A stretch of DNA of 63,563 bases, the filler included, from Folioceros fuciformis (lineage: Eukaryota), in assembly GCA_049999805.1 (NCBI GenBank). It is 31 parts of 31 records of this genome, joined end to end, with 100 filler letters (N's around TTAATTAATTAA, not from the genome) between each part and the next. Parts side by side here need not be neighbours in the genome. Positions count along the whole stretch, not along the records: positions 26,476 to 27,675 come from JBNGIO010000381.1; 30 more parts are not named here. The stretch is one strand, 5' to 3'. The stretch's first letter is position 1, and every line of letters starts with the position of its first letter. Shown here piece after piece: positions 1 to 63,563 of this stretch. The position numbers and the translations under genes were made by a program. The notes under the pieces are model-generated. The model was not told where the DNA came from, searched no databases, and saw nothing but the letters and a program-made list of their open reading frames with translations.

Positions 1-502
1 AGGCCGGCCATGTTTCATGGCGTCTGGTAAGGTTGTGGGGAGGAGATATCCAAGAGGGGAGTGTGTTCCCTTCTTTCTTTTCTTTGGGGTTAGTCTAGTG
101 ACTCTTGCCGGGTAGGAGGAGTCAATAGGGAAGTGTAGAAGGTAGTGGTGTCATTGTTAGTTGCTGGTGTTGGTGCTGGAGTGAAAGAGTGAGTGTAGTG
201 AGTGAGGGAAGTCGCAGATCTAAGAGGTTAGGGTCGTTGTAGTGACTAGAGTGAGTTTGTGGGCACCGAGAGAGGTGCAGCTGACCGACGGACAGCGAGG
301 CCTGTCCTACGCCTGATCGGAGCTGGAGGGGAGCCCTCGAATCCATCATCGAGTCGATCAAGTCCGACCCTCCATCCACAGCAGCAAAGAACCCCATCGC
401 TCCTTCGTGGGAACGAAACCCAATGTCTCAACGACATGGGATAAGTGTGGCCACTAAAGGTGGAACCCATTGGCAATCAGTGCTCGGGGTTTTGCCTCCA
501 CA
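1..502. mobile_element. LTR family A terminus (ends ...GCCTCCACA)
   Basis: Near-identical to 37691-38153 and 40556-41006, and in reverse to 52830-53547 and 58959-59794. All copies stop sharply at the same CA/TG end against unrelated flanks. Confidence 0.85.
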
Positions 503-2925
503 ATCATCACCAAAACAAATTAATAGTTATATATCTATGTACATATGTAAAATAACAAGTACTAGTATTGGAATGATCTAATACCATAGTACCATGTAAG
601 AAATGAGGAAAATGGTAGTTATCAATTTTTTTTCTATCAATTTATTTTGACATGGAGTACACAACTACAATTGGTAACATGAGGCAAGACTTAGTCAAGG
701 AAGACTTGCATGGCAATAAAATAAAGTGTTTTTGTTTTCTACATAAAACCATAGGAGGCTTTTGTATCACTTTCAAAGGTGGTGTCAAATTTCTTTTCCA
801 TGTTATACATACCAAAAATTTATTCATGCAATAATAAATAAGGATATTGCACATGTTTGGATGTTTTAAAGCACTTATGCATTTTCTTAAACTTTGTAGG
901 ATCTGAACTACTTGTTTCAATTCGAAATCATCTTCATCAGAAGTTCAAGAATTTGGACAAAGCACTAATGGGAACTCATGCAAGTGGATTTTGCCTCAAA
1001 TTGGTATATATTGAGAACTCTACAAATGAAAAAATTGGTTCTAAAATATAGACAGAGACTAATTTGGTGTTTATGTTGCATTTCATAAGAAAGAGGTTTC
1101 GCTTTACTTGAATTCAACACATGAAGCTCAAAAAAGAATAGGAGACAACTTGTTAAGTAAAGCTTCCTCTTCATAGATAGCATTGTTGTCTTCCAACACA
1201 TTTTAAAAAGACAAATAAAAAGGAAATCTCAGGATTTTATGGAGCACTTATTGCATTGCACAAACATAATAACCTCATGGCATTGCAATCAAATGCAGGT
1301 ATGTCCAAAAGTGCATGAGGGACAACAAAGTAGTTATGTTACAACTCATTCACATGCCATTTGCAAATTTTAAAGAAACACAGGCGGATGAGGTATTGTA
1401 TGTATGCTATTAATAACAAGATGATTGTCAAGTAGAAATTTTTATACCTCATAAAATGCACTTTAAAATACTATAGCAAAAGTTAGATTAGTAGGAGATT
1501 GATTTCAATATGACACTAAGCAAGCATTGGGATGCATGGATGAGTTATAGACACATGACACATTGAAATAAGAAGTTAATATCAATTAAAATTTTATATT
1601 CAGGATAAATTATTATTATCAAGCTTCAATGGAATGATGGTATGTTATGTTTTTTCAATGGATAAAACCCATCAAAACTCTGTAGAGGGATATGAGTCTT
1701 CTTAATGAAGAATTGCACATGCATATTTCAGAATGAAGCAACTCATTTTCGTAGAGTATATTTGCATATCCAAATTTATGAATGTTGGATAAGACCCGAA
1801 CTCTTGATTTTAGATGAAGAAGTACCATCTTTCTTCAACATAGTGGTTGTGTTGTATCCTAGATATAGTTATAGCAAAACTAACTTAGTGCTAATAAATC
1901 ATAAGCACCGAAAGAAGTAAACACTAATAGCTAGCTACATGTTTGGAGAAAGAGCAATTATCTTAATTTTTGAAGCCCAGATATCATGGAGCTGAAAGGC
2001 TTACACCAAGTTTTGAGCATTCAACAAGTTTTACATTCAGTTGTACAAATCCACGATGGAATGAGACTATAACAATTCCTATCTTCTTAGTAAATCTTCC
2101 TCAGGTATTATGTCAATCCTTCAATCCTTATGATGTTCATCTACTACTACGGCAGGGTATTCATAGGCTTGATTTGATTTATGTTGCTACGATCCATCGT
2201 TTCGTGCCGTGCCTTGGGCATGTTCTAATTTATTATCTACATAAAAGGTAGCATGTATAAATTTTTCACTATACATAGGACGATATGAAAAGGAGGATGA
2301 GATTTCATGCGAGCTTTTTGGTTGGGCAAACTTTCATTTCTTGGATATGGCTGGTGTATTGGATCTGAAAAAGACATGTTTGCGGTTGTGGAATAAAGAG
2401 CCCTTATACTCTCCAGGTGATTAATTAATTATTCTCACAATCGGTGAAACACAATTTTCATTTCATGTCGTCAATAGAGATATTACAAAGTCACTAATTT
2501 TGGATTTGGATTTGGATTGAACGTTCCTTCACCTTCCTTCTTTCGAAGAGGTGATGGATCCATCGTACATGCTCTTGTGCGCAATATGGACATTGGTTGT
2601 TTGATGTCCCATAGGAACAATAGGCGAAAATACATCCCAGAACTATGCAGGATTATTAAGTGTACAACTTGAGACCTTCTTCTATTCTTCAATTGACAAA
2701 GATAGAAGACAATTGCAACAAGAGATTAATGAGAGAAACCAAAGTAAATAATTTTATTGCTTACTATTCCAAACTCTACAAATAATATCTTGCATCTTAC
2801 ATATTGTTAAAGCATCTTAATAAATCTTAGACCCCTAAACCTTGAAATTTAGACATCTTGTTTGATATTGGTATGGTACAGTGATAAACCTTAACCTCAT
2901 GGATAAGCATCACATGTACCCTGCA

Positions 2926-3025
2926 NNNNNNNNNNNNNNNNNNNNNNNNNNNNNNNNNNNNNNNNNNNNTTAATTAATTAANNNNNNNNNNNNNNNNNNN
3001 NNNNNNNNNNNNNNNNNNNNNNNNN
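2926..3025. other. Artificial contig-joining spacer (first of 30)
   Basis: N44-TTAATTAATTAA-N44. Others start at 4232, 6553, 8411, 9561, 10692, 12920, 15856, 17218, 21458, 24407, 26376, 27676, 30652, 33122, 34945, 36360, 37591, 40456, 42674, 44117, 45395, 48527, 50545, 53548, 55256, 56422, 57638, 59795, 62032. Confidence 0.99.
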
Positions 3026-4231
3026 GTAGTGAGGCATCTTCTTCTCTATCCTCAATGCTCTCGCCACTTCTACTATGCCTGTTCTTGCGCTCTGCAACTT
3101 CATTTTGTTGTGGCGTATAACGACATGAGTACTGCCATTGAATGCCCTGTTCTGATTAGAATTTGCTGAACTCTCTAGAGAAGTACTCTCCCCCTCCATC
3201 AGATCTTAGGCATTTGATGTGCCTACCTATCTGCTCCTCAACCATCGCCTTGAAAGTATGAAAATGAGTGATCACTTCACTTTTTTTCTTTCATGAAATA
3301 GACCCACACCTTCCTTGTGTGGTCGTCAATGAAGGTCACATAGTACTTGCATCCTCCGATTGATGCAGTCTGTGTAGGACCCCAGACATCTGAATGCACA
3401 ACATCCAACACATATCTGCTGACATGTTTGTCATGGGGGAACGCATTCCTAGGCTGTTTCCCAAGTTGACATGCTTCACATACACCTTGCAGTCCAGTTT
3501 CTGTAAGCTTGGGTATGCCTGTGACAACCTTCTGATGCTGCATGGACTTCAACTTCTACACATTTACATGTCCAATGCGTTTGTGCTACATCTCTAGGTC
3601 TATCACTACCCTTGTACCCTTCACAAACATGGCTGACTTCAGCTTAGGAACCTCCACGTTCAAGGTGAACATCTGTCCAACCTTCTGTCCTTGAGCAATC
3701 AAGCGACCACCTTTCTTGCACTCTTCAACGAAGAGTCCTGCAGGTGTAAACCTAACCTGCAGTCCTTGCTCAACCATCTGCCCAACTAACACCAAGTTCT
3801 TTGTGATGTTGGGTACGTGAAGAACATCTACCAAGCACTTCAATTTGCCCTCCTGCATCTTTAGAGGTACAGTTCCTGTATGCACAATTGCATGTGTTGT
3901 GTCATCTCCAGTTTCCACATATCCACGTTTGTCAAGCACCTGCATTTCTTTGAACCACTCCCCATGGCATGTCATGTGGTTTGAAGCTCCTAAGTCCACA
4001 TACCACACAATCTCACCATTGGTGGATCCATTAGCAGACATAGAGTTAAGCATATGTTGCATGACAAACAAGTTGTTCGAGTCATTCTGACTGCTGCTAG
4101 AGGCATAATTGTTCCGCTGCCACCTCTTTGCCCTCTGCCACCTTGGGCTCTACCTCTACCTCTGCCAGAGTAGAAGGCCTGCTCAGAGTTTTCCTTAGGC
4201 TTAGGGGATGATTCCTCGCCTAGGTTTTTCT
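3026..4231 (-). mobile_element. Ty1/copia pol fragment (protease, GAG-pre-integrase, integrase core), decayed
   Basis: WYVDLGASNHM (protease), CEACQLGKQ, VHSDVWGP, YYVTFIDDHTRKVW, TPQQN; contains stops and frameshifts. Confidence 0.93.
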
Positions 4232-4389
4232 NNNNNNNNNNNNNNNNNNNNNNNNNNNNNNNNNNNNNNNNNNNNTTAATTAATTAANNNNNNNNNNNNN
4301 NNNNNNNNNNNNNNNNNNNNNNNNNNNNNNNTAGGGCTCGTCTCTCGGAGATACGGCGTACCCGATTTCACGAAATCGCAAGAATGACA

Positions 4390-5159
4390 CACCCTATTAT
4401 GGAGTATATTCCAAAAGAGGAGAATCTTGTTGATATATTTACCAAAGGCTTGTCAAAGTCAACACATGATTATTTCTTCTCTGCTTTGGAACTTGTGAAT
4501 TTATCCTTACCTAAATAATGTTAGATTAATGAGAGAGTTTTTATTTTTTTCATAAGTGTTTTGCCTAGCAAATTAGTTTCTTATGTTGTTCTAAATGTGA
4601 GTGGGAGTGTAGAGGCATCAAGTTCAGGGCAAGTTTGAACAAATTACTACTAAGAATAACTTAGGGTATTTAGACCTGAAGAGACACTAGTTTCAATTGA
4701 ATAACTACTTTTACGCTTCCATGTTTCTAAATCTTGCTTGATATTTGTCTTCTACATCGAGAATGCTTCAGCTTGTGTATTGTGTCACATCCTACACTAT
4801 CAATATTAATTAGAATAACTTTGGTTATTATATAACCAAAGTAGTTTACAGAGTGGTATACTACATGTTGGAGGTTCTTCCTCTTACACAATTTGCTTCT
4901 TCTTTTCAACCATTATCTCATGAAATGTATGGCCTTCTAGGACACTATTCACTAGGGCACTAGCATGTAATCATTAAATGCTAGGGCATAGGCAATTGCT
5001 CTTAAGTAGTTATTAGTTATAACTACTTTATGATTATAACTACTTACGGTTGTAAACATATAGTCTTTAAATAGGCTTGTAATCTTTACTCTTATTAATT
5101 TCATTATATTCTAGCACTTTACGTCTAAAAGCTATCGATTCTTATCATGGTATTAGAGC
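4390..5159 (+). mobile_element. Copia RNase H end, PPT (4599-4607), LTR (4608-5147) and tRNA-iMet PBS (5148-5159)
   Basis: EYIPKEENLVDIFTKGL, then GAGTGGGAG, then TGTAGAG...TTATCA, then TGGTATTAGAGC. Confidence 0.7.
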
Positions 5160-6076
5160 ACCATAGCTCTTTATGTTGGAGCACAACACTCTTTTTCCCA
5201 ATGCTACTCTAGCTTTATTCCATTGTGAATCATGCATCGTAGAGACGTTATCTTGGGCAGCAATCAAGTGTAGCATTAATTGTTCTAAGGATGTGTAGTT
5301 TGTGCAACCACCTTATGTTCACTCACCATAGATTATCCAAATCTTAACGAATAAGACAGAAGGAAAGTTCAAACCTTGAGAAAGAGGAGGCAACAAAATG
5401 ACTTCACAGATGTTGCAACAAAGGAGCTTAATCTTCACTCCCCTATTGAACATGATATGCTTGAAGTCCATATTTGTAACCTCATATATGCTCTTCTTTC
5501 CAAGTCTAAACATAGAGTAAAGTCCATAATATTTGCTAGAAGAACTTTGCTCTCCACTTTTAGTCTTTATCAATTAGGTGCTATTGAGTCTGCAATATCT
5601 TATTTCCTTAACAAAAAGACTAGAACTTTCTTTCCTAACCCTGACAGATTGCTGCAATTACTCAACTCCATTACATCAAAATTGATCCAAATCCATACTT
5701 CAACTGATTAAAGATTGAACTACCTCACCCAAAAGATGCATCTAATCTCTAGAAGTGTTGAAAAAATAATTGTTCCAGATGTTGATATTCATACCCTTTT
5801 TGTCTGGAGCAATACAAATATTTGCAACAAAACAATGAAGAAGTGCAACACGTGCTCACGTGTTACTTCTAAGTTTATCAAGAGGACTTCACGCCAAGCA
5901 CGATCTAGCATCCTTCGTTGAACTTTACCTACAATGTTTGAGGAGCAAGTAATTGATGAGGTTACAAGGACCCTTACATACCATACATGTAGCCTCCCAA
6001 AATTTTGCTTCCTTATCCTCCACCATCATTCTTTGGCATTGTCGTTTAGAACATCATCATAGCCAAAAGCTTATAC

Positions 6077-6381
6077 TGTAGGGTTATTAAAGCCCAATGT
6101 GCTTAGACTCATGTGTTTAGTCTAAGATTAGTGTCTAGTTAAGTATCATTAGTTTAGATTAGCTTAAGCTTATTTGTAGGAAGATTCTTGCGCAACTTCC
6201 TGTGCGCTTCTTGTGAAGCTTCCTAGGGAGCTCTTCTAGAGGGTATAAATACCCCCTTGAGCTCCCTTGCATATTGAGACCTTTTGTGAGAGTGTGACCT
6301 CTCTTTCTCCTCTTCTCCTTGCCTCCTCCTCTCCTCTCCTTCACCATGCTCCTCTAGCAATCCTTCAAGTGGTATCAAAGC
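6077..6381 (+). mobile_element. 5' LTR family B (6077-6367) with PBS (6370-6381)
   Basis: TGTAGGGTTATTAAAGCCC...CCTTCA followed by AG-TGGTATCAAAGC. The same LTR starts at 12890 after a PPT and occurs reversed at 13429-13712. Confidence 0.88.
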
Positions 6382-6652
6382 GAGGTTGTGGAGCTTGGGT
6401 GTGAAGTTGGATAGGTGATGATTACAAGTGCTCCGCGAGGAACGCATCGAAGTGAGTAGGAGTTGTGAGCAGCAACCCGCTGCCCAGGATAGAAGGGGCT
6501 GCCATCCCGTCAGGCCTCGGGGGCGTGAGCTCGCAGGCGCGCAGGCGCGCTGNNNNNNNNNNNNNNNNNNNNNNNNNNNNNNNNNNNNNNNNNNNNTTAA
6601 TTAATTAANNNNNNNNNNNNNNNNNNNNNNNNNNNNNNNNNNNNNNNNNNNN

Positions 6653-7006
6653 ACCCAGATACCCCTTCCTATGTTCAAACCATTATTATATTATTTTATA
6701 TTATTATATTATTATTTAATCATTTAATATTATATCTTTAAATAATATTAAACTAATCACCCAACCCTATGGCCCGGTACCGAACCTAAACCTTCCCAGG
6801 TCTGGGACCAAACCTATACCCACTCTTATAACCAAACCAACTATTTCCTGGTCAATTAACTTAATTAGCACAAAGAAAAATAGGAAAAATGACCAGAAAA
6901 TCAAGGAAAATTAGGAAAAATAAGTTGAAAAAGAAAACCAAACCATACCACTATTAACCCTTTTTCAACCAAAACAAACTACTACCCCAAACTTTGGAGG
7001 TTCACA
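6653..7006. mobile_element. LTR family C terminus
   Basis: Reverse-complement match to 20816-21200; ends ...GGTTCACA against copia RT/RH sequence. Confidence 0.8.
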
Positions 7007-8145
7007 AAGGGTCAAAGGCCCAATCTGCATCGGTGTAGCCTTCGAGTGACAGCTTTCCCGTGCTTGTGCTTCTATACACCAAACCATAGGTGATAGTTCC
7101 TTTAAGGTAGCGAAAGATTCTCTTAACAACAACCTAGTGCGCCTTTCTTGGTGATTCTAAGAATTGGGACACAGTGGAAACCGAATACTAGATGTCAGGT
7201 CTGGTCCATCCACTAACAAAGATAAGACTGCCCATGACATGGTGATAAGGAACTCACTCCATTTCCCTAGTCTCCTCTGTTGTCTATGGGCATTGATCCG
7301 CTATGACCTTTGTGCCAGCAACGTAAGGGGTGTTGACGGCCCTGGCTTGGTCCAGGCAGAATTTCTCAAGTATCTCCTTGATATACTTATATTGATGGAT
7401 GACAAAGTTGCCTTGGGCTCTATCTTCTGAGGATTTGGATTCTGAGGCAGAACCAAAGCTTGCCTCTGTCCTTCATCTCAAATCGGGTGCTCAAAAGCTG
7501 CTTTACCTCTTCTAACATGGCTTGGCTATTTGTGGCGAGGATGAGGTCGTCCACATAGAGGGCGAGGAGCACGAAGTGGGGTCCCCTGGATAGCCTTTAC
7601 ACGTTTCCAGCTGGGGAACATTGTACAAAGGAAGAATCGATCAAGTAAGAGTGCATAGTGGTATACCAAACGCGGCCACTTTGCTTGAGGCCATAAATGC
7701 ATTTCTTAACTCTCAGCACTTTGTTTGGGAACTGCTTGCTGATGTATCCTTCGGGTTGGTCCATGTAGAGCTCCTCGTCAAGTGCTCCGTATAGGAAGGC
7801 GGTGCACACGTCCATTTGGTGTAGCTCCAAATCAAGCTCTACAGCCACAGATAAGACAAGGCGGATAGACTGAGCTGGCACGACGGGGAAGAAAGTTCCG
7901 TGATAGTTGAGCCCTTCAACTTGGGAAAAGCCTCGGGCTACCAAGCGAGCCTTGAAACGGGCAACCTGGCCTTGGGCATTAAGCTTGAGCTTGAACGTCC
8001 ATTTGCAGCTGATCGGCTTCCTTCCATGGGGCGGATCAACCAGCTCCCAACCTTGTTCTTTACAAGGCTTTGGTATTCATCCTCCATTGCGAGTCGCCAC
8101 TGGGAAGATTCTAGGCCCGAAAAGGCCTGAGAGAGGGTAGTGACA
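7007..8145 (-). mobile_element. Copia reverse transcriptase to RNase H start, decayed
   Basis: [47 protein letters not shown]. Confidence 0.92.
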
Positions 8146-8311
8146 TGTTCACGTGACCGTAGAGAAGTGATTAGATTAGAATAGAATGTTACAGGACATA
8201 TCTTGTGAATTTCACTAGGTGACGGTTATTAGTTGTAACCGTCACCTAACCCTCTAACCCTAACCTGAACTAATAAAAAGGTAATTAAAATATGACCTGT
8301 CACTCCCACTC
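8146..8311 (-). mobile_element. Short 3' LTR family D (8146-8302, 157 bp) with upstream PPT
   Basis: Minus strand GAGTGGGAG|TGACAGG...GTGAACA; the same terminus recurs at 24507-24552. Confidence 0.7.
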
Positions 8312-8512
8312 AGGTGCAGGGTTAGTGTAGTTAAGTTATATATATATATAAAACTATTCTAGCCTATAAACTTAAAGCTAAAAGAAACTTAGAACCCTAA
8401 TCTAAAGAAGNNNNNNNNNNNNNNNNNNNNNNNNNNNNNNNNNNNNNNNNNNNNTTAATTAATTAANNNNNNNNNNNNNNNNNNNNNNNNNNNNNNNNNN
8501 NNNNNNNNNNGG

Positions 8513-8968
8513 TGGACCGATGTAGACAGGATTGAAACACAGAGAAAGGCAGCAGGAGCTAAGAAGAAGCCAGCAGTGGCAAGCATTGAGGTGAATAAGG
8601 AGGTACACAGATTTCTGGTGGGAGAAAGGAGAAAGGATATTGCGCGTAAGGTAGAGAGCACGAATGCGCGTGTGAAGCAGGAAGGAGGCCACGTACCTCA
8701 CACAAAGTTGGTGTTGAAGCCACTGAGTGAGAAGGAAAAGGAAGACGTGCTTTGTGGGCATGCTGAGAAGCTAGCTCTGGCGTTTGGTCTGTTGAATACT
8801 CCGAATGGGACACCTCTGATGGTAACCAAGAATCTACGCATGTGCAGTGATTGCCACAGCTCGACGGCGATCATGTCGAGGCTTGAGCAGAGAGACATTG
8901 TTGTGAGGGATGGGTACCGTGTGCATCGATTCGCAAATGGTTGTTGCAGTTGTAAGGGTCGACCATGA
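8513..8968 (+). CDS. PLS-PPR RNA editing factor C-terminus: E2 end plus DYW:KP domain ending GRP (5'-partial)
   Basis: Frame open from the contig edge: WTDVDRIETQRKAAGAKKKPAVASIEV (KPAxA instead of PG box), HAEKLALAFGL, KNLRMCSDCH, HRFANGCCSCKGRP*. Confidence 0.95.
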   Translation, partial: WTDVDRIETQRKAAGAKKKPAVASIEVNKEVHRFLVGERRKDIARKVESTNARVKQEGGHVPHTKLVLKPLSEKEKEDVLCGHAEKLALAFGLLNTPNGTPLMVTKNLRMCSDCHSSTAIMSRLEQRDIVVRDGYRVHRFANGCCSCKGRP

Positions 8969-10021
8969 GAAAGTGAAGAAGTGAGTGTAGCCAGTGCCAG
9001 GCGGATTCCTAGTGGTCTTCGGATTCTTGTTGGTGGCGAGTACCATTGTTCCCCTAACAAGAAGAAGAAGGAGAAGAAGAAGAATTGTATGATGGTGCAC
9101 TTGACGGCATTTCGCTCTGTGGGACTAGGTACTTCACAACTTTGTAGCAAGCCTAGCATGTTTTCCCTGCACTCCTGCACACTCTTCATGATGAGCACGT
9201 TGTACACGTGCTTTGCAGGGTCTCGTCAACTCCTTCTCCTTACCAATACTGCCGTATGTATATGATGCTGTACAGTGCAGGTGAAAGCACATCGGTAGCC
9301 AGTATGCCGAGGAGTATCAAGGCACAAGAGCTTGGCAGTTCACAGGATGCAGGTGAAACTAGCAACCCCAATTAGAATCCAGGCAGTGCGAGGCACATAT
9401 CTAGACTTTTACTTAACGGCAATTGCTTGTCTGGTCATATCCAGGCCCGCGTTGCCGTTTCGGCCTTCAAGATACCTACTGACCCAACTGCGTGATGAGA
9501 AACAGAGACCGTGATACCATGGCTCGCTTAAAAATATCTTGGGGTATGTAGGTTGACATGNNNNNNNNNNNNNNNNNNNNNNNNNNNNNNNNNNNNNNNN
9601 NNNNTTAATTAATTAANNNNNNNNNNNNNNNNNNNNNNNNNNNNNNNNNNNNNNNNNNNNATACCATGGCTCGCTTAAAAATATCTTGGGGTATGTAGGT
9701 TGACATGCACTTAACGTTGACAAGCCTGAAATGAACATCTTGTTTTTCCTATGGCAGCTGACAAGCACTTAACTGTTTTGTATATCTAGAGTGAAACATA
9801 AAGTTACCATCTAATATCCGTCACATGGTCGATTGGTCTGAAGCACCAGTCCGGTCGCGCACAGGTATTATAGGACGGGTCACCCCTTCAGGCAGGACGG
9901 CTCACGGTTCACCCCTTCAGGCTGCTGTGGTCAGACATACGTTTGTACAGTCTACCCGGCCGGGGATCTGGCTCGACGAGACTTTTGTTAAGAGTCATCT
10001 TCCGACAGCGGTCCCTGAACG

Positions 10022-10691
10022 ATGGCCACAGTTTGGCAACCGGACCTGTTGTCGACCCAACAAATTGGAATTGGTGTGTGTACAAGGACTCTACTAGGAA
10101 CCCCCGCTCACCTCAGCTTCGGGAGTGAACCCTTTGCAAACAAAGGCTCCAGGTGCAGCAGTGTGAGGAGCCCAGCACTTCCACCTCCGAGAACGAGAAC
10201 GTGTGTGGGCAGGGACGGGTTTTCCGACGATGCTGGTAGTTGCCAGGAGCAGCAGGAGCACTTGTGGCAACAACTTTTTCTGGACCCTACCATGTGGTGG
10301 GATAACAGACAAGACAAGAGCTCCAATTCCCCTCACTTCCGGCGTAAGGTGTCCGGCGAGGTGCTGCGGTTGGACAACATAATTAAGCCAGCATGGGTTG
10401 ATGACAAGCTCGTCTCCTTGGATATGCAGATGGATCACGGTTCCGCTCTTTCCATCTCCAGCTCTCCAGATGATCCTGAACCTGAAAGGCGTACAGGTGG
10501 TGAAATGGGCTCCAGGGGCAGAAGTGCAAGAAACCCAGCACTTCCACATCCAATGAGCCATGGAGTCTCTTCTTTCGAGTGCAGCTCTCTGTATAAGCGT
10601 GGATCCGGCAGGCGTGCAGAATTGGAAACGGGCGTCGTAAGTGCTGCAACCGTGAGCATGTTATGTCATCAGGGGAAGCTTTCTGAGGCCG
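10022..10691 (+). CDS. Probable PPR protein N-terminus: transit-peptide-like region, OSB-type PDF motif, start of helical repeats (3'-partial)
   Basis: LWQQLFLDPTMWWDNRQDK...SPHFRRKVSGEVLRL...PAWV resembles the OSB PDF motif (WWDNR..K...PDFKHK.TGEALWL...P.W). The frame ends in MLCHQGKLSEA, typical of the helix preceding PLS repeats, and is open to the contig edge. Confidence 0.72.
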
Positions 10692-10791
10692 NNNNNNNNN
10701 NNNNNNNNNNNNNNNNNNNNNNNNNNNNNNNNNNNTTAATTAATTAANNNNNNNNNNNNNNNNNNNNNNNNNNNNNNNNNNNNNNNNNNNN

Positions 10792-12919
10792 ATCTCCTAA
10801 TAGGGCTGTGGATGAGCAGGTTCCAGAGGAGATGTGGTGTGGAAAGAAGCCGTCATACAAGCATCTACGAGTATTTGGCTGCGAGGCATACTACCATGTT
10901 CCGAAGGAGTTTCGGGACAAGTTGGCACCCAAGTCCAAGAAATGTATTTTTCTTGGCTATGGTGAATCTGGTGAGATGGGATACCGTCTATGGGATCTAG
11001 AAGCCAAGAGGATGGTTCGCAACAATGACGTGTTCTTCAATGAGACCAAGATGCACAAGAAGCCTACTCCAACTGTGGAAGTGCGACGCATGGTCTTTCA
11101 AGAAGATGGACTTGACCGTCTCGCGCAGGTTGAACGTCGTGCTGTGCAGGAACAAGTTCCTCCACTTGTAGAAGAGGAGAGAGTGCAACTAGCTCCGGTC
11201 GAGGCGCCAGTACTTCGTAGGTCAGGAAGGATCTCACGTCCTCCTAACATGTATGTTGCATCTCTTGATTATGTCATGCTGACGGATTGTGGGGAACCCT
11301 CTTGTTACTAAGAGGCCATGTCAATGACTGACAAGGGCAAGTGGGAGAAGGTGATGCAGCCGCAGATGGATTCGCTCCATAAGAACCAAACTTGGGAGTT
11401 GGTTCGGTAGCCTAGGGGCAAGAAGGCGTTGCCATGCAAATGGGTGTATAAGATGAAAGACATACCCCATTATGGCAAACCCAAGTACAAGGCACGATTG
11501 GTTGCTAAGGGTTTAAAGCAACAACAAGGTATTGACTTTAATGAGATTTTCTCACCGGTTGTCAAAATGACCACCTTGCGATGTGTTCTTGGTCTGGTTG
11601 TGAGGAACGACATGGAACTTGTCCAGATGGATGTGAAGTCGACATTTCTGCATGGTGATCTTTAGAAAGAGGTATACATGCAGCAACCAGAGGGTTTCAT
11701 TGAGAAGGGCAAAGAGAATCTAGTGTGCAAGTTAAAGAAGAGCCTTTATGGTTTGAAGCAGGCACCCAGGGACTGGTATTTCAAGTTCCACTCATTTATG
11801 TTTTCTCAAGGCTACAAACGTAGTGATGAGGATCATTGCCTCTATACGAAGCAAGCTAAGGATGGAAGCTTGCTCATTCTGGTCCTCTATGTGGATGATA
11901 TGCTAATTGCTAGGACTAACAGTGATGAGATTTCAGCGTTGAAGTCAAAGTTGAATGGTCGTTTTGACATGACAGACTTGGGAGAGGCAAGCCATATTCT
12001 TGGTATGCGGATTCGTTGAGACATACAGAAGCATTCGCTTTACTTGTCTCAAACTGAATACATTAACAAGATGCTTCAACGTTTCAATATGAAGAAAGGG
12101 AAGGTATTGAGTACTCCATTACCTCCATATGTGAAACTTTCAAGCAAGGATTGCCCAAGCTCTGCGGAGGACAAAGCTGTAATGGAGAAGGTTCTATACT
12201 CATTAGCTGTAGGGAGTTTGATGTATGCAATGATTGCTACACGTCCTGACATTGCTTTTGCAGTGGGAGTGGTTAGCAAGTTTATGTCAAACCCTGGCAG
12301 GAAGCATTGGGAGGCAGTGAAAGGAGTTATGAGGTACTTGAATGGTACAAAAGCTTTGTGCTTATGTTTTGGTAGTGAAGATGCATCTGTCGTGGGATAT
12401 ACGGATGCTAATTATGTAGGGGATATGGACAAAAGGAGGTCCACATCAGGTTATGTCTTCATGTGCACAGGAGGAGCAGTCTCATGGCGATCTCGTTTGC
12501 AATCGTGCATAACGCTATCTACCACAGAGGCTGAGTATGTTCTAGCCATTGAGGCGTGCAAGGAAGCCATGTGGCTTGCTCGTTTAGTGGGAGATTTGGG
12601 GATCAAGGTTGAGCTTCCAGTGTTGCATTGTGATAGCTAGAGTGCTATTCAATTGGCAAAGAATCCAGTGTTTCATGCGAAGACCAAACATGTGGAAGTG
12701 AAGTATCACTTCAATCGAGAGGTGTTGGAAGACAAGAGGGTACAACTTGTCAAAGTTCACACCAGTCAGAACCCTGCAGATGTTCTTACCAAGGGGCTCT
12801 CTTCGGAGCAATTCACACAAGCTCGGACGCTCATGGGCATGAGGTAGACCACTCTCCTATGAAGGTAAATTGGCCTTTAAGGGGGAGGTCGTAAGGTTAT
12901 TAAAGCCCAATGTGCTTAG
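10792..12919 (+). mobile_element. Copia family B integrase C-terminus, RT, RNase H, PPT and start of 3' LTR
   Basis: [43 protein letters not shown] followed by LTR-B at 12890; several stops. Confidence 0.95.
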
Positions 12920-13019
12920 NNNNNNNNNNNNNNNNNNNNNNNNNNNNNNNNNNNNNNNNNNNNTTAATTAATTAANNNNNNNNNNNNNNNNNNNNNNNNN
13001 NNNNNNNNNNNNNNNNNNN

Positions 13020-13428
13020 TATGATGCTACTAGGAAAGGATGTGTTCGGCTTGGAAATAACTACGTGTGCGAGATTGCAGGCGTTGGTGATGTGTAGTTG
13101 AAGTTCGACAACGGATCTTCATACATACTGAAGGATGTTAGGCATGTTCCTAAGTTGACAAAAAGCATGATTAGCGCAGGGCAGTTGGATGACGCTGGCT
13201 AAGAAAATGTATTTTTCTTAGCTATGGTGAATCTGGTGAGATGGGATACCGTTTATGGGATCCAAAGGCCAAGAGGGTGGTTTGCAACAATGACATGTTC
13301 TTCAATGAGACCCAGATACACAAGAAGCCTACTCCAACTATGGAGGTGCGACGGGTGGTCTTCCAAGAAGATGGACTTGACCGTCCCGCGTAGGTTGAAT
13401 GTCGTGATATGCAGGAACAAGTTCCTCC
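13020..13428 (+). mobile_element. Internally deleted copia family B fragment (protease region fused to integrase C-terminus)
   Basis: LKDVRHVPKLTKSMISAGQLDD jumps at about 13200 to sequence matching 10938-11163. Confidence 0.8.
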
Positions 13429-13712
13429 TGAAGGATCACTAGAGGAGCATGGTGAAGGAGAGGAGAGGAGGAGGTAAGAAGGAGAGGAGAAAGAGAGGTC
13501 ACACTCTCACAATAGAGTCTCTCAATAGCAAGGGAGCTCAAGGGGGTATTTATACCCTCTAGAAGAGCTCCCTAGGAAGCTTCACAAGAAGCACACAAGA
13601 AGCTGCGCAAGAAGCTTCCTACATATTAGCTTAAGCTAATCTAAACTAATGGTACTTAACTAGACACTAATCTCAGACTAAACACATTAGTCTAAGTACA
13701 TTGGGCTTTAAT
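13429..13712 (-). mobile_element. LTR family B, inverted, inside family B internal sequence
   Basis: Reverse complement of about 6085-6367. Confidence 0.88.
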
Positions 13713-15855
13713 ATTCAGTAAACCAAATCGTGCAGCGGTAGTGTGATCGGAAGAGATGAACAAGGAATGGAGTAGACTGAACAATTATGGGGAGGGACGC
13801 CCGTGGCGAACCTAGAGTGTACCCAACCGTCATGTCCAACGGTCGTGTCGTAACAATGTGACTATTCAGATGGTGCCTAGTGAGATGGCCCTAACCCTAA
13901 TTAACTAACCAGGATAAGGTTGTTCTAGAGTTAACTAGACCTACTATCATACTCCCACTCAGACTTTTCCTAGGTTCGGTCTCCTATGCGATCTGATCAG
14001 CGATGGACTAGACTGCCATCTAGGATGCTACCACGAGCGTGATCCTCTTGTGCATGTTTAAAAAAACTAGTAGCTGTTTCTTGCAAGTGGAGATTGAAGT
14101 CGTCTTTCTTCAAACTCAGGTCAGAGGATCGAAGACCAGTGTCGTCTTCACACAGATTCCTGGGTGTCCTCAATTCTCTATGCTCCTTGAGTCTGCTCGG
14201 ATTGATGACTGTGGCCACCTTTTTGTGTTTGATGTAGTCTAGCTAGTGTAGCTCGTCCTGAGACGGCCTCTTTGCCTGCTCGAGTGAGGGCTCCATACTC
14301 GCTTTCTGTGGGGCTGAGGCAGATGTTGGGAAGAATCTTACATGACCACGAAACAGCAGCGCCTGCCAGCATGTATACGTACGCTGCTACACTCCTGCGT
14401 GAATCAGGGTTTGCAGCCCAGTCTGCATCCGACCAGCCCGTCAATATCAGTTTTGAAGATCCCGAGGTTTTGTAAGTTAAATCGAGGTCCTTCGTCCCTA
14501 GCAAGTATCTGTAGATTCTTTTCACAGCTAACCAATGGTTCCTGCCCGGATTTTGAGAGAACTGCGCAACTTCCTAAGTGGCCTTGCTTATGTCAAAGCG
14601 TGTCCAAACACTCAGGTATATCAAACACCCTACAGCTGCCTTATAGGGGATAGTTTCCATATCTTTCCTTTCTTGATCAGTCGTTGGCTGATCATCTGCT
14701 GTTAGCTTAGTGCCCACGGCCAGTGGTGTGTTCACAGGTCGTGCATTAGCTAGATTAAACCTAACAGAGATGTCATGTATGTACTTGGACTGATGAAGGA
14801 TGATTGTTCCTGCAGCTCTATTCCTCTCAACCTGGACTCCTAAACAGTAGCTTAGATCACCTAGTTGTTTCATCTTATATTCCTTGACGAGCTTCTGTTT
14901 GATGTTGGCCATGAGTGATTTACTGGTTGCGGCTACCATAAGGTCATCAACGTACAATGCAATGATGACCATGCCTAAGTCATTCAACAGGACATACATG
15001 TTAGGGTCAGAGTCTGTATTGACAAAACCGAGCGACAACACAAAGGCGTTGATTCTGTTGTACCAAGCTCTCGGAGCCTGTTTGAGTCCGTAGAGGGCCT
15101 TGAGTAATTTGCAAGCTTTCTTTTCCTTGTTCTTTTGTACGTATCCTTGGGGTTGACTAACGTAAATTGTCTCTTCCAGGTCCCCATAGAGGAAGGCCGT
15201 GGTTACATCCATATGCTCAAGCTCTGAATTGAGTTCAGCGGTCAGAGCGAGTAAGAATCTTACAGTTGAAGTTCTGACGACGGGAGAGTACAGTTCATGT
15301 TCGAGGTAGTCAATTCCATTCTGTTGCCGGAATCCTCTCGCGACGAATCTAGCTTTGTACCTATCAATCGTGCCATCTGCTTTGAACTTCTTCTTGAACA
15401 CCCATTTGGTGTTGATTGCTCTACGACCCTGAGGAAGATCCTCAAGTATCCATGTTTTGTTTTCCATTAGAGAAGCGTATTCTTCGTCTGCCGCTTTAAC
15501 CCACTTTTCCTTCTCGGGACTACTCATGGCCTCATTCCAGTCTAGAGTTCCAGAGTCCTCTGCAGCAACTGTTAGTACTTGTGCCAAGTGTCCATGATCG
15601 GATGTCAAATTGGACTTCGAGGAACGAGGATGAATTGGAGCCGAGATTGTCGCTATAGCAGTGCTAGGTCTGCTGTTCCAGTACTTAGAAGGGTTGAACG
15701 GGGGCTGTGACCACTCATCCGGGTTATGAGTGTGGAGCCTGGATGATCTCCGGAGTGTGGGTAACTCAGGGGATTCGGTTTCATTTTCTGAATCAACCAT
15801 TTCCTCAGCTGGTGGTACTTCTTCTTCCTCGTGCTCATGAGTTGAGTCTGAATGC
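13712..15855 (-). mobile_element. Copia family E RT-RNase H, PPT (about 13951-13960) and 3' LTR (13712-13949)
   Basis: ORF 14574-15800 with YKARFVARG and ALYVDDL; GWSDADW; GAGTGGGAGTA|TGATAGTAGG. Confidence 0.9.
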
Positions 15856-15955
15856 NNNNNNNNNNNNNNNNNNNNNNNNNNNNNNNNNNNNNNNNNNNNT
15901 TAATTAATTAANNNNNNNNNNNNNNNNNNNNNNNNNNNNNNNNNNNNNNNNNNNN

Positions 15956-16537
15956 TCTTATTCAGCGATGGAGACTGCCCACTTTGATCTTTGCTGCTGC
16001 AACCCTTATCGCTATGCTCTTGATCCCATGAGCAGTTATTGCTTCCTGGTGCATTTTCTGGATGTTTCAATGACATCTCAGAGCCTTTGCAGACCGCCGC
16101 TAAAAAGGGCTCATCATTGAAGTCAGAGCGCATATGCATGCCTGAAGGGACAGCCTTCCCGTTCCCATCTTTTCCAATTATGGGCTCCCAAAAACCAGCT
16201 CTACCAATGCCGTCACTGCAAGAAAACACCATCATGGAATAACCTAGTTCCTGCACAATTTCTCCTGTTGGGCCTAGTAGTCCTGCAGGTTGGGGTTTCC
16301 CCTGCCAACAAAACCGAGCGGCTTCGACAAGTCTTCCAGCACATGTGATCGCCTGGAAAAAGAGCTGGCCACAACCACCACACTCAAGAGGAATACACAC
16401 TGACCTCAAAACCCTGTGATTCTTCTCACTATATGATTCCATAGGTAGAGCAACATGGGAATCTCTAGCCCCAGCCACCTCGAGGTAGTGACCTGCAACC
16501 TGCCTATCCCCATCAACATGAGAGTTGTCTTTTGCAA
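15956..16537 (-). other. Unassigned open frame (about 194 codons) interrupted by an LTR
   Basis: Stop-free to the contig edge, but no domain recognised. Confidence 0.25.
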
Positions 16538-17213
16538 TGTGAAGGCGCGAGGGCAGCATGGACGTGTCAGGCAAGTCGCTCTTCTCCTTCTGCTCGCTAG
16601 CCTGCTTCCGGCTAGGCAGCTAGCTGCCTGGCTATCCGACACCACCTATGGCTTGCCTGCGCTATTGGCCCGCTTGCCGGCTGCCTGGCAATCCGACTCC
16701 AATTCGGCTAGCCCGCTGACTAGATGTATGGCCAGATCCGGCCAGCCAGCCACCCGCCAGCCAATCGCCTGTCCAAATGCGCGTCCTGCGCATTTGGATA
16801 GCCACCCCTGCTAGCCAATCAGCCAGGCTGCCAGCCTAGCTCCAGTTGCGGCTAGCCGCTTATCCAGCCACCAGCAGCCTAGCTACTGCGGCCGCGACTC
16901 AGCTAGCTCGCCGACTGGCCACGGTTTAGCCAGCCGGCCTGGCTGCCTAGATCCGCAGACCCACTTGCCTGCTATTAAAATACTCGGGTATACCAGGCCT
17001 AATACGGAATAACGTTTGGTATTTAAGTGGAGCGTTACGTAGTGTAGCGTTTCGCTAAATGGCGTTTTGTGTTTTAAGTTAGGGTTGAGACGGTTACGAA
17101 CAGAGCCCTTTTTGTATCGCTGTTTCAATGCAAGAATACACTTCTTTGTGCTTTCATGTGTATGCTTGAGGTGGTCTGATGTTTTGGGTACATATTCTTT
17201 ATGGTATCAGAGC
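16538..17213 (+). mobile_element. 5' LTR family F (GC-rich) with tRNA-iMet PBS 17202-17213
   Basis: Starts TGTGAAGG at a sharp compositional break; followed by a perfect TGGTATCAGAGC. Confidence 0.75.
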
Positions 17214-17740
17214 AAGANNNNNNNNNNNNNNNNNNNNNNNNNNNNNNNNNNNNNNNNNNNNTTAATTAATTAANNNNNNNNNNNNNNNNNNNNNNNNNNN
17301 NNNNNNNNNNNNNNNNNCTAGAAGAAGGATGGAGTGTAGAGAGGAATCCAGTTCCCAGTCCAATATCTAGCTTCCTGAAGTGGTGACAAAGGGAGACAGA
17401 AGTCGCGTGTGTGTGTGGCAGTACCTTGACATCAGAGGATTCAAAGTTGAGCTAAACATCTCTTTGAGCTAGAAGAGACCCACTATGAGTGTAGAAGACG
17501 CAAGCGAGTTGCCATGGACACCGGAAGAAGTCGAGAAAGAGGCTGGCCTGCTCACACATCTCAGGGAGACTGTGAAACTCCTAGGCCAGTTGAAGGAAGG
17601 CCAGTAGTATACTAGCAGCCAGGTGATTAGGTAAACGTTGAGCTTCATCCGCCTGCTGTTAGCTGACACTTGAGATGTGCTGAGCATGTTTCCCTTTGCC
17701 CTAACAAGTATGCATGTCGGTGGCGTGCAGTAAGAATAGC

Positions 17741-20700
17741 TTAGCAGCGAGGAGGCAGATGAACTAACAACCAAATCAGGGAGCATAGGCTCCCACCTCC
17801 ACACAAACTAGATAAATGCTCCAATTGCTTCTTAGCATCCTTGCAGTAACTTGTAAGATGACAAAGTCGTAGGCTTTTCAAATGTTGATAGTGCTTCAAC
17901 TTGGGCAAGGCCTTTGTTAATATGTCAGCTATATTCTTGTCTGTAGGGACATAATCCACCTTAACAACACCACGCCCAACCAAGTCTCTGATGTAATGGT
18001 GCTGAATTTCTATGTATTTTGTTCTAGCATGAAACCTCTGGTTTGCAACAAGAGCCAAAGCAGACATGTTATCACACAATAGAGGAGTTGGGCTCATCTG
18101 CTGTTGCCCCAAATCTGTAAGGAAGGTCCTTTCCCATTCTGCTTCCTTTGAAGCATCTATTAAGCTCTTATATTCTACCTCTGTAGACGAGAGGGCGATA
18201 GATGCTTGCTTTTTGCAACTCCAGTTTATGGCAGCATTTGCTAAAAGGAAGCAATATGTAGAGAGACTTCTCTTGTTATCACTATCTGATGCTCAATCAG
18301 CATCTGTGAAACCTCGTAAGGTAAGTTGCTTCTCTCCACTGCTTTTATAGCATAAGCCATAGTATTGAGTGCCTTTCAAGTAACGGAAGACTCTTTTGGC
18401 AGCTACCCAATGAGCGCATCCAGGATGCTCCAGGAACTGGGAAAGTGTGCTTACATAATATTGTATATCAGGACGTGTCCAATTCCCACCAAAGATCAAA
18501 CTCCCTTCTGCATGTCTATAAGGAACATTAGTGATTTCTTGTTTCTCTGCTTCAGACTATGGGCACTGTAGGCTTGTTAGTTTAACACCCATGGCTGATG
18601 GTGTAGTTGCTGGTTGTGCTTGATCAAGCTTAAACTTGGTCAAGATGTCTTGTATGTACTAATATTGGTGTATCATCAAAAGTCCTTCAGATCTGATGCA
18701 AAGCAACTGTATGCCTAGGCATAATTTTAATTCCCCTATGTCTTTCATTTCGTACTTGCTGCTTGGCATGGACTTAACTTCTTCTAACGGCTTATTACTT
18801 TTGGTAGCTAAAATCAAGTCATTGACGTAGAGGGCAAGGGCAACATATTCTTGTCCTCTTGCTAGCCTGTAAACATTACTGTCAGCTGCACTTTGCTTAA
18901 ATGATCTGCTTAGAAGGTACAGGTGGATGTTCAGGTACCAAACTCTACCACTTTGCTTCAGACCATAGATGGTCTCTCAGAAGTTTGCATACTCTCTTAG
19001 GGTAAGTTTTAACTTCATAGCCCTCGGGTTGAGTCATGTAAAGGTCCTCGTCTAGTGCCCTATATAGAAAAGTGGTGCAGACGTCCATTTGGTATAGTTC
19101 CAGGTCATACTCTGCTGCAAGGGCTAAGATCATCCTAATTGACTGCGATCTTACAACAGGAGAGAATGTTTCTTGATAATCTAAGCCTTTAGCCTGTGTG
19201 AAGCCTCTGGCGACTAATCTCGCCTTATACCTAGCTATCTCACCCTTCTCGTTTAATTTTAGTTTAAAGACCCACTTGTAGGAAATGGGTCTTCGGTCAA
19301 ATGGAAGGTCAACCAATTTCTAGGTATGGTTCTTTACAAGACTGTTAAACTCATCATCTACAGCAAACTTCCATTTTTCCTTCTCTGGACTTGTGAAAGC
19401 TTCTGTGAGTGACTTGGGTTCTAAGTGCACTGTTGTGGATGCAGCATGAGCAGCTTGGGCATATGAGGTGCGAAAATCAACAGACTCATATATGGGTTCC
19501 TTCCATTGTTCAGGTGGTGGCGTGTTTCTAGTAGACCTTCTCAAAGGAGGATCACGCTCCACAGGATCAACAGCCTGTTCATATTCTAGTTGTCCTTCGA
19601 AATCAGCTGCTGCAACAAATAAATCCAGGTCATCTTCATCAGCAGGTATCTCTAAGCCATGTCCATTTATAAGATCATGAATTTCATGTTCTTGGTTATT
19701 ATCGTTAGGATTGACATCATCATTCAGATTTCCTGGATTTGTAGCATCTTTATTGGCAATAACATCCTAACCATCATCAACAACATCTTGGCCATTTCGA
19801 ACAACATCCTGACCATTTGCAACTGGTTGTATCGCAAGAGTTGGAGCTGATGGAGGGAAATAATCACCGGCTGCTTCATCATGGAAGTCATAATCTGAGG
19901 TTTCATTGCTGATGGGTATGGCTCCCTCTGAAGTCAGTGTGGGATCCTGATTAGTATGTGTAGGATTAATAGGCTCGATGAATGTGACAAAACGGGCTAC
20001 CACCACTTTGTCATTATCAGGGTCATAGAGCTTATAGGCCTTCACATGATCACCGTATCCGATAAAAATGAGAGCTTGGGCTCTAGCATCCAGTTTCTTT
20101 CTCTTCTCCTTGGGGATGAGAGCAAAAGCTTGGAATCCAAATACTCGTAAGTGTAGGAGGCTAGGTTTCCGCTTCCATACAACTTCATAAGGAGTTTTGG
20201 AAGGGACAGAATTGGAGAAGAGGCGATTCAAGACATATGTGGCAGCAACAATAGCTTGTGCCCAGTAGATCTGAGAAAGACCAGCCCATATCAGCATGCT
20301 ACATGTCATGGACAACAATGTTTGGTTCTTTCTCTCTGCAACTCCGTTCTGTTGGGGAGTATAAGGGACTGTCAACTGACGTTGTATCCCTCTCTCTTCA
20401 AGGAAAAGATCAAAGGCTAAGTTGTTGAACTCATACCCATTGTCTGTCCGCAGTTGCTTTAGAAGAAGGCCAATTTGTCTCTGAACCGTAACTAACCACT
20501 CTTGGAAAATGACAAATGTGTCACTTTTCAGGTGCATCGAATAAGTCCATGTATGCCTGGAGTAATCATCAGTCAAACAGAAGTAGTAAAAGGAGTCTTC
20601 TAGGGAGGGGACATGTATCTTTCCTGAAATGTCGGCATGAACCAAATCAAGCACAGCCTCTGCCTTGAATGATGCTACTGAAGGGAAGGGCTGTTGTTTC

Positions 20701-20815
20701 TGCTTGGCTGGAATGCATGCTTCACAAGAAGGTAGATCTTTGAAACATCTGGGAAGTGGTTCTTGGTGACAGCCTTAGAGAGACATATCAATAAGCTTGT
20801 TTTTATTAACGGGAC
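17741..20815 (-). mobile_element. Copia pol (pre-integrase, integrase, RT, RNase H), decayed
   Basis: [46 protein letters not shown]. Confidence 0.95.
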
Positions 20816-21457
20816 TGTGAACCTCCAAAGTTTGGGGTAGTAGTTTGTTTTGGTTGAAAAAGGGTTAATAGTGGTATGGTTTGGTTTTCTTTTTCAACTT
20901 ATTTTCCCTAATTTTTCTTTATTTACTGGTCATTTTTCCTATTTTTCTTTGTGCTAATTAGGTTAATTGACCAGAAAATAGTTGGTTTGGTTATAAGAGT
21001 GGGTATAGGTTTGGTCCCAGACCTGGGAAGGTTTAGGTTCGGTACCAGGCCATAGGGTTGGGAAAGTTTGAGTCTAGGTCTGGTGATTAGTTTAATATAA
21101 ATTAAAGATATATAATATTAATGATTAAATAATATTATTAAATATTATTAAATAATATAATAATATAATAATGGTTTGAACATAGGAACGTGTATCTGGG
21201 TATGTCAGTGTCAGGGGTCAGGGTCTGACGATAGGCTGGCTGATTGCTTGGCTGGCATGAACGGCCATGGAGGCCATGCCCTAGCTAGAGCTACAGGTAG
21301 GGGTTGCGGCTGTCCCCATCCCTTTTCCCCCTTTCTCTTTTCCTCCTCCATTCCCTTCTTGCCCCCTCTTCTTCTTCTTCCCCTTCCCTCTCATCTCCCT
21401 TCCCATCTTTTGTGCCTCTTCTTCTTTGGAACCAGATTGCAGGCAGGAGGAGGGATC
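20816..21457. mobile_element. LTR family C inserted into copia pre-integrase region
   Basis: Starts TGTGAACCTCC; matches 6653-7006 reversed. Confidence 0.8.
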
Positions 21458-21557
21458 NNNNNNNNNNNNNNNNNNNNNNNNNNNNNNNNNNNNNNNNNNN
21501 NTTAATTAATTAANNNNNNNNNNNNNNNNNNNNNNNNNNNNNNNNNNNNNNNNNNNN

Positions 21558-24406
21558 CAAACAGAAGGGAATTATCCATCAATTAACAGTTCCTTACCAT
21601 CCTCCTCAGAATTCCTACGCTGAGCGTTACAATCGAACTTTGTAGGAACGCACTCGAGCAACTCTTACCCTGGCTGGTTTAACTCGGGGTTACTAGGCTG
21701 AAGCTATGGATGCAGTTAATTATGTTGCCAATCGGTTACCATTAAAGCCCCTCTATGACACCACTCCATATCAGCGTTGGACTAGAAATAAACCCCGTAT
21801 AAGCCATCTTCGTATTTTTGGTGCAATAGCCTACGCATATATACTTGCAGACAAATGGCACAAAATGGACAATAAGGCTACAAAGCTTATCTTCGTCGGC
21901 TATTCCAAAACTGTAAAAGGATATAAGCTTTTTAACCCTACAACCAGAGAACTTACATTGGCTCGTAGTGTTAGCTTTAATGAAGCGTTTATTCTCCAAT
22001 CTCATGCACGTTCCATCACCAGTCATGATCCTCTTGCCCCAGGATCAATATACGGTCACTCCTCTTTAGCTGAACCATCTGATCTGCCTATAGACATTGT
22101 TAATTATGATGAAACAGAACTCTCAACATTACCTGGTGATCCGTTAGAACATGAAGATATTACTGCAGTTGCAGCTGATCCAGTAGCTGCGGATGATTTT
22201 CAGGATGTCCATGAAGATGTTCAGGCACATTAGCAGCCTACTGATGATACAAGTGAAGAATTATAAAACAGCCTGGACATTCAAACAGATTTTTCTGAAT
22301 CCCCAAACACTATCAATGTTCAAGACACAATTAATCCCCTAGAAACGACGCCAGACCAACAACCAGTACCCTTTCGGCGTTCATCTCGCCCTCATAGACC
22401 ACGTTTTGCGTGGCTTGACCCGGTTTATGTCCCTGGTGACTCTTTCGTCACTCGCCCCACAGTGGACGTTGTTTTCTCTGATCATTCGCGTGAAAGCCTT
22501 GCACACATGACCAAACAGGAACATAGTGCATTAGCGATTTTTGATCCTCCTAACACTCCTCTCACTTACCAAGAAGCCATGCACTCTCCCCAGAAAATAG
22601 AGTGGCAAAAGGCAATAGCTTTTGAATATCAGTCTCTCATAGAAAATGATACCTGGAAGCTGGTTGACTTACCTGTAGGTCGACGAGCCATCACTTGCAA
22701 GTGGGTCTTCAAACTTAAGTTGAATCCCGATGGATCAGTTGCAAGGTACAAAGCCCGTCTTGTCGCTAGGGGTTACACTCAGATCTATGTTATAGATTAT
22801 AATGAGAAGTTCAGTCCCGTTGTTAAGCCCACGTCCATGCAGATCCAGCTTTGTTATGATCTTCAACATCATCTCCTCGTCCATCAAATGGACGTTAAAA
22901 CAACATTCCTGAATGGGCCCCTGGACGAGGTCATTTACATGCATCAGCCTGAAGGCTATATTATTGACGCTAGTAAGGTATGCGAACTAAAGAAATCACT
23001 TTACGGTTTGAAACAGTCAGCAAGGATATGGAATGGTCGCGCTGACAAGAAACTTCGAGCTATGGGGTTTACTCCCCTGACTGCAGATTGCAGTGTATAT
23101 GTCCTTAGAGGACTGCCCAAAAACAGATGTAGAAAAGCAGGAGATGTCAACTATTCCTTACCGGGAGGTCGTCGGCAGTTTGTTGTATCTCGCTGGGTGG
23201 ACTCGACCAGACATCTCCTAGGCTACAGGCATTGTGTCACGCTACCTGTCCAATCCGGGCAAAAGGCACTGGATAGCCGTTAAGCGGATCCTTAGATACC
23301 TACAAGGCACTAGGCATCTCTAGCTCACATATCAAAAGGCAAGTGAATTTACATTACACTATTTCTCTGATGCTGATTGGGTTGGGGACCAGGATGGTAG
23401 AAGATCTATCGCTGCTTATTGCACACTTCTTTGCAGCTCCGCGATTTCTTGGCAGAGTAAGAAACTTTCCATAGTTAGTCTTAGCTCTATGGAGGCACAA
23501 TATAGTGCTCTTTCGCTCGCAGCTCGAGAGATCAGCTGGATTTGGCAATTTCTCACAGAGGTTCACTAGCCACAATTGAAACCAACAGTCCTTCACTGCG
23601 ATAATCAGTTCGCCATAGCTCTATCAGTCAACCCTGTTTTACACGCTCGCTCAAAGAACATAGAAACCTATTTTCATTACATGAAGCTTGTAGTGGAAGA
23701 AAGAAGATACATCTACAGTATGTACCAGCGGCAAAGAACATTGCAGATGTGCTCACAAAGGGGCTATCCAGATTGTTACACAAGAAGCATTGTTCCTCGT
23801 TAGGGTTACTGAACAATGGCACTTACCCTAAGGGGCAGAACATGCGTCGCCAGCGAGAAGTTTGAGGCGGGGAGGCTCTTGTAAACAACGCATTGTTTGG
23901 GTCAGCCATGCACGCTTGCTGTACTGGATCACGGAACCTTACCTAATCGACAATAGCGGCTGGTTACTTGTAGACGCACGTTGTGTCTCTATCAGCTGAT
24001 GGTATTTCCAGGTATGCTGTGAGAGGGCGCACCCTCTACCTCCTTATCGGGCGCTGTCACTAAGTGCCTCACAATATGGTGATGCTGATCCATTGAGGAC
24101 GTCCTACGAATGCTGAGAGTACGTTTACCACCTTAACCACTGGTGGCAGGCAAGATTAAAGACTGGCTGAGAGCCACCGACACATAAGCCCTATCCTCTC
24201 TAGCTAGGCGTTGTTTGGTTTGAGAGGGGGTATTGCATAATAAGGCTTAGCAGCTATTTATGTAACAAACCAAAAACCCCTAATAGGGTTAGGGCACACA
24301 GAGCAAAACGTTATTCAGTTTAAGTCCCTTCTAGTTGTGTTTCATAAATATAGTTTTTAATTAGGTTAGGTTGTAAAAACGGTTACAACACCTCTGAGTG
24401 TTTTTC
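21558..24406 (+). mobile_element. Copia integrase-RT-RNase H, PPT (24221-24230) and 3' LTR start, decayed
   Basis: [45 protein letters not shown]. Confidence 0.9.
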
Positions 24407-24552
24407 NNNNNNNNNNNNNNNNNNNNNNNNNNNNNNNNNNNNNNNNNNNNTTAATTAATTAANNNNNNNNNNNNNNNNNNNNNNNNNNNNNNNNNNNNNN
24501 NNNNNNACCCTAACCTGAACTAATAAAAGGTAAAATTAAATATAACCTATCA

Positions 24553-25200
24553 GGGAGAAGACATCCTTCACCATTCAGCATCCAGAGCTACATCCCTTGC
24601 CCATCATGGGCCTCTTCTTTAAATGGTCGTGTGATTTGATTGGTGAGTTGCCCCAAACTGCATGTGGGAATGTGTATGTGCTCGTCATGATAGAGCACTT
24701 CAGCAAGTGGGTTGAGGCTATTGCGCTACCGGATAAAACATCCAGGAGCACCTCTCAAGCTTTCCTGTAGAATGTAGGGTGCTGTGCCAAATGCTTGACC
24801 GACCAGGGGTCGGAATTTCGGGGTGAATTCTAGGACTTACTAGATGCAGCCCTAATCGACCACCGCAGAACAAGCCAAGACCACCCCAGGCAAATGGTCT
24901 CACCGAGCGGATGGTCCAAACCATTAAGAAGGGCTTGAGGAATCTCTGTCTGCAGATGCCAAGATGGAGTGGGACTTGGCTTTGCCGTATATCGTCATGG
25001 GGTACAGGATGAGTAAGCATGCTTCCTTAGCACACTTCTCACCATCCTTCCTATTCTTTGGCCATGAGCCTCTGCCACCCAGCGCTATTGCTAAACAGCT
25101 GCAGCAAATGGTGAATTTGGACAGTCCAGTTGTATGGGCTGAGGTCATTGGAGACAGGGCTGCCCTATTCAGATAGGTAATGCCTATGCCTATTGACAAT
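24553..25200 (+). mobile_element. Ty3/gypsy integrase core, same lineage as the PHD-bearing integrase
   Basis: PLPIMGLFFKWSCDL, IEHFSKWVE, LTDQGSEF, HPQANGLTERMVQTIK; WDLALPYIVMGYRMS is homologous to 38154 onward. Confidence 0.9.
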
Positions 25201-26475
25201 TATATCTTCTACTTGACTAGAGCATCTAAGACTAGAAGAAAGACTTGTAAAAGTAATCTAATATATAAAAATGAACAGATGTCCTTTTATACACAAATTG
25301 TATGTGTCTTTTGAGTTAGATAGGTTAACCCTCAAGCTACCTATCTTGAGTAAGACTCGTGTTGGGTTTAATTCCCCAACACTCCCACTAACCCACACGA
25401 GGGTTACTTATTCGCACATATACTCACAAAGATATCAATCATATATACACACTACCACCGCTATCCATGAGTGACAAGGTACACCACATGGAGCTCTTGC
25501 TCGCGTTCCTCTCGTGCATGCGTCTCGTGAGAAAGGGAGGGGCCATATGCATAAAGGCGGGAACGCTCACAGAAACCTCATCCAGAGTTCGTGCCGCCCT
25601 CAGCCACAAGACCCCAAAAGATGGTGAAGACCAGCCGTAGTTGCCCCAACAGAAGTCAGGCACGAGGACGCCATGAAGCTGGAGGCACCAAAGCAGCTGC
25701 TACGCCTGCGACAGACGAAGTAGCGCTACCACCGGCTCTGCCTTCTTGCACTCTTGGCAGCTTTGTGCCCAAACTGACGGCTTCTGACTCGATGTCATCC
25801 AGGCCTAGCTTGACAGATCTTGATCAACTTGCAAACCCCACGGGGGAAGAGGTGGAGAGCGCTTTCCGTCATTGATCTCACAAAGGATCTCCCACTGCTC
25901 TCGTGCTAGCTGACCAGGTTGAGGTTGTCTTCGCTACACTGGACGAAATGGAAAAAACTCCTGGATGTGAAGAGAGTCGAGGGGTGGCTAGGCAACAGGC
26001 AGCTCTGGTTGAAGAATCTGTTGCACGAGCTGTTGGTACTGCAAACGAGGTCTATAATAGCATCGAGGCAAGCAGAACCAGACGTGCAGGCAAAGACTGT
26101 TGCGTTTGCACCTACAGTAGCCGACTGTGTCCTCTGTGCGGGAAGAATTTGCATAAGGTGAGTTCTATGCTAAACATACTGTATGCTCTGTCCACGATTG
26201 AATCAGTGAAATAAACTTCATCCTCTAGACAGACCATGTACCTGACACTAACCCGAATTTCGTTTTTCTAAGCAGGGTGGCTACAGACCTGGAACAGTCA
26301 CAAAACAAAAGGGGGGTAAAGGCCACTAAGTTGTAGACTTCTTGTGTGGACAGAATACCAGAACAGTTTCCAGGANNNNNNNNNNNNNNNNNNNNNNNNN
26401 NNNNNNNNNNNNNNNNNNNTTAATTAATTAANNNNNNNNNNNNNNNNNNNNNNNNNNNNNNNNNNNNNNNNNNNN

Positions 26476-27675
26476 GAAATGGGGGACCTGGCGAGGACCT
26501 GTACGAGACATAAGTTGAAAGGCCAGGCAGATGCTGACCAGCCATGTCATTGCGTAAAGATCCATAGCACGGCCCAAGGCTAAGCACCGCTGCTGAACTG
26601 TGACTTGCGGTGCTGCTGTAGAATGGGTGTGAAAACCCATCACTCGCTCTTGTTCCTCCACATTGAGTTCCTCCCACTGTTGTGTGTCAATGTTCAACAA
26701 CATGCCAGCTCCTTGTTCTCTATATGCATGAGAGATAGCTCACCAGCGTAGGAAGGGTACTGCGTGGCTGTCCTGGGACATTGGTGCTATACCAAGGTTT
26801 CCTCTCTGCAGCATGGACAGGCCGAGGCTGGTGATTGCTGTCCAGGACTGTGACCAGGCTCAAGGATGGGTCCTGAGTGGTACCAGCCAACACCAATCCT
26901 AGCAAGGGTTGGGGTGCAAGGTTGGTCCAAAAATTACGCAAGCGATGTGCGTAACTGCCCACCTGTACAGCATCAAGTAACAAAGGAACTCCCACATGCT
27001 GCTGGATCATAGCCATGTCCTGTCGAACCTGTAGTCGAGAATCCAGCTGGGCTGGAGTGTTCTCCAAAATGTAAAGCACAGGTAGGGTTGCGGGCCTGAA
27101 TCCACACCAAGATGCGTCGCAGATCCCAGAAAAGAGTAGAGCGCATATCTTGCAAACATGCTCCAGTGCCAGCTGAGGAAAACCCTTGGCATTCCCAACC
27201 AGCCACTACGATGTCTATGGGTGGTAGGCGTTGAATGTGCCCAACCTGGATGTACTGGACATCCTGTGGAAGGGCTGTAAACATGGCAGCCGTGGCAATG
27301 AGTGGCAGCTGTGTTGGAAATCGGGATTGAAGTCCCTGAATTCGAAAAGCAGCTAGCTTCCTAGCTGTGGGACACTTGTCACAATAAATGTATTGGGCCA
27401 CAACCAGCCCATTCTGCACCATGGCTTCCAATCCAGTGCATAGGCCCCCAAATAGTTCCAGAACTGTTAAGCCAGGTGCAGAGAGTGTCCATGCTATGAT
27501 GGACTGATTGACATCGCCGAGCGTTGGTTGCTCATCTGGTGCAGGAGGTGGCTGCATCCTTTGAAGGGCCAATTGCACATGTGGGATGGCCACATGCAAG
27601 ACGTCTGCAAATGGGTCACCCATGTCATTTTTCAACAACACATCCCTCAAGCACGAGGTTGCTACTAATGACTGT
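26476..27675 (-). pseudogene. DNMT3-like C5-cytosine DNA methyltransferase domain, intronless, two frameshifts (about 27080 and 26733)
   Basis: Motif I VLELFGGLCTG, IV GWECQGFS (catalytic Cys at 27189-27191), VI ILENT, VIII AHRLRNFWTN, IX EQERVMGF, X RCLALGRAM, in canonical I-X order; frames are open at both contig ends. Confidence 0.9.
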
Positions 27676-28159
27676 NNNNNNNNNNNNNNNNNNNNNNNNN
27701 NNNNNNNNNNNNNNNNNNNTTAATTAATTAANNNNNNNNNNNNNNNNNNNNNNNNNNNNNNNNNNNNNNNNNNNNTCATTATGGCTGATGGCCACATATA
27801 GGAAAGTATAAACCGCTATTCGATTTGGGCAGTTTAACTGTTCGTAACTACACTAACTACGATATTTACTATTTATTATTACGTGTGCTTAAGCAGGATA
27901 AACCGAAACGTGCCTTAAAAACGTTGTGCATCGGTCCGTGGTGTATGTCAGCGGTACCCCAACGCGCGGTGCACCAACAACAAAAGTTGCCAAGGTCGAG
28001 ATGTGCTGATTTGAAGTATGGGCAAAGTTTTTCTTTTATCTTGTTGAAAGATGAAGAGAGAGAGAGGTCGTGCTGTGGTATCGGACAGGGGATTTAAGGC
28101 ACTGGAGCATGAGGCAGCGGGGCAATGCATGAGGAGAACTTTGCGGAGAAGGGAAAGCA

Positions 28160-30648
28160 GTGGAAGGTGCAGTTATGGCGGGCAAGGGGAAGGAACTTAC
28201 AGGAGGTTCGGGAACTGCTAGGGCACGAAGCAAGAAGCAAGCAAAAGGTCGCTCCGGAACATCGATTGCGGCCAGGGTCACAAAGGCTCAACTCCTCCAA
28301 CAGCTTCAAGAGAAGAAGGCAGAGGTTGAAAGGCTGAGGTGCGGCCTGAGTCCTAGGTTGGAAAGATTGAGAGACATGGTGACGAATGTGTGCGGACCAC
28401 CTGTGCTACGTGCGGTGATGGGTAGCCCAGCTGTAGCTCGATCGGAGCGAACGGGAAAGACTGGCGAGAGGAGTTGGGAGATGCAGATGTTATTGTGTTG
28501 ACAGATCATATGCCCGTAAATTTACAATATAGCTCCTTAGAAGCAGCGTCTGTTGCATCTCCAATCCGGGCATGATCAAAGGAAGCAGCACCGGCCATCG
28601 CCCCATCCTCCTCCATGCTCTTGTATGCAGGCGGCTTGTTAATCCCTTCCCTGCTGGCCTCCCCACACCCTGCTTCAGGGAGGTAACAGCTCCCAATGCT
28701 TCCCCTCCCTGAGAGGTTCCGGCTTGGCTTGCCTTTCCCCTGAAGCCCTGAGGACATTCCTCCTTTGGACGCCTAAAACTATCTGCATACACCACCCTTG
28801 AAGGCATTCCGGACTCTAGGCTCTGACTGACACCCGAAGAAGATAGCTCCATCACACCTTGAGGGCTGAGCACCTGGGAAGAAAGACCCGGCGGTGAAGC
28901 AGTGACAGTGACCGCTGCTGCCTCTCCTCCTGTGCATGTCCATTGTTCCTCCCCGATCCCGGCGACGAGGGATCTACCTTTCCTTTCCAAGAAAAAGGAG
29001 CGCGGTGTGATCGCGGTGAAGTTTTGCTGAAGGGGTTGCCGACAGCATGTGCGCAAGAAAGCGTGGTAGTGCCGACAAGAAGTGCTTCTCCCACAATTCA
29101 GGATGTTGAGAAAGTTGAAGCGCTGCCAAGAAACGAGAAGGAGGCAATGCATGAGCCTGAAGAAGAGAGCGAGCCGCCAAGGGATGATGGGCCGGTAGCA
29201 TGCGAGGTAGGAGAGGGAGGTGGGCTTTCATAGGAATCCATCCGGTGACGTTGGTAGGAGGAGTCGAAAGCAGGCTGTCGGGAGAGGGTTTTTCAGCGGC
29301 GTTGACAAAGGGGAAGAAGGGTGCGACGCCAGGGGAGAGTTCTGTGGTAGCGCTATCAACATGCAAGGAAGATGCGCCTAGGGAGAGCGAGTTGCCGAAG
29401 GAAGGCTCTTCAGCAGGCAAGGGGTGCACATCGAAGGAAGGTGTTTGTCCAGGAGAGGATCTTTCGGCAGCACCGAAAGTAGGCAGGGAAGATGCACTGC
29501 CAAGGGGAAGCCTTTATGTGGTGCTAACAGCAGGAGAGGAAGATGCGTCGCCAGGGGGCTCTGTAGCAATTGCAACGATAAGAGCGGGAGACGAGTTGTT
29601 GGAGAAGGTGTCGCCAGCAGCACAGGCGACTGAGAGAGGTGGTGGGTTGCCAGCGAAGGGTTCTACAACAGCACATGCTGTGGGAGAAGGGCCTGAGCTG
29701 CCAGTGGAATTTCCTTACCCAGCAGTTGTGCCTGTAGCACCAGACGCCGAGTTGTTGCAGGAGGAGGTTTCGCCAGTAACGCTGCCAAGGCCGAGGCGTA
29801 GGCGGTTGCTGGAATACAGTTCCTCATCTCAAGAGGTGAGCAATGCCATCATGGGGTTAGCAAGGGATGAGCAGAAAACGGTTACAAAACTGTTGGTGTC
29901 AGGAAGGGTTGAGCAGGATATAGAGCCAGGGCAGGAGGTGCACAGTCCAAGGTGCAAGGAAGAGGCAGTGCGGGAAGTGGACATTAGAGGTGAAGAAGAG
30001 TTTTGTGGTGGTGACTAGGATTCTTTGCCGCTTCAGTGGAACCCATTACAGATGCACAGGTTTTTCAAGGGAGGAGCTGCGACAATTGCGAGAGGAGACG
30101 AAGTAGGATGTGGAGGAACTTGCAACAAAGATCGCTGAGCGGACAACAAAGAGAGCCGGGCTTGCACTACTGCTGAAGGATTTGCAAACAAGGGAGGTGG
30201 AGAAGAGGCGTCAATTGGAGGAGATTGTTTTCACGAAGTTGTTGTCCGAAGGGGGAGTGTCTTTCGTTTCCGTACACTCAAAGGTAGACAGCTGAATGTC
30301 ACCTATGTGGTTATAACTAGGCAGTACCAACAACTTAAAAAGAGCGAGTCGCCACAAGTGAAGGGCAAAGTTGGGACCAAGCGAAAAGCCTCAGAGGGAC
30401 CTAGATGGGTTGAAGATTATCACGAGCAGGACCCGCACAGGAGGAGCTCAAGTTATCAAGCCGGAAGAGGAAGGACATATCGAAGAGGCTTCGCCAAATG
30501 GAAGGTTGGTGAGGGTGCAATAATTGGAGACCTTCCTGTGAGAAGGTCTAAGAGGCTTAAGTTAGAAAAGTTTGCATCTGAAGCTGCAGTTGATTATGTT
30601 AGCGTGAAAATGATAAGTAGCAGCAGCGAGGGAGGGTTTGCAGCATAG
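28160..30648 (+). pseudogene. Long decayed low-complexity ORF (E/G/K/A-rich), probably TE-associated
   Basis: Chain of + ORFs (28160-28501, 28943-29233, 29200-30018, 30110-30295, 30307-30648); no recognised domain. Confidence 0.3.
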
Positions 30649-30751
30649 AGANNNNNNNNNNNNNNNNNNNNNNNNNNNNNNNNNNNNNNNNNNNNTTAAT
30701 TAATTAANNNNNNNNNNNNNNNNNNNNNNNNNNNNNNNNNNNNNNNNNNNN

Positions 30752-31762
30752 TATGCTAAGGATATGTTGCAGAAGTATGGCATGGCAGATTGCAAAGCAA
30801 TGGATACACCATTGGAGCAGAACGTCAAGCTGCAAATGGATATAGGAACTGAGCTGGAAAATGTGACCATGTATCGACAGATGGTTGGAAGCTTGATCTA
30901 CTTGACTATCACACGTCCTGACTTAAGTTATGTAGTAGGATTGATTAGTCAATTCATGCAAAACCCAAAGAGACCACACTTGGATGCAGTTAGAAGAATA
31001 ATGAGATATGTGAAAGGAACAACTGAGTTTGGATTGCTCTATGAGCATAGGAAGCATCCTGAACTGATAGGATATACAGATGTTGATTGGGCTGGTTGTG
31101 CGTATAACAGAAGATCAACCAGTGGATATGCATTCAGTCTGGGAAGTAGTATGATCAGCTGGCAAAGCAAGAAACAACCGACGGTTGCTTTGTCAAGCAC
31201 AGAAGCAGAGTATCGAGGAGCTACAATGGCAGCCTGTGAAGCAGCTTGGTTGCAGAAGTTGCTACATGAACTTGGAAATATAGTGAACAGCAAGGTCACA
31301 ATCTACTGTGACAAACATGAGTAGCATGAGGTTGGCTACTAATCCTGTGTTTCATGCTCGTTCGAAGCACATAGAAGTACATTATCATTTCATCAGGGAA
31401 GTGGTATTATCTGAGAAGATAGTTCTTCTGCACGTGAAGACCAAAGACCAGGTAGCAGATATCTTTACTAAGTGGCTAGGTAGAGATAAGTTCTTACACT
31501 TTCGTGAAGTACTTGGAGTGTTACAAATAGTTTGAGCTTGAGGAGGAGTGTTAGAAATCAAGCTTTAACTAAATTTTTATTGAGAGCATACAACACTTAG
31601 GATAGTGTAGATTATCCCATATTGATCTGGTAGTTATCTACCACCTAAGTGTTATCAGGATATACCAGGATATTGCACCCTCAAGACTAAGGCTTACTTT
31701 ATCAAGGGTTGCCTTGCCTAAAGGCTATATATGTAGCATCCTATGCACCATAAGGAATGTAC
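30752..31762 (+). mobile_element. Copia RT end, RNase H, PPT (31540-31548) and 3' LTR family G
   Basis: YRQMVGSLIYL, GYTDVDW, QVADIFTK; GAGGAGGAG|TGTTAG. Confidence 0.92.
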
Positions 31763-32220
31763 TGTGGAGTCCATCTAAGCTAGTGGTGCTATTTCAACAT
31801 AAGGGAGATAGAGCGTGACTGTCAGAAGGCATAAGTTGGAAAAGTAAGCCGTGGGGTAAATGAGAGAGGGAGAAAAGGAGAGAGTGTGTGTGTTAGAGAG
31901 AGAAAGAGAGAGAGAGAGAGAGAGTGGACCCAACTGAGGTAGCCGGTTGGGCGACCGTTGCCGAGGGAAACGGAAGTAGTCGAGCGCGGTAGTAGCCATA
32001 GGGGCGACAGAGTAGCCGGGCCGGCTGTAAGGTAATCCAGGGATAAGGTAGTCGAGGGGGCGATGGTGGTAGTTGAGTCGCGATCAGATAGAGGTAGCTG
32101 GATAGGTGATAGTAGTAGCTGTGCGAGACTGACCTGGAGTAGTAATTGACATTTTGAGACAACCTGTGTTATTTAACACAAATCATTCCCTTGGGATCGA
32201 ATCCCAATGCTATAACAACA
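31763..32220. mobile_element. LTR-like segment H (starts TGTGGAGTCCA, includes a GA microsatellite)
   Basis: Same 11-nt terminus as the insertion at 62499; right boundary uncertain. Confidence 0.45.
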
Positions 32221-33121
32221 AAGAGGGTTTGTGTGGACCTCGCAGCACCCCCGGGGGCAATATTTTCCCCCACAGCGTCCTCCAGATAGGCTTCCTCCCC
32301 CTCTTCCTCATACTCCACAATCTCACCTTCACCTGCGGACAACTCGCCCTTGAGTGACCCTACTGTCCACAAGTCGAACAAAAGAGGTTGGCTCTTCCTC
32401 CCATCATGACTCTCTGCCTCTCCTGATCCTTCACTGCGTTGATCTGCAACTTCTCCAATTTGGCCAGAATCTCCTCCATTTTGGTTCCTTGTTGTTTGAC
32501 CTTTTTGGTTGCCAACTCCACCTCCTTCCTCACTTGCTCAGCTCCTCTTCTGGCGCTTGCAGATTCCGGCTTGGCCTTTCCCGACTTTCTACCCTTGGAC
32601 TGATGTTTTCGGCTCGATCCTGCCTTCACCACCTTCTTATTGTTCCTTCGCCTTCTCTCATCCTCCGACGAGTCCTCTTCTAATCTCGACGAATCTCAAC
32701 TATCACACTATCCGAGAAAGCACTTGAGGAACCTTCTTCCTCCGATGAGTCATCTTCTGAAGTGGAGGAGTACTTCTTCTTCCCCTCGAATTCTTCTTTT
32801 TCCCTTCACGACTCCGTTTCTCCTCCTTGTGCAACTTCTTCACCTCAGCGTTGGACTCCTCGTAATTCAACGCTGCCCGTATCGCCCTCTCTAGATCCTT
32901 CTCTGCTTGCAGACGCATGTGCCTCCCCATTGCTGGCCCCAATCCTCTTGCAAACCATTGAATGGCCATCAGCTCCGAATGAGGTCTCATTCACCCTCGT
33001 AGACTGTGGAACCTCTCCACATACGCTTGCAGCGTCTCCCTTTGCCTTCGTCGCAGCCTCTTCAGTTTGGACATAACATATCCTTCCACGTCCACCCCTC
33101 GAAATCTTTCACAAAATGCCC
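32221..33121 (-). mobile_element. Ty3/gypsy gag fragment with CCHC knuckle
   Basis: RQRETLQAYVERF, WFARGL, CSTCGQ*GHSRASC. Confidence 0.8.
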
Positions 33122-33265
33122 NNNNNNNNNNNNNNNNNNNNNNNNNNNNNNNNNNNNNNNNNNNNTTAATTAATTAANNNNNNNNNNNNNNNNNNNNNNN
33201 NNNNNNNNNNNNNNNNNNNNNGTGGTATGCTGAGGAGCTCAGCATGAGCAGGGTCCAGCACTTTT

Positions 33266-34944
33266 TTGAAAACCATAGCTTTTGATGCTCATAGGTGCCT
33301 TATGACCACAACCTCACAGCTGAATGCGCTAATCAATAGCTTTAGCAACCTTAGTTTGCAGCCTGCACCTATCAGAAACATGGCAACACAACAGTCAGTT
33401 TCCTTTAGTTCAGATGTCAAGGACAAGGATAGGTTTAGAGGTACTGGTTACTCTATCTGGCGAGTACGGATGAAAACCATCCTCACAGCACGTGGTGTCT
33501 GGTCGAGTGTCGATGGTACTTTTAAGAAACCTGACCTAGTAGCCAAACCTGATGAGTATGCTAAGTGGGAGCATAATAATGGAGTGGCTATGGCAGTCAT
33601 TGTTAATGGGCTTGATGCAGTTTTGATTCCCAACGTTGAATTCCTCACATTGGCTGAAGAAATTTGGAATCAGCTTGAAAAGACCTACCACACAACCACA
33701 ATGGCAACATTGTCCGCTGTCCGTATGGAGTTCTACACATTGCGGATGAAAGAAGGTGACAAAATGGCTGCACATACTAGCAAATTTCGTCATCTTCGAG
33801 CTCAGATTCAGTCCATCACGAAAACACAGATGACGGAGTCTGAGGCTGTCTCCCAGCTGCTCACGAGCCTGCCACCCTCTTACCAATCTTTTGTCACCAG
33901 TTACCAGAATGGCCCTGTTGCAGCAGCTGCTGCAGGAGGGACACAGGCTGCAGCCATCACCATGGAAGACGTAATCGGAGCCCTCTACCAAGAGGAGCAA
34001 ACCCGCTTGACTTCGGCAGGCTTACACAAACAATCCAAAGCCGAAAGGGCATTACCTGTGAATTTTCGCCCCAAAGGAAAGGGCAAATTCAGAGGGGGAA
34101 ATTCAGCACAAACCAAGGACAGGCCTGAACCCTCAAGCTCAAAACGACCAGGCACATGCAATTGGTGTGGCATACCTGGCCATTGGGCACGCGAGTGCCG
34201 AAAACGCAAAGCTGGTGAGCCCCAGAAGCAGGCGAAACCTGCTGCAAGTGTTGGAGTGAAGGACAAACCTGTCGAAAAGGCACCAGTGAAAATTCTCACC
34301 ATATGCTTGTCAAGTTCGACACATGATGATGAGAGCTGGTTCCTCGACTCCGGGGCTACCACGCACATCTGCAAAAAAAGGGAGTTGTTCACTTCCCTCA
34401 ACCTTGTTCATGTCCATGAAAAGGTCCTCCTTGGTGATGAGCAGTCTAGGACTAGTCTGCATATTGAAGGCAGAGGCACGTGTGTTTTCAAATTGAAAGA
34501 TAACACAGACCTCACACTCGAAGATGTTCTCTTCGTACCCAACATGGCTAAAAATCTCATGTCCATGAGTCAGCTCATGCGTTTATGTACCTTCACCATG
34601 TATGCAGATTCTAAGCACTGCTTATTCTATAGAAGTACATCTCCTAGTAGATGTGTCTTTAAGGGGATTCTTGACAATTCCCTTTACCGCTTGGACATAA
34701 CCTGTTCACAACAGACAGCCGGTCAGCATGCTGTACATTCCACTGGTGTATCCTCACTTAGACCTGAGCAGGTAGCAGTCTTGTGGCATGCGAGATTAGG
34801 TCACGTGAATAGACGAAAATTGATAGATATGTCTATAACTGAATGCCATAGAGAACCCCTGCCCAAATGTTTCAAAAACTTACCTCTATGCGAGTCGTGC
34901 ATATTAGCTAAGCAGAAAGAATCACCTTTCCCTAATGCACCTGC
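33266..34944 (+). CDS. Stop-free copia gag-protease-pre-integrase ORF (3'-partial; likely ATG 33380)
   Basis: FRGTGYSIWRVRM, LLTSLPPSY, CNWCGIPGHWAREC, WFLDSGATTHIC, WHARLGH...CESC. Confidence 0.93.
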
Positions 34945-35044
34945 NNNNNNNNNNNNNNNNNNNNNNNNNNNNNNNNNNNNNNNNNNNNTTAATTAATTAA
35001 NNNNNNNNNNNNNNNNNNNNNNNNNNNNNNNNNNNNNNNNNNNN

Positions 35045-36359
35045 GCTTGACCACCGGGCTGAATGTGTCGTCATAGTCAATCCCAGGAATCTGGGAGTAT
35101 CCTTTTGCCACAAGCCTAGCCTTGTACCTCTCAATGCTTCCGTCGGCCTTCAACTTAATTTTGAAGACCCATCTGCAGCCTACAGCTTTTCTACCTTCAT
35201 GTAAGGTTGCTATGGTCCAAGTTTCATTCTTGTACAACAATGCAAGTTCAGATTCAATGGCCTTCAGCAATAACTCAACATCAGGACAATTCATAGCCTC
35301 TTGATAGGACTGTGGCTCGTACAGCTGTGCACTGGCATTCAAGCAGTAGGTCAGGTGGGTTTTTGGGTGCCTAAAATCTTCAGACTCATAAAATTGAGGC
35401 TGCCTGTGCGTACGAGCTGACTGGCGAGGTGCCAGATGTGAGTGTTTGTCCTTCCTTTGCTGCTGCAATTTAGGCGGAGCAGCGTCATGCCCAGAGGAGG
35501 CATCTTCATGCCCATCGCCAAGATTAAATGCCACATGAGGTGTGACAGGTGAGTCTTGCATGCTCCTACTTGCTCCTGCTGCTCACCACACGTCCAAGAG
35601 TTTGTAAAGGGGTGTAAACCCTTGGTGACTGTGCCACATTTCTGGGTGCTGCTACTAGAATATGCTGTACAGGAATATGATGCACTGGAATCTACTGTGC
35701 AGGAATATGCTGTGGGACTGGTTGCACAGCAGTAGGAAGCGGCACTCTTACATCACCTACAATCATCTCATTGTTTTCACTATTGGAGGATTCATCCTTC
35801 GAGTCCTCAAAGTGGCTGCTCCCACTTGCTCCCACTTGCTAAGGAAACTCGACACCTTCCACGAATACCACATCTCGTGCGTGTATCACCTTCCTAGTCT
35901 GCTTGTGTACAAGCAGACTTCCTTTGATACCATCTGTGAACCCTACAAAAATACATGGTCTGGATTTTGGTTCAAACTTCTTACGGATGTCCTTGTGAAT
36001 TTGTGCATACGCAGGAGATCCAAATGCACGCATATGAGCTACACTTGGTCTTCTTCCCATCCATAGCTCATAGGGCGTGGTACCTGGAATAGTAGAGTGT
36101 GGGATTTTGTTTTGAATGTAGTTGGCATGAGCCACAGCCTCAACCCAAAAACTTTTAGGTAAGTTAGCATATTGGAGCATGGTAGAGGCTGAGGTCTCAA
36201 GCATCCAATTCTTATTTTCTGCTATGCCATTTTGCTGCGGAGTATGTGGGTTAGTTAACTGTCTCACAATGCCATGTGACTTACAGAAGTTCACAAATTC
36301 AGTAGACGTGTATTCGCCTCCATTGTCATATCGGAGTGCCTTCAAACGTCGACCAGTCT
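35045..36359 (-). mobile_element. Copia integrase to RT start, decayed
   Basis: [35 protein letters not shown]. Confidence 0.92.
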
Positions 36360-36459
36360 NNNNNNNNNNNNNNNNNNNNNNNNNNNNNNNNNNNNNNNNN
36401 NNNTTAATTAATTAANNNNNNNNNNNNNNNNNNNNNNNNNNNNNNNNNNNNNNNNNNNN

Positions 36460-37590
36460 TCCTCCATCTCCATCTCGCTTCCTTTCTCCCCTTGACCTTA
36501 ATCTAATGTTTTAGGGATCGTATTCGGTCCGTATACATACACACACACCTCCCCTTATATTTTACATGATTTAGGTATATATTTAGTTGGTATTGATATG
36601 TATTCCCGTATTTCTTTCTTTTTATTTTCCTAATTTCCCTTTTTTCTATTTTCACCCCTATTTTTTGGATTTAATTCCAGAAATTCCAACTCAACTCTAT
36701 TTCACCTGTTTTCTTTTCCTCCTAGTTCGGGACCTATTCCAGCACCCCGGGGTTAGTGGCCGAGGAACCACTTCGACTGGAAGTTAATTGTACTAAATAA
36801 CCTGCCGTCTTCAGGCCAGGTTCCGACTGCTGATCCCACTCCTTCCCACCTCTTCTCAATCTTTTTCACTGCTCATACTCCTCTCCTGGAAGCAAGCTCA
36901 ACCACCAAGGGGGAACAGTTGCAGAGGAAGGCTTAGCAGGCTAACATCCAGCAAGGAAGAGGCGGCGTCCGCAGATCTTTGAAGATCAGGCATCCTTCAA
37001 AGTCTCAAGATAGTTTAAGAGGTGGTAGATACTTGTGGTGGTAGGGTCAGCAGGTTGTAGGGCTAGCTCATTAGCGGCAGGATGTGCTAGGAAAGTCTAA
37101 GTAAGTGGCTAGTGACAGCCGGCTAGGCTAGTGGTCCTATTAAAATAATATTTGTCAAGATAGAGAGAGGCTCCTATAAGATCACGTGAGCCTGTAGGAG
37201 GCAGGTTGTCACTTTGCGAGTTCTCTCAGGCTGTCCCTGCTTGGATACAGCAGTGTGTGCCGCCTGTGCCTGTGTGCATTGTCTAGTAAAGCTTTGAGAA
37301 GTAGTGGCCAGGAATAAGAGCGGGGTCCCTTTTAATTCTTGATCGTGCTCTCCATGTCGTGTTCCCATAATCTGTCATTCTCGTTTCCTCGCAAGGCTAG
37401 AGTGAGTGTCGACCATGCTTGCATGGTGTCTGGTAGGATCGTGGGTGGCGGCATGCTTTTCTTCGGGGTTAGTCTAGTGACTCTTGCCGGGTAGAGGGAG
37501 TCAGTAGGGGCGTGTAGGAGGTAGTGGTGATGTTGCTTATTGTTGGTTGCTAGTGCTGGAGTGAGTGAAGTGAGTGAGGAAAGTTGCAGA
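36460..37590. mobile_element. Family A sequence (distal part, deletion variant)
   Basis: 36819-37200 is a diverged reverse match to 61650-62031; 37460-37590 matches about 80-220. Confidence 0.75.
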
Positions 37591-37690
37591 NNNNNNNNNN
37601 NNNNNNNNNNNNNNNNNNNNNNNNNNNNNNNNNNTTAATTAATTAANNNNNNNNNNNNNNNNNNNNNNNNNNNNNNNNNNNNNNNNNNNN

Positions 37691-38153
37691 CAAGAGGGGA
37701 GTGTGTTCCCCTCTTCCTTTTGTTTGGGGTTAGTCTAGTGACTCTTGCCGGGTAGGAGGAGTCCGTAGGGAAGTGTAGAAGGTAGTGGTGTCGTTGCTGG
37801 TTGCTAGTAGTTGTTGGTGTTGGTGCTGGAGCGAGAGAGTGAGTGAAGTGTGTGAGGGAAGTCGCAGATCTGAGAGGTTAGAGTCGTTGTAGTGACTGGA
37901 GTGAGTTTGTGGGCACCGAGAGAGGTGCAGCTGACCGCCGGACAGCGAGGCCTGTCCTACGCCTGATCGGAGCTGGAGGGGAGCCCTCGAATCCATCATC
38001 GAGTCGATCAAGTCCGACCCTCCATCCACAGCAGCAAGGAACCCCATCGCTCCTTCGTGGGAACGAAACCCAATGTCTCAACGACAGTGGGATAAGTGTG
38101 GCCACTAAAGGTGGAACCCATTGGCAATCAGTGCCCGGGGTTTTGCCTCCACA
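37691..38153. mobile_element. LTR family A terminus inserted into gypsy integrase
   Basis: Matches 1-502; ends CCACA at 38153. Confidence 0.88.
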
Positions 38154-38845
38154 ACTTGGCTTTGCCATACATTGCCATGGGCTACAGGATGAGCAGGCAA
38201 GCATCACTGGCCAACTTCTCACCTTACTCTCTTCTATTTCGGAGAGAGCCAGTACCACATGTGGCCATTGCCCGAAAGATGCAGGAGGTGCTAAGCTTGG
38301 ATGATCCAGCAGCATGGGCCAAGGCCATTGGAGAACATACAGCGTTATTCAGACAGGTGATGCCAATGGCCATGGCCAACCTCAGGATAGCCTAGCATCG
38401 TGATATGCTCAGGTATGCTCACACTAGAAGTGGGAGCTTCCATCCCAAGGTCAGGAAATTTCAGCTAGGGGACTACGTCTACCTACAGCAGGATACCTTG
38501 GAGCCTAGCACCAGCAGACATGTGTTACAGGTGCAAGGGGTGCATAGGAATGGAGTACTGTAGCTGGAAGGGTCAGATGGGAGGGTCACCACAGACTACA
38601 TGAAGAACTGCGCCCCTTGCCATCTGCCCAACTTGGACCCCACGCTAGTCACAGCAAATTGGATCCCTCCAGCTGATTACCCATATCAGGTGTGCAGGCG
38701 GATTGACGATCCAAAGCTCATGATGTTGTGTGACGACTGCAATGGAGGCTTCCATTTATTTTGCCTTCAGCCACCATTGACCGAGGTGCCGGAGAACCTA
38801 TGGTATTGCCCTCTCTACCGAGCTAGGGACCACAGGGATAACTGA
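38154..38845 (+). pseudogene. Gypsy integrase C-terminus with C-terminal PHD finger
   Basis: One frame with two TAG stops: LALPYIAMGYRMS...FQLGDYVYL...KNCAPCHLP...Y(C)QVC-x11-LCDDC-x3-FHLFC-LQPPLTEVP-x3-WYCPLY(C)...*. Confidence 0.88.
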
Positions 38846-39089
38846 TCAGGTAAACTCAATGGGTCCGATTCACTTCTTTGCATGGCCTGTCTACAGTTTT
38901 GGTGCCAGGTATCACCACACCGGGGGGGATCAGGACTTGCAAGGGCTACCACTTTGTTTGACTGGTTTCCAATTTGCCTTACGGTCACGTTCATGATCAT
39001 CAGGCTAGCTGGAAAGCGAGTGCCCAAAATCTTTCTCTTTCATACAATCCTGCTGATTGTCAGCCAACTGATCAGGCTGACGCTATTTA

Positions 39090-40174
39090 GCATGACACGC
39101 CTATGCCTCCTCCTCTGTCAGCTCTTCCAGGACTGCCTCTGAATAGTAGGGAGGCAGTCCCCACACTCGGCAACAGTGGTAGAAGGACCCCCTGCGGGTC
39201 CTTAGCTATAGGCAGTAGCCCCTTGTCACTCCTGATCCCACACGCACATATACAGTCAATTTCAGCACACGGGCTCCATCCACATAAAGGCCAGGAACAT
39301 AAGTGGCCTCATCCTGATATTGCAACAAAATTTGATCCTCTGTTGCAGATGAAGTGCTTACCCCCTCCTACCGTGGGCTACTCTTGACTGTCTGCCCTCT
39401 GATTTCCAGTGGCATTGGAGGATCTTCCATCCCCCCAACTGCTGCTCCTCCCTGCTCCGTCCTCCTGGTGCGAGTTGCCCTTCCAAACCTGCGAGTTGCA
39501 GGTTCCTCGATGGTTACTTCTTCCACTACCTTGGTCGGTCTCTCCTCTACCGGCGTGGTCTCTCTCCAACCGATAGCTTCTTCAGCTACCTCCATTGCAG
39601 CTTGGCTACTTCGCCTAGCTCTGCCCTTCCCTTTCACTCTGCTCCGAGCTTCGTCCCGTTCCCGCTTGTACTTGTCCGCCAGCTTTTGCACTCTCTCCAT
39701 TGTAGTCGATTCCTATTCCTGGGCCTTCACTAATTCCTGTTGCATCTCCTGGTTAGTCCCATGGGCCTCTCTCACCTGAGTTAGGAGCGACTCTTGTTGC
39801 TCCTTCAGCTTCTGCACCTCCTCTCGAGCTTGGCGGGCTTCCTCCTCTGCTTGCTCCTTGGCCGCGCTTAGGGTCCGCTAGATTTCTTCCAGGTGCTACC
39901 GACTTGCTTTGGCCTCAACTAGTTTCTCCTGTGCTTCTGCCCCTGTATACTTAACCAGGTTAGTGCCATGGTAGCTTGGTCCAACATGTCCACTTGAGCC
40001 TGCACCATCGCCATAGTCAATCCTGGCAAGTCCACTCGCTATGTCTCGTCCCCAGCAGCCATCCTCCTGTCCAAGATCTACCTTCCTAGCAGCGCATGAA
40101 CTCTATCTAGATCCTCCCCTTGCAGCAGCCTTGTCACTAGAGGGACACCCTTGAAAAGGATCCCAACTTGGAAA
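39090..40174 (-). pseudogene. Antisense accessory ORF (coiled-coil-like) downstream of integrase-PHD
   Basis: VDLPGLTMAMVQAQVDMLDQATMALTWLS matches VDLPGLTAAMVQAQADLLDQAARALTWLS in 56579-57289. Confidence 0.65.
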
Positions 40175-40408
40175 TGTTGAGTTATCGAGCTCTATATGAG
40201 CTAAACTCATGTGGTGTTAGTTATCCCAGTTGGGTTCATACTAGACTAGTTCTAGTTATTAGTGAACTTAGGATAGTGTAGATTATCCCATATTGAACCT
40301 GGAAGTTGTGTAGCCCTAAATGTACTACTTAAATGGAGACCTCGGACCTCCATAGTAAGACAATGGTGATGTGTATTGTTTTCATGGTTGTGATCACCAA
40401 TACCACCA
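40175..40408 (+). mobile_element. LTR family G-like insert
   Basis: Starts TGTTGAG and shares ACTTAGGATAGTGTAGATTATCCCATATTGA with 31595-31625; right end uncertain, no TSD seen. Confidence 0.6.
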
Positions 40409-40555
40409 TCTCTTCTCTCCTCTCCTCTCCTACACTTGCACGTAGATTGGAGTCGNNNNNNNNNNNNNNNNNNNNNNNNNNNNNNNNNNNNNNNNNNNNT
40501 TAATTAATTAANNNNNNNNNNNNNNNNNNNNNNNNNNNNNNNNNNNNNNNNNNNN

Positions 40556-41006
40556 AGAGGGGAGTGTGTTCCCTTCTTTCTTTTCTTTGGGGTTAGTCTA
40601 GTGACTCTTGCCGGGTAGGAGGAGTCAGTAGGGAAGTGTAGAAGGTAGTGGTGTCATTCTTAGTTGCTGGTGTTGGTGCTAGAGTGAGAGAGTGAGTGAA
40701 GTGAGTGAGGGAAGTCGCAGATCTAAGAGGTTAGGGTCATTGTAGTGACTAGAGTGAGTTTGTGGGCACCAAGAGAGGTGCAGTTGACCACCGGACAGCG
40801 AGGCCTGTCCTACGCCTGATCGGACCTGGAGGGGAGCCCTCGAATCCATCGTCAAGTCGATCAAGTCCGACCCTCCATCCACAGCAGCAAGGAACCCCAT
40901 CACTCCTTCGTGGGAATGAAACCCAATGTCTCAACGACAGTGGGATAAGTGTGGCCACTAAAGGTGGAACCCGTTGGCAATCAGTGCCCGGGGTTTTGCC
41001 TCCATA
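40556..41006. mobile_element. LTR family A terminus
   Basis: Matches 1-502; terminal CACA reads CATA here. Confidence 0.88.
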
Positions 41007-41519
41007 CGCTGCATACTGGATCACAATGCCATTGTGCACAAAACCTACTTTCTGTCTCAATCCTAGGCCCCTTGAATTCGTCGGCTAGAGGCGAGCGCAA
41101 GCAACACCCAAGCACTGAAATGGATAGTAAGGGTCTTTGATGTTTCGAAACAAAACTAATCCCCCTGGCATAAGTGTACTCTAGCACAACATGGGGATGG
41201 TGTGTAAGGGAGCGAGCGTCCAAACGGGAGTGGCAAGTTGTTGCTGTTCAACGGTAACATGTGCAGGATGGTGTGGACATGCGCAGTGGGTGCGAGTGGG
41301 CATGGCCCATGACATATGGGATGTCGAAGGCAAAACCATTTGTGCCGGCCACGAGTTATGTGCCTCATTACTTTGTGTGTACCAATAGCTCCTACCGAAG
41401 CCAAGTAGCATTCAGAAGTCCATGTGAACAACCATTTGTCGTACAAAAGTTCGTGATAGTGGTAAATCACCGCGCATAAGTTTTTACTATGAGCGTCCTC
41501 ATGCTCACAAGTATGCACC

Positions 41520-41700
41520 ATGACCCGGCTGCTATGTACTTGTGTGTGCCATGACCCAGTTAGCATGTACCAGCGTGTGTCATGACGCCACTAATGCACA
41601 CTTGTGCATGCCATGACCCAGTTAGCGTATACTAGTGTGTGTTACGACCCTACTAGTGCACACTTGTGTGTGCGATGACCGAGGTGGCGTGCACTTGCAC
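41520..41700. repeat. Degenerate tandem repeat, about 31/62-bp period
   Basis: CATGACCCAGTTAGC at 41550 and 41612; RYGAC core recurs about every 31 bp. Confidence 0.65.
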
Positions 41701-41955
41701 GCCACCTCGACTTCTTGACTTCTCAAACCCTCGACTTGCATAAAAGAGCGTTTTTAAAGGGTAGTGTGATGCCATACGACTTGAGTAAAAGGCAAAAGAA
41801 GGGTTTGAGGACATACCTAATTTATTTCAAACATTGTTATAGTGGCTATAACATGGACTCCTAGCAACCCTCTTTAGAGATGTCACTATGCAGAATAACA
41901 ACAATATAGAGTGCCTACAACACACACTCTTGGCAACCCCTTTGTAGAGATACAG

Positions 41956-42122
41956 AGTGGCCACAATACAAACTCTCAGCTCAAAGTGGCTACAACACAA
42001 ACTCTTGGCGCAAACTGACTACAACACAAAGTCTCATCACAAAGTGGCTACAACACAAACTCTTGGCGCAAACTAGCTACAACACAAAGTCTCATCACAA
42101 AGTAGCTACAACACAAACTCTG
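41956..42122. repeat. Tandem repeat, 29-bp unit in a 58-bp higher-order dimer
   Basis: CTACAACACAAA core every 29 bp; AAAGTGGCTACAACACAAACTCTTGGCGCAAACT at 41983 and 42041. Confidence 0.85.
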
Positions 42123-42773
42123 ATCCTCTATTGAGATGTCATCGTACACACTAGCAACAACACAATGTGGGTACAACAAAAACTCTTGGTGTGACTCCCT
42201 TTGCAAAGACATTACCATATTGACACATTGGCTACAACGTAGAGTCCCTTTGTGAAGGAAAGAACGTCGTAGATGAGTCGTGACTAGAAACCATTACTAA
42301 GGCCATGACATGCTTTTTAGGGTAGGAAGACTAGGAGAAAACCTACGAACCATGGCATTCTTTTTATGGTAGGTAGGTGAGAAAACCAAAGGACATGACT
42401 TGCCTATTAGGGTAGGTAGGCCAGGAAAAAACCTGAGAACATGGCATGCCTTTTAGAGTAGGCAAGTTGATCAATGCTCTACCAAAGTGTTTTAGGGGTG
42501 GTAGCCATCGAAAGTTGAGCAAAGCAGTTTAGGGTTAGTAACCACTGAAAGTTATCACAAAGTGTTTTAGAGTGTGTCACCACTGAAAGTTATCATTAAG
42601 TTTATGAGTGCTAGTGGTGGCAACAAGGTCCAATAGAGCCTTGTAGATTGTTGGTTCTTGAAATGTGTTCTAGNNNNNNNNNNNNNNNNNNNNNNNNNNN
42701 NNNNNNNNNNNNNNNNNTTAATTAATTAANNNNNNNNNNNNNNNNNNNNNNNNNNNNNNNNNNNNNNNNNNNN

Positions 42774-43146
42774 TACAAGAGGAGTGCTTTTGGGTTGACA
42801 GGAGCACCGGGGTCCTTTATGCGCAGCATGTACAAGATCTTCAAGGATTTCCTCCACAAGTTCCTAGAGGTGTTCATAGATGATTTTTGTGTAACTGGAG
42901 GGGTGGAGCAGCATCTGGAGCACCCGGACAAGGTGAAGGTGATTGCTGCCTTGAGGGCCCCAGCCACATTGAAGGAGCTGCGTGGATTTCTTGGGATGGT
43001 GGGATACTACCGCCGATTCGTGCCAAATTTTGCTAGACGGGCTGCCCCTTTGACGGGCCTATTGAGGAAGGAGCAATCTTGGGAGTGGACAGCGGCAAGG
43101 GAGGCTGCGTTTCAGGACTTGAGGACCACTCTTGTGACAGCACCAA
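42774..43146 (+). mobile_element. Gypsy RT and connection fragment with internal deletion
   Basis: FGLTGAPGSF, VFIDDF, LRGFLGMVGYYRRFV. Confidence 0.9.
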
Positions 43147-43236
43147 CACCTTCACTAAGTGCCCTTTGGATATACGAACCCTAACTGGTTATAACATAAC
43201 CCTAACCCTAAGCAACGTTAAGATTATGCCCTAACA

Positions 43237-44116
43237 GGTCTTCAAGAAAAAGCTAAACATAAATGGCTCTGTTGGAAGGTACAAAGCTCGTTTAGTGGCC
43301 AAGGGCTATAGTCAAATTCCAGGTCTAGACTATAATGAGACATTCGCCCCTATTGTCAAGTCTACCTCTATCCGCATCCTACTAGCCCTTGCAGTTCATT
43401 ACAGCCTTCTCGTGCATCAACTGGACGTCAAAACAACCTTTCTCAATGGCTTGCTAGAGGAAGACATATACATGACTCAGCCTGAGGGTTTCATCATCGA
43501 CAAGGACAAAGTTTGCAAGCTTCTCAAAACTCTGTATGGGCTCAAGCAGGCTTCACGAGCCTGGTATGAAGTTTTTCATAAGCTCTTGATGGAGCTTGGT
43601 TTCACTTGCCTGGATGCCGACACAAGTGTCTACATTCTTTGGGATGGAGAAGACTTTTTGATTCTCACTGTTTATGTCGATGACAACTTCCTCTTCAGTA
43701 ACTCTGCCACTCTTATGGCTAGAATCAAGTCAATCCTGCTCGCTAAGTTTGATATTACTCACCTTGGCAAACTTACCTTCTCCCTTGGTGTCCAATTTCA
43801 TCTCCGTCCGACTGCAAGCACCATCGACATCCACCAGGAACACTTTGTGCGATAGCTTCTCCAGCGTTTCAACATGCTTGATGCTAAACCAGTGGCAACT
43901 CCAATGGCTTTGGGTGAAAAGCTGTCTGTCAAACAATGTCCTACCACTGATGAGGAGAAGAAGCTTATGGCCAACATTCCCTACCGTCAAGCTGTTAGCT
44001 CTTTGATCTATCTTTCTGGTTGGACCTGCATGGACATCACTCGTGCAGTGGGAGCTGTGAGCCAGTTCTTAGAGAATCCAAGCCAGCCTCACTGGACTGC
44101 TGTCAAAAGAATTTTT
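43237..44116 (+). mobile_element. Copia RT fragment
   Basis: [27 protein letters not shown]. Confidence 0.92.
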
Positions 44117-44216
44117 NNNNNNNNNNNNNNNNNNNNNNNNNNNNNNNNNNNNNNNNNNNNTTAATTAATTAANNNNNNNNNNNNNNNNNNNNNNNNNNNN
44201 NNNNNNNNNNNNNNNN

Positions 44217-44681
44217 GCGGCAGAAGGAGCAGAGGAAGGTTGAGAATCAAATTGGGAAGCTGATGGTCAAGCTTTTGAAAGGGCAGGATTTTGAGATCGG
44301 TGACGACACAACTGGGGTTGTAGTCACAGCAGATACACCCTTGGAGCAGGCGGAAGAGCTGCTAGATCGGGGCATCCGCCCCATTGGGATCGCTGAGGGG
44401 TATGAGATAGCGTCTAAGGTCGCCACTGAGCACTTGAATCACAGCGCGCCCAAGTCTGACTTCAGTGCAGATAATGCTGAGCCTCTCGTTTAGACGTACA
44501 TGACGACGCTATCTTCCGAGATAGCGGGTAGGTGCAAACGGATGCTGGCGGAAATTGCAGTGGAAGCTATGCTTGCTGCGGCGGATTTGGAGAGACGTGA
44601 TGTCAACCTCGACTTGATTAAGGTTGAGGGCTAGAGGATGCAAAGACTGCCCTTCTGACCTACCCATTCGAACCACCGAAG
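44217..44681 (+). pseudogene. CCT5: Chaperonin TCP-1 epsilon (CCT5) processed pseudogene fragment
   Basis: NQIGKLMV...[14 protein letters not shown]...IAEGYEIAS...[12 protein letters not shown]...[17 protein letters not shown], then a deletion to EDAKTALLTYPFEPPK; no intron seen. Confidence 0.9.
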
Positions 44682-44689
44682 CATCCCCA

Positions 44690-45259
44690 ATAGAGTTGGG
44701 TAGTTAGGATAGACGTGGTAGGAGGGGTGGTTTAAGCGTTTAAAGACACTGTTTAATGCGCTTAAGCGCTGTAGCAGGTGAGGGACCATCAATGGCTGCC
44801 TACCCGATCAACCACCCCAACCGACAGTAGCCAGGAACTCTATAAGAGTCATAGGGCTCAAGGGATAAAGTGGTTGGTCTTCGTTTCTTACCAAGCCTGA
44901 GCACACTTGTTCGTGTTCCAACAAGTGCGCTCCTGCCGGCTGCGTCGTCTGCAGTGCCTGGTAGCTTGGTGGAGATCGTGACGACCCAGACGCCGGGGTG
45001 TGAGGTGCCGTGTTTCGCACGCACACTCGTGGGTGTCCTACTGGAGTGAGTCGCCGACAGCAGAGGCGCGTTTGGCAAGCAGGAGGTGTATTCAGGTTAG
45101 TGAGGGTCGTGGTAGAAGAAAGGTACGAATAGAGTCGCACACACACAACTAGGACAGGCCCTCCTTCGAGGGAACGAAACCTGCTAGACTACACGACAGC
45201 GGGATAGGTGTGGCCGCTAGAGGGAAGCCCCTGGGTGTCCCCGGATTCTTTCCACCACA
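44690..45259. mobile_element. LTR family A2 terminus (ends ...TCCACCACA)
   Basis: Shares a subterminal motif with family A; left boundary uncertain. Confidence 0.6.
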
Positions 45260-46231
45260 CTAGTCCATCATAAACCCTCGCAACTTTTCATGATGAGACA
45301 AGGTGCAAGAGTTAATGCTGTGCAAGCGGGAAGGTACTCAGGCAGCATGTCTGTCGATCTGACTTCAGCCAAGAAACACATGACGTCCTGGAGCNNNNNN
45401 NNNNNNNNNNNNNNNNNNNNNNNNNNNNNNNNNNNNNNTTAATTAATTAANNNNNNNNNNNNNNNNNNNNNNNNNNNNNNNNNNNNNNNNNNNNCGACGC
45501 TACCCTGGTGCTCGCGACGGGCACACAGCTTGCTGAGACTCCTCTGGCGCTTGAGCTGGGTGCCTGCGCTCACTATCCAGCACTGACAATACCCTGATGC
45601 CCGCAACGGGACACCATAGCTTGCTGGAATCCCCCTGACACTTGAGCTGAGTGCCTCAGCTCACTGTCCAGCCCTAGCGTCCACTGACGTCGTGCTGATG
45701 CCCGCGACGGAGCACCTTAGCACTTGTGAACTTACCTGCCTGAATGCTGGGTTTTCGAGTCGTAGTAAGTTCTCCACCTAGCCCCGGTGCGGCATGCTAA
45801 GATGGCCAGTCACTCATGCTCACACTGCAATGCAACCCATCAACGATTTTCACTCTGATTCTAAGCAGTAGATTGACAAGCAGTTTCTTGGCCAGCTACC
45901 TTGACCGCAGGCTTAGGCTCAACGAGAGAACTTCTAACAACTGCGGGGCTGAGCCCAGAAGGTTGGCACTTGTCTGTCACGCTCTTGGCCGTTACCCCCC
46001 GTTCTCCTCTCCTCCATCTCCTCCATCTCCTCCATCGTCGCCATGCCGCCCACGCTCGAAACCTCTCCACCATTTTGCACAATGATGGTTCTAAACCCTA
46101 CACGGGTCACACGTTCCCTGCTTGGCTATCCCTCATCTACCTAATCATATAGTTAGACTAATTACATATGATTAGCCTAATTATATCTATTAGGCTAATT
46201 AGATACCCTAATTAATCAACATGGCTTGACA

Positions 46232-46707
46232 TTCTTGCCTTTTTTTTATCTCTGGGTCAACTTGTCCGCGGTGGTCTATGGAGGATAGGAGTTAGCTTCA
46301 TCGAAAGCTTTGTTGTGGCACATATGGGAGCATTTATTGATTGCAGCAGAAGCTTTGGAGCAATCCCGTCGGAAACAAATTAAGTGGAAAGATTGGAGGA
46401 CGGCAGGCTTCCTAACGCCTGGGAAAGATACCCTTTGGAATCATTCGTGCCCGTGGGGAAGGTGAGTCCTTAGGGTCCTTGGGAGACTTCGAGGTGTGAG
46501 TATATGGGGCTCGGTAGTCTGCGGGTACCATAGTGTAGGGGAGCACTCTCTGAGCACCTTGTGTTGAGTTTTGGACACAAGGCCAGTCTTCCCCCCTCTT
46601 TTGGTGCTTGATCTATGTACATACGTTAGCAGGGGGTTCCCTTTGTATTGTAAGTGGGAGGCATCTTCCACTCATAATCAAAATTCTTTTCTTCGCGAAA
46701 AAAAAAA
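46232..46707 (+). mobile_element. 5'-truncated LINE 3' end with A-tail
   Basis: ELASSKALLWHIWEHLLIAAE...WNHSCPWGR is paralogous to the minus copy; ends TAATCAAAATTCTTTTCTTCGCG plus an A run. Confidence 0.6.
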
Positions 46708-47577
46708 CAAACATACACTTTAGGGCGCCGGTAGACCGGCGCACCGAAAGTAAGATTTTTTTTTTCTCAAAGTTTTGGAGTTTGAAGGGTTTATGTACCA
46801 CTTGGTTGTGGGCTTGAAGCAAATGTGTGGAGATCGATTATGTCCACCACACATCAATATACGTGGTTTTTGAGAAAAAGGCTAAAATGTGGATATGTGA
46901 CTAGGATGGTGTAAATTCAAATGTGCACCAAACGGGCTTCGTGGAAAACGACTGTTTGGGTTAGACCTTGTTCATGTTGGTAGTAGAACTTGGATGATAA
47001 GCCATAGAAGGAGCCAACAAAAGGGATAAGACGAGCCAATTGACCTTTTGCACTCTTGAGCTTCAAGAAGATGGCGACCTTGGAGACAATGTTGAAAGCA
47101 TTCTCAATCTCAACCTACAAAGCTACTTAGTGAGGATGCAACTCGAGGGCTGCCTGGATACCGAGGGCAACAAATTCACATGCACTTGGGTAGCAATCCC
47201 AAACTTTTGGGATGCAAGAGGTGATTAGAAGTGCTCCCCAAGTTGAATTGTGATACTTCGGCTGATAATGTGCAAAAACACCTCCCCAGGACAATATGAT
47301 GCACTCCAAAGACGGGCTTTTCTAACGCTAGCAGCCTACTACCCACCCAAACCTAAGAGATTCAATTGAGAACTTCACTCCTAGCAACTTTGCGGCGTAG
47401 TAGACAATGCATGACCAAAAACAATCCTATCTAGGCAAAAAAGCTCCTCGACCATGTGGTTGAGAAGATGTTGCGGCATAGTGTCATGAGGTTCTAGGTG
47501 AAGGGCACAAAGTGCAATAATGATGGCCTGAATTGTAGATGTTGCCGGCTTTAGGCGTAGTGCTCTAGCAGCTCGAG

Positions 47578-48526
47578 CGAAGAAGAAAAGAATTCTGATT
47601 AATATTGACCTTCTCTTACAATACTAAGGGGACCCCTGCTTACGTATTTACATAGCCTGAGTACCATGATCGGGAGAAAAGAAACCGACCTCGTGACCAG
47701 CCCTCTCGATAGGACGCGGAAAATGCTCCCCATCACTCTCATATTAGCGGACTACTAAGAACCTCCAAACCTAAACCACACCTTCACCCGAGGGCCAGGG
47801 GGACTCGTCTTCCCCAAGGGCAGGCGTGATTCCAATGATCGTCACTCCTGGTAGTTAGGAAGCCCGCCGACCTCCATTCACTCCGTTTGAACTGTTTCCG
47901 ATGAGCCTGCTTCAGACTTTCTGCCGCAATTAGTAAATGCTCCCAAATGCGCCATAGTAGAGCCTTAGACGAAGCTGGCTCATTACCGCAATAGACCACG
48001 GCAGACTAGCTGACCCAAAGCTGAAAAATGCACAAAGACCACAGTAAACCCCACCATTAGTGATTCTGAGGTTGGAGTCAGGGAGAATCCTCTACAGCCA
48101 ACTGCCCACCTCACTCCAAATCTCTTGGGCAAAACTGCAATAGCTCGAGCATATTCATCATCCCTACCCAACATAAGACACCGCTTTAGGCACGCTTTAA
48201 ATGGGTTAAGACAAACCTTGTCGACCTTACTGAGTAGATCCTTGTGAACAAAAAAACTTTCAGAACCCCCATTTTGAGTGACGGAATGAGCAGGTTGTGA
48301 TTTTTTTTGTGAAGGGACAGGCGAATCGGCTTAGTAGGTGAATAAGACCAGGGTGTTTATACCCAAAGTCCCCCTTGGGCTTCGGGGTTTGGGGTGTACT
48401 GGAGACCAGGACAAGGAGGGGGAATGAGCGAGTGCCTCCTTAGCCCTCGGGTCATTGAGAACATTAAGGACCAGGTCTATAGGTAGGTGAGTGGGGTATG
48501 TCCTTGGCCTTTGGTGGTCCGGGACC
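47578..48526 (-). mobile_element. LINE ORF2 C-terminal region and 3' UTR, decayed
   Basis: CSFAQEIW (zf-RVT-like), EPASSKALLWRIWEHLLIAAE; the 3' end TAATCAGAATTCTTTTCTTC matches the + copy. Confidence 0.6.
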
Positions 48527-48626
48527 NNNNNNNNNNNNNNNNNNNNNNNNNNNNNNNNNNNNNNNNNNNNTTAATTAATTAANNNNNNNNNNNNNNNNNN
48601 NNNNNNNNNNNNNNNNNNNNNNNNNN

Positions 48627-50544
48627 AGTAGCATCGTCAGGATGAACACCGGCAGCTAACATCTCCTCAAAACGAGCTAGCGCCTTGCGACCTTCATCAC
48701 AAGCACCATACCCAGCAATCAGGGCATTCCATGTAACCACATTCTTTGTGCTCATGCTGTCAAAAACCTGGCGTGCATCTTCCAGCTTACCACATTTTGC
48801 ATACATGTCCACCAGGCAGGTTCCCACCACTACATCATCCAGCACACCTCTGTTGACAATCTGTGAGTGCAGTTCCCTGCCCTTCTGCAAGGCACCAGTC
48901 ATTCCACACGCCTTCAGAAGGCAGGCAAAAGTAACACAGTCAGCCAAAACGAGCCCTGCCTCCTCCATCTGTCCATACACAACAAGCGCCTCTTGGCCGA
49001 GTCCTTGCTGTGCATACCCAGCAATCATGGCTGTCCATGTCACCACATCCTTCGAGGCCATGCCGTCGAAAACCTGACGTGCATCTTCCACCTCACCACA
49101 TTTCGCATACATGTCCACCAGGCAGGTTCCCACCACTACATTATCCAGCAGTTCTCTTTCGACAATCTGTGAGTGAAGGTCCCTGCCCTTCTGCAAGGCA
49201 CCAGTGCTCGCACACGCCTTCAGAATGCAAGCAAAAGTAACATCATCAGCCAAAACGACGCCCGCCTCCTCCATCTGTCCATACACAACAAGGGCCTGTT
49301 GGCGGAGTCCTTGCTGCGCAAACCCAGCAATCAGGGCATTCCATGTCACCACATCCTTCGACACCATCCTGTCAAAAACCTGGCGTGCATACTCCACCTC
49401 ACCACATTTTGCATACATGTCCACCAGGCAGGTTCCCACCACTACATTATCCAGCAGATCTCTTTCGACAATCTGTGAGTGCAGCTTCCTGCCCTTCTGC
49501 AAGGCACCAGTGCTTCCACACGCCTTCAGAAGGCAAGCAAAAGTAACCGTGTCAGCCAGAACGAGGCCTGCCTCCTCCATCTGTCCATAGACAACAAGCG
49601 CCTCTTGGCCCAGTCCTTGCTGTGCATACCCAGCAATCAGGGCCGTCCATGTCACCACATCCTTCGAGGCCATGCTGTCAAAGACCTGGCGTGCATCTTT
49701 CACCTCACCACATTTTGCATACATGTCCACCAGGCAGGTTCCCACCACTACATCATCCAGCAGACCCCTGTGAACAATGTGTGAGTGAAGCTCCCTGCCC
49801 TTCTGCAAGGCACCAGTGCTTCCACACGCCTTCAGAAGGCAAGCAAAAGTAACACGGTCAGCCAAAACGAGGCCCGCCTCCTCCATTTCTGCATATACAA
49901 CAAGCGCCTCTTGGCCGCGTCCTTGCTGTGCATACCCAGCGATCAGGGCCGTCCATGTCACCACATCCTTCGTGTCCATCCTGTCAAAAACCTGGCGTGC
50001 ATATTCCAGCTCACCACATTTTGCATACATGTCCACCAGGCAGTTTCCTACCAGTACATCATCCAGCAGACCTCTGTGGACAATCTGTGAGTGAAGCTCC
50101 CTGCCCTTCTGCAAGGCACCACTGCTTGCACACGCCTTCAGAAGGCAGGCAAAAGTAACACGGTCAGCCACCACCAGCCCCGCCTCCTCCATTTCTCCAT
50201 ACACAACATGTGCCTGTTGGCAAAGTCCTTGCTGTGCATACCCAGCGATCAAGGCATTCCATGTCACCACATCCTTCGTGTTCATGCTATCAAAAACCTG
50301 GCGTGCATCTTTCATTCGGCCACACTTTGCATACATGCCCACCAAGCAGTTGTTAACAAACAAGTCAGTACGGAAGCCACTGCGCAACACGTCGCGGTGC
50401 ACTGTTCTGCCAGATTCTAAGTCGGCACCATATGCACAAGCTTGAAGGGCGGCTACAAACACATAACCATTCGCCTTCACTTCTGACCTACGCATTTCAT
50501 GGTACAGTTGTATGGCCTCCTTCGGCTTCCCGTGCTTAGCATGT
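48627..50544 (-). CDS. PLS-class PPR protein, internal portion (partial at both ends)
   Basis: Stop-free across the contig; five 102-aa P(36)-L(35)-S(31) triplets (VVTW[N/T]ALIAGYAQQG / VTFACLLKAC / CLVDMYAKCG) followed by a P2-like motif. Confidence 0.97.
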
Positions 50545-51249
50545 NNNNNNNNNNNNNNNNNNNNNNNNNNNNNNNNNNNNNNNNNNNNTTAATTAATTAA
50601 NNNNNNNNNNNNNNNNNNNNNNNNNNNNNNNNNNNNNNNNNNNNCTGTCGTGAAATTGTGGCAAAAATGGACTTATAGTAGAGCATCATGGTGAACGTGA
50701 TAGTTTAGTGGAATTCAGTTGATTAGATAATAGGTGATTAAACTAACTCAACCTAAATTAGGTAAATGGCTAAAATACTAGCCATGGCTACTTGCCCACT
50801 AGAAGCACGTGGGCTCATACAGCCCATGGAAAACTGCTTGGAGGGGCACCACACATAAAAACAAAACACAGCGAGGAAAAAGGTAGTTGTCGAAGTCGCT
50901 CATGAGAGGAACCACCGGACGACCTAAACCTTTTTTTTTGCTGTTCACTAGCCGTCTATGAAAGGAAGAGCTATGCAGATTGAGGGTGTAAGGGAGATGG
51001 TGGCATCCCGCTAGTGACTTACCAACTCTGGGCAGCCCGACGAGGGCAGTCCCCTTTTTGCAGCTTTACGACACGGAGTGAGCGATGGCGCATGTGAGCA
51101 GCCTAACATCTTAAGGCATGGACAATCTTTTTGTTCTCTTTTTCTGAGTGCACAAGACATTAGCCTTGCAGCTGATGGACTGAATTGAAGTGCTCACAAC
51201 AGCTGATACCGGGAGCACGACATTCCTGGTCCAAGAGGGTACTCCATTT

Positions 51250-52829
51250 GACATGGGCGAGCCCCAGTCATACCAGGAGGCTATTAATTCTCCAAAGAAG
51301 GACAAATGGCATGCTGCTATCGAATCTGAATATCAGTCCATTATGGATAATAAGACATGGGTGCTTGAAGACTTACCACCTGGCAGGAAGGCGGTGACTT
51401 GTAAGTGGGTATTCAAATTGAAGCGTGCTGCTGATGGAACAATTGCGAGATACAAAGCTAGGCTGGTTGCCCGAGGCTACAGCCAGGTTGAGGGACTTGA
51501 CTACCAGGAGACGTTTTCTCCAGTAGTCCGAGCTACCTCCATTCGCACCTTGTTAGCAATAGCTGCCCAGCATGATTACCTATTGCAACACATGGATGTT
51601 AAAACAGCCTTCTTAAATGGCGACTTGGAGGAGACTATATACATGCGCCAACCAGAAGGGTATGTCGATCCCAAGCATCCAAACAAGGTATGCAGATTAA
51701 TCAAAACTCTGTATGGGTTAAAGCAATCACCACGTGAGTGGTATAAGAGAATTGACACATATCTGAAAAAGTGTGGTTTTGTCCAAAGTAGTGCTGATTC
51801 AAATGTTTACAAACTTCATGATAAAAATGGTGTTGCCTATCTAGCCTTGTATGTAGACGATGCAGTCATAATTGCTAGCAACCCGGCACAAATGAACAAG
51901 GTGAAAGGAATCCTTTCATCTGAGTTCTCCATGACTGACTTAGGTCAACTAACCTGGTTCTTAGGAATCCAGATCAAGCAGAATCTGGGTAATCACACCA
52001 TCTTTATCCACCAGGCACAATTTGTTGTTCAGGTCCTTGCACGTTTTAGATTACAGAATGCAACACCTGCTACAACACCCATGGCAACAGGAGAGAAACT
52101 TACATTAGAACAGTGTCCAAAAACTGAGCAAGAGCGGCTGGAAATGGCAAAAGTCCCCTATAGGCCGGCAGTGGGAGTGCTTATTTATTTCAGGAACTGG
52201 ACTCGGCCCGAGTTATCACATGCTGTAGGAGTAACCTCCCAGTTCCTCTCCAACTACGGCTCGGCACACTGGCATGCTGTTCAGAGATGCATGCGCTACC
52301 TTGGTGGCACACCCAGACTTGGTCTTTTGTACAAGCAGCGACCAAGTAATTTGCTACTGACCTGCTATTGTGATGCGGATTGGGCAGCCGACTCTGACAG
52401 TCGCCGTTCTATTTCTGCACACTGCTTAATGCTCGGACAGGATGAGCATGAAGCTACAATTATTTCATGGCATAGTAAAAAGCAGCCAGTAGTGGCTCTG
52501 TCCTCAACGGAGGCAGAGTACATCTCTGCAACAACGGCATCCCAAGATATTATACATGGCAGAGAATTATTAGCCTCACTTGGCGAAGCTCAGCAGGCTC
52601 CAACACTTCTTCTGAGTGACAACCAATCTGCCATAGCTCTTGCCCAGAACCCGGTTATGCATGCCCGGACAAAACACATCGAAATCAAGCATCATTTTAT
52701 CCGACAAGTAATTTATGATGGGCATGCTAATCTGCAGTTTGTCTCAACTCACAACAACATTGCAGACCTGCTCACAAAGGCACTTCCCAGAGACAAGCAT
52801 GAGAAGTTTGCATCTGCAATGGGGTTAGT
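51250..52829 (+). CDS. Stop-free copia RT-RNase H
   Basis: Within ORF 51190-52878: [40 protein letters not shown]. Confidence 0.95.
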
Positions 52830-53547
52830 TGTGGAGACAAAACCCCGGGCACTGATTGCCGAAGGGTTCCACCTTTAGTGGCCACACTTATCCCACTGTT
52901 GTTGAGACATTGGGTTTCGTTCCCACGAAGGAGCGATGGGGTTCCTTGCTGCTGTGGATGGAGGGTCGGACTTGATCGACTCGATGACGGATTCGAGGGC
53001 TCCCCTCCAGCTCCGATCAGGCGTAGGACAGGTCTCGCTGTCCGGCGGTCAGCTGCACCTCTCTCGGTGCCCACAAACTCACTCCAGTCACTACAACGAC
53101 TCTAACATCTCAGATCTGCGACTTCTCTCACACACTTCACTCACTCTCTCACTCTAGCACCAACACCAGCAACTACCAGCAACCAGCAACGACACGACTA
53201 CCTTCTACACTTCCCTACTGACTCCTCCTACCCAGCAAGAGTCACGAGACTAACTCCAAACAAAAGGACGAAGGGAACACACTCCCCTCTTGGGTATCTC
53301 CTCCCCACAACCTTACTAGACGCCATGAGACATGGCCGGCCTACAACAATTGACCAAGCAAGGAACAAGAGTGGACAGGTTGAGAGAAAGACACACCCTT
53401 TACAATCAAGAGCTAGGGGCAAGCCCCTACACCCTGGTCATTACACCTTGTGATCCTACCAGACACTATACAACCGGCAACACGCTGCACGCGATCCTAC
53501 CAGACACTGTACAGCCGGCAACACGCTGCCTGCGATCCTACCAGACA
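52830..53547. mobile_element. LTR family A (reverse orientation) inserted at the end of copia RNase H
   Basis: Starts TGTGGAGACAAAACCCC; contains 41-bp repeats from 53452. Confidence 0.88.
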
Positions 53548-53647
53548 NNNNNNNNNNNNNNNNNNNNNNNNNNNNNNNNNNNNNNNNNNNNTTAATTAAT
53601 TAANNNNNNNNNNNNNNNNNNNNNNNNNNNNNNNNNNNNNNNNNNNN

Positions 53648-53740
53648 CCTTGCCAACTACTCTCAATGTGACCTCCTTTTCTCCTCTCCTCTCTGCCTCC
53701 TCTTCTCCTCTCCTCCACCATGCTCCTCTAGTGGTCCTAC
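53648..53740 (+). mobile_element. LTR family B-like 3' end
   Basis: Similar to 6290-6367; ends CCTACA with no PBS. Confidence 0.6.
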
Positions 53741-55355
53741 AATAGCTGTAGGTGATGTGTTATCATCTGCTCCATGCCAATGGTTGTTGTTAAGATTTAG
53801 CTTGTAGTTCATGGGGCCACGTGCAGGCCAATATGGGGAATAGCAGAGGACAAGCGCAAAACCAAATTGCAACAAGCAGAGGAGGGCACCAAGTGCGAAG
53901 ACCTGTGACAATTAGAGCAAGAAATAATGACCCCATGATTGCAGGGAACAGTGGTCTAGCCCTGAACACGAATGCAACAGAGACGGTGAGTGTCATAGAG
54001 GTTTAGTTGGATATGGTTGCTTTCCTACATTCACAATTTGGTAGCAACCCTAAGCATTTTGTCATTTGCCACACAATGGCAAGTGGGGCCCTCGATGAAG
54101 CCTCGTGGAAGACCAAGAAAGCTAAACTCCATGTTTGTGAATGACGGCAATGTTGCCAAAAGACTAAGACTAAGACCAAGACCATGATTGTGGAAACAAA
54201 TGGGGTTGATGGAGACCAGCCTGAGGTCAAGTCCATACTGGCTGGACTCCAAAAACGTTGTAAATGGGCAAGGGACTAGGACTCAATCTATGCATTGAGG
54301 CCTTTTGAGCACAATGTAAAATCAAGGAGCACAAATACCACTTATCTGTCCAGAATTATGGTGTACGTGCCCAACCTCGGAAATAAAGCAGAGAGTTTGG
54401 AAGTGGGCCGTGAGGCAACACTACTACCAAATAGCGTGGGCGATGTTTGGGCAGGAAATGAAAAAGGAATTTGAAATGGAGTCTTTGGGCGGCCACTGAC
54501 CATGTGGTCCACGTTGACTGAGATCCTCTACGCTCGAACACCACACGTCATTCTTGAGTACAACATGGGCACATACGGCAAGGACACTGCTAGCATCTGC
54601 AGTTTGAACTCGCGGGGAACCTCACTTTCACCTTAGGCACGACAACTAAATGGCGGCACCCTAAACCATGGTTGAACACATCTTGAGGTGCAAACCGGTC
54701 ACCGCTTTTCTAAGTAGGCGTATTGATAGTCTTCTTCATTACGATTTTTTAACTACAATTGAGTAACGAATACCATCCTCGAACTTAACGTTATATGAAT
54801 GCAAAACACGTAGTATAGGTGTATTTAACTCTATAATATTTCCTTATGCATTCTAGTAGTGTTGGGTGCCTCGCTGCTCTCCCCAACATCACTCCTTAGA
54901 GGGGTGTGTGGTATCTTTTCTTTCATAATAAAGTCTTAATTTTTAGATTTATTATTTTACTATAATTTAGTATATAATGTTGTTTGAAATAGTTCGGGTT
55001 TGTCCACAAAAATGGGGTTTTACTCTAAAACCAAATGGTAAATGGTCATTTTCATGATTGTACTTGGTTTTCAAAGGTCTTGTAGGTCATAGAAAGAGGA
55101 GAACATACACTCTTCACAATGCAATCACACCATGAACGATAAGACAAGACACACGAATGTATTATATTTTTATCCACATATGATTTTGAATGTCCTTTAA
55201 TACTCTTTGTGAAAGAGGAGAATATACACTCTTCAAAATGCAATCACACCATGAANNNNNNNNNNNNNNNNNNNNNNNNNNNNNNNNNNNNNNNNNNNNT
55301 TAATTAATTAANNNNNNNNNNNNNNNNNNNNNNNNNNNNNNNNNNNNNNNNNNNN

Positions 55356-56040
55356 TCTCTTCTCTCCTCTCCTCTCCTACACTTGCACGTAGATTGGAGT
55401 CGATTCTATTGACAGGAAAGGGTTCATGCTCCGGAACTTGCCCTAACTCGCCCGCCACCTCAGCCGGGTCCGCTTCCACTTTTGGCACCTTCTCCTGAGG
55501 TGCCTCCGACTCCTTTTCAGTTGGCTCTAGGACGACCTCCTGTTGCGCCGACTCACCCATTTTCTTGGTGACCCGCCCTCCAGTCTTCCTTCTCTCGGCA
55601 GGAGTCCTTCGGCCTATTCCCACCTTCCTCTTCCTGCTGGTGGGGGTTTCCTTTCTGAGCTCTTTGTGGCCCCCGACTCCCAACTGCTGGAGTCAACTTC
55701 ATCCTTTGGGTCCTCTGGCTTCCACTTTACCTCTCTGACCAACTTCCACACGTGCAACGAGGCAATGACTTCAAGTTCAAGCAGGTTGTTAGTATGACAA
55801 TACAAATGAATGAGGAACGGAGAGATCATGGACGGTCGGGGAGAGGGGGAGGCCAGGTTTCGCCTCTCCTCACTCAGCCTCTCATACAAAATCCTTCCCC
55901 AATCGACCCGACTGCCCTTGACCACCTCGTGCAAAAACAACATTTGGTCAGAGAGACAGTCCTGCTTCCGATTCTGCAGGAAGCACAGGAGCCACCTTGC
56001 CAACCCCATCAGCTGGGCAGTTGCCATTTCTCTGTGTCAT
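55356..56040 (-). pseudogene. Accessory ORF N-terminal part (family of 39090-40174 and 56522-57637)
   Basis: GLARWLLCFLQNRKQDCLSDQMLFLHEVVKGSRVDWGRILYERL...SMISPFLIHLY; the first 47 nt equal 40409-40455. Confidence 0.7.
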
Positions 56041-56521
56041 GAAGGTGACCGCCAATTAGCAGAACTTAGGGTACACTAGCAAGGCATCATGGAAGGAGCA
56101 GTGCTGATGTAAGAGCGTGAAGCCAACTCAGCTGGACGCTGGATCGTGAAGATGGTTGGTGCTAGGCAAAAGGGGCAGCTAGGGTAGAAGTCGGTAGTTG
56201 TTGAAGTTGCACCGTGCAGCGCTGTAACTTGTGGAAGGCAGCTCAAACTATGTTTTTATGTTCTCTAGAATTGGGACGTAGGATGAAGAACGTTTTCAAT
56301 GCCTTGGATTCTAGTGTTGCAGTTCATGGCGTAACTTACTGACTCACCCTCAAACTTTGTTTTTGTGTTCTATGGAATTGGGAGCTAGGATGAAGAACGT
56401 TTTTAGTGCCTTTGATTCCAGNNNNNNNNNNNNNNNNNNNNNNNNNNNNNNNNNNNNNNNNNNNNTTAATTAATTAANNNNNNNNNNNNNNNNNNNNNNN
56501 NNNNNNNNNNNNNNNNNNNNN

Positions 56522-57637
56522 CTCTTCCTCAGCTTGAGCCTTCTCCCTGTCCAGGACCCGCTGCTTCTCCTCCAGCAGTTACCGCGCCATCTCTGACTCC
56601 GCCAGTTGCTTCCTTGCTTCAGCCTCTCGCTCACGAGCCTTCTCCTCCTTTCCCCAAGCCTCGGCCTCTCGCTCCGCTTGTACACTTAACCAGGTCAGGG
56701 CCCTAGCAGCCTGATCCAAGAGGTCTGCTTGGGCCTGTACCATCGCAGCAGTCAGCCCGGGTAGGTCCACCTCCTGCACCCCTCCGGTGCCCATTCCTCT
56801 CGCCGTGATTTGTCTGCCCAGGAATTCTCGCAACTTGTCCAGGTCCCCCACCTGCAACCTGTCTCTCTGAGGCCTGCACCTGAAAATGTCCTTCCACCTT
56901 GAGGAACCCTCATGTGCTGAAGCGTGCCCTAACTTATCCTCCTGTCTTGAGGAAATTGTGTCGGCTGCCATCACCTGATCCGGTGGCTCCTCGGGTCTTG
57001 TCCCACCATGACCTTGCTCCTCCAACCTTCGGTTCTTGATTCCCTGGACAGTTGGTTCTCGCTCTGCCTCCTGCTGACCTGTCTGCTCCAGGGCTGTCCC
57101 CCCTTCCTCCTGATCAGCTCCCATGCTCACACTTTGTCCTCTGATCCTTTTCCTCCTGGCAGGAACCTTCTTTTGTGGGGCCACCCTCTTCCTGGGCTTG
57201 ACTGGGGTTTCCTCCTGCGAGCTATTCCCACTGTCAGCTTCCCAACTGCTGGAGGCAGCCCTTGCTGGCTCAGCGGGCTTCCACTTCACATCACGAACTG
57301 GCTTCTACAGGTGTAGCGAGGCCAGCCTTTCTAGCTCAGTAACCAGGTTAGCGTGACTGTACACGTGGATTAGAAACGGGGAAATCATAGAAGGTTCAGG
57401 GGTGGGTTGGATCAGGTTCTGCCTCTCCTCATCCATCCGGGTGTATAAAATCCTTCCCTAGTCGATCCTGGTGCCCTTCACTACTTCATGCGCAAACAGG
57501 AGCATCTGATCGGACAGATAATCGTGTTTGCGTACCTGGAAGAAGCTTAGGAACCACCTGGCCAAGCCCAACAGCCGGGGACTTGCCATGTCGCGCACCA
57601 GCCACCCATTCGCTTCCTTTCTCGTGCCTGCCTTGAG
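56522..57637 (-). pseudogene. Accessory ORF paralog
   Basis: NGWLVRDMASPRLLGLARWFL...SMISPFLIHVY...VKWKP...VDLPGLT, followed by a coiled-coil-like stretch. Confidence 0.7.
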
Positions 57638-58452
57638 NNNNNNNNNNNNNNNNNNNNNNNNNNNNNNNNNNNNNNNNNNNNTTAATTAATTAANNNNNNN
57701 NNNNNNNNNNNNNNNNNNNNNNNNNNNNNNNNNNNNNCACTCCCTCATTACACCAGCACCCGCAGACACAACATAAGGGACGGGAAACCGCAAGGCTTCA
57801 ACCAAAATCGCATGAAGGCGGTGCACTAGCACGAGACATTCACAGCGCAATGCCACCAAGAGCGAGAAGCCGTGGAGCCCCGCGCCAAGGAGTTTCTGGA
57901 GACGAGGCGCCCAACACCCATCCACCAGTAGCTTCGTCACCGCCCGCTTCAACAGATCACTAGCTACTGACATGCCATGCTCAAGCTCTCCAGGGTTTGC
58001 GAGTGAGATGGAGTGGGCCATTTGGGGTTATGCAGCATACAATTGTAGACGAGGAGGGATCTAGTTCGCACCTTGTTGCCAGTGTCACCACACTCGATTC
58101 CACTGCCCACTTAGAAGGTGAGGAGGAGGAGGAGGTGAACACATACACAAGGTATGTATCTCGACGTCTGGCCCAGAGCTCAAGCCGTAGTGGTGTCAAC
58201 TCCCAGTTGCGGGTAGCCGTCACCAACGCGGTAGCAGCAACTAATCTTCTCGAAGCCGAGAGTGTTGAAGAAGATGATCAGCAGTCCACAGTCGAGGAAG
58301 ATGTACCTGCTCAAGCAACCCCACGAATCCCATACAGAAGACAAAGATGTTGGGTCTATGTTTTTGGTAATCAGTTTGTGACAGTAAGTAGAAGACACTA
58401 GATGACCTATAGAATAGGGAAGAGACCAGACATCACCCAGACAAGTTATTTA

Positions 58453-58958
58453 TCATGGATATGTAATTTCTTGTAACCCTAAGGCTGCAACATGTTGAAA
58501 ATGACGACTTCTCAACAACCCTTTTGTAAGAATGTCTACAGTGTTGTCATTTGTGTTCACATACTCCACCCTAACAGTTCCACGTTCTGCAGCATCTCGT
58601 ATATAGTGATGATATAACTCAATAGGCTTGGTACATGCATGAAAGCGTGGATTGGAGACAAGGGGTATTGCACTCATGTTGTCACATAACAATATGGTAG
58701 GACCCTCTTGCTTCTGCTGAATTGATTTGAGAAACTATCTTTCCCACTCAGCTTCCTTGCATGCGTTTGTAAGTGCTTTATATTTGGCTTCAGTTGATGA
58801 GAGAGCAAGAGAGGTCTATTTCTTACAGCTCCAACTCACCACAGCAGAAGATAGTAGGAAACAGTAGACTTCTCTAAGAATCTGCATCCGAGGCCCAATC
58901 AGCATATGCAAAGGAGTTAAGTACCAAACTCTTACTGCCACTTGCTGAATACTATAGG
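58453..58958 (-). mobile_element. Copia RNase H, decayed
   Basis: VSWSCKK, LCDNMSAI, NTVDILTKGL. Confidence 0.88.
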
Positions 58959-59794
58959 TGTGGAGGCAAAACCCCGGGCACTGATTGCCAACGGGTTCCA
59001 CCTTTAGTGGCCACACTTATCCCACTATCGTTGAGACATTGGGTTTCGTTCCCACAAAGGAGCGATGGGGTTCCTTGTTGCTGTGGATGGAGGGTCGGAC
59101 TTGATCGACTCGATGATGGATTCGAGGGCTCCCCTCCAGCTCCGATCAGGCGTAGGACAGGCCTCGCTGTCCGGCGGTCAGCTGCACCTCTCTCGGTGCC
59201 CACAAACTCACTCCAGTCACTACAACGACCCTAACCTCTTAGATCTACAACTTCCCTCACTCACTTCACTCACTCTCTTACTCCAGCACCAACACCAGCA
59301 ACTAACAATGACACCACTACCTTCTACACTTCCCTACTGACTCCTCCTACCCGGCAAGAGTCACTAGACTAACCCCAAAGAAAAGAAAGAAGGGAACACA
59401 CTCCCCTCTTGGATATCTTCCCCCCACAACCTTACCAGACGCCATGAGACATGGCCGGCCTACAGCACTTGTCCAAGCAAGGAACAAGAGTGGACAGGTC
59501 GAGAGAAAGACACATCCTTTACAATCAAGAGCTAGGGGCAAGCCCCCACACCCTGGTCATTACACCTTGTGATCCTACCAGACACTATACAACCGGCAAC
59601 ACGCTGCCTGCGATCCTACCAGACACTGTACAGCCGGCAACACGCTGCCTGCGATCCTACCAGACACTGTACAGCCGGCAACACGCGGCTTGTGATCCTA
59701 CCAGACGTTGCACAGCCGGCAACACACTGCAAGTCCTAAACCAAGCAGGGACAGACCACAAGAGCTCATGAAGAGAGGACCTCCAAGAGCTCAC
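58959..59794. mobile_element. LTR family A (reverse orientation)
   Basis: Starts TGTGGAGGCAAAACCCC. Confidence 0.88.
59571..59734. repeat. 41-bp tandem repeat x4 within family A
   Basis: GATCCTACCAGAC starts at 59571, 59612, 59653 and 59694. Confidence 0.92.
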
Positions 59795-59894
59795 NNNNNN
59801 NNNNNNNNNNNNNNNNNNNNNNNNNNNNNNNNNNNNNNTTAATTAATTAANNNNNNNNNNNNNNNNNNNNNNNNNNNNNNNNNNNNNNNNNNNN

Positions 59895-61387
59895 CCTGGC
59901 CTGCGCCCGCGTAGAGCACGCCTTCCTCAACTGCCTGGCCTGCGCCCGCGCCGCGCGCGCCTGGAGATCCCGCCGGGCCCATGGCGGTTATGGGTGCGCC
60001 CGCGCCTGCACACATCTTGGAGCCAGCGCCTGCAGCAATCTGCATGCCCGAGACCGCGCCCTCCAAGTGCGCCGATCCAGATCCCAGCGAGGCGCCTGTG
60101 TGAGTCTGGACGCCCGCTCCTGCTTGTAGGCCTACACCCAATTGCAGCCAGGATTGGGAAGGGGTGGATCTGGGGGTCTGGAGGTGGTTACTGCGCGGAG
60201 TGGGGTCTCCGGTGGCGCTCGAGATCTGGGCTCCGGACCCGGCCGATCCCGGGTGCTGTGTGAGGCGGGAACACGGGCGCCCGTCTCCTCTTGCCTGTCG
60301 TCCGGGTTTGCGGTGCCGAGATGCGGTAGATCCTCCGGCCTTGATCCCCGACTGTTCTTCCTTCAGAACCTTCGCAATGGCTGCAGCGCGCTGGGCTTCC
60401 AGAATTTGGAGAAGGTTGCTGGAGGATCTCCAAGGTGATGGTGGGTTGGAAGCCGGGGCCTCCTGTCCGTCGGCGTAGAATCTGGGTTTGGGGGCCACCG
60501 CGGTTCTTGAATGTTTGATTGCCGGTGGGGCTCGCATGCTGCTGGAGGAGAGACAGATGCATTCATGGTTCTCATTGGACGGTACAGTCGCCTGCTAAGC
60601 ATTCTGCAATTGCTGAATGGCCTGGAGCAGGTGCCTCGACAGGGAGGCATCAGGCAAGGGATTTGTGGGAGGGGTCGCTCCTGCCCGCCTCCTCCCGCGC
60701 CGGTGGGGCTGGGCTGCTGCGCCATGGTGCAGGCGTGGGAGGCCCCGCCTTGTTGGGTATCGAGGGCGATCGGCCGTGCGTCGGTCGCCTCTGGGCACGG
60801 ATCTTCGAGCCATCTGTGAAGGGAAGAAAGCCAGGCGCCGGGGGGAGAAGAGGAGGGCGGGGGTGTTGCCTCGCCCTCCCATTTTCCTTTTTAAAAGGCC
60901 ATCCTCGCTTGTCTGTTGGTATCTGGTGATGTACCGATACCTTTTTCGGCGGCGGAGAGGAGAGGGGGCGGGTAGCAGAACTCCGCAATTAAGTGGCCGA
61001 GCCTTCGATCAGTACTCGAGTGGGGTGTCGATCCAACATGCCATTTTACTTGTTTTTTTTTTTTTTTCGTCGAAGTAAGGGGGAGTCCTGCGGGCTAGTC
61101 CTGAAGGGATCGAAGACGGAAAAAAAACAAGAGGGGGGCAGGGCGCCACGGGCCTGACCCGTGGCGCCCTTCTGGCCGCAGATCTTAGTGGAGCCTGGGC
61201 TCTGATACCGTGTAGAAAGAGCAGAAGCATGAATTAGAAAAGAATTAAGAAGTACATAGGTTGGGGGCCCTTTTATAGGGGACCCGGGCACCCCTCTGTA
61301 GGGGTGCGACTGTTCGATTAACGAGCTAGGCTAGCCTAACTCGCCTGACTACTAGCTAGGGTTATGTAACTCTTACTAAACTTAACA
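59895..61387 (-). mobile_element. Element I 5' end: 177-bp LTR (61211-61387), PBS (61199-61210), GC-rich internal region; nested in family A
   Basis: Minus strand TGTTAAG...TTCTACA|CGGTATCAGAGC; family A sequence resumes at 61388. Confidence 0.75.
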
Positions 61388-62031
61388 GGACAGGTCGAGA
61401 GAAAGACACATCCTTTACAATAAAGAGCGAGGGGCAAGCCCCTTCACCCTGGTCATTACACCTTGTGATCCTACCAGACACTGTACAACTGGCAACACGC
61501 GGCTTGCGATCCTAACAGACGTTGCACAGCCGGCAACACACTGCAGGTCCTAAACCAAACAGGGACAGACCATAGGAGCTCATGTAGAGAGTACCTCCAA
61601 GAGCTCACGAAGTGATAGACTGACTCCCAAAGTGAATGACTACCTCTTCCTACAGGCTCACCTGATCTTATAGGAGCCTCTCTCTTTCTGACTTCACCTC
61701 TCTCTAACTTGACAAATATTATTTTAATAGGACCACTAGCCTAGCCGGCTGTCACCAGCCACTTATTTAGACTTCTAGCACATCCTGCCACCAATGAGCT
61801 GGCCCTACCACCACAAGGATCTACCACCTCTTAGACTATCCTGAGACTTCGAAGGATGTCTGATCTTCCAAGATCTGCGGACGCCACCTCTTCTTTGCTG
61901 GATGGCCGCCTGCTAAGTCTTCCCTTGCAACTGTTCACCCTTGGTGGCTAAGCCAGCCTCTAGGGGAGGAGCATGAGCAATGGGAAAGATAGAGAAGAGG
62001 TGGGAAGGAGTGGGATTAGCAGCCGGAACCT
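61388..62031. mobile_element. Family A continuation
   Basis: Matches 59492-59794 and extends it; only two 41-bp units. Confidence 0.8.
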
Positions 62032-62131
62032 NNNNNNNNNNNNNNNNNNNNNNNNNNNNNNNNNNNNNNNNNNNNTTAATTAATTAANNNNNNNNNNNNN
62101 NNNNNNNNNNNNNNNNNNNNNNNNNNNNNNN

Positions 62132-62498
62132 CAAAAAGTACCCACAGAAAGTTTGTAGGCTACTTAAAACGATTTATGGCTTAAAACAGTCTCCTAGGGC
62201 TTGGTATAAGCGAATTATGAAGTACCTTAAATAGCTTGGCTTTCTTCAATCTCCTGCTGATAGCAATGTGTTCTTCCTTCCCGCTGGTGCTCAATTTGTC
62301 ATCCTTGCCTTGTATGTGCATGACTGTGTGCTGTTGAGCACCAACCTTGAGCAGCTTGCCACAGTAAAAGAGATGTTGCGCCGGGAATTCGAGATGACAG
62401 GTCAAGGAGATCTTCAATTCTGTCTGAGCATTCAGATGTTGAGAAATAGGTCAGCTAGCATAATCACTATGCATCAGACTAAGTATTTGAAAGAAATC
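62132..62498 (+). mobile_element. Copia RT fragment
   Basis: YGLKQSPRAWY, ALYVHD. Confidence 0.88.
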
Positions 62499-63563
62499 TG
62501 TGGAGTCCACATGATGAGTAGATCCCCTAGGAAATGACAGAGTTTGTTTTTTTTGGTTGGTTTTCTGATTGAAATTCGTGGAGGAGTGGTTAGAAGACTA
62601 GGTTAGATTAATGGTGAGTCGATAGGGGTTTGGTGGGATGTGTGGTAGGTAGGCCACAGGTCTAGGTCCCCTTGGCGAGGGTGTTCAGATGTGAGCCCTA
62701 GATTTGTGGGTAGGAGGCGAGTGGGGTTCCATGGAGCGGGCAGGCAGTACACAAGGATGGCTAGCCGGAACGCGGTGGACTAAGGATTGAGGAGCAGCAG
62801 GTAGGTTCGGGCGCTTCGAGTTGACTCAGGCATGGTGGTTGGCCAGATCGTGGCTAGCAGGAGGGCACCTAGGCCCCTAGCAAGCGTTAGTTAGGACGGG
62901 AGGCCGCCTGGTCGGCAGGCTCTAGGAGGCCTGGTAGGTGGCTGGGCTAGGCAGTTGGCAGCGGCTACTGAGGGGCAGGTCGCCCGGCAGGCGACCCAAC
63001 AGGTGATCTTGTCGGGTCTGGTCGGAACGCCAGACAGCTCAGCCCAACCCGGCCAGTAGCAGGAGCAAGGTGGCCGGGTAGTGACTGGCTACTGGTAGCC
63101 GGGACTGGATTCGGGGGGTACCAGGCGGGCTGGCTGCAGCAGCATACCAGCCAGGTGCAGGCTGGCAGCCGCTGCAAGCGGCAGCCCCGACCAGCGGTTG
63201 AATCCAGCGGGCAGCCAGGCCGAGCAGATTGGCTGCCTGGTTGGATTTGGAGGCTAAAGGTCGGCTAGCGGCCTCTGGCCAGTCGGCCAAGCTGTAGGCG
63301 AGGAAAGCGGACTGCATCGCGGTCAGGGTCAGGGCGCTCCGGCGAGCTGTGGTAGTGCCAGGGCCATGCAGCCAAGTGGCTGGCGAGTTGGCTTCAAGGC
63401 GGGAGGGTGCTGGACCAAATTGGTAGCGGCAGCCGGATTCGGGACGTGGTCAGCCTTGGCATGCGGGAGGCCGGGGTGGATCTGTGCCAGGCCGGGGCCT
63501 AGAGGAGGGCCGGGCTAGCAGCGGCCCGGCTACGGAGAGGAGGGGTTGCAGAGGAGCGCTTGC
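62499..63563. mobile_element. LTR-like GC-rich insertion (H-type terminus)
   Basis: TGTGGAGTCCA interrupts the RT frame; same start as 31763. Confidence 0.55.

What the first reader, a model, noticed from the sequence alone, without database searches (positions are those of the whole stretch)
10022..10691. OSB-type PDF ssDNA-binding motif at the N-terminus of a probable PPR editing factor
Seen: after a Ser/Arg/Thr-rich N-terminus, 10262-10423 encodes LWQQLFLDPTMWWDNRQDKSSNSPHFRRKVSGEVLRLDNIIKPAWV, and the frame continues to MLCHQGKLSEA at the contig end. Established: PDF motifs are the C-terminal modules of plant organellar ssDNA-binding (OSB) proteins, where they follow an SSB-like fold. None precedes the motif here, and PDF has become PHF. 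Inference: a domain-shuffled PDF-PPR fusion that could tether an RNA editing factor to organellar nucleoids or add nucleic-acid binding. The PPR repeats themselves lie beyond the contig.
Basis: partly seen in the sequence, partly recalled or inferred. Interest (0 to 1): 0.72.

Follow-up and report, generated by a model that had tools for sequence, protein, structure and literature searches.

The report
OSB-type PDF motif heading a PPR gene
This 1-kb plant contig holds the start of a gene whose protein begins with a DNA-binding "PDF" motif otherwise known from organellar OSB proteins and then runs into what looks like a pentatricopeptide-repeat RNA-editing-type protein, an architecture that recurs in many database proteins but that I could not find described in print.

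Summary
Window 10022-10690 is one open frame of 223 codons that ends at an assembly gap. Residues 76-134 (10247-10423) are a true OSB-type PDF motif: 210 library proteins match only this stretch (best E 6e-34). 49 of the 150 hits I examined carry an SSB domain followed by PDF copies, and some are named OSB1/OSB3 by NCBI.

No OB fold precedes the motif. 15 of the 150 hits have the motif at the N-terminus followed by PLS-class PPR repeats, with E motifs and in one case a DYW domain. The window's motif falls in a tree clade of PPR-linked motifs. The frame ends in VSAATVSMLCHQGKLSEA, a PPR-like first helix, and paralogue contigs continue it as VGALESLAQ. So the PDF-PPR fusion is real and recurrent, although this gene's own repeats lie off the contig.

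The locus belongs to a multi-copy family: hundreds to thousands of contigs at 85% identity or more in public runs. This copy is unusual. It has H for the PDF aspartate and R for a 95%-conserved tryptophan, and the paralogues keep D and W, so it may be a relaxed or decaying copy.

The function (binding single-stranded nucleic acid beside the PPR tract) is inferred, not tested. I found no paper describing PDF-PPR proteins.

The parts
9661..10691 (.). The contig that holds the finding (1031 bp), bounded by artificial N44-TTAATTAATTAA-N44 spacers
   Evidence: N-run table; sequence
10022..10690 (+). Open reading frame, 223 codons, open at its 3' end (protein P0001). This is the 5' part of the gene
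   Evidence: in-frame stop TGA at 10016-10018 just upstream
10022..10246 (+). Residues 1-75: a presequence-like N-terminus rich in Ser/Thr/Arg/Pro and predicted disordered. Organelle targeting is inferred from composition only
   Evidence: Composition; pLDDT of 63 or less per 10-residue block and no secondary structure up to residue 70; no Pfam family
10247..10423 (+). OSB-type PDF motif, residues 76-134
   Evidence: phmmer hits; 59-position profile alignment, 74.5 bits; confident helix / short strands / helix model, pLDDT 83-95
10334..10336 (+). CAC = His105 at the Asp position of the P-D-F signature (D in 95% of 356 motif copies, H in 1%)
   Evidence: Paralogue contigs read CCT GAC TTC here (loose ends behind 10319)
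10367..10369 (+). CGG = Arg116 at a Trp position (W in 95% of 358 copies, R in 1%)
   Evidence: At 10367, C>T (TGG) in all other contigs covering the place in X1-X3 (22, 20, 21) and in nearly all the depth there in X4 (76 contigs; 377865.8 of 379024.5) (table 3)
10424..10636 (+). Residues 135-205: a low-complexity linker, predicted disordered. Its length varies among paralogues
   Evidence: pLDDT 46-59. Joints skipping 10431-10643, 10433-10607, 10437-10625 and 10441-10670 in other contigs (table 5)
10145..10188 (+). Direct repeat copy 1 (GSRCSSVRSPALPPP), within the presequence
   Evidence: the repeat finder family D1: 44 nt, 84% identical to 10508-10551
10508..10551 (+). Direct repeat copy 2 (GSRGRSARNPALPHP), within the linker. 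A piece of the presequence is duplicated behind the motif
   Evidence: 'goes back' joints 10482/10492/10496 -> 10145 (table 5c)
10637..10690 (+). Residues 206-223, VSAATVSMLCHQGKLSEA: first helix of a PPR-like motif, cut by the contig end
   Evidence: Aligns to ...MYGKCGRISEA of P0002 (E 0.27) and to the S-motif helix of 10 PDF-PPR proteins in MAFFT. 7 of the 11 PDF-PPR proteins printed carry LCxxGxLxxA (in one, LCCxxGxIxxA) shortly after the motif. Paralogue contigs continue (A)VGALESLAQ (table 7). Too short for Pfam

Best explanation
This is the 5' portion of a nuclear, intronless-looking gene of a land plant (Streptophyta) for a PLS-class pentatricopeptide-repeat protein. Its N-terminus carries a presequence-like region, one OSB-type PDF motif and a disordered linker, and then the PPR array begins just as the contig ends. 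It belongs to a multi-copy PDF-PPR gene family. Relatives in this family end in E motifs and, in at least one case, a DYW deaminase domain with a KPAVA box, the type I recall as DYW:KP.

Shown: the motif is homologous to the PDF motifs of OSB proteins. No OB fold precedes it. The architecture recurs in relatives, and the locus is multi-copy.

Inferred mechanism: in OSB1 the PDF motif is reported to be the ssDNA-binding element. PPR-linked PDF motifs keep exactly the same invariant Trp/Asp/Arg/Lys/Pro-Asp-Phe positions as OSB-linked ones. The N-terminal PDF module therefore most likely gives the PPR protein a sequence-independent grip on single-stranded nucleic acid. That could be RNA just 5' of the PPR footprint, because N-terminal repeats bind the 5' side, or ssDNA of the transcribed nucleoid.

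This particular copy has H for the signature Asp and R for a near-invariant Trp. It also differs from the paralogue majority mostly at codon positions 1 and 2. Its PDF module is therefore probably weakened, and the copy may be under relaxed constraint.
For:: 210 hits, best 6.1e-34, all on the motif.
of the 150 listed hits, 49 have a Pfam SSB domain N-terminal to the motif copies (the OSB architecture). 15 have the motif at the N-terminus followed by PPR repeats; 13 of these exceed Pfam cut-offs, while P0048 and P0129 fall below. P0002, P0083 and P0140 have E-motif hits (above Pfam's cut-off in P0083 and P0140, below it in P0002), and P0083 has DYW_deaminase at 4e-32.
hits P0030 and P0040 are named OSB1-like and OSB3 by NCBI.
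the window motif keeps W7, P14, W17, D19, R21, K24, P29, F31, L40, P47, W49 and L54 of the 59-position profile.
its five nearest motifs by identity (52-55%) are four PPR-linked ones plus one short fragment.
it sits in a 16-row clade (SH-like support 94) with 9 PPR-linked, 0 SSB-linked and 6 unassigned rows. The PPR label needs 5 changes on the tree against a mean of 17.0 in shuffles (0 of 500 shuffles as low).
PPR-linked and SSB-linked motifs share the same invariant columns.
and table 7: the PPR-like end of the frame, and its continuation VGALESLAQ in 9, 7 and 7 paralogue contigs.
466, 571 and 371 contigs (three runs of organism A) and 6148 contigs (one run of organism B) lie on the 1031 bp at 85% identity or more.
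(passages read): reviews state that the 50-aa PDF motif of OSB1 is sufficient or responsible for ssDNA binding and that OSBs are an OB-like fold plus one to three or four PDF motifs.
Against: The PPR repeats of this gene are not on the contig, and Pfam finds no PPR in P0001 even at E<=10. The case rests on relatives and on 18 residues.
The word-index searches with P0001 found nothing.
The tree has only 57 columns. The query's clade is not starred, and one member (P0027) looks OSB-like.
OSB1 and OSB2 are reported to prefer ssDNA over RNA, which does not favour an RNA-binding role.
D105H and W116R hit two of the most conserved positions. Of the 28 best-supported differences from other contigs inside the frame, 10, 13 and 5 fall at codon positions 1, 2 and 3 (my count table 3; 70 further differences were not shown). 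There is no third-position excess, as expected for a relaxed or dying copy.
A 1-kb short-read contig of a multi-copy family could be a chimera of paralogues. Only about half of its sampled 31-mers are in the best DNA run.
No binding, localisation or editing experiment exists for any PDF-PPR protein that I could find.
Confidence: 0.75

Rival explanations
1. The locus is a decaying or non-functional paralogue (a pseudogene in the making), or a chimeric assembly contig, of the PDF-PPR family. The frame is still open, but the PDF module is crippled and the copy does nothing.
For: H at D30 and R at W41 of the profile, each seen in only 1% of motif copies. All other contigs covering 10367 in runs X1-X3, and nearly all the depth there in X4, read TGG, and paralogues read GAC for the Asp. 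Differences from paralogues fall 10/13/5 over codon positions 1/2/3 among the 28 listed (my count). The linker holds a 44-nt duplicate of presequence DNA that other copies skip. Only 0.51 of the sampled words are present in the best run.
Against: 669 nt are open with a proper ATG (chance about 2e-5). The motif still scores 74.5 bits, inside the 57.9-82.6 range of PPR-linked motifs. Twelve other conserved positions are intact. Each substitution also occurs singly in otherwise complete proteins: P0135 has PHF, and P0021 and P0064 have LR. Most differences lie in regions that are disordered and fast-evolving anyway.
Confidence: 0.35
2. It is a truncated or novel OSB-family gene, with a PDF motif and no OB fold, and not a PPR gene. 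The PPR-like end is coincidence.
For: The motif is OSB-type. No PPR is detectable by Pfam in the 223 residues. Many hits are of unknown architecture.
Against: Nearest motifs and clade-mates are PPR-linked and none is SSB-linked. In OSBs the motif lies C-terminal to the OB fold, whereas here only a disordered presequence precedes it. The tail matches the LCxxGxLxxA / MYxKCGxxxxA helix that follows the motif in the PDF-PPR proteins.
Confidence: 0.05
3. In PPR proteins the PDF module is not a nucleic-acid binder. It acts as a protein-protein or oligomerisation module, for example recruiting the factor to OSB/nucleoid or editosome partners.
For: The model is a small two-helix unit with short strands, with no match to any solved nucleic-acid-binding fold (best Z 4.3). 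AtOSB2 is reported to be a tetramer. Many conserved residues are Trp/Phe/Leu, which could form a core or an interface.
Against: The reviews read attribute ssDNA binding of OSB1 to the PDF motif itself. Conserved Arg/Lys at profile positions 21, 24, 32 and 34 are kept in both contexts.
Confidence: 0.15

Closest known systems
PDF motif of plant organellar ssDNA-binding proteins (OSB1-OSB4 of Arabidopsis; Zaegel et al. 2006, as summarised in PMC6963530, PMC4166229 and PMC6451138)
   Same: A motif of about 59 residues with the same conserved W...P..WWDNR..K....P-D-F-K-H-K...LW....P.WV...L pattern. Direct phmmer hits to proteins that NCBI names OSB1-like and OSB3. Twelve of fourteen near-invariant positions are kept.
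   Different: It stands at the N-terminus behind a presequence with no OB/SSB fold, whereas OSBs have the OB-like fold first and the PDF copies C-terminal. The signature is P-H-F, and the following L-W is L-R. The PPR-linked subgroup tends to have KPxWVD where OSB-linked copies vary.
PLS-class PPR proteins with E/DYW C-termini (organellar RNA editing factors)
   Same: The nearest relatives (P0002, P0037, P0083, P0088, P0118, P0140 and others) are PLS-type arrays with E motifs, and in P0083 a DYW deaminase. The frame ends in a PPR-type helix. Another contig of the window holds a PLS fragment 47-49% identical to P0083.
   Different: As far as I recall, classical editing factors have only a targeting peptide before the first repeat. 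Here a folded PDF module is inserted. The repeats and C-terminal domain of this gene are not seen.
PPR proteins fused to other nucleic-acid modules (RRM-PPR fusions tabulated in PMC13386178; PPR-SMR and PRORP are recalled, not checked here)
   Same: An accessory nucleic-acid-related domain on a PPR scaffold.
   Different: The accessory module is the OSB PDF motif. The passages I read of that 2026 survey do not list it among the fusions, and Pfam has no model for it.

Membership tests
PDF motif (OSB-type) | About 50-aa motif with significant sequence similarity to the PDF motifs of OSB proteins | tested here: met
   (210 hits; for example P0030 at E 2e-11 on its C-terminal motif). P0030 and P0040 are named OSB1-like and OSB3. 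Profile score 74.5 bits (the profile includes the query as 1 of 359 rows).
PDF motif (OSB-type) | Conserved Pro-Asp-Phe signature | tested here: not met
   Pro-His-Phe here (CAC at 10334-10336). D is found in 95% of 356 copies and H in 1%. P and F are kept.
PDF motif (OSB-type) | Binds single-stranded DNA | not testable with these tools
   Reported for OSB1's motif in the reviews read. The fold search gave no informative match.
OSB protein family | SSB-like/OB fold N-terminal to the PDF motif(s) | tested here: not met
   No Pfam SSB in P0001 at E<=10. Only 75 disordered residues precede the motif. 49 of 150 hits do have SSB.
PLS-class PPR protein (editing-factor type) | Tandem P-L-S pentatricopeptide motifs | tested here: inconclusive
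   Only 18 residues of a PPR-like helix are on the contig, and Pfam finds none. 15 of 150 relatives with the N-terminal motif have PPR arrays.
PLS-class PPR protein (editing-factor type) | C-terminal E1/E2 and/or DYW deaminase domain | not testable with these tools
   This lies beyond the contig end, and no genome is held. It is present in relatives: Pfam E-motif hits in P0002 (below cut-off), P0083 and P0140, and a DYW domain in P0083.
PLS-class PPR protein (editing-factor type) | Organelle targeting peptide | not testable with these tools
   Composition only: residues 1-64 have net charge +5 and 2 acidic residues. No targeting predictor is available.

The most novel reading that the evidence does not exclude
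PDF-PLS-PPR proteins are a large, so far undescribed subfamily of organellar RNA-editing-type factors in a non-seed-plant lineage. At least one member carries a DYW domain with a KPAVA box. The N-terminal OSB-derived PDF module anchors these factors to single-stranded nucleic acid, either nascent RNA 5' of the target or displaced ssDNA of the transcribing nucleoid, and so couples editing-site recognition to transcription or to the nucleoid. Pfam has no PDF model, so domain-based surveys of editing factors would have missed the family.
Probability: 0.3. Interest if true: 0.75.

Novelty: new variant of a known kind. Interest (0 to 1): 0.55.

Why it matters
PPR editing factors are normally pictured as a targeting peptide, a repeat array and E/DYW domains. 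A folded, conserved module borrowed from the organellar ssDNA-binding OSB proteins, sitting at the N-terminus of a whole expanded subfamily, would be a new accessory domain for these factors. It also gives an easily testable idea: extra, sequence-independent binding 5' of the target, or tethering to the nucleoid.

The finding has a practical side as well. The PDF motif has no Pfam model, so architecture surveys cannot see it. The 59-position profile built here can be used to tabulate the fusion across plant lineages.

The copy in this window is only a fragment and is probably a divergent family member, so the value lies in the family rather than in this locus.

Tried and rejected
- **Own genome:** none is held, so the gene could not be extended and paralogues could not be fetched as sequence.
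- **The search for homologous proteins with P0001:** both 'longer' and 'near' gave no hit. This reflects word-index insensitivity, not absence.
- **The listing of cluster members:** switched off, so the organisms of the PDF-PPR hits remain unknown to me.
- **ESM Atlas:** best scores were 0.76 and 0.86, PPR clusters of Streptophyta, below the 0.9 level. These are leads only.
- **Earlier findings of the scan:** nothing.
- **PDB sequence search:** none at E<=1. Foldseek: none at E<=1e-3. VIA wide: best Z 4.3, with 0 chains at Z>=5. No solved fold could be assigned to the motif, which does not show that the fold is new.
- **Expression:** no RNA holder is listed. Run X3 is only guessed to be RNA, and contigs cannot show transcription, so nothing is concluded.
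- **Run X4 (organism B):** it has no depth on 9661-9905 and starts near 9991. I considered reading this as the start of a conserved 5' UTR, but dropped the idea because an uncovered part is no evidence.
- **Other PDF motifs in the window:** a six-frame profile scan found only this one.
- **The PLS fragment at 48627-50544(-) as the missing 3' part:** rejected. It starts mid-repeat, does not abut GKLSEA, and there is no way to link the contigs.
- **Literature:** searches for 'PDF motif' with pentatricopeptide, OSB with DYW, WWDNR, PDF domain/OSB-like, and OSB1+PDF+PPR proteins returned no paper that joins the PDF motif to PPR proteins. The only co-occurrence, PMC6963530, treats them separately in the passages I read. 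(OSB, PPR, N-terminal, RNA editing, hornwort) was judged from its listing of 15 of 85 papers only. One search listed papers of which I read passages from two. Zaegel et al. 2006 is not held. Gutmann et al. 2020, recalled, was not looked for. These and other subscription papers and their supplements could hold a description that I could not see.

Full report
**What the window is.** The 63,563-base window is not one locus. It holds 60 runs of exactly 44 N in 30 pairs, each pair flanking TTAATTAATTAA, so it is 31 short contigs strung together. The finding lies on a contig of 1031 bp (9661-10691). No whole genome is held for it. The neighbouring contigs are mostly Ty1/copia retrotransposon pieces, plus one PLS-type PPR gene fragment, so adjacency in the window carries no meaning.

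**The observation.**
- An ATG at 10022, three bases after an in-frame TGA, opens a frame of 223 codons that is still open when the contig stops at 10691.
- Residues 1-75 are rich in Ser/Thr/Arg/Pro/Gly/Ala (42 of 75), with net charge +5 over residues 1-64.
- Pfam finds no family in the 223 residues, even at E<=10.

**Is it a PDF motif?** Yes.
- A phmmer search of 1.84 billion cluster representatives gave 210 proteins at E<=1e-3, 33 at E<=1e-10 and a best hit of 6.1e-34. Every best stretch is centred on query residues ~70-140.
- I scanned all 150 listed hits against Pfam. 49 have an SSB domain. Two of these are below cut-off. One search gave 26 at E<=0.01, of which 14 are at or above the 26-bit cut-off. 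One search gave 21 at E<=1e-3. The motif copies lie C-terminal to the SSB domain.
- Two of my hits, P0030 and P0040, are named 'protein OSB1, mitochondrial-like [Populus nigra]' and 'organellar single-stranded DNA binding protein 3 [Euphorbia peplus]' by NCBI.
- A 59-position profile built from 359 motif copies in 151 proteins shows that the window's copy keeps W7, P14, W17, D19, R21, K24, P29, F31, L40, P47, W49 and L54.
- It has His where 95% of copies have the Asp of P-D-F, and Arg where 95% have Trp.
- AlphaFold2 with a 62-row alignment models residues 71-139 confidently (pLDDT 83-95) as helix 71-87, short strands 92-94 and 106-108, and helix 124-139. Everything else is below about 60.
- No solved structure resembles the model convincingly: no PDB sequence hit, no Foldseek match at E<=1e-3, and a best VIA Z of 4.3.

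**Is it the head of a PPR protein?** The PPR repeats of this gene are not on the contig, so this rests on relatives and on the last 18 residues.
- 15 of the 150 hits have the motif (one to three copies) near the N-terminus, followed by PPR repeats. These are P0002, P0037, P0083, P0088, P0118, P0140, P0074, P0148, P0042, P0021 and P0134; P0054, P0057 and weakly P0048; and weakly P0129.
- They are PLS-type. Pfam E-motif hits occur in P0002 (below its cut-off), P0083 and P0140. P0083 ends in a DYW deaminase domain (4e-32) whose N-terminal box reads KPAVA. I recall this as the DYW:KP type linked to U-to-C editing (PMC11845758 and PMC9478123, abstracts seen), but I did not test it.
- Several short 'unknown' hits (P0059, P0102, P0138) also run into PPR-like sequence by eye.
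- The best hit overall, P0002 (1371 aa), has three PDF motifs followed by a long PLS array.
- By identity, the window's motif is closest to P0118, P0037, P0034, P0083 and P0042 (52-55%). Four of these five are PPR-linked.
- In a FastTree of 341 motif rows it falls in a 16-row clade (SH-like support 94) with 9 PPR-linked, 0 SSB-linked and 6 unassigned rows. The PPR label needs 5 changes against a mean of 17.0 in shuffles (0 of 500 as low). With 57 columns the tree is poorly resolved, and one origin is neither shown nor excluded.
- 7 of the 11 PDF-PPR proteins printed carry LCxxGxLxxA (in one, LCCxxGxIxxA) a short way behind the motif. The window has LCHQGKLSEA.
- BLASTP pairs SSLYKRG...VVSAATVSMLCHQGKLSEA with SEVHKRG...VVLGSALISMYGKCGRISEA of P0002 (E 0.27, not significant alone). 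MAFFT places it on the same S-motif helix of ten PDF-PPR proteins.
- Contigs of public runs that overlap the end of the contig continue, in 9, 7 and 7 records, with T GTT GGA GCC CTG GAA TCT CTG GCG CAG. This reads (A)VGALESLAQ, close to the GQLSEAVDSLDSLVRGG of P0083 (table 7).

**A multi-copy family, and an odd copy.**
- When Logan contigs of four public runs were laid on the 1031 bp at 85% identity or more, 466, 571 and 371 contigs (three runs labelled organism A) and 6148 contigs (a run of organism B) matched, most at 85-99%. These numbers are not copy numbers, but they show many sequence variants of this gene head in at least two species.
- The joints show paralogues lacking most of the linker (for example 10433->10607 and 10431->10643) or part of the presequence (10068->10251).
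- The window's linker contains a 44-nt copy (84% identical) of presequence DNA.
- At 10367, every other contig covering the place in X1-X3 (22, 20, 21) and nearly all the depth there in X4 (76 contigs; 377865.8 of 379024.5) reads T, giving TGG (Trp) where the window has CGG (Arg).
- Behind 10319 the paralogue consensus reads ...CCT GAC TTC CGG CGT, which is P-D-F-R-R. The family therefore keeps the canonical residues, and the window's copy is the deviant.
- Among the 28 best-supported single-base differences inside the frame, 10, 13 and 5 fall at codon positions 1, 2 and 3 (my count table 3; 70 more differences were not shown). This is not the third-position excess expected under purifying selection.
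- Only 0.51 of the sampled 31-mers are in the best DNA run. I therefore rate a relaxed or decaying copy, or a chimeric short-read contig, at about one in three.
- Against that view: the frame is open, the motif scores 74.5 bits, and each of the two substitutions also occurs singly in otherwise complete proteins (P0135, P0021, P0064).

**How it most likely works.**
- Shown: homology of the module to the OSB PDF motif, absence of an OB fold, and the recurrent PDF-then-PLS-PPR architecture.
- Taken from the literature: the PDF motif is the ssDNA-binding element of OSB1, and OSB1/2 prefer ssDNA to dsDNA or RNA. The primary paper, Zaegel et al. 2006, was not readable.
- Inferred: PPR-linked motifs keep the same invariant Trp/Asp/Arg/Lys/Pro-Asp-Phe/Leu-Trp/Pro/Trp columns as OSB-linked ones, so they probably do the same biochemical job, gripping single-stranded nucleic acid without sequence preference. 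Placed N-terminal to a PPR array, which I recall binds RNA with its N-terminal repeats on the 5' side, the module would either add affinity on the RNA just upstream of the recognised site or hold the factor on ssDNA of the nucleoid. A protein-protein role cannot be excluded.
- In this copy, loss of the Asp and of one Trp would be expected to weaken that activity.

**Comparison with what is known, and novelty.**
- The protein is not an OSB, because the defining OB/SSB fold is absent. Its motif is a PDF-family member by homology, although the literal P-D-F is not met. Membership in the PLS-PPR class is likely but could not be tested on this contig.
- Five searches of the held literature found no paper that links the PDF motif to PPR proteins.
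- A 2026 survey of domain fusions among editing factors lists RRM, MORF and RanBP2 fusions, but no SSB or PDF in the passages I read.
- Pfam has no PDF model, which would explain why the fusion has been overlooked.
- The proteins themselves are in public databases, and subscription papers and supplements were not searchable. I therefore call this a new variant of a known kind, and I do not claim it is unknown.

**Verdict.**
- The fusion is a recurrent, expanded family and not a single shuffle.
- This copy is a divergent member and possibly a decaying one.
- A second key residue (Trp to Arg) is also lost.

The function remains inference. Interest 0.55.

Noticed in passing
window 1-63563: The window is an artificial concatenation of 31 short contigs (about 1-3 kb each) joined by N44-TTAATTAATTAA-N44 spacers, so neighbouring features are not physically linked.
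   Followed up: yes
window 48627-50544 (-): A PLS-class PPR gene fragment open at both contig ends (P0265, 655 aa incl. X). It has very regular, near-identical P-L-S triplets and is 47-49% identical to the PPR tract of the PDF-PPR-DYW protein P0083. Whether it also starts with a PDF motif cannot be seen.
   Followed up: partly
window 10792-12919; 14577-15899 (-); 19770-20774 (-); 22267-23280 (+); 33248-34993 (+); 51184-52875 (+): Ty1/copia-type LTR retrotransposon pieces on at least six contigs: gag, pre-integrase, integrase core, SH3-like and RVT_2 domains.
   Followed up: partly
window 26976-27719 (-): An open frame with a weak match to C-5 cytosine DNA methylase (PF00145, E 7.7e-7, residues 161-205 only).
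   Followed up: no
library protein P0043 (1526 aa): A kinesin motor protein (Pfam Kinesin 1.8e-86) carrying PDF motifs N-terminal to the motor (matched at 189-246, E 1.9e-9, three stretches). This is another non-OSB context for the motif.
   Followed up: no
library proteins P0020, P0003, P0022, P0066 and others: Some hits carry very many PDF copies, up to 13 profile matches in one protein, and 9 or more in five proteins. This is far beyond the one to four copies described for Arabidopsis OSBs.
   Followed up: no
window 9875-9893 / 9904-9922 and 9692-9715 / 9750-9773: Short direct repeats in the 5' flank of the gene (19 nt at 95% identity, 24 nt at 79%). Several contigs of organism A also cover the flank at 85-95% identity, so the paralogues share upstream DNA.
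   Followed up: no

Follow-up and report, generated by a model that had tools for sequence, protein, structure and literature searches.

A decayed DNMT3-like methyltransferase domain from a probable hornwort and its kinship with Gypsy-DNMT3 retrotransposons

A single short contig from a seedless land plant that is most likely a hornwort was found to hold what is very probably the methyltransferase part of a multicopy Ty3/gypsy-type “Gypsy-DNMT3” LTR retrotransposon, in a dead copy undergoing neutral decay. The stretch of DNA analyzed here (hereafter the window; 63,563 nucleotides) comprises 31 short contigs of 1,031–4,140 bases with N/TTAATTAATTAA spacers between them, and the finding takes up the whole of one 1,200-base contig (26476..27675, minus strand), which reads as a decayed retroelement reading-frame fragment, open at both ends, with a DNMT3-like C5 cytosine methyltransferase (DNMT) domain.

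A family profile of 70 full-length relatives, searched against three minus-strand stop-to-stop frames of this contig, is tiled by them end to end without overlap or gap: residues 62–200 of frame P0001 match profile positions 16–158 (E 1.7e-53), residues 40–157 of P0002 match 156–275 (E 3.7e-40) and residues 3–81 of P0003 match 278–356 (E 8.2e-29), values that are far beyond chance. Thus, the domain is complete and is broken by exactly two frameshifts. Its first piece (27086..27491, minus strand, as are all the features of this contig) bears motif I (ELFGG, 27444–27458) and motif IV (GWECQGFS, 27177–27200); the second, beyond a frame break at 27073..27090, covers 26735..27088 with motif VI (ILENT, 27056–27070), motif VIII (AHRLRNFW, 26927–26950) and the target-recognition stretch; and the third, beyond a break at 26733..26735, covers 26497..26733 with motif IX (EQERVMGF, 26632–26655) and motif X (LGRAMD, 26560–26577). 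The motifs are hence colinear in the order I-IV-VI-VIII-IX-X and could be aligned to those of DNMT3A via the family profile. The catalytic Cys, the Glu of motif VI (ENx) and the RxR of motif VIII are all present; the residue preceding the catalytic Cys is a Glu in place of the usual Pro of C5 methyltransferases, and the two frameshifts deprive this copy of the uninterrupted frame of a working gene. P0001 on its own passes the Pfam PF00145 threshold (29.4 bits vs a cut-off of 22, E 6.9e-07). The domain has neither an internal stop nor an intron-like gap, and the reading frame runs open at both contig ends, with margins of 61 residues before the domain and 7 after it. A family scan and comparison with relatives recognized no family in the 61-residue upstream linker (27492..27674), including PWWP and ADD, and a comparison of the 75 N-terminal residues with the linkers of protease–DNMT and RNaseH–DNMT proteins gave no useful match (best E 0.002, to an unnamed fragment). 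Profile tiling and the motif coordinates thereby bear out what a first-pass annotation had read from the DNA, namely an unpermuted C5-methyltransferase domain with the above six motifs, no introns, two frameshifts and frames open at the contig ends. An Rfam search of the whole window returned 0 matches.

The DNMT3-like character that had been proposed for the domain is likewise upheld. In a phmmer search against the PDB a single piece gives weak matches (M.HhaI 2.1e-4, DNMT3A 2.4e-3), and the family profile is needed: it recovers DNMT3A (1.2e-24) and DNMT3B (2.7e-22) ahead of the tobacco DRM (1.9e-12) and M.HhaI (7.4e-09), with DNMT1 absent among its 55 PDB matches, and its match to DNMT3 is colinear across motifs I, IV–VIII and IX–X. 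An AlphaFold model of the domain from a natural relative, the metagenome locus L001, rather than from the contig copy, attained a pLDDT of 90.2, and the Foldseek matches listed for it (ranks 1–49) are all DNMT3A, 3B or 3C, the best with E 1.5e-18 and a TM of 0.83 by target length; the ESM Atlas offered only generic C5-methylase clusters (0.92–0.94). By the sequence profile and the fold of this relative, the domain is closest to DNMT3 among the solved methyltransferases. The family shares with mammalian DNMT3A/3B/3C, its best sequence-profile and fold match, the motif order and the AHRxRxxWxN, ERExxG(F/Y) and LG(R/K)xxD/S-type signatures of motifs VIII–X. However, it is only ~21% identical to them, has a longer interval between motifs VIII and IX, lacks PWWP and ADD domains, in most members features a Glu for the Pro before the catalytic Cys and is set in a retroelement polyprotein.

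Other methyltransferase classes were considered and rejected. In the case of DRM, the motif order of the contig domain is unpermuted, and DRM chains match only profile positions 110–242, onto their C-terminal part. In CMT enzymes, a chromodomain interrupts the catalytic domain behind motif I; here only 81 residues separate ELFGG from GWECQGFS, with no extra domain among them. Regarding a bacterial or phage methylase, the bacterial enzymes score far below DNMT3 against the profile and the relatives are eukaryotic polyproteins.

Homology places the domain among retroelements. A phmmer search with P0001 against 1.84 billion representatives recovered 755 matches with E<=1e-3, of which 335 reach E<=1e-10. 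Of the 150 best matches, 68 have an RT, RNase H or integrase domain, and 51 of the 54 relatives of at least 1,000 aa within these 150 are gypsy-type polyproteins; a separate homologue search with P0001 for longer proteins yielded one match. Pfam analysis of five long relatives detected RVT_1, RT_RNaseH, Integrase_H2C2 and rve in four, three of which also have a PHD finger, and in a second set of long relatives all three proteins combine these four domains with PHD. Upstream of the DNMT in the relatives lies a protease or RNase H, and the PHD finger comes after the integrase. These observations bear on the possibility that the contig preserves a decayed host gene, i.e., a DNMT3 paralogue or a retrocopy of the plant’s own de novo methyltransferase with no link to a transposon. 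The contig domain is indeed intronless, frameshifted and DNMT3-like, and non-seed plants do possess a host DNMT3, as stated in PMC5890265 and PMC10952607. Against it stand the retroelement polyproteins that dominate the long relatives, the grouping of the contig with protease–DNMT proteins (support 98, see below), the Glu-Cys (EC) loop and QG.S signature, which are those of the element family, the many sibling copies, and the failure to find PWWP or ADD domains in the 61 residues available upstream; hence, we consider a host-gene origin highly improbable. Returning to the retrotransposon reading, the link of the contig copy to a gypsy element is supported by homology, not by linkage, because no protease, RT, integrase or LTR is present on its 1,200 bases and no overlap of its ends with other contigs of the window was found. 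The earlier proposal of a gypsy polyprotein domain thus holds as regards homology, and the contig itself adds no RT or integrase linkage to it.

The family displays two architectures, PR-DNMT-RT and RT-RNaseH-DNMT-integrase-PHD. In an unrooted tree of 130 rows, confined to family members and lacking host DNMT3, DRM and Klebsormidium sequences, the contig copy forms a group with P0250 and with P0261 of Calypogeia fissa (SH-aLRT 98). This group sits within a loose 19-row set (support 85) that includes all 10 protease–DNMT rows and the sole DNMT-RT-RH-IN row. The order in this nearest clade, liverwort proteins included, is gag-protease-DNMT-RT-RNaseH-integrase-PHD: P0298 (2,300 aa) has PR-DNMT-RT-RH-IN-PHD in a single frame, Calypogeia P0286 has PR-DNMT-RT, and the metagenome loci L001 and L003 code for gag, PR and DNMT, followed by an in-frame TAG and then RT, RH, IN and PHD. 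In the nearest relatives the DNMT thus forms the end of the gag-protease frame and is not placed inside pol between RNase H and integrase. No direct-repeat (LTR) pair was found flanking the coding region in L001, L003, L009 and L016, whose contigs probably end before the repeats. The alternative arrangement is typified by green-algal and metagenome gypsy elements such as those of Chlamydomonas eustigma (P0230) and Chromochloris zofingiensis (P0212), and P0008/P0159. These share the DNMT family, the integrase-PHD tail and the common EC loop with the contig’s family, but their DNMT follows RNase H rather than the protease.

Two further fragments of the same element type are present in the window on separate, unlinked contigs, both on the plus strand. 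The first (24552..25221) is a broken integrase core in three frames that shares 50–53% identity with ORF2 of L001 and L003, both PR-DNMT-RT elements, as against 28–52% to the RH-DNMT-IN type over the main stretches, with L001/L003 closer for most queries. The second (38129..38869) corresponds to the region that follows the integrase; it contains a PHD finger and three stops and is 47% identical to the end of ORF2 in L001 and L003 and 37–41% to the RH-DNMT-IN type. A tail of this kind is restricted to the DNMT-bearing family of gypsy elements. Thus, the DNMT, integrase and PHD fragments of the window are mostly closer to the protease–DNMT arrangement than to the RNaseH–DNMT one.

Regarding the host, the window also codes for a PPR editing factor whose DYW domain, with a KP box, an HAE and a C-terminal GRP, is of the GRP/DRH DYW:KP type; a GRP or DRH ending is seen in 16 of the 23 best homologues of this protein. 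Since the GRP and DRH DYW variants have been assigned to hornworts (PMC9478123), the host, a seedless land plant, is most likely a hornwort on the basis of one protein’s subtype and one paper’s statement, and the fern-like, vascular plant of the first-pass annotation is not borne out. It is conceivable that the contig instead derives from a contaminating organism, such as an epiphytic green alga or another bryophyte, and not from the plant with the PPR gene: the window consists of unlinked, unitig-like contigs, and many relatives of the family come from metagenomes and green algae. Yet, the nearest named relatives are liverwort, i.e., land-plant, rather than algal proteins; the many diverged and decayed copies are as expected in a repeat-rich plant genome; the contig’s GC content (0.52) and CpG observed/expected ratio (0.36) fall inside the values spanned by the remaining 30 contigs (0.36–0.58 and 0.28–0.74, respectively); and the window holds the two additional fragments described above. 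We therefore regard contamination as unlikely.

Comparison with sibling copies illuminates both the multiplicity and the decay of the element. The siblings are assembled contigs of sequencing runs that are probably the window’s own source data. In run X1, 121 contig pieces fall on the 1,200 bases at a likeness of at least 80%, with 35 at >=99%, 40 at 95–99%, 28 at 90–95% and 18 below 90%; a single alternative letter is carried by up to 9 contigs. Counting copies had been suggested as a check, and these pieces point to a multicopy sequence rather than a single-copy locus: the domain is both multicopy and intronless, as in Gypsy-DNMT3 retrotransposons. At each of the two frame breaks the contig copy also differs in length from its siblings; the depths given here are those of assembled contigs and do not equal copy number. 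Most sibling contigs lack one base at 27073 (five contigs; depth 131/175.4 in X1 and 79.4/105.7 in X2), and five additional bases are present behind 26733 in contigs that make up roughly half of the siblings’ depth (four contigs, 58.7/112.8, in X1; three contigs, 30.0/60.4, in X2). The 33 differences listed against the siblings are spread 10/13/10 over the three codon positions, 10 of them being synonymous and 23 nonsynonymous, and in 21 of 26 majority differences the family has C/G where the contig has T/A. The low CpG ratio of the contig, given above, is in keeping with such decay. Because its frameshifts coincide with length differences from diverged siblings, the contig copy is a dead, neutrally decayed one; it therefore writes no methylation, and the earlier suggestion of an element with its own methylation writer fails for this copy. 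As a separate observation, run X3 looks bisulfite-like and shows 282 differences from the contig, of which 40 are listed.

These data also speak to whether the contig preserves what is left of a DNMT of transposon origin, co-opted by the host as a stand-alone gene and later lost. That 106 of 252 family proteins show the DNMT domain alone would be in keeping with such a history, but most of these are short, cut gene calls on short contigs; moreover, the substitutions relative to the siblings are neutral and the multiplicity fits a repeat. This makes co-option scarcely credible, and we retain the reading of a decayed retrotransposon copy.

The catalytic loop WECQGFS had been singled out as unusual. 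It does have a Glu at the position of the Pro; however, this is not specific to the copy, as the motif IV dipeptide across 255 family proteins is EC in 158, PC in 83, SC in 7, DC in 3 and other pairs in 4. EC occurs in 82 of the 123 members of the RT-RNaseH-DNMT-integrase-PHD type, and the loop of Calypogeia P0261 (AGWECQGFS) is the same as that of the contig copy, while the Marchantia copies have Pro-Cys. Thus, EC for PC is a family trait and its majority state.

A DNMT-carrying gypsy element of a streptophyte alga, KnitGypsy-Dnmt3 of Klebsormidium nitens, has already been published (PMC5890265). It shares with the element described here an intronless, unpermuted DNMT3-related domain in a gypsy-type coding region, multiplicity and a streptophyte host, and its copies are described as silenced and methylated in that host. 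It differs in that its host is an alga rather than a land plant, here probably a hornwort; in that its key residues are reported as conserved, whereas the contig copy has a Glu-Cys loop; and in that the text of PMC5890265 speaks only of a “Pol polyprotein”, whereas in the proteins nearest to the contig copy the DNMT comes after the protease and before RT. According to the same text, one streptophyte Gypsy-DNMT3 domain produced no methylation in yeast, a result the authors call inconclusive, and SymbioDIRS-Dnmt3 of Symbiodinium, also a retrotransposon-borne DNMT3-like domain, stands alone among these classes in that its de novo CG methylation has been demonstrated in yeast. The latter, however, is a tyrosine-recombinase (DIRS) element of dinoflagellates and in those authors’ view an independent capture. 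Closer to the contig copy are annotated liverwort proteins, namely the Mp_4g09160 cluster of Marchantia polymorpha (BBN08134.1 and 17 others) and CAM6082409.1 and CAM6101866.1 of Calypogeia fissa. They share its family and sub-lineage (the contig is 49.6% identical to P0261 over 268 residues and 42.5% to P0226 over 341) and the protease-DNMT(-RT) architecture, and are multicopy across chromosomes. The Marchantia frames are intact at ~1,280 aa (1,278–1,281 aa in one set), whereas that of the contig copy is broken. Since the liverwort proteins are only 40–52% identical to it, the contig represents another lineage of elements in another group of plants. With a published algal element and annotated members in Marchantia and Calypogeia, the flavor of a first case in land plants that attached to the initial annotation is weakened. 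Nevertheless, a literature search, outside of which lay subscription journals and the figures and supplements of PMC5890265, found no prior report of DNMT-bearing retrotransposons in land plants. Within the literature searched, “Mp4g09160” did not occur, the liverwort members are apparently undiscussed, and retrotransposon-borne methylation writers were found only for dinoflagellates, one streptophyte alga and, in a 2026 preprint, other algae.

Based on these relatives, we envisage an element with the order gag, aspartic protease, DNMT3-like domain (followed in some copies by an in-frame stop), RT, RNase H, integrase and PHD finger, in which the contig copy would have been linked to gag/PR and RT. 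In intact copies, the DNMT would constitute the C-terminal portion of the gag-protease product, from which the element’s own protease would free it, and, were any member catalytically active, its likely substrate would be the cytosines of the element’s new cDNA or of nearby host DNA. The PHD finger that follows the integrase probably recognizes histone tails and so guides insertion. In the land-plant branch, the methyltransferase may stand at the end of the Gag-protease frame, before a leaky UAG-CAR-YYA stop, so that the enzyme would be made in Gag-like rather than RT-like amounts. The Glu-Cys loop of most members may have a role in altered activity or substrate, be it particle cDNA, RNA or binding without catalysis, and hornworts may still hold intact, active copies that methylate themselves or their host. 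More tentatively, and with doubt as to the whole holding together, DNMT3-bearing gypsy elements could be an old lineage that extends across green plants from chlorophytes as far as bryophytes and is no peculiarity of Klebsormidium, with a distinct land-plant branch defined by a DNMT at the Gag-protease end, the EC loop and intact copies in hornworts.

Cytosine methylation is the host’s main weapon against transposons; hence, a transposon with its own writer is a striking reversal. The Gypsy-DNMT3 family reaches land plants, as seen here in a probable hornwort and in the public annotation of Marchantia and Calypogeia. Among public sequences the family is very large, with two architectures and, in most members, an unusual Glu-Cys loop. 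The value of the contig copy is as a pointer to this family, which is approachable in tractable bryophytes.

The stretch is composed of 31 short contigs (1,031-4,140 bases each) with spacers of N and TTAATTAATTAA between them, so that adjoining contigs are not genome neighbours, and the methyltransferase occupies one entire contig (26476-27675; 1,200 bases; GC 0.52). On the minus strand of this contig we found three stop-to-stop frames (27719-26973, 27205-26720 and 26739-26428), and compared their translations, P0001, P0002 and P0003, with a family profile built from 70 full-length relatives. Residues 62-200 of P0001 match profile positions 16-158 (E 1.7e-53), residues 40-157 of P0002 match positions 156-275 (E 3.7e-40) and residues 3-81 of P0003 match positions 278-356 (E 8.2e-29). 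The three pieces tile the profile with no gap and no overlap; hence, the domain is complete and colinear, lacks any intron-like gap or stop and is broken by exactly two frameshifts. The reading frame is closed at neither end of the contig, the order of motifs I, IV, VI, VIII, IX and X is unpermuted, the first piece passes the Pfam cut-off for PF00145, and the catalytic loop reads GWECQGFS. Thus, the first-pass annotation was correct in describing an intronless C5-methyltransferase domain with unpermuted motifs, two frameshifts, open ends and a Glu-Cys (EC) dipeptide in place of Pro-Cys (PC).

The DNMT3-likeness that it proposed also holds: the family profile retrieves DNMT3A, DNMT3B and DNMT3C with E-values of 1.2e-24, 2.7e-22 and 8.1e-22, as against 1.9e-12 for tobacco DRM, 6.6e-09 for Arabidopsis DRM2, 7.4e-09 for M.HhaI and 5e-03 for DNMT2. 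The profile aligns with DNMT3A in three colinear stretches corresponding to motifs I, IV-VIII and IX-X. We also modeled the natural intact domain of the related metagenome locus L001, a Pro-Cys member, with AlphaFold (mean pLDDT 90.2, pTM 0.87); all the matches listed from a Foldseek search of this model against the PDB (ranks 1-49) are DNMT3A, 3B or 3C, the best having an E-value of 1.5e-18, a TM-score of 0.83 by target length and about 21% identity.

A phmmer search with P0001 against 1.84 billion cluster representatives recovered 755 matches at E<=1e-3, of which 335 reached E<=1e-10 and 4 reached E<=1e-30, with the best at 47% identity. Among the 150 best matches, 68 also carry a reverse transcriptase (RT), RNase H (RH) or integrase (IN), as do 51 of the 54 relatives of at least 1,000 residues, which bears out, by homology, the suggestion that the domain derives from a retrotransposon polyprotein. 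The commonest long form in this set is RT-RNaseH-DNMT-integrase-PHD (24 cases). Pfam confirmed RVT_1, RT_RNaseH, Integrase_H2C2 and rve in four of the first five long relatives scanned (three of the four with a PHD finger; the fifth, P0011, showed the methylase only), and these four domains together with PHD in all three members of a second set. A search with a 19-member alignment yielded 141 proteins, and eight rows among the 120 matches listed bear names identifying the organism: the land plants Marchantia polymorpha (Mp_4g09160) and Calypogeia fissa (two rows), and the algae Chromochloris zofingiensis (two rows), Chlamydomonas eustigma, Monoraphidium neglectum and Mesostigma viride. Mp_4g09160 represents a 90% cluster of 18 members distributed over chromosomes 1, 2, 4, 5 and V, five of which are 1,278-1,281 residues long.

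Of 255 typed family proteins, the DNMT follows RNase H in 123 and the protease (PR) in 28; both are positions within gypsy polyproteins, and with either the element ends in an integrase and a PHD finger. In chromoviruses, a chromodomain occupies the place where the PHD finger stands here. A single-frame example is the 2,300-residue P0298 (PR-DNMT-RT-RH-IN-PHD), and the 1,549-residue Calypogeia protein P0286 displays PR-DNMT-RT. A scan of metagenome contigs returned 80 loci. In L001, gag (1006-2304), protease (3094-3384) and DNMT (about 3700-4812) are followed by an in-frame TAG (5083-5085) and then by RT (5431-5979), RNase H (6133-6531), integrase (6910-7482) and PHD (8050-8205). The L003 locus has the same layout, with its TAG at 4661-4663, such that in both of these intact loci gag-protease-DNMT and RT-RNaseH-integrase-PHD lie in one frame parted by a single stop; L009 and L016 are alike but broken. 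No LTR pair was found inside any of these four loci. The stop contexts are TAG CAG TTA in L001 and TAG CAA TCA in L003. UAG-CAR-YYA is the read-through motif of tobamoviruses; both contexts fit it, pointing to a putative read-through site. The five Marchantia proteins of 1,278-1,281 residues have their C-terminal end at the place corresponding to this stop.

The best whole-domain matches of the window copy are the relatives P0250 (49.8% over 255 residues), P0226 from Marchantia (42.5% over 341) and P0261 from Calypogeia (49.6% over 268); in P0229, P0250 and P0261, Pfam places an aspartic protease before the DNMT. We computed a maximum-likelihood tree of 130 rows, comprising the window copy (with X at both breaks) and 129 family proteins that were fetched with a near-full-length domain match or kept by name. 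In this tree, unrooted and with host DNMT3 left out, the window copy, P0250 and P0261 form one group (SH-aLRT 98), nested in a loose 19-row set (support 85) that includes all 10 protease-DNMT rows, among them those of Marchantia and Mesostigma, along with the single DNMT-RT-RH-IN row and three RT-RH-DNMT-IN rows.

Among the 255 family proteins covering motif IV, the dipeptide is EC in 158, PC in 83, SC in 7, DC in 3 and other in 4, and EC is in the majority in both architectures (82/123 after RNase H; 16/28 after the protease). A cruder pattern count over the 150 best matches gave EC 79, PC 38, SC 6, DC 2 and CC 1, with 24 unmatched. As AGWECQGFS is also identical in the window copy and its nearest relatives (P0250, P0261, P0004 and P0006), the Glu-Cys loop is inherited rather than a mutation of decay.

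Two further fragments of this element type lie on other contigs, without linkage to the DNMT contig: an integrase core broken over three frames (24552-25200), matching ORF2 of L001/L003 at 50-53% over two main stretches, and a post-integrase and PHD stretch with three stops (38153-38869), matching it at 47%. Against most RNaseH-DNMT-integrase polyproteins both score lower (28-52% and 37-41%, respectively). As the integrase and PHD fragments overlap in the protein, they come from different copies. Exact 47-base overlaps in two contig pairs (9514-9560 with 9661-9707; 40409-40455 with 55356-55402) suggest that these are de Bruijn unitigs (k=48) ending at repeat branch points; a comparison of contig ends found no other window contig overlapping the DNMT contig. 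Five contigs share a repeat of about 460-500 bases at 92-96% (1-503, 37691-38154, 40556-41004, 52827-53292 and 58956-59461). In contig 50645-53547 the repeat comes after the end of a Ty1/copia polyprotein, which makes it a probable LTR or 3' region of copia; it also adjoins the integrase-PHD fragment, in contig 37691-40455.

Many window contigs bear long Ty1/copia frames for gag, integrase and RT that stay open for as many as 582 residues (e.g., 14574-15899 and 19767-20774 on the minus strand; 33248-34996 and 51184-52878 on the plus strand). Intact copia frames are thus frequent in the assembly, which indicates good base-level quality and makes sequencing noise an unlikely source of the two DNMT frameshifts. 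Two runs of one sample, X1 and X2, contain 0.53 of the sampled words of the DNMT contig and may be the source data of the window itself. They yielded 121 and 112 contig pieces, respectively, on its 1,200 bases at >=80% likeness; those of X1 divide into 35 at >=99%, 40 at 95-99%, 28 at 90-95% and 18 below 90%, and one alternative letter is common to up to nine contigs. Thus, the family is multicopy and diverged in the sample. At 27073, five contigs are shorter by one base (depth 131/175.4 in X1; 79.4/105.7 in X2), and behind 26733 five extra bases occur in four X1 contigs (58.7/112.8) and three X2 contigs (30.0/60.4). These are the frame-break sites, and hence the breaks are specific to the window copy or shared by a minority of copies.

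The substitution pattern of the window copy relative to its siblings is neutral: the best-supported 33 of 282 differences (from X1 or X2, with rows seen only in the run X3 left out) fall 10/13/10 on codon positions 1/2/3, 10 being synonymous and 23 not. At 21 of 26 sibling-majority sites among the differences listed, the family has C/G where the window has T/A, and CpG observed/expected is 0.36 in the DNMT contig (0.28-0.74 across all window contigs), the signature expected if methylated cytosines had been deaminated in a silenced copy. On 26476-27675, X3, from the same sample, shows 58 C>T and 75 G>A changes with every other change at <=10, which suggests a library treated with bisulfite or converted in a similar way.

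The first-pass annotation took the host for a fern-like vascular plant, a view that a PPR editing factor in the window does not support. Contig 8511-9560 encodes the C-terminus of a PPR editing factor with a DYW deaminase (8513-8968, plus strand; PF14432 E 3.3e-35). With its KP box, HAE active site and last residues GRP, this domain belongs to the DYW:KP type. According to one paper (PMC9478123), this type is confined to hornworts, lycophytes and ferns and linked to U-to-C editing, the two hornwort variants end in DRH and GRP, and the tracheophyte proteins form separate clades. Of the 23 best homologues (59-72% identity), 16 have these endings (GRP in 4, DRH in 12); the named fern proteins, from Ceratopteris and Adiantum, reach only 48-56% with other endings, and seed-plant matches have HSE with a DYW or DFW ending. 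Together with that paper's statements, this favors a hornwort, which we regard, from this one protein sequence, as quite probably the host, with lycophytes or ferns taking most of the remaining probability. A PLS-type PPR array (48627-50544, minus strand; 639 residues open, PPR_2 E 6.4e-106), running off both contig ends, is a fragment of a land-plant host gene.

De Mendoza et al. (2018, PMC5890265) describe KnitGypsy-Dnmt3 of Klebsormidium nitens as an intronless, unpermuted DNMT3-related domain in a gypsy Pol polyprotein, under purifying selection and with CHH and CHG methylation on its copies; in the features given there, it resembles the present family as an intronless, unpermuted DNMT3-like domain in a gypsy element. 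The one K. nitens domain tried in yeast did not produce methylation, a result that the authors term inconclusive (PMC5890265). A 2026 preprint from the same group (10.64898/2026.05.21.726589) names "streptophytes (Gypsy-DNMT3)" and also reports captures of the DNMT4-like kind in Cymbomonas and Euglena. In literature whose coverage leaves aside most subscription journals, figures and supplements, we found no report of DNMT-bearing retrotransposons in land plants.

In intact relatives, gag-protease-DNMT would be translated, and RT-RNaseH-integrase-PHD produced via read-through or in one frame; the protease could then free the DNMT, which may methylate cytosines de novo in element cDNA or host DNA, and the PHD finger might guide integration. 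De Mendoza et al. proposed such de novo methylation for DIRS-Dnmt3 (PMC5890265). Our direct observations concern the methyltransferase domain and the family it belongs to, the domain layout of its relatives and the decay of the window copy, which itself performs none of these steps. The feature is real and was correctly recognized: a decayed copy of an element of an established kind, now in a new group of hosts. What gives the finding weight is less this fragment itself than how broadly the family occurs in green plants, the two architectures it takes and the Glu-Cys loop it carries.
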